Shown: one piece after another, positions 1-16,589 of the stretch | Layout: each line of letters begins with the position of its first letter | Numbering within the stretch: the first letter of the stretch is position 1 | Assembly: GCA_019637115.1 (NCBI GenBank) | Contig: JAHBWH010000190.1 | Span: 1-16,589, forward strand | From: Myxococcales bacterium | Lineage (GTDB): Bacteria; Myxococcota_A; Polyangia; Polyangiales; Houyiibacteriaceae | Reading direction: 5' to 3' | DNA length: 16,589 bases | Translations under genes and position numbers: made by a program | Notes under the pieces: generated by a model | What the model was told of the DNA's origin: nothing | Seen by the model: the letters and a program-made list of their open reading frames with translations, nothing else | Database searches by the model: none

Positions 1-53
1 GGTGGGGCTTGCTCATCGCGTCGAGCGGATGAGCAATCGATGTGCCCGGCGAT

Positions 54-87
54 TTCGCGAGATGCCGCACTGAAATTATTCGCGAAT
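54..87. promoter_or_regulatory. two TTCGCGA palindromic cores (one inside the 10-bp perfect palindrome ATTCGCGAAT at 78-87) downstream of ribA
   Basis: Read directly from the sequence. A 9-bp stem hairpin TTGCTCATC-N10-GATGAGCAA lies just upstream at 9-36. Confidence 0.25.
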
Positions 88-328
88 TTGACCGCCGAAA
101 CGGCCCCTGGCGGCGGATTGGCGGCGGAGGGGGTGGCGGACGCCAGGTGGGGTGCCCGCGAGACGTCCCCAAACTGGAGGGTCGTCATCGGGCTGGCCTC
201 CCACCCGACATTCCCGTCCGACAAGTCTCGAGCCGACAAGTCTCGATGTTCTCAGGCGCCGAAATCCGCATTGAGAGCCGACCAACATCGAGACCAACCA
301 CCTCTCGAGGGCAAGCGGTGGCGCGCTC

Positions 329-988
329 TCACTCCGCATCAAGAAGCTGCGCCGAGTCGAACCCGTTCATCGGTCGCGGCTCGTCGTCGCTCTCGAGGTC
401 GTAGAGGTGGCCCATGCGCGCGCGCTTCGTCTCGAGGTAACCGCGGTTGAGCGCGTGCGGCTCGACGAGGTGCGGCTCGCGCCGCGTCACGACGATACCC
501 TCACCGCGAAGCTGCTCGACCTTCGACGGGTTGTTGGTCATCAGCGCGACCGACTTCACGCCCAGGTCGTTCAGCATCGCGGCGGCCATGTGATAGCGGC
601 GCAGGTCGTCCTCGAAGCCGAGGACGCGGTTGGCGTCCACGGTGTCGTAGCCCTTCTGCTGCATCTGGTAGACGCGGATCTTGTCGCCGAGCCCGATGCC
701 TCGGCCCTCTTGGCGGAGGTAGAGCACGACCCCCCGACCCGCTTCGACGATGCGGCGCAGCGAGAGGTCGAGCTGCTCGCGGCAGTCGCACTTGAGCGAG
801 TGCAGGACCTCGCCCGTGAGGCACTCGCTGTGGACGCGGCACAGGACGTCGTCTCCCGTCACCTCGCCGTAGCAGATCGCGACGTGCTCGACGGGCACGC
901 CCTCTTCCCGATAGGCGACGACCTGGAACGTCCCATACTCGGTGGGCAGGCGGCATTCGGAGTAGCGGCTGACCTTCGACTGGCTCAT
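329..988 (-). CDS. ribA: GTP cyclohydrolase II (riboflavin biosynthesis)
   Basis: The translation MSQSKVSRYSECRLPTEYGTF...CRVHSECLTGEVLHSLKCDCREQL...RQEGRGIGL...GYDTVDAN..LGF...LMTNNPSKV...YLETKRARMGHL aligns along its whole length with E. coli RibA, including the Zn-binding CxxC..C motif and the RQEGRGIG loop. The true start is taken as the ATG at 988 (reverse strand), preceded by GGAAGAA; the ORF-track start at 1003 is a TTG. Lone RibA domain, no DHBP-synthase domain. Confidence 0.9.
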   Translation of the reverse strand: MSQSKVSRYSECRLPTEYGTFQVVAYREEGVPVEHVAICYGEVTGDDVLCRVHSECLTGEVLHSLKCDCREQLDLSLRRIVEAGRGVVLYLRQEGRGIGLGDKIRVYQMQQKGYDTVDANRVLGFEDDLRRYHMAAAMLNDLGVKSVALMTNNPSKVEQLRGEGIVVTRREPHLVEPHALNRGYLETKRARMGHLYDLESDDEPRPMNGFDSAQLLDAE

Positions 989-1229
989 GGGTGGTTCTTC
1001 CAAAGGACGTCGGCCGGAGACCGACGCTGCGAGGGGGACTATGACTCCGGCGGCGTCCCCGTCGAGAACTGGTCCTCACGGTAAGGCACCGTTTGGACGA
1101 CGGGGGGTCCGGATCGTGACGTGACCGGGTGGGTCGAGCGAGAGCATGTGGCCAAGTCGCCCCGATGGCCAGCCCCCAATACAATTTTGTCTAACACTGG
1201 AAACCAACGTCTAGATTTGGCAAGGGCGT

Positions 1230-1895
1230 TCACCGGGCCTTCCGGAACGTCAGATTCACCCGCAAGGGGCCGAGCCGAGGGTGGCGGCCTTCGGGGACGG
1301 GGAGCACGCCATGATAGAAGAGACGTGAGGGACCGCCCCAGACGACCACGTCACCGTGGGTCAGGAGCAGGCGCACGGCGCGGTCGCGGCGGGTCGGGCC
1401 ACCGAAGAGGAACGTCGCGGGCAACCCGAGTGAGATGCTGACGATGGGCTGGTCGAGGTCCTCCTCGTCCTCGTCGCGGTGCAGCGTCATGCGCGCACCA
1501 GGCGCATAGTGGTTCACGAGGCAAGCGTCGGGGGTGAAGTCCACGTAGCCCGCGTGCGCTGCCGCGCGTGACGCCACGTCGGCGAACGAGGCCGGCATGG
1601 GCGGCCAAGGACGCCCGCTCGAGGGATCGCGGTCGGTGTAGCGGTAGCCCTTCCGGTCGGTCACCCACCCCACCGCGCCACAGCACGTGATCGCCGCCGA
1701 CATCGGCTTGCCGCCAGGGGTCGACATCCGTCGAGGCGGCGCCGCGGCGGCGACCGCCTCGACGGCGTCCATCAGCGCGTCGCTCGTCGGCGTCGCGAAG
1801 CCCCGCAGCAGGACCGCGCCAGGTCCGAACGCGCGCGGCGCCTCGGGCCCGAAGAGCGAGAGCGTCTGAACGTCGGCGAGTGGTCGCGCGGGCAC
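1230..1895 (-). CDS. alkB: alpha-ketoglutarate/Fe(II)-dependent dioxygenase AlkB (alkylated DNA/RNA repair)
   Basis: Contains the AlkB-family motifs NHYAPGARMTLHRDEDE (HxD), LFYHGV (distal His) and RVNLTFRKA (2OG-binding Arg). The N-terminus LFGPEAPRAFGPGAVLLRGFA aligns with the E. coli AlkB N-terminus. The ORF runs to an ATG at 1952, but the E. coli alignment favours a GTG at 1895 or 1931, so the start is uncertain. Confidence 0.8.
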   Translation of the reverse strand: MPARPLADVQTLSLFGPEAPRAFGPGAVLLRGFATPTSDALMDAVEAVAAAAPPRRMSTPGGKPMSAAITCCGAVGWVTDRKGYRYTDRDPSSGRPWPPMPASFADVASRAAAHAGYVDFTPDACLVNHYAPGARMTLHRDEDEEDLDQPIVSISLGLPATFLFGGPTRRDRAVRLLLTHGDVVVWGGPSRLFYHGVLPVPEGRHPRLGPLRVNLTFRKAR

Positions 1896-1950
1896 CTCGT
1901 CAGTGTGGGTCCTTTCACCCCCGGCGCCCACGTGCGAAGGTCGCCGTCGC

Positions 1951-2655
1951 ATGGAGGAGCTCCTCGCGATCGCGTTCGCGTTCCCGACCGTCGTCTACAC
2001 CGCGTTGGTGCTCGTCTCCCTCGTCTATTGGCTCGTGGGCATCGTCGGGCTCGTCGACATGGATCTCGGCGCCGACGGCGCGGTGGAGGCCGCCGCTGGC
2101 AAGGTCGACGGCGCGCTCGACGCCGCCGAGGTCGACGGCGCCGTCGACGCGAGCGAGGCCACCGACGGGATCTTCTCCTCGCTCCACTCCCTGCTCAGCG
2201 CGCTCCGACTGCGTCACGCTCCGCTGACCATCACCGCCAGCGTCCTCTTCCTCTTCGCCTGGGTCTTCTCCTACCTCGGCGCCCGCTACCTCGCGCCAGT
2301 GGTCCCCGGCCCCGAGCTCGTCGGCCAGCTCGCGGTCTTCCTCGGGGCCCTGGTGCCCGCGGTGCCACTGACCTCGCTGCTCACGCGACCGCTCGGGCCG
2401 CTCTTCCAGCGCAACCCAGGGCGGGGCAAGCGCGACCTCCTCGGCCACACCGGCCGCGTGCGCATCTCCGCCGCCGTCGGCGAGCGCGCGCAGATCCGCG
2501 TCCGCATCGGCGGTGACGACCTCCTCCTCCGCGCGCGCGCCGACGCCGAGCTGCCCACCGGCGCCGAGGTGCTGCTGGTCGACTACGACGAAGCGAACGA
2601 CACCTTCATCGCCGAGCCAATGTCGGCCGTGATGAACGACGAGTCGTCGCGCTGA
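1951..2655 (+). CDS. YqiJ/NfeD-like inner-membrane protein with C-terminal OB-fold beta-barrel (flotillin partner)
   Basis: About 235 aa. It has N-terminal hydrophobic helices (FAFPTVVYTALVLVSLVYWLVGIVGLV; ITASVLFLFAWVFSYLGARYL; LAVFLGALVPAVPLTSLL), an acidic DxD-rich loop, and a C-terminal beta-rich segment GHTGRVRISAAVGERAQIRVRIGGDDLLLRARADAELPTGAEVLLVDYD typical of short NfeD/YqiJ (DUF1449-type) proteins. It lies immediately upstream of, and on the same strand as, a flotillin gene, as in yqiJK and yuaF-floT. The start is set at the ATG at 1951; a GTG at 1903 is also possible. Confidence 0.6.
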   Translation: MEELLAIAFAFPTVVYTALVLVSLVYWLVGIVGLVDMDLGADGAVEAAAGKVDGALDAAEVDGAVDASEATDGIFSSLHSLLSALRLRHAPLTITASVLFLFAWVFSYLGARYLAPVVPGPELVGQLAVFLGALVPAVPLTSLLTRPLGPLFQRNPGRGKRDLLGHTGRVRISAAVGERAQIRVRIGGDDLLLRARADAELPTGAEVLLVDYDEANDTFIAEPMSAVMNDESSR

Positions 2656-2676
2656 GCCGCAGACCGAGCGGCGCCG

Positions 2677-2703
2677 AGAATCGGATCGCTCGGAACCGAT
2701 TCT
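2677..2703 (+). promoter_or_regulatory. 8-bp stem hairpin AGAATCGG-N11-CCGATTCT between the YqiJ-like and flotillin genes
   Basis: Perfect inverted repeat 22 nt downstream of the stop at 2655 and inside the 199-bp intergenic gap of the putative operon. A second inverted repeat GCTCGTG-gatga-CACGAGC lies at 2772-2790. Confidence 0.3.
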
Positions 2704-2854
2704 GCATTGCCCGCGGGTGGGGGGTGCTTACCGAGAAGCGCGCTCCCGACGGGCGGAGCGAAGCCGGTGACGCTCGTGGATGACACGAGCATCGCCGCTC
2801 GTGTAGATCAGCCAACCGCGAGCGGCGCCCGCCCGTTTGCGATGAGGGGAGACC

Positions 2855-4981
2855 ATGGACTCGAACACGTACGTGATCCTGATCGCCATCGGCGCAGGGT
2901 CGATCATCTTCTTCGGCCTCATCGCGATGGTCGCGAAGTTCTACCGCAAGGTCGACCAAGGGCGCGCCCTCATCATCAACCCCCTGCGTGGCGATCCCTG
3001 GGTCACCTTCGGCGGCGGCGTGGTGTGGCCGATCATCTACCGCGGCGAGGTCATGGACATCTCCGTCAAGACGATCGAGATCGACCGCCGCGGCAAGGAC
3101 GGGCTCATCTGCAAGGACAACATCCGCGCGGACATCTCCGTGACCTTCTTCGTGAAGGTGAACAAGACACCGGAGGACGTGCTCAACGTCGCGCAGCTCA
3201 TCGGCTGCGCGCGAGCCTCCGACCAGCAGACGATCGAGAACCTCTTCAACGCGAAGTTCTCCGAGGCCCTCAAGACCGCCGGCAAGAAGTTCGATTTCGC
3301 CGCGCTCTACGAGGAGCGCGAGCAGTTCCGCAAGGAGATCGAGGCGGTCATCGGCCAGGACCTCAACGGCTTCACGCTCGAGGACACCGCCATCGACTAC
3401 CTCGAGCAGACGCCGGTCGAGCTGCTCGACCCACAGAACACACTCGACGCCGAGGGTATCCGCAAGATCACCGAGATCACCGCGGCGCAGAACGTGAAGA
3501 CCAACGAGCTCCGTCAGGACGAGCGCATGAAGGTCGGCGCGGAGAACCTGAAGGCCGACGAGGCCGTCTTCGAGTTCGAGAAGCGTCGCGCCGAGGCCGA
3601 GGCGAAGAAGCACAAAGAGATCGCCGAGGCGCAGGCGAAGGCGGAGAACGAGGCCATCCGCGTGCGCGATCTCGAGCAGCGCATGACGATGATCGAGCGG
3701 CAGAAGCACGAGGAGGCGGTCGCGGTCGCCGCGGAGGCCAAGGCGCGAGGCGTCGCCATCGCCGAGAAGAACCGTGAGCGCGAGATCGCCGTCGAGACGG
3801 AGCGCGTCGAGAAGGCGCGGGCGCTCGAGGCGATCGGCCGGGAGCGCGAGACGGAGCTCGGCCGCATCCAGAAGGACAAGGAGGTCGAGGTCCAGAAGAA
3901 GGAGATCGCCGAGGTCGTCCGGACCCGTATCGTCGTCGACAAGTCGGTCGCCGAGGAGGAGGAGCGGATCAAGGATCTGCGCCTCGTCGCGGACGCGAAG
4001 CGCACCAAGGAGGCCACGATCATCACCGCCGAGGCGCAGGCCCAGGAGCTGCTCATCAAGCAAGTGAAGGCCGCCGAGGCGCAGGAGACCTCGGCCAAGC
4101 TCGAGGCGAAGCAGCGGCTCACGCTCGCCGAAGCCGACCTCGAGGTCGCCGACAAGGCGGCGCGCGGGAAGATGCGTTTCGCCGAGGGTGTCCAGGCCGA
4201 GGCAGCCGCGCCGGGCCTCGCCGAGGCGAGGGTCCGCGAGGCCACCGCGCAGGCCATCGAGAAGGAAGGGCTCGCGAAGGTCCGCGTCGACGAGGCGCAG
4301 GCCAGCGCGGTTCAGAAGCTCGGTCTCGCCGAGGCGGAGGTCGTGCGCGAGAAGCTCAAGGCCGAGGCCACCGGCGAGGAAGAGAAGGGGCTCGCCCAGG
4401 CGCGCATCGAGGAGGCCATGGCCGCCGCGATCGAGCGCAAGGGGCTGGCGGAGGCCGCGGCGATCGAGAAGAAGCTCGTCGCCGAGGCGACCGGTCTGGC
4501 CGAGAAGGCGACGGCGATGAAGGCGCTCGACGGCGTGGGCCGCGAGCACGAAGAGTTCCGCATCCAGCTCGAGAAGGAGAAGGAGGTGGAGCTCGCCGAG
4601 GTCGAGGCGAAGAAGGACATCGCCCGCGCGCAGGCCGACGTGATGGCCAAGGCGATGGAGAGCGCGAAGATCAACATCGTCGGCGGCGACGGCGCCTTCT
4701 TCGATCGCTTCGTGAAGGCGGTCTCGCTCGGCAAGTCGGCGGACGGCATGATCGAGGAGAGCTCCACGCTCAAGGCGCTCCTCTCGGACTACCTCACGGG
4801 GAACGGCAGCCTCCCGCAGGACCTCAAGGAGGTGCTGAGCCGGCCTGCGCTCGACTCGACCGCGGTCCGCAACCTCACCATCTCGGCGGCCCTCTCGAAG
4901 TTCATGTCCGGCGCCGACGGCGTCACGCGGGAGAAGCTCCAGAAGCTGATCGACCGCGCCAAGGACATGGGCCTCGAGTGA
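2855..4981 (+). CDS. yqiK: flotillin-family SPFH/Band-7 protein (YqiK/FloT type), unusually long (708 aa)
   Basis: It has an N-terminal TM helix (YVILIAIGAGSIIFFGLIAMVAKFYRK) and an SPFH domain (RALIINPLRGDPWVTFGGGVVWPIIYRGEVMDISVKTIEIDRRGKDGLICKDNIRADISVTFFVKV) that aligns with YqiK-type flotillins. A long Glu/Ala/Lys-rich coiled-coil region and a C-terminal flotillin tail (NIVGGDGAFFDRFVKAVSLGKS) follow. There is an RBS GAGGGGAG upstream of the ATG at 2855. Confidence 0.85.
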   Translation: MDSNTYVILIAIGAGSIIFFGLIAMVAKFYRKVDQGRALIINPLRGDPWVTFGGGVVWPIIYRGEVMDISVKTIEIDRRGKDGLICKDNIRADISVTFFVKVNKTPEDVLNVAQLIGCARASDQQTIENLFNAKFSEALKTAGKKFDFAALYEEREQFRKEIEAVIGQDLNGFTLEDTAIDYLEQTPVELLDPQNTLDAEGIRKITEITAAQNVKTNELRQDERMKVGAENLKADEAVFEFEKRRAEAEAKKHKEIAEAQAKAENEAIRVRDLEQRMTMIERQKHEEAVAVAAEAKARGVAIAEKNREREIAVETERVEKARALEAIGRERETELGRIQKDKEVEVQKKEIAEVVRTRIVVDKSVAEEEERIKDLRLVADAKRTKEATIITAEAQAQELLIKQVKAAEAQETSAKLEAKQRLTLAEADLEVADKAARGKMRFAEGVQAEAAAPGLAEARVREATAQAIEKEGLAKVRVDEAQASAVQKLGLAEAEVVREKLKAEATGEEEKGLAQARIEEAMAAAIERKGLAEAAAIEKKLVAEATGLAEKATAMKALDGVGREHEEFRIQLEKEKEVELAEVEAKKDIARAQADVMAKAMESAKINIVGGDGAFFDRFVKAVSLGKSADGMIEESSTLKALLSDYLTGNGSLPQDLKEVLSRPALDSTAVRNLTISAALSKFMSGADGVTREKLQKLIDRAKDMGLE

Positions 4982-4987
4982 GGCGCG

Positions 4988-5022
4988 CGCCGCGCGTCGA
5001 CCTTCGGGCTCGACGCGCGGCG
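4988..5022 (+). terminator. GC-rich hairpin (13-bp stem, 9-nt loop CCTTCGGGC) directly after the flotillin stop codon
   Basis: CGCCGCGCGTCGA pairs with TCGACGCGCGGCG as a perfect inverted repeat 7 nt downstream of the TGA at 4979-4981. There is no U-tract, as is common in high-GC genomes. Confidence 0.5.
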
Positions 5023-5205
5023 TGACCATCCCCCCTTCGGGCCGCCCCCTTCGGGTCGACGCTCCGCCCGCTCGGACCTCGAGGTGCCCGAGAGCGCTCC
5101 CCGAGGGCGCGCACCACGACCTTCGCGAACCCATGCTGCGCCGAGGCCCTCCCTCGGCCCGGCGGTCCCGGCGACGCTCCGTCGCCCAGCAGAGGATGAG
5201 CTCGC

Positions 5206-8200
5206 ATGGCAGACGACAGCGAGACCGAGACCGCCCTCGAAGGCGGGAACTACGAGGTGGTCCGGGCGCGCCTGGTCGCGCAGGCGAAGGAGCTCGGCGC
5301 CCGCATCGATCGGCTCAACGAGCGGCGCCGCGAGGTCTTCGGCGGCACCGAGCTCGAGGTGGTCGCGAACGAGCGCGTGCGCACCGAGAACAACTGCGTC
5401 CCACGCGACATCGTGAACGTCGGGGGCCAGCTCCTCTTCGGCTACAACGTCTTCCTCGGGCTGAAGAAGGAGACGACGGTCGGCGACATCCTCTCGGTGC
5501 ACCGCTTCGCCGAGACCGCGGACGGCTACGATCTCGGCGAGGTCCCGGCCCTCGAGGTCGACTTCCTCGCCGACGAAGGCTTCCGCAAGGAGCTCACGAC
5601 GCTCTACTCGTACTTCAAGGAGGCGCGCCTGCTGCAGCTCCGGAAGACCGACACGCGCTTGCTCGCGGTCTTTCAGATCGGCGCCTCGACGAGCGAGATC
5701 CGCGTCTTCCGCTGGCGCATCGATCCGAGCGGGCGCGTCACCTTCATGGACGCCCGCGGCGAGGGCGACCACGTCTTCCCGAAGGCGTACGACTTCGAGT
5801 GGGTGCCGGTCACGCGCAACGATCAGGTCCAGGGCCGCTACCCGCACCTGTCGATCCTCGACGAGATCTTCGTCGAGACCACCGGCGGCGACCTGACGAT
5901 CAAGGTGGAGAACAACACGGAGACCGGCCGAGGCATCTACGCCGAGCCGGTCGACGACCCGAACCAGGCGCTCGACGACGCGCAGGTCCGTTACGCGAAG
6001 GTCGGCAGCCTCATCCTGCTCGAGATCCTCCCCTTCCGTGAGCAGAGGAAGCGCTACTTCGTCTACAACGGCCGGATCCAGCGCGTGACACGCATCGACG
6101 CGATCGGCACGGCCTGCCGGAGCCTCCCCGAGGACCAGGGCATCCTCTTCCCGGGCGGCTTCTACCTCGAGACGGGCGAGCAGAAGATCTTCGACGAGGA
6201 CGTCGCGGGGCTCGAGCTCAAGCGCGTGATCCAGTCACCGAACGGCGAGGACATGCTCTACGTCTTCCACCGTCGCGACGAGGGCCTCTACCAGCTCCTG
6301 CCCTACAACGTGATCCGCAAAGAGCTGCAGACGCCGATCCGCGCGCACGGCTTCAGCCTCTTCGACGACGGAAAGATGGTCGTCTTCCGCGCGACCGAAG
6401 AGCCGACGCGCGTGCACCCGATGCAGATCTGGCGGACGCCCTTCACGAGCGCCGAGTACGCCGCCAAGGCCCCCACGAACGGCTCTTTCCTCGCGAAGGT
6501 GGGCAACGCAGATCTCGTCCGCGGCGTGAGCGACTGCTTCACCATCCGCCGGCTGATCGAACGCGCCGAGCCGAGCCGCGCGAACTACGAGGTGCTGATC
6601 AAGACGATCACCCGCACCCTCGACGCCTATTACTGGCTCGGCCACGAGGAGGTCGGCGCGCTCGACGCGAGCCTCACGGAGCTGCGGCGCACGGCCGAGC
6701 TCATCGTCGACGAGTTCGAGAAGCTGCTCGCGCTGCGGCAGCGAGCGGCCGCCGAGCTCGACGTGGCGAAGGCGAAGCAGGCCGAGATCCTCGCGAACGT
6801 CCGCGCCGCCGAGCTGAGCTCGGTCGAGGGCTTCATGCGCGCCCTCACGCAGCTCCGCCACCAGCGCGGGGCGCTCATCACGCTGAAGGAGGTCCGCTAC
6901 GTCGATCTCGAAGCAGCGGACGCGCTCGAGGCGGAGATCGTCGAGCAGTTCGACCGGGTGAGCCGGGCGTGCGTGAGCTTCCTGCTCGGTGACGACGCCC
7001 TCGTCCCGATCCGCGGCCGGCTCGAGGCCATCCTCGCGCGCGTGGACGAGTGCCGCACCGTGGCCGAGATGGCGCCGCTCGGCGCCGAGCTCGACGAGAC
7101 GGGTGAGGGCCTCGACGTGATCAGCGAGATCGTCCAGGGCCTCGACGTCGACGACGCGACCGCGCGCACGCAGATCCTCGAGGGCATCAGCGAGGTCTAC
7201 GCGCTCCTCAACCGCGTGCGCGCCAGCGCGGTCGCGCGTCGGCGCGAGCTCGCGAGCCAAGAGGGGCGCGCGGAGTTTGGCGCGCAGTTCAAGTTGCTCG
7301 CCCAGGCCGTGAGCAGCGGGCTCGCGCTCGCCGAGACACCCGAGCGGTGCGACGAGCAGCTCTCGCGCCTGATGGTGCAGCTCGAGGAGCTCGAAGCGCG
7401 CTTCAGCGAGCTCGACGAGTTCACGGCCGACCTCGCGGTCAAGCGCGAGGAGATCTACGAGGCCTTCAGCACCAAGAAGCAGGCACTCCTCGACGCGCGG
7501 CAACGCCGCGCCGAGGGGCTGATGGACGCGGCGAGCCGCATCCTCGAGGGCGTCGGCCGGCGAGCGCGCACGTTCAAGGCGCCGGACGAGCTCCACGCCT
7601 ACTTCGCGTCGGACCCGATGGTCACCAAGCTGCGCCAGATCGGCGCGCAGCTCCGAGAGCTCGGCGACTCGGTGAAGTCCGACGAGGTCGACGCGCGCAT
7701 GAAGAGCGCGCGCCAGGACGCGCTCCGCGCGCTGCGCGATCAGGTGGACCTCTTCGAAGAAGGCGACCTCATCCGGCTCGGCAAACACCGCTTCAGCGTG
7801 AACACCCAGCCGCTCGAGCTGACGATGGTGCCCCGCGGCGATCGCATGGCGATTCACCTCACGGGCACCGACTTCTACGAGCTCGTCGACGATCCCGAGC
7901 TCGAGGCCACGCGGCCCTATTGGTCGCAGGAGCTCGTCTCCGAGACGCCGACGGTCTATCGGGCCGAGTACCTCGCGACGGGCATCCTCTTCGACGCCGA
8001 AGAGAACCGCGACGGCCTGACCATCGAGGCGCTCCACGAGGCGCAGCGCACCGAGGGCGGCCTCGCCGAGGTCGTGCGGCGCGTGGCGTCGACGCGCTAC
8101 GACGAGGGCTACGACCGAGGTGTCCACGACGCGGACGCGACGCTCATCCTCGAGAAGCTGCTCACCCTCCGCGACTCGGCGGGGCTCCTTCGCTACGCCG

Positions 8201-10671
8201 CGACGCCGCGCGCGCTCGCCTGCCTCTTCTGGGCGCACGCGCCGTCGCCGATGGACGTCGCGCGAGGCGCGTCCACCCTCGACTCGCGCCCGCGGGGCGC
8301 CCCCGACGACGGGATGAAGACGGATGCCGCGCGGGGCATCCGGATCGATCGCGACGCGCTCCACCGGCGCGCGCGGAGCCTCGGTCGCCTGCGCCACGCC
8401 TTCGGGCACACCGACGAGCTCGCGGCCTTCGGACAGGAGCTCGCGGCCCACATCCGCTCTTTCCACACCGCGCACGGCATCCCGTGCACCGAGGGCGAAG
8501 CGCGCCTCGCGGGGCGCTATCTCGTCGAGGAGCTGATGGTCGAGCGGCCCCGCTTCGCGACCAGCGCGGACGCCACGCAGCTCCGTGACGCGCTGCTCCG
8601 CCGCCTCGACCTCGACGGCACGCGCCGCGCGTTCGAGGAGGACCTCGAGGCGAGCGGCGGCGGCCTGCGCGCGCGCCTCGCGCTCGTCCACGCCTGGCTC
8701 GACGCCTTCGTGCGGCGCAGCGACCGCGACGCCGCGAGCCCGGTCACGAGCGCGGCTAGGGGCCCGGTCGCGAGCCACGGCGTCGCCCACCTCGCTCACG
8801 CGAGCTTCGAGGCCGCCGCGCTCCTGCTCACGCCCAGCCTCGACCGCGAGCCCTCCAGCGCGCTCACGCGCGCCGAGGTGGAGGGTCTGCTCGGCCAGCA
8901 CCCGCGCATTCAGGGTCGGACGATGTCGCTGCGCCTCGACGAGACGCTGGAGCGCCTCAGCGAGTTCGTCCACCACCGCGTGCCCGGCTACCGCAGCTAC
9001 CGTGAGGTGCGCCACGGCTTCCTGGAACGCCAGCGCGTCCGGCTGCGGCTCGACGAGTACAAGCCGCAGGTGATGAGCGCCTTCGTGCGCAACCGGCTCA
9101 TCAACGAGGTCTACCTGCCGATCATCGGAGACAACCTCGCCAAGCAGCTCGGCGCGGCGGGGGCGGGCCGGCGGACGGATCTCATGGGCCTCCTCCTGCT
9201 CGTCTCACCGCCCGGCTACGGCAAGACGACGCTGATGGAGTACGTGGCCAACCGACTCGGGATGGTCTTCATGAAGGTGAACGGCCCGAGCCTCGGGCAC
9301 TCGGTCACCTCGCTCGACCCGGAGGAGGCGCCCAACGCCACGGCGCGGCAGGAGGTGGAGAAGATCAACCTCGCCTTCGAGATGGCGCAGAACGTGATGC
9401 TCTACCTCGACGACATCCAGCACACGCACCCGGAGCTCCTGCAAAAGTTCATCTCGCTCTGCGACGGCACGCGGCGGGTCGAGGGCGTCTGGAAGGGGCG
9501 CACGCGCACCTACGATCTGCGCGGCAAGAAGTTCTGCGTCGTGATGGCGGGCAACCCGTACACGGAGAGCGGCGAGAAGTTCCAGATCCCCGACATGCTC
9601 GCGAACCGCGCCGACACGTACAACCTCGGCGACATCCTCGAAGGGCGCGAGGAGGTCTTCGCGCTCAGCTACATCGAGAACGCGCTCACCTCGAGCCCCG
9701 CGCTCGCGCCGCTCGCGACGCGCGACCAAGGCGACGTCTACAAGGTCGTGCGCATGGCCAAGGGCGAAGAGGTGGCGACGAGCGAGCTCTCGTACGGCTA
9801 CGCCGCGGGCGAGCTCGAGGAGATGAAGACGGTCCTGCGCCACCTCTTCCGGGTGCAGGACGTGCTGCTGCGCGTGAACGCCGAGTACATCCGGAGCGCG
9901 TCGCAGGCCGACGCCTTTCGCACCGAGCCCCCCTTCAAGCTGCAGGGCAGCTACCGCAACATGAACAAGCTCGCCGAGAAGGTCGTCGCGGCGATGAACG
10001 ACGACGAGGTCGAGCGGCTCGTCGACGACCACTATCTCGGCGAGTCGCAGACGCTCACGACCGGCGCGGAGCAGAACCTGCTCAAGCTCGCGGACCTCCG
10101 CGGTCGACTCGCCCCCGAGCAGGCGGAGCGCTGGACGCAGATCAAGCGCGAGTTCGTCCGTCTACGCTCGCAGGGCGGCGGCGACGACGACCCGGTCACC
10201 CGGCTGACGGGGACGCTCTCGGGCCTGGGCCGCGAGCTCGAGTCGATCCGCGACACGATCCTCACGGCGGCCGAGCGCGCGGCGGCGGCGCGCGCCGCGA
10301 GCGAGCTCGCGGCCGAACGCAGCGCCGTCGACCGCGCGCGCGCGACCCACGACACGAACGGCGACGCCTTGCTCGCGGCGCTGGGCCCGAAGCTCGACCA
10401 GCTCGGCGAGGCCCTGGCGCGCCTCGCGAGCCCGAAGGTCGAGGTCAAGCTCGAGGCCCCCTCGCCGGGCCCCCTCACCAGCCGAGAGCTCGGGGCGACC
10501 GCCGATCAGCTCGCGGCGCAGGCAGAGCTCTTCGAGCGCACGCTCCTCCCCATGGTCCAGAGCACCACCCGGAACCTGGACGACACGAAGTCGCTGCACG
10601 ACCACATCATCCAGCTCCTCGACCTCGTGCGACGCATGGACACGAAGTTGCGAGAGACCTACGGCCTCTGA
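5206..10671 (+). CDS. giant (1821 aa) uncharacterised protein with a single C-terminal-proximal AAA+ ATPase module of the MoxR/AAA_5 (dynein-related) class
   Basis: This is an uninterrupted 5.47-kb ORF with high GC3. It starts at an ATG with AGAGGA 12 nt upstream. Walker A LLLVSPPGYGKTTLMEY is encoded at 9214-9231, Walker B NVMLYLDDIQH at about 9400-9414, and sensor-1 FCVVMAGNPY after it (LDDIxx...LxxLxD....R......FxxxxxxNP spacing as in AAA_5). The N-terminal 430 aa or so are beta-rich, the middle roughly 900 aa are alpha-helical and acidic, and the C-terminal 320 aa or so form a helical tail. Beyond the AAA+ module I recognise no homologue. Confidence 0.85.
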   Translation: MADDSETETALEGGNYEVVRARLVAQAKELGARIDRLNERRREVFGGTELEVVANERVRTENNCVPRDIVNVGGQLLFGYNVFLGLKKETTVGDILSVHRFAETADGYDLGEVPALEVDFLADEGFRKELTTLYSYFKEARLLQLRKTDTRLLAVFQIGASTSEIRVFRWRIDPSGRVTFMDARGEGDHVFPKAYDFEWVPVTRNDQVQGRYPHLSILDEIFVETTGGDLTIKVENNTETGRGIYAEPVDDPNQALDDAQVRYAKVGSLILLEILPFREQRKRYFVYNGRIQRVTRIDAIGTACRSLPEDQGILFPGGFYLETGEQKIFDEDVAGLELKRVIQSPNGEDMLYVFHRRDEGLYQLLPYNVIRKELQTPIRAHGFSLFDDGKMVVFRATEEPTRVHPMQIWRTPFTSAEYAAKAPTNGSFLAKVGNADLVRGVSDCFTIRRLIERAEPSRANYEVLIKTITRTLDAYYWLGHEEVGALDASLTELRRTAELIVDEFEKLLALRQRAAAELDVAKAKQAEILANVRAAELSSVEGFMRALTQLRHQRGALITLKEVRYVDLEAADALEAEIVEQFDRVSRACVSFLLGDDALVPIRGRLEAILARVDECRTVAEMAPLGAELDETGEGLDVISEIVQGLDVDDATARTQILEGISEVYALLNRVRASAVARRRELASQEGRAEFGAQFKLLAQAVSSGLALAETPERCDEQLSRLMVQLEELEARFSELDEFTADLAVKREEIYEAFSTKKQALLDARQRRAEGLMDAASRILEGVGRRARTFKAPDELHAYFASDPMVTKLRQIGAQLRELGDSVKSDEVDARMKSARQDALRALRDQVDLFEEGDLIRLGKHRFSVNTQPLELTMVPRGDRMAIHLTGTDFYELVDDPELEATRPYWSQELVSETPTVYRAEYLATGILFDAEENRDGLTIEALHEAQRTEGGLAEVVRRVASTRYDEGYDRGVHDADATLILEKLLTLRDSAGLLRYAATPRALACLFWAHAPSPMDVARGASTLDSRPRGAPDDGMKTDAARGIRIDRDALHRRARSLGRLRHAFGHTDELAAFGQELAAHIRSFHTAHGIPCTEGEARLAGRYLVEELMVERPRFATSADATQLRDALLRRLDLDGTRRAFEEDLEASGGGLRARLALVHAWLDAFVRRSDRDAASPVTSAARGPVASHGVAHLAHASFEAAALLLTPSLDREPSSALTRAEVEGLLGQHPRIQGRTMSLRLDETLERLSEFVHHRVPGYRSYREVRHGFLERQRVRLRLDEYKPQVMSAFVRNRLINEVYLPIIGDNLAKQLGAAGAGRRTDLMGLLLLVSPPGYGKTTLMEYVANRLGMVFMKVNGPSLGHSVTSLDPEEAPNATARQEVEKINLAFEMAQNVMLYLDDIQHTHPELLQKFISLCDGTRRVEGVWKGRTRTYDLRGKKFCVVMAGNPYTESGEKFQIPDMLANRADTYNLGDILEGREEVFALSYIENALTSSPALAPLATRDQGDVYKVVRMAKGEEVATSELSYGYAAGELEEMKTVLRHLFRVQDVLLRVNAEYIRSASQADAFRTEPPFKLQGSYRNMNKLAEKVVAAMNDDEVERLVDDHYLGESQTLTTGAEQNLLKLADLRGRLAPEQAERWTQIKREFVRLRSQGGGDDDPVTRLTGTLSGLGRELESIRDTILTAAERAAAARAASELAAERSAVDRARATHDTNGDALLAALGPKLDQLGEALARLASPKVEVKLEAPSPGPLTSRELGATADQLAAQAELFERTLLPMVQSTTRNLDDTKSLHDHIIQLLDLVRRMDTKLRETYGL

Positions 10672-10872
10672 GCGCCACCAGCTCTGCCGCGCCATCTGAG
10701 CGCTCCCGCTCCGACACCTCATCGGCAGGGTGCGCGGGCCATCGACGCACATCGACGCACATTGGGGGCTCGGCGTCAGAGTCATCGTGATCGACACAGC
10801 GGCGCGCCAGCCCGAGCGACGATTGACACACCGTGGCACGACGAAGGTGCTCGCTGGGACGGAACGGCTCGC

Positions 10873-10891
10873 CCTCGTCTGGGTGACGAGG
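10873..10891. terminator. 7-bp stem hairpin CCTCGTC-tgggt-GACGAGG in the convergent intergenic region
   Basis: Perfect inverted repeat between the convergent giant-ATPase gene (end 10671) and the E2-like gene (end 10928). It could serve either transcript. Confidence 0.3.
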
Positions 10892-10927
10892 CGACGCCGC
10901 CGCAACGCCTGAGCCCTCTCCGGACGC

Positions 10928-11773
10928 TCAATCCCCACGGCGCCCGTCGCCGCCCCCACGCGGTGGAGCCTGCGCCGAGGCCCGCGCGATGTCGTCGTCG
11001 AGCCCCTCGGCCGCGGCCACCCGTCGCGCGAGCTCACCGACGAAACGTGCGAGCGGTCCTCCGTCGACGATCGCGTGGTTCGCGCTCACGGTGACGCAGA
11101 GCACCTCGCGGGGCGCGGTATCGTTGGGGTCGGTCGACGCCCGAGTCGTCGTCCCCCCGACGATCACGGAGAGATCGTGCAGGCCAGGCGCGCTCAGCCC
11201 ATAGCCCGCGCCCGAGCCGAACATGCCGACCGCCGACACGAGGGCCGAGCCGGTGTGTCGCTGCGCGAGCTCCGGCGCGGCGAGCAGCGCGCGATACGAA
11301 GCCCGCCGAACGACGCTCGGCAGCGCGAGGAGCGCGCGCGTCGCGCGGCGCTTCGCGGGCGAGGTGGTGCGCATGCCTCGCTCCCGCACCGAGCGCAGCT
11401 CGTCGTGCAGCGCGCGCGGCCCGCGACGGTCGATCCCACGGAGGACGTGGGCGTACGGGAACGAGCGCCCTTCGTGCTCGACCTCGACGATCGTCGTCAC
11501 GTCCACCTCGTCGAAGAGCACGAGCCGCCCCCGCCAATCTCGCCGGGCGTGGACCTCGGGGTGATGTGCGAGCGCGCCCCCGAGCGCGTGCAGGAAGAAC
11601 GCGGTCAGCGACGGTGACCCCCCGTCGCGCTCGCGCTGGGCTCGCAGCCTCCGGTGCGCGAGCGTCACGTCGAGCTCCACGAGGCCGTGCATCATCGGCT
11701 TGCCGCGGCCGAGGTGGAGCGTGTCGAGCACCAAGCGTCGCTCCGGCGGGAAGGGAACACGTCGCGCAGACAT
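10928..11773 (-). CDS. stand-alone 2-oxoacid dehydrogenase E2-type acyltransferase catalytic domain protein (no lipoyl domain)
   Basis: RVPFPPERRLVLDTLHLGRGKPMMHGLVELDVT matches the start of E2 catalytic domains (PLS..RR.IA..M...PH.T...EVDVT). The C-terminal TVSANHAIVDGGPLARFVGEL corresponds to the catalytic S-x-DH-R-x-x-DG segment, with His and the DG Asp retained. The start is set at the ATG at 11773; the longer 448-aa ORF upstream is only a read-through of the palindromic repeat array (poly-RA/SP translation). Confidence 0.7.
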   Translation of the reverse strand: MSARRVPFPPERRLVLDTLHLGRGKPMMHGLVELDVTLAHRRLRAQRERDGGSPSLTAFFLHALGGALAHHPEVHARRDWRGRLVLFDEVDVTTIVEVEHEGRSFPYAHVLRGIDRRGPRALHDELRSVRERGMRTTSPAKRRATRALLALPSVVRRASYRALLAAPELAQRHTGSALVSAVGMFGSGAGYGLSAPGLHDLSVIVGGTTTRASTDPNDTAPREVLCVTVSANHAIVDGGPLARFVGELARRVAAAEGLDDDIARASAQAPPRGGGDGRRGD

Positions 11774-11804
11774 GCGCGGAGCATAGCTCCGTGCAGAGCG
11801 CGGC

Positions 11805-12040
11805 GGGCTCGCACGCGAGAGCGGGCTCGCTCGCGAGCGCGGGCTCGCACGCGAGGCACACCGGGCTCGCACGCGAAGCGCAGCGGGCTGCACGCGAGGG
11901 CGGGCTCGCAAGCGAGCGCGGGCTCGCAAGCGAGCGCGGGCTCGCAAGCGAGCGCGGGCTCGCTCGCGACGTGCAGCGGGCTCGCAAGCGAGCGCGGGCT
12001 CGCGCGCGAAGCGCAGCGGGCTCGCACGCGACGTGCAGCC
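11805..12040. repeat. tandem array of about 12 imperfect palindromic units (18-bp GGGCTCGC-NN-GCGAGCGC and 22-bp variants ending GYGCAGC)
   Basis: The units are read directly from the sequence: gggctcgcacgcgagagc, gggctcgctcgcgagcgc, gggctcgcacgcgaggcacacc, gggctcgcacgcgaagcgcagc, gggctgcacgcgagggc, three identical gggctcgcaagcgagcgc, gggctcgctcgcgacgtgcagc, gggctcgcaagcgagcgc, gggctcgcgcgcgaagcgcagc, gggctcgcacgcgacgtgcagcc. Each unit carries a 5-6 bp inverted repeat (CTCGC/GCGAG) around a variable 2-bp centre. The array has no spacers and sits between divergent genes. Confidence 0.85.
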
Positions 12041-12306
12041 GATCGGCCGCGCGCGGGACGCGGATCCGCGTCGACGCGCACCGGACGAGCGACAACGCGC
12101 GTATGCGTCGGGGAATGCGCGCTCGAGCGGCGCGCGACCCGCCGCGGGCACGCGCCGTGCTTCACGCGGGGCGTGCCGTGGGGGGCGCGGAGGCGTGCCG
12201 CCACGGCGAGCGTAGGGCCACGTGGTGGCTCTGGGTGTGGTGGCGTCGTGTCGCGGGCCGCGAGCGGCGGCCACACGCCCTCATCTCGGCGGAGGAAGAA
12301 GAGAGT

Positions 12307-13803
12307 ATGTGGAAGAGACATCCGTTCTCATGGAATCGATCAGCGACGCTGTTGGTGGCTTCGCTCGCGCAGGCTTGCATGATGTCGCCGACGGACGGGA
12401 CCGAGCTCGCGTCGACATCGTCGGCTGTTTCGTTCAGCGGCTACGCCACCAGCGCGTCTCAAGAGGTGCAGGTCGAAGCCTTCAACCCCTCGACGCGCGC
12501 CTGGGTCGCGATCGCGTCCCCCGTCCCTGCCAGTGGCGCCACGCAGACCCTTTGGGGATCGCAGTGGCACGGCTGGAGCCTCAACCGCGCGATCCCGAGC
12601 GTCTACTGGACCCCCGGCGCGGCCGGCGCCAGCGCGCGAGTCCGCGCTCGCCTCACGACGGGGAACACCGTGGTCTCCGGACATGAAGATGCGTGGACGT
12701 GCCTCGCGCAGTCCGGCAGCAGCGCCGACTTCGTCGAGCGCTGCACGGTGCCGGAGACGACGATCTGTACGAGCAACTTCCTGCCGTTCTCGGCGCGGCG
12801 CAGCCCTTGCCCGCCGCGCTCGCTCCGCTTCACGCCGACCTCGGGCGCGCGCACCTACGTGCGCCTCCCCGACGCGACGACCACGGGCGTGATCCCGACC
12901 GCCACCCGGACGATCGAGTGGCGCGGTGACGCGGCCAGCTTCGTGGATCTCTTCGACGCGATCCCGGGCCCGGAGGGGTTCTCGCGAGGCGGCGTCAACG
13001 TGGTCCGCGTCCGCTATCCGAGCGACCGGAACGTGGACGCTCACGTGAGGGTCGACCCGGTCGCGCTCTCCGCCAGCGTACCCCGGCCGATCCCTCCGGG
13101 GTTCGGCGCCGCGCGCACGTATCGCCAATACGACGTCGGCGAGTGCTCGCTGTTCATGGGGTGGCGCAACCTGCTCACCGACTCCATCGCGCCCGCGCTC
13201 GAGGAGAGCCTCCGGGGGATCGTGCTCCCCGAGATCGGGGCCGTGGACGTGTATCCGCTCTCGCGCCTCGAGCTCTTCCCGGTGCTGCGGTCGGACGGCC
13301 AAGACGCCGTCCGCTTCGCCGGCCGCTTCAACCTCGTCTCGCACTCGCTGGGAGACCTGGGCAACGCGCTGATCGCCATCAACGTGCGGATCACGGCTCG
13401 TGGGGGTCGGATCACCGCGACCGTGGAGCCCGACGCGAGCAACGTCGTCTACGACCCGCAGGGCTTCGGCGCGCTCGGGATCGCGTTCGGAGTGCGGACC
13501 CGTGAGCAAGTGGAGACACGCATCCGGACGCGGATCGCAGCCGAGATCCCGAACAGGCTCACCGCCCTGCTGCCGGCGCAAGCCGCTCTCGTCGCCATCG
13601 ATCGCGTCGACGTTCGCGTGGACGGCATGAACGTCGTGCTCGCCGAGACGCGTCAGGACACTCAGTATGACCTGCTGCGCCTCGCCGGCCTCTGCAACCG
13701 GCCGGCGATTCTCCCCGGCGGCAACGAGGCGGGGATCCTCTTCTCCTACTTCGATCCGCCTTCGCCGGGTGACCCTCGTCCGCTCGGCGAGACGAGGCCC
13801 TGA
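12307..13803 (+). CDS. secreted hypothetical protein (499 aa) with a cleavable signal peptide
   Basis: It has an ATG with GGAGGAAGAAGAG upstream. The N-terminus MWKRHPFSWNRSATLLVASLAQA|CMMS has a basic n-region, a hydrophobic core and an AQA signal peptidase I site. There are eight Cys in the mature protein. I recognise no domain. The longer ORF-track version starting at 11566 reads through the repeat array and is rejected. Confidence 0.7.
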   Translation: MWKRHPFSWNRSATLLVASLAQACMMSPTDGTELASTSSAVSFSGYATSASQEVQVEAFNPSTRAWVAIASPVPASGATQTLWGSQWHGWSLNRAIPSVYWTPGAAGASARVRARLTTGNTVVSGHEDAWTCLAQSGSSADFVERCTVPETTICTSNFLPFSARRSPCPPRSLRFTPTSGARTYVRLPDATTTGVIPTATRTIEWRGDAASFVDLFDAIPGPEGFSRGGVNVVRVRYPSDRNVDAHVRVDPVALSASVPRPIPPGFGAARTYRQYDVGECSLFMGWRNLLTDSIAPALEESLRGIVLPEIGAVDVYPLSRLELFPVLRSDGQDAVRFAGRFNLVSHSLGDLGNALIAINVRITARGGRITATVEPDASNVVYDPQGFGALGIAFGVRTREQVETRIRTRIAAEIPNRLTALLPAQAALVAIDRVDVRVDGMNVVLAETRQDTQYDLLRLAGLCNRPAILPGGNEAGILFSYFDPPSPGDPRPLGETRP

Positions 13804-13838
13804 TCGGCGCGGCTCCGAGGAGCGACAGAGGCGCGCGT

Positions 13839-13867
13839 CGGCCCGAGCGCCGGCGCGCGTCGGGCCG
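13839..13867 (+). terminator. 8-bp stem GC hairpin (CGGCCCGA...TCGGGCCG) 36 nt after the stop of the secreted-protein gene
   Basis: Inverted repeat with a 13-nt GC-palindromic loop and no U-tract. Confidence 0.35.
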
Positions 13868-14005
13868 CGTCGAGGGCGTGAGCCCCTTCCGGCGCCGCGC
13901 GACCACGTGAGTCGCGCGACGCCGGGGCGAACCCGGGCGAGCGAGGCGGGCGCTCCGCCCCGAGCGAGTCGCGCCGCTCGGCCCCGATTCGGGTAGGCTC
14001 GCCCG

Positions 14006-14599
14006 GTGCACGCGCGCGTCGCTCCTGCGAGCCCCACCCACGATCTGAAGCTGAGCTTCATCGGCACGCACGGCGTCGGCAAGACGACCCTCTGCTACGG
14101 CCTCGCCGCCCGCCTCAAGGCCCAGGACGTCGTCCTCGACATCGTCCACGAGGTCGCCCGGCGTTGCCCGCTCCCCATCAACGAGTCGACGAGCCTCGCG
14201 GCCCAGTCCTGGATCCTCCACACCCAGATCGCCGACGAGCTCGTCGCGTGCTCACGGCACCCGGTCGTCGTCTGCGACCGGAGCGTGCTCGACAACTACG
14301 TCTACCTGCTCCTCTCCGGCCGCGCGGGCGCGGGCCTCGAAGCGCTCGTGACGAGCTGGCTGCCGAGCTACGCGCTGCTCGTCTACGTGCCGATCGTCGA
14401 CGCGCCGCGCGCCGACGGGCTCCGCTCGACGGACCCGGAGTTCCAGCGCGCGGTCGATCAGCGGCTGCGCCGAGAGCTCGAGCGACGAGGCGTCGCCCCG
14501 CTCGTGCTCGATCCGCTCGCCCGCGAGGCGTGGCTCGACGTGGTCGAGGCAGCCGTGCTCGCGCGCATCGCCTCGCCGCAGCTTCCGCTGCTCGGATAG
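14006..14599 (+). CDS. small P-loop NTPase (AAA_28/NadR-kinase-like predicted ATPase or nucleotide kinase)
   Basis: Walker A FIGTHGVGKTTLCYGL lies right at the N-terminus. A hydrophobic strand ending in Asp (PVVVCDRS) is a Walker-B-like element. The roughly 190 aa size and layout resemble AAA_28 kinase-like proteins. The start is a GTG at 14006. Confidence 0.6.
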   Translation: MHARVAPASPTHDLKLSFIGTHGVGKTTLCYGLAARLKAQDVVLDIVHEVARRCPLPINESTSLAAQSWILHTQIADELVACSRHPVVVCDRSVLDNYVYLLLSGRAGAGLEALVTSWLPSYALLVYVPIVDAPRADGLRSTDPEFQRAVDQRLRRELERRGVAPLVLDPLAREAWLDVVEAAVLARIASPQLPLLG

Positions 14600-14607
14600 G
14601 CGCGCGA

Positions 14608-14624
14608 GCCGTCGAGGACGGCTT
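14608..14624 (+). terminator. 7-bp stem hairpin AGCCGTC-gag-GACGGCT immediately after the P-loop gene
   Basis: Perfect inverted repeat 9 nt after the stop at 14599, followed by T-containing CTTCCCCAT. Confidence 0.35.
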
Positions 14625-14688
14625 CCCCATCGGCGCCGCGCGGTAGTACGGTCGGCGTGGCGGCCCTTCGGGCGCGCGGAGGTCGGAC

Positions 14689-15318
14689 GTGACGAGAGCC
14701 CCCAAACCCCCTGTCGTCGGGTGCCCCGTGCTGCGAGCGCTGTTGATGCGTCACGCAGAGATCTTCGGCTCGGATCAGGAGCTCGAGCCCGTCATCGTCG
14801 AAGCGCTCCGAGCATCGCATCGTGACGACAAGAAGGAGGCGAAGGCGCTCGCGGAGCTGCACGTCGAGCGCGCGCTCTCGTTCAACCGGGCCCGCCTCGC
14901 TGCCTTGCTCCAGCGATTGCCGAGCTACGAGGCGGACGCCGCCGCGATCCGCGCGATCGCCCCTCGCCCCACGCCGAAGACCTCGAAGAGCTGGGGCGAG
15001 GAGCTCTACGCAGTCGGCGCGCGCCTGATGGAGGCCGAGCTCGCCGCGCGACCCGAGCCGGAGCCCGCCCTCGAGCGTGAGGCCGCGGCGGCCGGGCGAG
15101 CGTGGATCGGTGTCACGGTCTGGCCGGCAGAGCTGAAGGGGATCCGTTGGTGGGGAGAGGCGACGGACCTCGGCTCCGCGTGCCAAACGGCGGCCGAGAC
15201 CGCAGGTCGGCTCGACGCGTGGCTCGCGTGGCCCGATGAGGCAGCCGCAGCGGCTCGGGTCGCATCGCTGAAGCCGCCGTCGTTCGAGGCGTACCTCGGC
15301 GCACTCGAGGGGCGCTGA
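14689..15318 (+). CDS. hypothetical protein (about 209 aa, helical, Ala/Glu/Arg-rich)
   Basis: It is an ORF with coding-like GC3 bias. A GTG start at 14689 has GGAGG 9 nt upstream; an alternative ATG lies at 14746 (MRHAEIF). I recognise no motifs. The overlapping antisense ORF 14458..15186 is judged spurious. Confidence 0.5.
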   Translation: MTRAPKPPVVGCPVLRALLMRHAEIFGSDQELEPVIVEALRASHRDDKKEAKALAELHVERALSFNRARLAALLQRLPSYEADAAAIRAIAPRPTPKTSKSWGEELYAVGARLMEAELAARPEPEPALEREAAAAGRAWIGVTVWPAELKGIRWWGEATDLGSACQTAAETAGRLDAWLAWPDEAAAAARVASLKPPSFEAYLGALEGR

Positions 15319-15352
15319 AGCGCGACCGCCGACGCGAGCTGCCAGCCCGTGG

Positions 15353-15607
15353 TCACGCCCCGAGGCGCGTCGCCAACGCGAGGTAGGCGTCGCCCGCGGC
15401 CTCTCGGCTCATGCCCTTCTTCGCGGCCCACGCATCCCATTTGGCGCGACCGCGCACGTCGAGCATGCCCGGTCGGCTACCCGTCACGTCGCCGACCGTC
15501 GCTTGTTTGTAGAGCGCGTAGAGGGCGAGCATGTCGGAGGTCCCGGGTGTGCTCGGCAAGGAGTTCACGCGCTGGACCGCCGCTTCGAGCTCTTCTCGCG
15601 TCGCCAT
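15353..15607 (-). CDS. acyl-CoA-binding protein (ACBP)
   Basis: This is an 84-aa protein with the hallmark ACBP motifs LALYALYKQATVGD and KWDAWAAKKGMSREAA (the KWDAW box). The ATG is at 15607; the ORF-track start at 15610 is a GTG one codon upstream. Confidence 0.85.
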   Translation of the reverse strand: MATREELEAAVQRVNSLPSTPGTSDMLALYALYKQATVGDVTGSRPGMLDVRGRAKWDAWAAKKGMSREAAGDAYLALATRLGA

Positions 15608-15626
15608 CACGCGACGCTACCAGCCA

Positions 15627-15732
15627 TCGCGGAGGTTGGGCACGCCCGATCCGAGACGCGGCGCTCGCGCCGCTCGCCCTCGCGGAGGTTGGGCACGCCC
15701 GATCCGAGACGCGGCGCTCGCGCCGCTCGCCC
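15627..15732. repeat. perfect 53-bp tandem duplication (x2 plus an 11-bp partial third copy) in the acbp/wrbA divergent intergenic region
   Basis: TCGCGGAGGTTGGGCACGCCCGATCCGAGACGCGGCGCTCGCGCCGCTCGCCC occurs at 15627-15679 and identically at 15680-15732, followed by TCGCGGCAACC. Confidence 0.9.
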
Positions 15733-15782
15733 TCGCGGCAACCATCCCCCTCGCGTGGTTGGAACCCACCTGTTCCCCAGTT

Positions 15783-15815
15783 GGAACGATTCGTTCAAGT
15801 CACTCGAATCGTTCC
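15783..15815 (+). promoter_or_regulatory. perfect 11-bp inverted repeat GGAACGATTCG-N11-CGAATCGTTCC about 32 bp upstream of wrbA (candidate operator or leader hairpin)
   Basis: Read directly from the sequence. It is flanked by two further GGAAC/GTTCC elements (TTGGAACccacctGTTCC at 15759-15776). Confidence 0.4.
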
Positions 15816-15846
15816 TCGGCGTCTCCTATTCGAGGAGACCCTGTCC

Positions 15847-16470
15847 ATGCCGAACGTCGCGATCATCTACTACTCGTCCACGGGAACCAACGCCGCCATC
15901 GCGGAGGCCATCGCCGAAGGCGCGCGCGCCGCGGGGGCGGAGGTCCGGCTTCGCCTCGTCGCGGAGACGGCGCCCGACGCCGCGATCGACTCGAACCCGA
16001 AGTGGCGCGCCTTCGTCGACGAGAAGCGCGGGGAGCCCCGCGCGACGCCCGCCGATCTGGAGTGGGCCGACGCGGTCGTCTTCGGCACGCCGACCCGCTT
16101 CGGGAACATGGCCGCGCAGCTCAAGCAGTTCATCGACACGCTCGGCGGCGCCTGGTTCCAGGGCAAGCTCGCCGACAAGGTCTACGCCGGGTTCACGAGC
16201 GCGATGAACGTCCACGGCGGCCAGGAGGCGACGCTGCTCGCGCTCTACACCAGCATCCACCACTTCGGCGGCTACATCGTCACGCCGGGCTACACCGACC
16301 CCGTCACCTTCGCCAGCGGCGGCAACCCCTATGGCGTGAGCGTGACGACCGGCCCCGAGGGGAGCGGACCGAGCGAGCACGACCTCGCGCACGCGCGCTA
16401 CCTCGGTCGCCGCGTCGCCGAGGTCGCTGCTCGGCTGCGAGCGCCGCGGGCCGAGGTCTCTGCCGCCTGA
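15847..16470 (+). CDS. wrbA: NAD(P)H:quinone oxidoreductase WrbA (flavodoxin-like fold, type IV NQO)
   Basis: MPNVAIIYYSSTGTNAAIAEAIAEGA is a flavodoxin-like FMN-binding N-terminus. ADAVVFGTPTRFGNMAAQLKQFIDTLGGAWFQGKL and ATLLALYTSIHHFGGYIVTPGY match WrbA family conservation. The RBS is GAGGAG and the ATG is at 15847. Confidence 0.85.
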   Translation: MPNVAIIYYSSTGTNAAIAEAIAEGARAAGAEVRLRLVAETAPDAAIDSNPKWRAFVDEKRGEPRATPADLEWADAVVFGTPTRFGNMAAQLKQFIDTLGGAWFQGKLADKVYAGFTSAMNVHGGQEATLLALYTSIHHFGGYIVTPGYTDPVTFASGGNPYGVSVTTGPEGSGPSEHDLAHARYLGRRVAEVAARLRAPRAEVSAA

Positions 16471-16589
16471 CCTCGCGCGATCCCTCCACAGAATCGGAGT
16501 CGAGTCAGCTCCTGACCGCCCTGCCCGGGCGAGCCATAGGGATGAAACCGGCCGCCGATTTTCGCTGTGATTTCTTGGCGTGCGAGTCG

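Follow-up and report, generated by a model that had tools for sequence, protein, structure and literature searches.

The stretch of DNA analysed here (the window, 16.6 kb from a Myxococcales bacterium) carries, within positions 1951-10671 and all on the plus strand, a trio of genes that encode a YqiJ-like membrane protein, a flotillin and a giant ATPase, with GC3 values of 0.94, 0.95 and 0.95, respectively. The neighbours of the trio in the window are of the housekeeping type, namely ribA, alkB, an acyltransferase gene and wrbA, with alkB adjoining the trio upstream on the opposite strand. An earlier, sequence-only reading of this DNA had picked out the YqiJ-like gene, the flotillin, the giant and a hairpin, and each of these was found where that reading placed it.

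The first gene (1951..2655, plus strand) encodes a protein of 234 aa that we assign to the YqiJ/YuaF-like inner-membrane proteins on the basis of a YqiJ profile match, synteny and topology. Three transmembrane (TM) segments are predicted (hydrophobic segments at aa 3-40, 90-111 and 117-145), and the protein also has an acidic variable loop and, at its C-terminus, a beta-rich, NfeD-like domain. Comparison of E. coli YqiJ with a profile of 36 orthologues using hhalign yielded a probability of 95.7% (E 1e-8, 130 columns), with the homology extending over the C-terminal NfeD-like domain. A Pfam search with the window protein alone gave no match, and NfeD (PF01957) in particular was matched by neither this protein nor five orthologues; the Deinococcus orthologue reaches NfeD only below the threshold (16.8 bits where 29.1 is required; E 0.0078), and NfeD structures were not among the matches of a PDB profile search with the family. 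In Hymenobacter, the orthologue carries the annotation DUF1449 family protein.

The second gene (2855..4981, plus strand) encodes a long flotillin-type SPFH protein of 708 aa, recognised by its Band_7 domain, homology to YqiK and synteny. A predicted TM anchor (aa 3-30) is followed by the SPFH/Band_7 domain (Pfam, aa 32-211, E 3.3e-9), a coiled coil rich in Ala, Glu and Lys (approximately aa 216-600) and a C-terminal domain (approximately aa 601-708) that is specific to the flotillin family of the trio. BLASTP aligns the protein with E. coli YqiK at 29% identity over 444 aa (E 1e-33), and the family profile matches YqiK with a probability of 99.9% over aa 7-467, that is, across the TM segment, the SPFH domain and the coiled coil. 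Together, these comparisons show that the first two proteins of the trio are homologous to E. coli YqiJ and YqiK, and both are predicted to be anchored in the membrane. The gene order, with the small TM protein first, and the topology are those of yqiJ-yqiK of E. coli and yuaF-floT of B. subtilis, whereas these operons include no giant ATPase. The window flotillin further differs from YqiK (553 aa) in being 155 aa longer, in line with the excess of about 150-200 aa over typical flotillins that had been noticed previously, in its different C-terminal domain and in the lack of a Pfam-detectable Flot domain, which YqiK possesses. The orthologues have a median length of 694 aa. The trio's flotillin forms a distinct long clade without the Pfam Flot domain, which is consistent with specialisation for the giant partner.

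Between the stop codon of the flotillin gene and the start of the giant gene lies a spacer of 224 nt, in which a GC-rich stem-loop (4986..5024, plus strand) begins 5 nt past the stop codon. None of 200 shuffled sequences was as stable as this element (-37.1 kcal/mol, z = -4.68); it has no T tract, and the terminator scan makes no call there. We regard it as a candidate for a partial terminator or for an element that stabilises the mRNA. The hairpin noted in the sequence-only reading is thus confirmed, and its recurrence supports the idea put forward there: among the loci of our synteny sample (81 loci, comprising 80 species genomes and the window), stem-loops of z < -2 follow the flotillin stop codon in 30 of 79, with T tracts in several. 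The median spacing between the two genes is 84 bp, and in many Actinomycetota they overlap or are less than 40 bp apart, which implies co-transcription.

The third gene (5206..10671, plus strand) encodes a giant AAA+ protein of 1821 aa, characterised here through Pfam and AlphaFold models and carrying the database name 'DNA repair ATPase'. It has no predicted TM segment and thus appears to be soluble; it is 100% identical to one Myxococcales MAG protein, and more than 4371 homologues were found. The AAA module had been taken for the sole recognisable part of the giant, which does not hold because Pfam adds DUF3686 (PF12458; aa 29-476, E 1.5e-198), whose whole profile (positions 1-448 of 448) is matched at 660.3 bits where 25 would suffice, and also DUF7902 (aa 597-681, E 2.5e-26). 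The AlphaFold models begin with an N-terminal helix and a beta-propeller, continue with a spectrin-like rod of helices and a MoxR/RuvB-like AAA+ module, and end in a C-terminal coiled coil. The long helix (aa 14-45) and the propeller (aa 51-410; 5356..6435, plus strand; AF2 mean pLDDT 86.9, about 28 beta strands) make up the core of DUF3686. Foldseek matches of the propeller in the PDB include WD40-type propellers, Vps18, the N-terminal part of clathrin heavy chain, IFT-A, prolyl oligopeptidase and paraoxonase, with E values from 5e-6 to 3e-4 and low TM scores. The predicted spectrin-repeat-like rod (aa 416-849; 6451..7752, plus strand) contains DUF7902 and is followed by a middle region (aa 855-1290; 7768..9075, plus strand) of small beta-sheet elements and helical bundles, which AF2 model 2 predicts mostly with pLDDT above 90 (model residues 20-440) and for which neither a Pfam family nor a named relative was found. 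The C-terminal helical or coiled-coil tail (aa 1663-1821; 10192..10668, plus strand; helices H813-969 of AF2 model 2, pLDDT 35-75) is poorly conserved, with a weak alignment consensus.

The single AAA+ module of the giant (aa ~1290-1660; 9073..10185, plus strand) was delineated with Pfam, motifs and Foldseek. Walker A (GYGKTT, 1337-1342), Walker B (LYLDD, 1399-1403), the sensor-1 residue Asn1450 and the candidate Arg finger R1468 are invariant in alignments of 14 and 77 sequences. Walker B has Asp-Asp in place of Asp-Glu, and hence the ATPase may turn over slowly or work like a switch instead of remodelling processively. So to which class of AAA+ proteins does the module belong? Pfam reports both AAA (35.1 bits, E 2.2e-8) and AAA_5 (27.2 bits against a cut-off of 22, E 4.4e-6) above their cut-offs, the generic AAA with the higher score, and in Foldseek searches RuvB, NorQ and CbbQ of the MoxR class, and MCM rank similarly, all of them weakly (E about 1e-4), with the best TM score, 0.61 normalised to the target, obtained for NorQ; these fold matches reveal no substrate-threading pore loops. 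With phmmer, only p97/Cdc48 proteins are matched, weakly and over the P-loop. By eye, 'NP..E.G....P....NR', which lies between Walker B and sensor 1, looks similar to the MoxR pattern. The MoxR chaperones (NorQ/NorD, CbbQ/CbbO, RavA/ViaA) are among the best fold matches of the module, but the giant is about six times larger than a MoxR, has the Asp-Asp Walker B and is not accompanied in the module by a VWA partner: there is no VWA match among the window ORFs and no conserved fourth gene in the 81 loci that might encode a VWA/MIDAS protein.

The three genes are inherited together across at least six phyla. In 79 of 80 informative loci, the giant is directly preceded by a same-strand orthologue of the flotillin, and a YqiJ-like gene was found in 71 of 74; these co-occurrences support the three-component flotillin-associated system that had been proposed from the sequence, and the search for giant homologues lacking an SPFH/NfeD neighbour, which had been suggested as a test of that proposal, did not refute it. 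The sampled loci belong to Myxococcota, Actinomycetota, Gammaproteobacteria and Planctomycetota, and the arrangement is also found on replicons of Bacteroidota and Deinococcota; every other neighbouring gene occurs in at most 14 of the 81 loci. In one locus (L057), the giant is present with no flotillin within 10 kb, and in another (L010), 6.4 kb of envelope genes separate the two. Across 76 loci, the identity of the flotillin to its window counterpart rises and falls with that of the giant to its own (Spearman 0.77), as expected for co-inheritance, although shared phylogeny alone could account for this.

The association as such is not new, contrary to what the sequence-only reading implied: an operon of the form CesT/Tir - PspA - YqiJ/YuaF - Band-7/flotillin - beta-propeller+coiled-coil+AAA-ATPase, along with a PspA-less, 'abbreviated' form, has been reported already in a comparative-genomics study of phage-shock-protein systems, with ANH61663.1 of Dokdonia donghaensis as an example and with a proposed role in sub-membrane assembly and dynamics (Ravi et al., bioRxiv 2020; mSystems 2024, PMC11237479). 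The treatment there consists of one paragraph and one table row, without quantified synteny, a structure model or experiment, and makes no connection between the giant and Pfam DUF3686 or the name 'DNA repair ATPase'. Our literature search found no experimental work on the trio and no paper naming DUF3686 or PF12458. The window has the TM-Band_7 flotillin and the 3TM YqiJ/YuaF-type protein of the abbreviated operon, whereas it has neither the CesT/Tir-PspA pair of the full operon nor a PLD hydrolase; as neither PspA nor DUF2170/CesT homologues were detected in the 16.6 kb (tblastn, and Pfam on the window ORFs), the window trio represents the abbreviated form only.

The extended form is seen in Pseudomonas, Hymenobacter and pQBR103, and the abbreviated one in more than 60 other loci. 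Some Gammaproteobacteria and Bacteroidota add CesT/Tir-PspA, rhomboid and PLD hydrolase genes to the trio. In particular, a DUF2170 (CesT/Tir-like)-PspA pair directly precedes the trio in 14 gammaproteobacterial loci, the order in Hymenobacter is CesT/Tir - PspA - DUF1449 - flotillin - giant, and pQBR103 carries the module as a fusion with a yjfIJKLMC-like PspA operon; downstream, rhomboid genes were found in 9 and PLD-superfamily genes in 8 of the 81 loci. All these accessory genes are membrane-linked, and the roles in membrane remodelling or stress suggested earlier fit with them. However, PspA is absent within 10 kb from most loci, including the window and all loci of Myxococcota and Actinomycetota, and accordingly a role directed at PspA cannot be general.

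The functional reading of the trio draws wholly on gene neighbourhood and domain content. We consider it reasonably probable that the three genes constitute one conserved inner-membrane module for stress response or remodelling, with the ATPase acting on the assembly of the flotillin and, where present, PspA. The principal competing explanation, which we deem unlikely, is that the genes are conserved neighbours transcribed and functioning separately, the hairpin being a full terminator and the giant acting on other substrates while sharing with the flotillin pair just regulation or genomic hitch-hiking. The strong hairpin and the 224-nt spacer in the window speak for such separation, as do the terminator-like stem-loops with T tracts in several relatives and the existence of YqiJ-flotillin pairs without the giant, which is seen in E. 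coli yqiJK and is also noted in general by Ravi et al. (PMC11237479). This explanation is at odds, though, with the overlapping or closely spaced genes of many Actinomycetota and with the distinct clade to which the flotillin belongs. Furthermore, synteny, gene order and orientation are kept in six or more phyla although the flanking genes are otherwise unrelated, and this points to a functional link.

Another, still less likely possibility is that the trio is a conflict system, of the anti-phage or abortive-infection type, in which the flotillin and the YqiJ-like protein would sense the perturbation of the envelope by phage and the giant NTPase would trigger a membrane- or nucleic-acid-directed effector, for example a PLD-family hydrolase. 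Giant NTPases with beta-propellers are frequent in conflict systems, and the patchy spread over distant phyla, the location of the module on megaplasmids or secondary replicons (pQBR103, Streptomyces, Deinococcus, Hymenobacter), the downstream PLD-superfamily genes and a LexA-family regulator, divergent and upstream of the Hymenobacter module, are all compatible with this scenario. Nevertheless, the conserved core contains no effector domain and PLD genes accompany it in only 8 of 81 loci, the window neighbours are of the housekeeping type, and 50,697 phage records contain no homologue. No significant match was obtained among the 5027 PADLOC models (PADLOC-DB 2.0) either: the giant matches only IetA and mad8, with E 0.004 over some 30 P-loop residues, and the flotillin and the YqiJ-like protein match none.

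It is highly improbable that the giant works in DNA repair, with the alkB adjacency reflecting a role in DNA damage and the flotillin adjacency incidental. In favour of this reading are the wording of the Pfam entry for DUF3686 ('ATPase involved in DNA repair'), the NCBI name 'DNA repair ATPase', the adjoining alkB and the presence of RuvB among the top fold matches of the AAA+ module. These points are countered by the absence of alkB from all 80 related loci, the low scores of the RuvB equivalog models (21.8 and 18.8 bits, where 282 and 299 are required), the confinement of the RuvB likeness to the generic AAA+ core, which NorQ and MCM match equally, the lack of Pfam DNA-binding and nuclease domains in the giant, the absence of DUF3686 from the literature searched and the hardly incidental presence of the flotillin in nearly all loci. 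This database name has no support, and the giant stands outside characterised families with an unrelated role.

If the trio is indeed an inner-membrane module, the YqiJ-like NfeD-type protein and the flotillin would build an SPFH cage or microdomain at the cytoplasmic face of the membrane, an assembly for which the solved SPFH-NfeD complexes provide a model. The giant would oligomerise via its AAA+ module, probably into a hexamer with six long arms, and its propeller and rod might dock onto the C-terminal domain or the coiled coil of the flotillin, such that ATP would be used to assemble, disassemble or remodel the flotillin scaffold under membrane stress; alternatively, the targets might be PspA/ESCRT-III polymers or clients held by the scaffold. 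The hairpin probably dampens read-through or makes the upstream mRNA more stable, and the structural proteins would then be produced in excess over the ATPase.

Such action would be analogous to that of Vps4 on ESCRT-III or of FtsH inside HflK/C cages. A 2025 review describes the roles of the Band-7 partners of PspA as undetermined and notes that bacteria seem to be without a Vps4-like ATPase. The fusion of the module to the gene for PspA, the bacterial ESCRT-III, in some lineages makes ATPase-driven polymer turnover conceivable, even though the giant, in comparison with Vps4 and PspF, has no MIT domain, falls outside the Vps4 clade and is not an NtrC-type enhancer-binding protein. HflK/HflC-FtsH, in which an SPFH scaffold is coupled to an AAA+ protein at the inner membrane, offers a mechanistic analogy for the trio; FtsH, however, is a membrane-anchored AAA protease of the classical clade, whereas the giant has neither a TM segment nor a protease domain and its fold is MoxR/RuvB-like. 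Compared with that system, the encoding of the ATPase together with the SPFH gene in one module is specific to the trio.

All four elements that the sequence-only reading had picked out, namely a YqiJ/NfeD-like gene (1951-2655, plus strand), a long flotillin gene (2855-4981, plus), the gene for a giant, 1821-aa AAA+ protein (5206-10671, plus) and a hairpin, were found in the window, and the three genes form a unit of inheritance. A species-level scan, with one genome each, yielded at least 563 confirmed homologs of the giant protein, and the best 80 loci were taken with 10-kb flanks; these comprise roughly 29 Myxococcota, 23 Actinomycetota, 25 Gammaproteobacteria, one planctomycetotal MAG and two further MAGs whose assignment is missing or odd. 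Two approaches, tblastn with the window proteins and unsupervised all-against-all clustering of ORFs of at least 90 aa from 81 loci (the window included), agree. Within this set of 80 top-ranking loci (out of at least 563) plus the window, a flotillin ortholog (45-61% identity, near full length) is located directly 5' of the giant gene on the same strand in 79 of the 81 loci, or 79 of the 80 informative ones, and 71 of the 74 loci that include enough upstream sequence have a YqiJ-like gene. The exceptions to flotillin adjacency are locus L061, with just 72 bp of upstream sequence, and a Labilithrix MAG (L057, 1-10000), in which the giant gene has no flotillin within 10 kb and is found instead with an AraC regulator and an aldehyde dehydrogenase; in another locus (L010, 3563-10001), four envelope genes (OmpA, DUF11, LamG-like and CopD-like) lie between flotillin and giant. 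The arrangement is also kept in distant members from a plasmid collection, with 41-47% identity in the DUF3686 region of the giant, from Deinococcus, Streptomyces globosus and Hymenobacter (Bacteroidota), and the module reaches at least six phyla, with 779 clusters (at 50% identity) of its signature domain. The identities of the flotillins to the window flotillin rise and fall with those of the giants to the window giant (Spearman 0.77, n=76), a correlation that agrees with joint inheritance but could also stem from shared phylogeny alone. The possibility that the adjacency is due to chance, with homologs of the giant occurring away from any SPFH/NfeD neighbor, fails this test because the arrangement is maintained across the loci, the distant plasmid-borne members included; that the three genes are nevertheless functionally separate neighbors appears unlikely to us. 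The strong synteny lends support to the proposal of a conserved three-component, flotillin-associated system that is likely to be involved in membrane remodeling or stress.

The spacing between the flotillin and giant genes is short (median 84 bp, interquartile range 23-146), and in many Actinomycetota the two genes overlap. The hairpin that separates them in the window (4986-5024) is indeed present and very stable (-37.1 kcal/mol, z -4.7), and it alone stands out, given that the entire 236-nt spacer folds as expected for its composition (z -1.5); it is not followed by a T tract, which is why the terminator scan passes over it and makes no call. When the flotillin stop codon together with the next 67 nt was surveyed, 30 of the 79 loci turned out to have a stable stem-loop immediately 3' of the stop (z < -2; 14 with z < -3), for example, L001, L003, L031, L042, L045, L051, L060, L067, L068, L075 and L076. 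These stem-loops recur in phyla with unrelated spacer sequences, and several resemble intrinsic terminators with T tracts. The recurrence of the stem-loops, along with the gene overlap elsewhere, fits attenuation or differential mRNA stability, with the ATPase produced in sub-stoichiometric amounts, and does not fit expression of the two genes in complete separation.

Beyond the trio, no gene family is represented in more than 14 of the 81 loci, and the same ORF clustering turned up no candidate for a fourth core component other than the lineage-specific PspA, DUF2170, rhomboid and PLD. A gene for a DUF2170 protein (YjfI-like, CesT/Tir superfamily) and one for PspA/IM30 are located 5' of the module in 14 gammaproteobacterial loci; downstream, there is a rhomboid protease in nine loci and a PLD-family hydrolase in eight. 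In Hymenobacter (L082, 3592-13899), a divergent LexA-family regulator is accompanied by CesT/Tir, PspA, DUF1449, flotillin and giant, in that order. The arrangement on pQBR103, a megaplasmid of Pseudomonas fluorescens SBW25 (L085, 986-14190), runs YjfI, PspA, rhomboid, DUF2491, DUF350, DUF1190, glutathionylspermidine-synthase-like gene, YqiJ-like gene, SPFH gene and giant; here an entire yjfIJKLMC-like polyamine/PspA operon has been joined to the module. Loci L039 (5671-15817) and L042 (5376-16452) are further examples of extended versions. The accessory partners all belong to a membrane-associated or envelope-stress (phage-shock) repertoire. No such partner was found within 10 kb of the module in Myxococcota and Actinomycetota, or anywhere in the window.

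The YqiJ-like protein and the flotillin are inner-membrane proteins homologous to Escherichia coli YqiJ and YqiK, a relationship that had to be established by profile-profile comparison because Pfam detected neither YqiJ nor NfeD in the former and no Flot domain in the latter. The YqiJ-like protein (234 aa, three hydrophobic segments, beta-rich C-terminal domain) has, by itself, no match in Pfam or NCBIfam; an alignment of 36 orthologs delineates a common layout in which TM1, bearing an FPT motif, is followed by an acidic loop, by TM2 and TM3 and by the C-terminal domain, and the profile derived from it matches YqiJ with a probability of 95.7% (hhalign, E 1e-8). Part of the Asp/Gly/Ala-rich TM1-TM2 loop is encoded by a 27-bp tandem repeat (2102-2158), and the loop (alignment columns 95-230) varies from near absence in Actinomycetota to more than 100 residues in the locus L002. 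The flotillin (708 aa) consists of a single N-terminal TM anchor, a Band_7 domain (aa 32-211), a coiled coil in which Ala, Glu, Lys, Arg and Gln make up 64% of the residues, and a family-specific C-terminal domain with the conserved stretch IVGGDG.FFD.F.KA.S.GKA.DG. It is 29% identical to YqiK over 444 residues (E 1e-33; family profile, probability 99.9%, aa 7-467) and, as had been noticed, unusually long, exceeding YqiK by 155 aa, with the C-terminal domain and an expanded Ala/Glu repeat region accounting for the extra length. The Pfam Flot domain is recognized in YqiK whereas neither the window flotillin nor four of its orthologs yields a match. PDB sequence searches with the two proteins, as single sequences or as a profile, returned nothing.

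The view that the AAA module is the sole recognizable part of the giant has to be corrected: apart from AAA and AAA_5, Pfam detects DUF3686 (aa 29-476, E 1.5e-198) together with DUF7902 (aa 597-681). Two AlphaFold2 models derived from alignments of 77 sequences (mean pLDDT 86.9 and 81.3) predict, from the N-terminus on, one long helix (aa 14-45), a beta domain with some 28 strands (aa 51-410), a rod made up of long helices (aa 416-849), small beta elements with helical bundles (aa 855-1290), a single AAA+ module (approximately aa 1290-1660) and a poorly conserved helical tail extending to aa 1821. In Foldseek searches, the beta domain matches beta-propellers (E 5e-6 to 3e-4), including WD40-type proteins, Vps18, the clathrin heavy chain N-terminal domain, IFT-A, prolyl oligopeptidase and paraoxonase, with low TM scores, so that our claim extends no further than the fold class. 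The AAA+ module is about equally close to RuvB, NorQ/CbbQ (MoxR class, TM at most 0.61, target-normalized) and MCM; its sequence similarity to p97 is confined to the P-loop. The nucleotide-binding motifs, namely Walker A (GYGKTT), Walker B (LYLDD, aa 1399-1403, window 9400-9414), sensor 1 (Asn1450) and a candidate arginine finger (R1468), are invariant in the 77 homologs, and Walker B contains Asp-Asp rather than the usual Asp-Glu, a replacement of the catalytic Glu that may render the ATPase slow or switch-like. The giant has no TM segment; it is a soluble AAA+ protein, probably active, that carries large protein-interaction domains. Three homologs from Sorangium and Chondromyces (P0059, P0061 and P0079) carry a precomputed PilZ match (PF07238) beside the usual domains, which hints at c-di-GMP input in those myxobacterial lineages; P0059 and P0079 align over their first 160 residues to the usual start of the family, with no large N-terminal extension.

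The explanation that we consider best, and moderately probable, is that the trio is an inner-membrane module in which the giant acts on a flotillin scaffold during membrane stress. By analogy with what is established for SPFH-NfeD complexes, HflK/C-FtsH and AAA+ oligomerization, the YqiJ-like protein and the flotillin would form a cage or microdomain beneath the membrane, the giant would oligomerize through its AAA+ ring, with the propeller-tipped rods reaching to the scaffold, and ATP turnover would assemble, disassemble or remodel the scaffold, or else its clients or PspA polymers, under membrane stress. In bacteria, flotillins and PspA/ESCRT-III proteins have an established role in organizing and repairing membranes. 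A far more specific and quite tentative extension of this scenario casts the giant as the missing ATP-driven remodeler of bacterial sub-membrane scaffolds, a hexamer of approximately 1.2 MDa whose six arms, each combining a beta-propeller with a spectrin-like rod and likened in this case to membrane-coat (protocoatomer-type) proteins, would grip flotillin cages (and PspA/ESCRT-III polymers where present), with ATP hydrolysis assembling or stripping the scaffolds so as to mend the inner membrane or change its shape. If true, bacteria would have their own equivalent of Vps4/ESCRT or of coat-uncoating ATPases, something that reviews say they lack. A role of the module in conflict or defense is distinctly improbable: PADLOC gives no significant match, homologs were not found in phages, and literature on flotillin and anti-phage activity offered nothing relevant, so we reject a known defense system. 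The function implied by the database name 'DNA repair ATPase', borne at NCBI by a Myxococcales MAG protein that is 100% identical to the giant, is rejected as extremely improbable given that alkB adjoins the module in none of the 80 loci, RuvB models score far below cut-off and the literature searched yielded nothing on DUF3686/PF12458; thousands of proteins carrying this name are almost certainly misnamed.

The association between flotillin and the giant is not new as a kind because it has already been published: the relevant passages of Ravi et al. (mSystems 2024; bioRxiv 2020; PMC11237479) describe the trio system, including the 3TM YqiJ/YuaF protein, with a PLD hydrolase added in some Proteobacteria, and Table S3 of that work includes an example from Dokdonia donghaensis with exactly the same architecture. 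That paper deals with it briefly and by computation alone. The window is an instance of their abbreviated operon and adds a myxobacterial, PspA-less member; what goes beyond these passages and table is the quantified conservation of the trio, the grounds for regarding the database name as unfounded, and a domain-level structural model of the giant in which a predicted propeller and spectrin-like rod are followed by a MoxR/RuvB-like AAA+ module with a DD Walker B. We found no paper on DUF3686 or PF12458, none in which flotillin appears together with 'DNA repair ATPase', and no experimental follow-up of the trio system; a survey of SPFH proteins in P. aeruginosa (PMC13086221) does not mention the giant ATPase. 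A 2025 review calls the roles of the Band-7 partners of PspA 'undetermined' and considers a Vps4-like ATPase apparently absent from bacteria. A giant AAA+ protein hard-wired to a specialized flotillin and tightly conserved with it is an obvious experimental entry point, and tractable carriers, including P. fluorescens SBW25 with pQBR103, Myxococcus, Corallococcus, Streptomyces and Proteus, permit direct genetic tests; as a target, the module is worthwhile rather than surprising.

The window is an entire contig (16,589 bp) of a Myxococcales MAG. Its G+C content is approximately 70%, so long spurious ORFs are abundant, and real genes were told from shadow ORFs by G+C at third codon positions (GC3). 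Scans of the window for Rfam families and tRNA genes gave no hits, and the window genes show no sign of a defense island or mobile element flanking the trio. Upstream, on the minus strand, are ribA (329-1003; GTP_cyclohydro2, E 5e-64) and alkB (1230-1952; AlkB equivalog, 320 bits). As alkB is missing from all 80 related loci, its adjacency to the trio is incidental. The longest-ORF starts of alkB and the divergent YqiJ-like gene overlap in CATG (1950-1953), leaving no room for a promoter, so that one of the two is likely to be an internal codon; the match to the AlkB profile starts at residue 34. Downstream are genes for an acyltransferase of the 2-oxoacid-dehydrogenase type (10928-11743, minus), a 497-aa secreted protein with a signal-peptide-like N-terminus (approximately 12310-13803, plus), an AAA_28 protein (14006-14599, plus), a 209-aa protein (14689-15318, plus) and WrbA (approximately 15847-16470, plus); the 497-aa and 209-aa proteins have a strong coding signal (GC3 0.83-0.9) and belong to no Pfam family. 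Between the divergent acyltransferase and secreted-protein genes, an intergenic region of 570 bp harbors about 12 tandem copies (11803-12031) of the internally palindromic 18-bp unit GCGGGCTCGCACGCGAGC; the array was scored with a period of 40 bp as well. A 53-bp direct repeat (15623-15738; 2.2 copies, 98% identity) is located just 5' of the wrbA coding region.

Follow-up and report, generated by a model that had tools for sequence, protein, structure and literature searches.

A giant AAA+ protein of the BacE family, encoded next to flotillin in a myxobacterial three-gene cassette, as a putative ATP-driven remodeller of membrane assemblies

Background

The closest described counterpart of the locus analysed here is the bacABCDEF operon of Pseudomonas aeruginosa. 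Its genes are co-transcribed, and in a bacA mutant BacB to BacF were all raised 6- to 13-fold (PMC10948618). Osmotic shock induces BacB/PspA (PMC2587700), and every phage-infected P. aeruginosa sample showed upregulation of PA3728-PA3732 (PMC12041424). The same operon was described by Ravi et al. 2024, who proposed ATP-dependent membrane remodelling and labelled the BacE-type protein 'Betapropeller+Coiled-coil+AAA-ATPase' (PMC11237479). For the flotillin gene, the sections of PMC13086221 on which we draw report that deletion of paFlo3 in P. aeruginosa PA14 resulted in about 20% less biofilm and left growth, oxidative-stress survival, virulence, pyocyanin, protease and swimming unchanged; they also describe a patchy, HGT-like distribution within Pseudomonas. 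A 2025 review remarks that PspA seems to have no Vps4-like ATPase in bacteria (PMC7619361).

We analysed a stretch of 16,589 nucleotides from a Myxococcales bacterium (contig JAHBWH010000190.1), here called the window, which encodes a protein of this type. Its sequence is identical to a protein already deposited in NCBI as "DNA repair ATPase". The protein and its name, the Pfam models of its family and the operon (Ravi et al. 2024; P. aeruginosa bacE) are known already.

The three-gene cassette

The cassette spans positions 1951-10671 and consists of three genes, every one on the + strand:

1951-2655, + strand: small membrane protein of 234 aa, BacC / YqiJ-YuaF-type partner (hydropathy, synteny)
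2855-4981, + strand: long flotillin-type SPFH protein of 708 aa, BacD/PaFlo3 homologue (Pfam Band_7, hydropathy, synteny)
5206-10671, + strand: giant ORF with ATG start, 1821 aa plus stop

The start of the small protein was placed at ATG 1951, while the mechanical ORF opens at GTG 1903; Met1 of the Archangium neighbour, which shares 29% identity, aligns with residue 17 of the GTG ORF. Hydropathy gave it three hydrophobic segments. It also has an acidic Ala/Asp/Gly linker and ends in a soluble domain of about 80 aa. It had no Pfam or NCBIfam match, and neither did four orthologues at E up to 10, NfeD and YqiJ domains included. Three transmembrane (TM) segments with a C-terminal soluble domain, encoded upstream of a flotillin, are nevertheless consistent with the NfeD/YqiJ-YuaF family. 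An orthologue was assigned to YqiJ/YuaF by Ravi et al. 2024 (PMC11237479) and PA14_16160 is a short NfeD according to PMC13086221; both assignments rest on profile-profile searches.

The flotillin comprises a TM segment (aa 3-30), a Band_7 domain (aa 32-211; Pfam E 3.3e-9), an extended coiled-coil region rich in Glu and Ala, and a C-terminal domain that is conserved. Over its full length it shares 56-58% identity with the Sorangium and Archangium neighbours, and RefSeq names its homologues 'flotillin family protein' or 'SPFH domain-containing protein'. A promoter and terminator scan of positions 1700-11200 yielded nothing beyond shuffled expectation.

Integrity and family of the giant protein

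The GC content by codon position of the giant ORF (0.72/0.43/0.95) is of the coding type and typical for a real gene in a 70% GC genome, and GC3 is uniform along the ORF. More than 100 homologues, 1740-1970 aa in length, aligned with the protein end to end (99-100% coverage, 54-70% identity), and full-length collinear alignments were obtained with 27 and with 99 homologues. A sequence-only reading of this DNA, made before our analysis, had named a frameshift or misassembly splitting the ORF as a possible objection. The collinear full-length alignments together with the uniform GC3 rule this out.

Two homologue searches returned 4371 and 6114 matches. The family forms 779 clusters at 50% identity and is present in at least 567 species genomes. 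Its members in five phyla share 46-60% identity with the window protein over about 1800 aa, the gammaproteobacterial relatives 46-50%, and the same Pfam set was found in 120 homologues aligned at 99-100% coverage. We delimited the family by PF25472 together with one AAA+ module at about aa 1300-1650 in a collinear protein of 1600-1950 aa, characters that the window protein shares. It is thus a full-length, intact member of the DUF3686-DUF7902-AAA+ family ('DNA repair ATPase'; BacE/PA3728), and this architecture is fixed in a large, widespread bacterial family. A single AAA+ module in a protein of this size had been regarded as atypical in the sequence-only reading, but the arrangement is common to more than 6000 homologues and was already described by Ravi et al. 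2024.

NCBIfam and PADLOC scans of the giant protein gave matches at the level of Walker A only. Searches of PDB sequences with the single protein and with a family profile reached at most the first ~90 AAA+ residues around Walker A, which indicates that no relative has a solved structure. Comparison of seven sub-segments against each other with hhalign revealed no internal repeats (probability <=6%). No TM segment was predicted by hydropathy, and from this absence of a hydrophobic segment the protein is predicted to be soluble and cytoplasmic. Two low-complexity insertions, at aa ~1015-1050 and ~1171-1200, are private to the window protein.

Domains upstream of the AAA+ module

About 1330 aa upstream of the AAA+ module had been considered unannotatable. 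This was not borne out, since Pfam assigns DUF3686 to aa 29-476 (PF12458, E 1.5e-198) and DUF7902 to aa 597-681 (PF25472, E 2.5e-26). Four regions were distinguished, one of them containing DUF7902:

5290-6633, + strand: DUF3686 domain, aa 29-476 (Pfam PF12458, AF2, Foldseek)
6487-7749, + strand: all-helical region with helices of 20-58 residues, aa 428-848 (AF2)
6994-7248, + strand: DUF7902 within the all-helical region, aa 597-681 (Pfam PF25472)
7753-8238, + strand: small conserved beta/alpha domain, aa 850-1011 (AF2; beta-hairpins at aa 855-893, then five helices)
8353-9105, + strand: conserved, mostly helical pre-AAA domain, aa 1050-1300 (AF2 model 2, conservation profile)

The PF12458 match covers all 448 profile positions with 660 bits (cutoff 25), and DUF3686 is N-terminal in all full-length relatives of about 1450-2040 aa. 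In the AF2 model, an N-terminal helix (aa 15-45) packs on a beta-propeller of about 28 strands (aa 51-410), with pLDDT mostly above 90. A Foldseek search of the N-terminal part against the PDB gave 52 matches at E<=1e-3 (best E 2e-6), and those identified are beta-propeller proteins, among them Elp1, MED16, IFT-A, PON1, prolyl oligopeptidase, YncE and Vps18. Model and structural matches thus support a beta-propeller fold of the N-terminal ~430 aa, which the sequence-only reading had found beta-rich and had suggested might be a propeller. The middle, which it had described as helical, was likewise modelled as helices (aa 428-848), and the model covering propeller and helical middle reached a pLDDT of 87.7. 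A protocoatomer-like reading (propeller plus solenoid), prompted by the Foldseek matches to IFT-A, Nup and Vps18, was not adopted, because TM-scores were only 0.06-0.16 and the helices form long bundles and no solenoid.

Invariant residues in the beta/alpha domain include W906, Q908, S912, E913, R919, E921, G968, Y969, H974 and D975 (homologue alignments). The pre-AAA domain is modelled with pLDDT above 90 for aa ~1055-1175, and the window-specific low-complexity insertions lie on both its flanks.

AAA+ module and C-terminal part

The following features were located in the remainder of the protein:

9163-9645, + strand: AAA+ alpha/beta core, aa 1320-1480 (Pfam, motif conservation, AF2 strands, Foldseek)
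9214-9231, + strand: Walker A GYGKTT, aa 1337-1342 (motif)
9400-9414, + strand: Walker B LYLDD, aa 1399-1403 (motif)
aa 1424-1437, + strand: beta-hairpin before sensor 1 (AF2)
9553-9555, + strand: sensor-1 N1450, in GNP, aa 1449-1451 (motif)
aa 1454-1470, + strand: segment after sensor 1, ESGEKFQIPDMLANRAD, which holds R1468 (motif)
9607-9609, + strand: candidate arginine finger R1468 (conservation)
9646-10155, + strand: helical lid and post-AAA region, aa 1481-1650 (conservation, AF2 helices)
9955-9957, + strand: R1584, at the start of a helix (conservation, AF2)
10156-10668, + strand: variable C-terminal tail with three long helices, aa 1651-1821 (AF2, conservation)

Profile searches place both AAA (PF00004, aa ~1330-1455, 35.1 bits with a gathering cutoff of 21.2, E 2.2e-8) and AAA_5 above threshold; the latter (27.2 bits, gathering cutoff 22, aa 1330-1455) passes only marginally and overlaps the better-scoring PF00004 match. 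The Walker-like motifs are therefore not coincidental, a concern raised in the sequence-only reading, whose coordinates for Walker A, Walker B, GNP and the arginine region proved exact. PPGYGKTT, DDIQH, GNPYT, PDMLxNRAD and QGSYRN, the five family-specific motifs, are all found in the window protein, and each is at least 98% conserved in 377 unique homologues, far above chance. The proposed intact catalytic set holds in so far as the motifs are present and at least 98% conserved, but the Walker B motif is hhhhDD where hhhhDE is canonical. Its DD type may reflect slow, switch-like hydrolysis instead of a processive motor. The lid region carries the conserved motif R1572-x-EPPFxLQGSYRN, in which R1584 is a candidate sensor-2 arginine. 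With Walker A and B, sensor 1, R1468 and R1584 conserved to at least 98% (377 homologues), the one conserved module at aa ~1320-1650 is probably an active ATPase under selection, as the sequence-only reading had supposed for a single module.

The best Foldseek matches of this part were RuvB, NorQ/CbbQ, Skd3, PspF and MCM with probabilities up to 1.0; E-values were weak (3e-3 to 0.1), none reaching 1e-3. AF2 confidence was low at the beta1/Walker A stretch (aa 1319-1336) and at aa 1453-1472. According to the models, the module is of the pre-sensor-1 beta-hairpin type, with RuvB and NorQ/CbbQ as the nearest solved folds. In the AF2 model, a monomer without nucleotide, beta2 (aa 1354-1359) is connected to the helix at aa 1378-1393 by coil and a short helix, with no hairpin. 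After beta2 (NGPSLGH) an aromatic pore-loop motif could not be made out, a point against a threading unfoldase of the classical kind. In the C-terminal tail, conservation drops to 0.26-0.47 and the AF2 helices have pLDDT values of 43-82.

Gene neighbourhood across loci

A flotillin homologue was found near the giant gene in 80 of 83 and 82 of 85 loci, nearly always directly upstream and on the same strand. These loci span Myxococcota, Actinomycetota, Gammaproteobacteria, Planctomycetota and Acidobacteriota, and two of the three loci without flotillin have almost no upstream DNA in the contig. In 60-69 of 84-85 loci, a homologue of the small TM protein is found at the corresponding place. No conserved neighbour other than the three cassette genes emerged when all loci were taken together. 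The conserved flotillin and YqiJ/YuaF-type partners directly upstream of the giant gene, not remarked in the sequence-only reading, are the most informative feature of the locus.

Divergently upstream in the window lies a gene for an AlkB-like 2OG-Fe(II) oxygenase, of which no homologue occurs among 83 loci. Homologues of the acyltransferase-like, AAA_28 and ORF 14689 genes are likewise absent from the other loci, whereas GTP cyclohydrolase II and flavodoxin genes have one homologue each there. Of the downstream ORFs, one on the opposite strand is 2-oxoacid_dh-like and the others have no Pfam matches. None of the window ORFs scanned had a Pfam match to DUF2170 or PspA.

In Gammaproteobacteria, genes for a CesT/Tir-like DUF2170 protein and for PspA (PspA_IM30) are added upstream of the cassette and a PLD gene downstream, which gives the P. 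aeruginosa order bacABCDEF. One P. aeruginosa locus (L084) encodes, in this order, DUF2170, PspA, a 213 aa protein, a 688 aa protein, the 1746 aa DUF3686/AAA protein, PLD, YaeQ, RecJ and an M4 protease, which we take to be LasB (PAO1 map). Another of the loci (L041) has the same gene order, and its first gene matches the BacA NCBIfam equivalog (E 1.9e-103). With the L041 proteins as tblastn queries, BacA and BacB homologues were detected in 16 and 15 of 85 loci, respectively. A PLD homologue (a PLDc_2 gene after the giant gene) was present in 10 of 85. The window belongs to neither group. By tblastn the giant gene was found in 0 of 50,697 phage records and in only 13 of 72,556 plasmid records, mostly megaplasmids.

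Alternative explanations

Databases suggest a DNA repair ATPase, which would act on DNA in a RuvB-like manner: the family is called 'DNA repair ATPase' or 'ATPase involved in DNA repair' in NCBI and Pfam, RuvB is the best Foldseek match and also a sub-threshold Pfam match, the window contains the AlkB-like gene, and in P. aeruginosa the third gene downstream is recJ. However, the RuvB_N match (21.5 bits, gathering score 27) is confined to the Walker A region (aa 1318-1365), NCBIfam RuvB equivalogs reached 19-22 bits against cutoffs of 282-299, and Pfam, NCBIfam and PDB searches detected neither a DNA-binding nor a nuclease domain. No repair gene is conserved near the family, and its sole conserved partners are membrane proteins. 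Full-text searches brought up nothing on DUF3686, PF12458 or 'DNA repair ATPase' with flotillin, nor anything joining flotillin, 'AAA+ ATPase' and Streptomyces. Since all conserved context is membrane-linked (flotillin, YqiJ/YuaF-type protein, PspA), the database name is almost certainly misleading, and we regard repair as a highly improbable function. It is also improbable, if less so, that the giant is a MoxR/AAA_5-type maturation chaperone serving another complex by cofactor insertion or enzyme activation, with flotillin only giving membrane placement. The above-threshold AAA_5 match, NorQ and CbbQ (MoxR family) among the best structural neighbours and the annotation of homologues as 'MoxR-like ATPase' in some sources (JGI) fit such a role, and the QGSYRN motif presumably resembles the MoxR sensor-2 region. 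Against it, a VWA-domain partner is absent from the window ORFs and the conserved neighbours, no candidate client enzyme gene is conserved nearby, no helix-2 insert hairpin is predicted in the AF2 monomer without nucleotide, and a protein of 1821 aa differs wholly in architecture from MoxR proteins of about 300 aa.

Conflict systems often have large propeller-plus-NTPase proteins, and the giant might be the motor or sensor of an anti-phage system, the PLD/HKD protein serving as nuclease-like or lipase effector in the long version. The PLDc_2 gene of 10 loci, the induction of PA3728-PA3732 on phage infection (PMC12041424) and the patchy, HGT-like distribution within Pseudomonas (PMC13086221) would agree with this. 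Phage induction, however, is a classic trait of Psp envelope-stress genes too, the core cassette has no recognisable effector, and the near absence of the gene from phage and plasmid records speaks against defence. The best PADLOC-DB 2.0 matches (IetA, mad8, TRIP13; E 0.004-0.03) cover only ~30-50 residues at Walker A, and 46-60% identity across five phyla is unusually high for defence genes. We therefore consider this role rather unlikely. Unlikely too, though to a slightly lesser degree, is a role as extractase or holdase without a protease, in which the substrates would be clients, either membrane or unfolded proteins, confined in flotillin microdomains, and not the scaffold. This reading draws on the same flotillin synteny as the remodeller proposed below. 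Beta-propellers often bind peptides; S. aureus FloA-NfeD stabilises unfolded proteins in microdomains (abstract of PMC11222466; also cited in PMC13086221), and the AAA+ protease FtsH sits inside HflK/C cages (cited in PMC13086221). The giant, however, is without aromatic pore loop, protease domain and conserved protease partner, and its Walker B is DD. Present evidence does not distinguish clients from scaffold as substrate.

Proposed function

Because its gene almost always directly follows a flotillin gene, the giant is most likely part of a membrane-stress module and not of DNA repair. We propose, with a probability of roughly 60%, that it is a cytoplasmic ATP-driven remodeller of flotillin/PspA membrane assemblies acting in envelope stress. 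The flotillin and the 3-TM protein would form an oligomeric scaffold that lines the cytoplasmic membrane on its inner side. The propeller and the helical arms would let the giant dock on this scaffold and perhaps, in organisms whose operon includes PspA, on the PspA polymer as well. Under envelope stress, an oligomeric AAA+ ring would then use ATP binding and hydrolysis to build up, take apart or reshape the scaffold or the clients trapped in it, in a mode analogous to Vps4 on ESCRT-III or FtsH inside the HflK/C cage. The physical interaction with flotillin or PspA is suggested by gene order only, and we infer membrane recruitment, oligomerisation, substrate and direction of remodelling. A link to PspA in the window organism would have to act in trans, as the window cassette is without a PspA gene. 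The mild paFlo3 phenotype, the DD Walker B, the missing pore loop, the weak Foldseek E-values of the AAA+ part and the low AF2 confidence were counted against the remodeller.

Comparison with known systems

RuvB and NorQ/CbbQ share with the giant the features of the pre-sensor-1 hairpin superclade and a single AAA+ module per chain, but the similarity is weak (E 3e-3 to 0.1, 13-15% identity). Unlike them, the giant has no winged-helix domain and no RuvA or VWA partner, and it carries ~1300 extra N-terminal residues. With FtsH-HflK/C, the cassette shares the pairing of an SPFH scaffold with an AAA+ machine at the cytoplasmic membrane, here by operon linkage only. FtsH belongs to the classical AAA clade; the giant has neither its TM anchor nor its protease domain.

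Vps4/CdvC acting on ESCRT-III is likewise an AAA+ ATPase genetically coupled to a membrane-remodelling polymer system. The PF00004 match above threshold and the PspA gene in the giant's operon in Gammaproteobacteria add to this likeness. The giant, however, is four to five times larger, with propeller and helical bundles, has no MIT domain, and its universal partner is flotillin, not PspA. It also departs from the classical AAA clade in the predicted pre-sensor-1 beta-hairpin (aa 1424-1437) and in one near-invariant arginine (R1468) after sensor 1 in place of paired fingers. In structure it comes closest to RuvB, NorQ, PspF and MCM, not to p97 or Vps4, and PDB sequence matches to p97, Rix7 and NVL are restricted to the Walker A region or the first ~90 module residues (aa ~1296-1417; E 1e-4 or weaker). 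The Vps4 resemblance is thus put forward by analogy as a possible working mode only and not as family membership.

The giant is orthologous to BacE (PA3728, PA14_16190), which agrees in Pfam architecture, in length class (1746 versus 1821 aa) and in the position of its gene directly after those of a small TM protein and a long flotillin. In contrast to BacE, the window protein carries its two private insertions, and in contrast to bacABCDEF, the window cassette is without DUF2170 (BacA), PspA (BacB) and the downstream PLD (BacF); it corresponds to the 'abbreviated operon' of Ravi et al. 2024. The BacE family is the only ATPase consistently linked to bacterial flotillins. Being large and highly conserved across phyla, it is a concrete candidate for a Vps4-like role or for ATP-dependent control of SPFH scaffolds. 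A doubtful, tentatively offered extension is that the family is the bacterial Vps4 counterpart, which grips flotillin cages and, where they occur, PspA/ESCRT-III-like polymers with its propeller and helical arms and drives an ATP-dependent cycle of assembly, turnover or membrane repair. If so, the myxobacterial three-gene cassette would represent a minimal, PspA-independent form of this machine.

A giant AAA+ protein and its domains

The 1821-aa product of the ORF at 5206-10671 (plus strand), here called the giant, is an intact cytoplasmic propeller-helical-AAA+ protein, and over five phyla its gene is locked in gene order to genes for a flotillin and for a small protein with three transmembrane (TM) segments. 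The ORF is the longest of the window, comprises 1821 codons and begins with an ATG two codons past an upstream stop. Its GC content at the three codon positions (0.72/0.43/0.95) is as expected for a real gene where the sequence has about 70% GC overall. Alignments to over 100 homologues, each 1740-1970 aa long, covered 99-100% of the giant at 54-70% identity, which excludes a frameshift or misassembly; the ORF is thus not split, a possibility that the sequence-only reading had considered. Hydropathy analysis revealed no hydrophobic segment, and the giant is therefore predicted to be cytoplasmic. NCBI already has the identical sequence, from this very window, under the name 'MAG: DNA repair ATPase [Myxococcales bacterium]'.

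The roughly 1330 aa upstream of the AAA+ module had been regarded as unannotatable, a description that does not hold, as the Pfam families DUF3686 and DUF7902 match there. AlphaFold2 (AF2) models of aa 1-1015 (built from 100 aligned sequences, mean pLDDT 87.7) and aa 1016-1821 (pLDDT 78.4) agree with the beta-rich N-terminus and helical middle read from the sequence.

Domains of the giant
aa 15-45: N-terminal helix (AF2)
aa 29-476: DUF3686 (PF12458; Pfam, E 1.5e-198)
aa 51-410: about 28 beta-strands (AF2)
aa 428-848: helices of 20-58 residues each (AF2)
aa 597-681: DUF7902 (PF25472; Pfam, E 2.5e-26)
aa 850-1011: small beta/alpha domain (AF2)
aa about 1050-1300: conserved helical domain (AF2)
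within aa 1016-1821: AAA+ core, then a helical lid region (AF2)
C-terminus: three long, poorly conserved helices (AF2)

Two in-frame low-complexity stretches rich in Ala, Arg, Pro, Gly and Ser (8248-8355, aa about 1015-1050; 8716-8805, aa about 1171-1200) are missing or dissimilar in most of the 119 closest homologues, with column conservation of 0.07 and 0.12, respectively. The pLDDT falls below 50 over aa 1016-1047 or so in the first and is 57-66 in the second. Both look like lineage-specific loop expansions.

The AAA+ module

The AAA+ module proposed from the sequence was confirmed by Pfam, where scores at aa 1330-1455 exceeded the cutoffs for AAA (35.1 against 21.2 bits) and for AAA_5 (27.2 against 22 bits), and all motif positions proved exact in the translation of 5206-10671. 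Five motifs were each conserved in at least 98% of 377 unique homologues sharing at least 49% identity in the AAA+ region, showing strong purifying selection.

Motifs of the AAA+ module
aa 1337-1342 (9214-9231, plus strand): GYGKTT, Walker A, conserved as PPGYGKTT
aa 1399-1403 (9400-9414, plus strand): LYLDD, Walker B, conserved as DDIQH
aa 1449-1451: GNP, sensor-1 region, conserved as GNPYT
aa 1454-1470: ESGEKFQIPDMLANRAD
R1468: candidate arginine finger, in the conserved PDMLxNRAD
R1584: candidate sensor 2 at the start of a lid helix, in the conserved QGSYRN

The Walker B motif reads hhhhDD (LYLDD) followed by IQH and not the canonical DE, and at least 98% of family members share this form. 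It resembles the DnaA-type 'DDIQ' box, and may point to slow, switch-like hydrolysis. No aromatic pore-loop motif was evident after beta2. A beta-hairpin modelled at aa 1424-1437, after helix 3 and ahead of the sensor-1 strand, is assigned as the pre-sensor-1 hairpin. Before Walker A, aa 1319-1336 (9160-9213) were modelled with pLDDT below 50 and a helix in place of the expected beta1 strand, and confidence was also low for the arginine-finger segment (aa 1453-1472, 9562-9621). Conservation of the two stretches is nevertheless among the highest in the giant, and they may become ordered only in an oligomer or nucleotide-bound state. In Foldseek searches the closest solved folds to the AAA+ part were RuvB, NorQ/CbbQ (MoxR family), Skd3, PspF and MCM, all weak (E 3e-3 to 0.1); PDB sequence searches with the single protein and the family profile yielded no solved structure of a relative.

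Distribution of the family

Two homology searches, each scoring 8000 candidates, resulted in 4371 and 6114 relatives of the giant. DUF3686 and DUF7902 occurred together in all 240 matches listed, nearly all of which also carried an AAA-type domain. DUF3686 forms 779 clusters at 50% identity and is always N-terminal in full-length relatives (about 1450-2040 aa). Among species-representative genomes a scan turned up 567 or more relatives, of which the best 80 were 46-60% identical to the giant and belonged to Myxococcota, Actinomycetota (Nocardiopsis, Nonomuraea, Streptomyces, Amycolatopsis), Gammaproteobacteria (Pseudomonas, Xanthomonas, Xenorhabdus, Methylomonas), Planctomycetota and Acidobacteriota. 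Because thousands of relatives share the architecture, the best 80 over five phyla, the label 'atypical' given to it earlier finds no support. The giant belongs almost certainly to this DUF3686-DUF7902-AAA+ family. The family is already known: Pfam models cover it, NCBI has a name for it, earlier publications describe its architecture and operon, and in P. aeruginosa the orthologue bears a gene name.

The flotillin cassette

The window genes were compared by tblastn and blastp with fetched loci bearing relatives of the giant (83 or 85).

Genes upstream of the giant
1230-1952, minus strand: AlkB-like 2OG-Fe(II) oxygenase (Pfam 2OG-FeII_Oxy_2, E 3.5e-56), divergent from the cassette
1951-2655, plus strand (GTG ORF 1903-2655): small protein that combines three hydrophobic segments and an acidic linker with a soluble domain at the C-terminus, preceding the flotillin gene
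2855-4981, plus strand: flotillin-type protein of 708 aa (TM segment at the N-terminus, Band_7/SPFH domain), directly upstream of the giant

A flotillin homologue was present in 80 of 83 and 82 of 85 loci, nearly always adjoining the giant upstream on the same strand, and the small TM protein in 60-69 loci; no other neighbour was conserved over the loci as a whole. In two of the three loci without a flotillin homologue the contig ends almost directly upstream; a Labilithrix sp. MAG (L056) is the sole locus where 10 kb of DNA upstream contains no such homologue. In a Sorangium locus (L001) and a Myxococcales MAG (L011) the flotillin gene does not adjoin the giant but is found 5-8 kb upstream of it, in L001 with two opposite-strand genes in between. 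RefSeq names the trio 'hypothetical - SPFH domain-containing protein - DNA repair ATPase' on the P. fluorescens megaplasmid pQBR103 and 'hypothetical - flotillin family protein - DNA repair ATPase' on a Streptomyces plasmid. Ahead of the cassette, pQBR103 (L085, 56-5830) carries DUF2491, DUF350, DUF1190 and glutathionylspermidine synthase family genes. These correspond to the polyamine-linked Psp-type module of Ravi et al. 2024, but the stretch shown has no annotated PspA.

The small protein probably starts at ATG 1951, which leaves an overlap of 2 nt with the AlkB-like gene; the GTG-1903 ORF also overlaps it. The AlkB-like gene adjoined the cassette in none of the 83 loci. Within the 224-nt gap before the giant, 7 nt past the flotillin stop, begins a perfect 13-bp GC-rich inverted repeat (4988-5022; CGCCGCGCGTCGA / TCGACGCGCGGCG) with a 9-nt loop and no T-run after it. 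It could fold into a hairpin which, by stabilising the mRNA or by attenuation, sets the flotillin:ATPase expression ratio. Elsewhere in the window, two long ORFs overlap on opposite strands (11566-13803, plus, 745 aa; 12340-14082, minus, 580 aa); neither has a Pfam match and both fail the GC3 coding filter.

Relation to the bac operon

One Pseudomonas locus (L041) has, ahead of the trio, genes for a DUF2170 protein (NCBIfam BacA equivalog, E 1.9e-103) and a PspA_IM30 protein and, after it, one for a PLDc_2 protein. The P. aeruginosa locus (L084) has the order DUF2170, PspA, 213 aa, 688 aa, 1746 aa (DUF3686/AAA), PLD, YaeQ, RecJ and M4 protease. We take the M4 protease to be LasB (PA3724) from the PAO1 map; therefore the giant of this locus (7001-12241) is PA3728. 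The locus is the bacABCDEF operon, PA14_16140-16200. Its genes are co-transcribed according to RT-PCR, BacB to BacF are up 6- to 13-fold in a bacA mutant, and PA14_16190 has been named bacE (Wallart et al. 2024, PMC10948618). Osmotic shock induces BacB, a PspA-like protein (Mace et al. 2008, PMC2587700), and another report identifies PA14_16180 as the flotillin PaFlo3 and PA14_16160 as a short NfeD (PMC13086221). The literature thus shows the P. aeruginosa orthologue of the giant to be co-transcribed and co-regulated with an envelope-stress operon of the PspA type. According to a review table (PMC8190622), three longitudinal studies independently found PA3728 ('ATPase') mutated in isolates from cystic fibrosis, which might be explained by its large size alone.

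This very operon has been described by Ravi et al. 2024 (PMC11237479), who give the giant as beta-propeller, coiled coil and AAA-ATPase, propose ATP-dependent remodelling of membranes, and found 'abbreviated operons' without PspA to be more widely distributed. In our sample of 85 loci the six-gene form was restricted to Gammaproteobacteria, with PspA in 15 and PLD in 10.

Proposed function

The family is large and conserved, and its gene order makes it a candidate AAA+ partner of bacterial flotillins. Tentatively, at slightly less than even odds, the giant is an ATP-driven remodeller of flotillin/PspA membrane assemblies; for family membership and this function combined we estimate a probability of about 0.6. 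The flotillin and the 3-TM protein would form a membrane scaffold on which the giant would dock via its propeller and helical arms, and an oligomeric AAA+ ring would remodel the scaffold, PspA or trapped clients. The DD Walker B together with the lack of an evident pore loop, the absence of a PspA gene from the window, and the very mild phenotype of a paFlo3 deletion (PMC13086221) count against this function. A role as extractase or holdase acting on clients within flotillin microdomains, differing from the remodeller solely in substrate, appears improbable.

A true role in DNA repair, suggested by the database name, the Pfam description of PF12458 ('ATPase involved in DNA repair') and the weak RuvB resemblance and by nothing else, is very improbable: Pfam and NCBIfam scans found no DNA-binding domain in the giant, and the compared loci share no conserved repair neighbours. 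The name 'DNA repair ATPase' is thus without support from genomic context, which corrects a database label. Induction of PA3728-PA3732 by phage infection (PMC12041424) and the PLD partner would fit an anti-phage or conflict system, but the giant has no PADLOC match, its gene is absent from the phage records searched and rare on plasmids, and its conservation is unusually high for defence genes, so that we judge such a role quite improbable. The AAA_5 match and NorQ/CbbQ similarity recall MoxR-type maturation chaperones; since neither a VWA partner nor a conserved client was found among the window ORFs and compared loci, service to an unrelated client is decidedly improbable.

For the remodeller of flotillin/PspA assemblies, the analogy is to Vps4/ESCRT-III or FtsH/HflKC. 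That the family is a bacterial functional analogue of Vps4 for these assemblies is unlikely on present evidence; if true, it would raise the interest of the family. Among described systems the cassette of the window corresponds to the abbreviated three-gene form of the bac operon.

Follow-up and report, generated by a model that had tools for sequence, protein, structure and literature searches.

The locus described here raises a simple question: why do about a dozen short palindromic repeats stand head to tail between two divergently transcribed genes of a Myxococcales genome, and do they form a dedicated system or something more ordinary? The window, by which we mean the whole stretch of 16,589 nucleotides that was analysed, has a GC content of 70% and is a whole contig of a Myxococcales MAG whose closest relatives are Sandaracinus-like. 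A preliminary description had reported a tandem array of about 12 palindrome-bearing units, placed between the divergent genes of an E2-like acyltransferase and a secreted protein, and both statements hold, the first by Tandem Repeats Finder as well as by division of the sequence into its units (Table 1). The array shows no sign of a dedicated system, and it looks like neither a conserved regulatory device nor a novel type of element. We give about an even chance to the explanation that we prefer, which is that the array is a young, lineage-specific, non-coding palindromic minisatellite (VNTR).

Table 1. Features of the array region and of the second repeat region, in window coordinates.
Feature	Position	Strand	Basis or remark
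Stand-alone E2-like acyltransferase gene, 281 aa	10928..11773	-	GC3, Pfam, ortholog N-terminus
Putative -10 hexamer TATGCT, 6 nt before the E2-like ATG	11780..11785	-	Sequence comparison with orthologs
Degenerate leading fragment GTGCAGAGCGCGGC	11791..11804	.	Read from the sequence; resembles the GTGCAGC/GCGCAGC tail of the 22-bp units
Tandem array	11803-12031	.	Tandem Repeats Finder: period 18 x 11.9 copies, 80% matches
Three adjacent identical units (6-8), GGGCTCGCAAGCGAGCGC	11902..11955	.	Single unit in the SRR12908345 allele
Non-repetitive intergenic remainder	12041..12306	.	GGAGG Shine-Dalgarno at 12291-12295 for the plus-strand gene
ORFan secreted-protein gene, 498 aa	12307..13803	+	Strong coding GC3; signal-like N-terminus
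Acyl-CoA-binding protein gene	15353-15610	-	Flanks the 53-bp repeat region
Flavodoxin/WrbA-like gene	ATG 15848	+	Flanks the 53-bp repeat region

For the same array, the only one called at the site, Tandem Repeats Finder also gives an alternative period of 40 with 5.9 copies. Splitting at each GGGCT results in 12 head-to-tail units at 11805-12040, with lengths in order of 18, 18, 22, 22, 17, 18, 18, 18, 22, 18, 22 and 22 bp, and every unit is built from GGGCTCGC followed by two variable nucleotides, GCGA(G) and a tail of 3-7 nt. The short units have a tail of 3 nt (AGC, CGC or GGC), and the long ones carry an extra 4 nt (GCAC, GCGC or GTGC) ahead of it, so that the 22-bp units end in GCACACC once and in GCGCAGC and GTGCAGC twice each. 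The two variants of the preliminary description are real as classes of 18 bp (n=6) and 22 bp (n=5), but they are mixed and not strictly interleaved as was stated there, and there is in addition one 17-bp unit, the fifth, in which a C is missing. Units 6, 7, 8 and 10 are identical, and the three of them that are adjacent are the newest expansion of the array. The degenerate fragment ahead of the first unit looks like the tail of one more unit.

All units contain inverted repeats of 5-6 bp (stem 5-6 bp, loop 2-4 nt), and inverted repeats can be read in the sequence both inside units and across them. Read as half-sites, GCTCGC and GCGAGC alternate along the array, 2 nt apart within a unit and 4 or 8 nt apart between neighbouring units. 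The motif GGGCTCGCNNGCGAG, with at most one mismatch, has 17 matches in the window, 16 of which lie inside the array, against an expectation of 0.66 from dinucleotide shuffles, and none of 200 shuffles reached 17. Head-to-tail copies without unique spacers, with a unit in the range of about 10-100 bp, are what defines the form of a minisatellite. That the array is not CRISPR, as had been stated already, follows from the contiguous units of 17-22 bp and the contig without cas domains, since CRISPR loci have repeats of 23-50 bp, unique spacers of similar size and, usually, cas genes.

The array is non-coding. GC at third codon positions marks the minus-strand gene as far as about 11780 and the plus-strand gene from about 12200-12300 onward, and within the array GC is 0.74-0.82 at all three codon positions, with no codon-position signal. 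Long ORFs traverse the array on either strand, no reading frame is maintained past the units of 22 and 17 bp, the translations are low-complexity, and a search with the translated array among 5.8 billion proteins gave no match. The flat codon-position GC, the frame-breaking units and the lack of a protein match agree with the earlier statement that the array is not coding and of low complexity in every frame, and a VNTR is likewise expected to be non-coding or to have no conserved peptide repeat.

On the E2 side, the flanking protein consists of the catalytic domain of 2-oxoacid dehydrogenase E2 only (PF00198, 2-oxoacid_dh, residues 4-133). Its start at ATG 11773 is backed by an N-terminus common to the orthologs (MSARRVPFPPERRLV in comparison with MTSRRVPFPPERKLV and similar), and its best homologs are 71% identical and include proteins of Sandaracinus sp. 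MAGs. The secreted protein on the other side is an ORFan, as a search of 5.8 billion proteins returned nothing but its own NCBI entry, KF901_28675 (hypothetical protein), and it has no match in Pfam or PADLOC. The NCBI start for this entry is 12379, which would drop the signal-like N-terminus. The non-repetitive remainder between the array and the ORFan gene presumably holds the promoter and 5' UTR of that gene. PADLOC gave no match for the genes neighbouring the array, and domain searches found no recognisable DNA-binding, regulator or Rep gene in the 16.6-kb contig. Farther away, the window encodes an 1821-aa protein at 5206-10671 (plus strand) with DUF3686 ("ATPase involved in DNA repair"), DUF7902 and an AAA domain, and divergent from it, at 2606-5134 (minus strand), an 842-aa protein without a Pfam match; neither of the two fits the PADLOC defence models.

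The window was compared with Logan contigs of three unrelated SRA runs that contain this organism, L120 (SRR12908345), L121 (SRR12157868) and L154 (SRR29353002). L120 and L121 enter the array from the E2 side and match the window base for base through units 1-5/6, and L154 enters from the opposite side and matches units 10-12 base for base. All three break off inside the array, as a graph of 31-mers is expected to do, since within this region repeated 31-mers and branch points occur in units 6-8 only. The collapse on resequencing that the preliminary description had feared is thus contradicted at both array edges, which are exact in three independent assemblies, but the interior at 11920-11973 (units 7, 8 and most of 9) comes from the MAG assembly alone. 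A minor difference lies outside the array, in a run of G at about 12179-12184, which is G6 in the window and G5 in L154; the homopolymer is polymorphic, or one of the assemblies is in error.

One of these contigs tells that the array varies in length. At its array end, L120 passes from unit 5 through a single AA unit into GGGCTCGCTC. The final two 31-mers of this contig run from the tail of unit 5 across that AA unit into the start of the TC unit, and the window has neither of them, as its unit 5 and its TC unit are separated by three AA units. Logan was built with k = 31 and drops every k-mer that occurs a single time in the reads (PMC12424806). Since the junction 31-mers are absent from the window, and only 31-mers seen at least twice are kept, an allele with one AA unit exists. 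The reads of SRR12908345 give direct but thin support, one junction in one short-read graph and no spanning read, to an allele two units shorter than the window, and the copy number of the array varies. A comparison of strains for copy number had been proposed as a check in the preliminary description, and its suggestion of a recombination-prone variable spacer is directly supported by these read-backed 31-mers. A number of units that differs between strains, here seen at one junction of one short-read graph, is also a defining feature of a VNTR.

Since the GCTCGC and GCGAGC half-sites alternate, any unit should be able to pair with itself or with any other unit. We hypothesize that the tract misaligns or folds back in replication or repair, and that whole units would be gained and lost by slipped-strand mispairing or unequal recombination, which would account for the three identical adjacent units as well as for the shorter allele. 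The minisatellite reading is favoured because of these two observations, and also because there is no array at the orthologous loci, no dispersed copy in relatives and no partner gene in the contig, and because similar arrays or repeats occur in unrelated intergenic contexts. The folding of the array as a whole, which is far better than that of shuffled sequences whereas single units fold no better than these, fits pairing between units and is likewise in its favour. Against it speak the nearly invariant core of the unit, the suggestive position by the putative -35 and a unit-like site near a TetR gene in one relative, all of which are treated below, and also the single short-read junction from which the copy-number evidence comes. 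Mycobacterial MIRU-VNTR loci are intergenic head-to-tail units of about 40-100 bp that are lineage-specific and vary in number between strains, and some of them are situated in promoter regions and can shift expression. The array resembles them as a lineage-specific, intergenic row of head-to-tail units of tens of bp in variable number, but its units are only 17-22 bp, have an internal palindrome and no small ORFs, and are not known from many scattered loci. As a minisatellite, the array is a further case of a known phenomenon, the bacterial intergenic VNTR, with a palindromic unit.

We compared seven orthologous loci, L122, L125, L155, L157, L158, L159 and L160, with protein identities of 58-71%. 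The array is found in none of the seven. The gaps upstream of the E2-like gene are mostly short at these loci, 56-200 bp (56 bp in L122, 200 bp in L155), L159 being the exception with about 560 bp. The genes upstream differ from locus to locus: a GST-like protein, small unknown proteins, a TetR regulator, a 382-aa unknown protein by a sigma-70-like gene, and a methyltransferase. L155 (ENA ERZ926292 contig k127_68722, 7000-8000) is the locus where the E2-like gene is divergent from the TetR-family regulator, and its 200-bp intergenic region has an AT-rich stretch, TGTTTACGATGTAAAATAAACA, beside the TetR gene.

The same loci inform on the promoter. A -10-like hexamer (TACGAT, TACGCT or TATCAT) is present 5-7 nt before the ATG in six of them (L122, L125, L155, L157, L158 and L159), all without a Shine-Dalgarno sequence. 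As the hexamer is common at the same place and no Shine-Dalgarno sequence accompanies it, the promoter is best read as leaderless; the E2-like gene of the window is probably transcribed as a leaderless mRNA, and the comparison suggests that the stand-alone E2-like family is expressed in this way across these Myxococcota. The -35 of the gene would then fall on the array's proximal edge, at about 11803-11809. The array begins 30 bp from the start codon of this probably leaderless gene, which would make its first unit abut the putative -35 and place the array upstream of the E2-like core promoter, not between -10 and -35. A scan for promoter and terminator consensus sequences found nothing in the array, and such a scan is uninformative at 70% GC.

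These positions have consequences for the idea of phase variation, which the preliminary description had put forward for the two flanking genes. With the putative -10 and -35 at or below the proximal edge of the array, a change of copy number in the interior would leave the spacing of the promoter unaltered, and classical phase variation of the E2-like gene, in which the tract lies between -10 and -35 or in a reading frame, does not fit the promoter as we predict it. In Haemophilus influenzae a TA tract is located between the hifA and hifB promoters, a divergent pair, and lies between -10 and -35, and in Neisseria meningitidis a TAAA tract upstream of nadA is a promoter contingency repeat. The array is like these as a repeat tract of variable length in or beside a promoter, but their units are 1-4 bp and those of the array are 17-22 bp and would lie upstream of the -35, so that on/off switching by spacer length is not to be expected. 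The array may nevertheless modulate the flanking promoters. Its proximal unit could abut or even supply the -35 region of the E2-like gene, and the array as a whole would displace the rest of the intergenic region, including the divergent ORFan promoter, by about 230 bp. Any effect on expression would most likely be indirect, through an altered upstream promoter context and an altered distance from promoter to promoter, for which neither a dedicated binding protein nor an RNA would be needed.

The main rival to the minisatellite is an array of binding sites, and it is kept alive by the fact that the units are not conserved uniformly. The unit, or its core, would be the site of a sequence-specific DNA-binding protein, which would cover the tract cooperatively and regulate one of the divergent promoters or both, and the array might have originated by amplification of a single ancestral promoter-proximal operator; we hold this to be rather unlikely. 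The 12 columns of the core (GGGCTCGC + GCGA) amount to 61% of the mutational target, yet of the minimal events, which number at least 12, they received only 1 (P = 2.4e-4), and the differences between units cluster in the tail and in the two central nucleotides. Such a low variation points to constraint or biased amplification and not to free drift. The inverted repeats of 5-6 bp within units and the position of the array against the putative -35 would suit a binding array too, but the conservation of the core is asymmetric, with the left GGG invariant and the right mirror position variable, which is ill-suited to a symmetric dimer, and the units follow one another at irregular intervals of 17, 18 and 22 bp, most of which are out of phase with the helix. 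Binding arrays are known from plasmids, where ribbon-helix-helix proteins occupy arrays of short repeats in promoter and centromere regions (parC/ParR of plasmid R1, the omega heptads of pSM19035), and where iterons of 17-22 bp are directly repeated beside a rep gene and an AT-rich region or DnaA boxes. The array shares with them many contiguous short repeats of iteron-like length in a promoter region, with direct and inverted half-sites, but it has the irregular spacing and lacks an AT-rich unwinding region as well as any ParR, ParA, omega or Rep gene. As for plasmid iterons, only the length fits, as there is no Rep family among the ORFs of the contig, the GC content is 74-82% and there is no plasmid similarity. 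More generally, a nearby gene for a cognate protein would be expected of a binding array, and no recognisable DNA-binding protein is encoded in the contig. When a position weight matrix of the unit was run over -70..-1 of the seven orthologs, L155 alone had a good match, GCGCGCGCAAGCGAGCTC at -37 of the E2-like gene, with a score of 13.8 bits that ranks among the top 0.6% of windows. This site beside the divergent TetR gene is in favour of a binding array, but with seven tests it is marginal, the other six orthologs have no unit-like site, and an array is present at none of the loci. The iteron or multi-operator candidate of the preliminary description is thus strengthened by a core far less variable than centre and tail, and weakened by the asymmetry, the irregular spacing, the lack of a regulator or Rep gene and the lack of an array at orthologs. 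A bolder version, which we regard as improbable, unites it with the minisatellite: one promoter-proximal site would have been amplified to 12 and would now be a candidate platform, cooperative and tunable by copy number, for a DNA-binding protein that would co-regulate the E2-like and ORFan genes, with the invariant GGGCTCGC..GCGA core as the recognition element, and the -37 site of L155 may preserve its ancestral form. The unit was also considered as a general cis-element of the E2-like family and rejected on the six orthologs without a unit-like site, which leaves L155 as a weak lead.

It is distinctly improbable as well that the unit is a dispersed extragenic palindrome of the lineage, a REP-like or satellite family of which this locus would be the largest cluster. 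REP/BIME and tagged palindromes are short, GC-rich and extragenic, 14-40 nt long and sometimes clustered (PMC3733652; PMC12306157), REP families can form arrays, and a REP carries the tetranucleotide GTAG or CGTC as a tag at one end of the stem (PMC3733652). The array unit is likewise a short GC-rich extragenic palindrome and occurs clustered, and a related palindromic array, described below, is present in a second Myxococcota MAG, where its gene context differs. A stable stem-loop is also expected of a REP palindrome; the unit has a stem of 5-6 bp with a loop of 2-4 nt, and the folding energy of a single unit is no better than that of shuffled sequence. Unlike REP clusters, however, the units are all in one orientation and have no linkers, and instead of a GTAG or CGTC end tag they begin with GGGC and end with CGC, AGC or CAGC; units 9 and 12, when reverse-complemented, do contain CGTC, but internally and not at the end. 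No RAYT transposase is found in the 16.6-kb contig, and there is no further copy of the unit in it. When the unit was searched in 76.6 kb of DNA from relatives, there were no exact and 7 one-mismatch matches, a low rate within a few-fold of the shuffle expectation and not an enrichment, and no two-unit match of the array's kind was found in the metagenome or viral collections. The genus-specific REP or satellite family that had been proposed finds no support in these chance-level near matches, nor in the metagenome, viral and plasmid collections, which hold no comparable array. The folding of the array leads to another possibility, a transcribed structured leader or small RNA, either as the leader of the ORFan mRNA or in a divergent or antisense RNA, with hairpins that would affect RNA stability or termination. 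The entire array folds far better than shuffled sequences on both strands (plus strand, z = -6.4; minus strand, z = -4.9), and it is situated 275 bp upstream of the plus-strand ATG. A single unit, on the other hand, folds no better than shuffled sequence, so its hairpin has no special stability, and the array folds as a whole because the units pair with one another. The search in Rfam gave only microRNA matches at noise level for the array, no hairpin is followed by a T-tract, the terminator scan was negative within the array, which is also not conserved, and the E2-like gene appears to be leaderless, which would put the array upstream of its start site; a structured RNA is accordingly something that we consider very improbable. 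A G-quadruplex with hairpin loops was considered too, in view of the GGG that recurs every 17-22 nt. An assembly artefact or a part of a coding sequence, which the long ORFs on both strands and the interior units 7-9 of the MAG assembly could be taken to suggest, is hardly credible in view of the edges that are exact in three independent assemblies, the missing codon-position GC signal, the 17- and 22-bp units that break the frame and the lack of a match for the translated array among 5.8 billion proteins.

The scan of reference genomes was permissive, with 20 specified bases, and the matches listed include chance single matches in high-GC genomes; the sole informative one among those listed is in a Kofleriaceae MAG (L019, DASWOO010000925.1). 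At 2813-2905 of that contig a 21-bp palindromic unit, GGGGCTCGCCCGCGAGGGCTC, is repeated 4.5 times with the same CTCGC-NN-GCGAG arms as the array of the window. It fills the entire 99-bp gap between two convergent genes, and arrays of this type are consequently not tied to promoters. A metagenome scan with a two-unit pattern gave 27 matches, none of which resembles the array of the window, and nearly all are coding-looking tandem repeats (with periods that are multiples of 3) or chance pairs. The viral and plasmid collections contained no match to the array, and we found no description of this repeat in the literature.

If the array is a minisatellite, it is a tidy example of mostly local importance, which would not surprise a specialist and does not make a long-standing question testable. 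It would mean that GC-rich Myxococcota genomes generate intergenic minisatellites that differ between close strains, and the tract could be used as a strain-typing marker for an uncultured lineage. Such repeats break short-read assemblies, as all three SRA contigs end in the array, and they can sit directly on promoters, and the spurious ORFs that run through the array are a caution to gene callers. The array would be more interesting only if its invariant core proves to be a protein-binding site with a copy number that tunes expression.

The array is not the only tandem repeat of its surroundings. A second one in the window, at 15623-15738, has a 53-bp unit repeated 2.2 times with 98% identity, and it lies in the 237-bp intergenic region of the contig's other divergent gene pair. 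In a Sandaracinus sp. MAG (L122, JACKEF010000020.1) the intergenic region at 7507-7730, downstream of the E2-like ortholog, is packed with repeats of 5 to 17 bp, among them a 14-bp unit repeated 4.3 times at 100% identity, TCGTT/CTTCG pentamers and GGCACG 5-6-mers. Together, these two cases indicate that intergenic tandem repeats are a clade-wide tendency.
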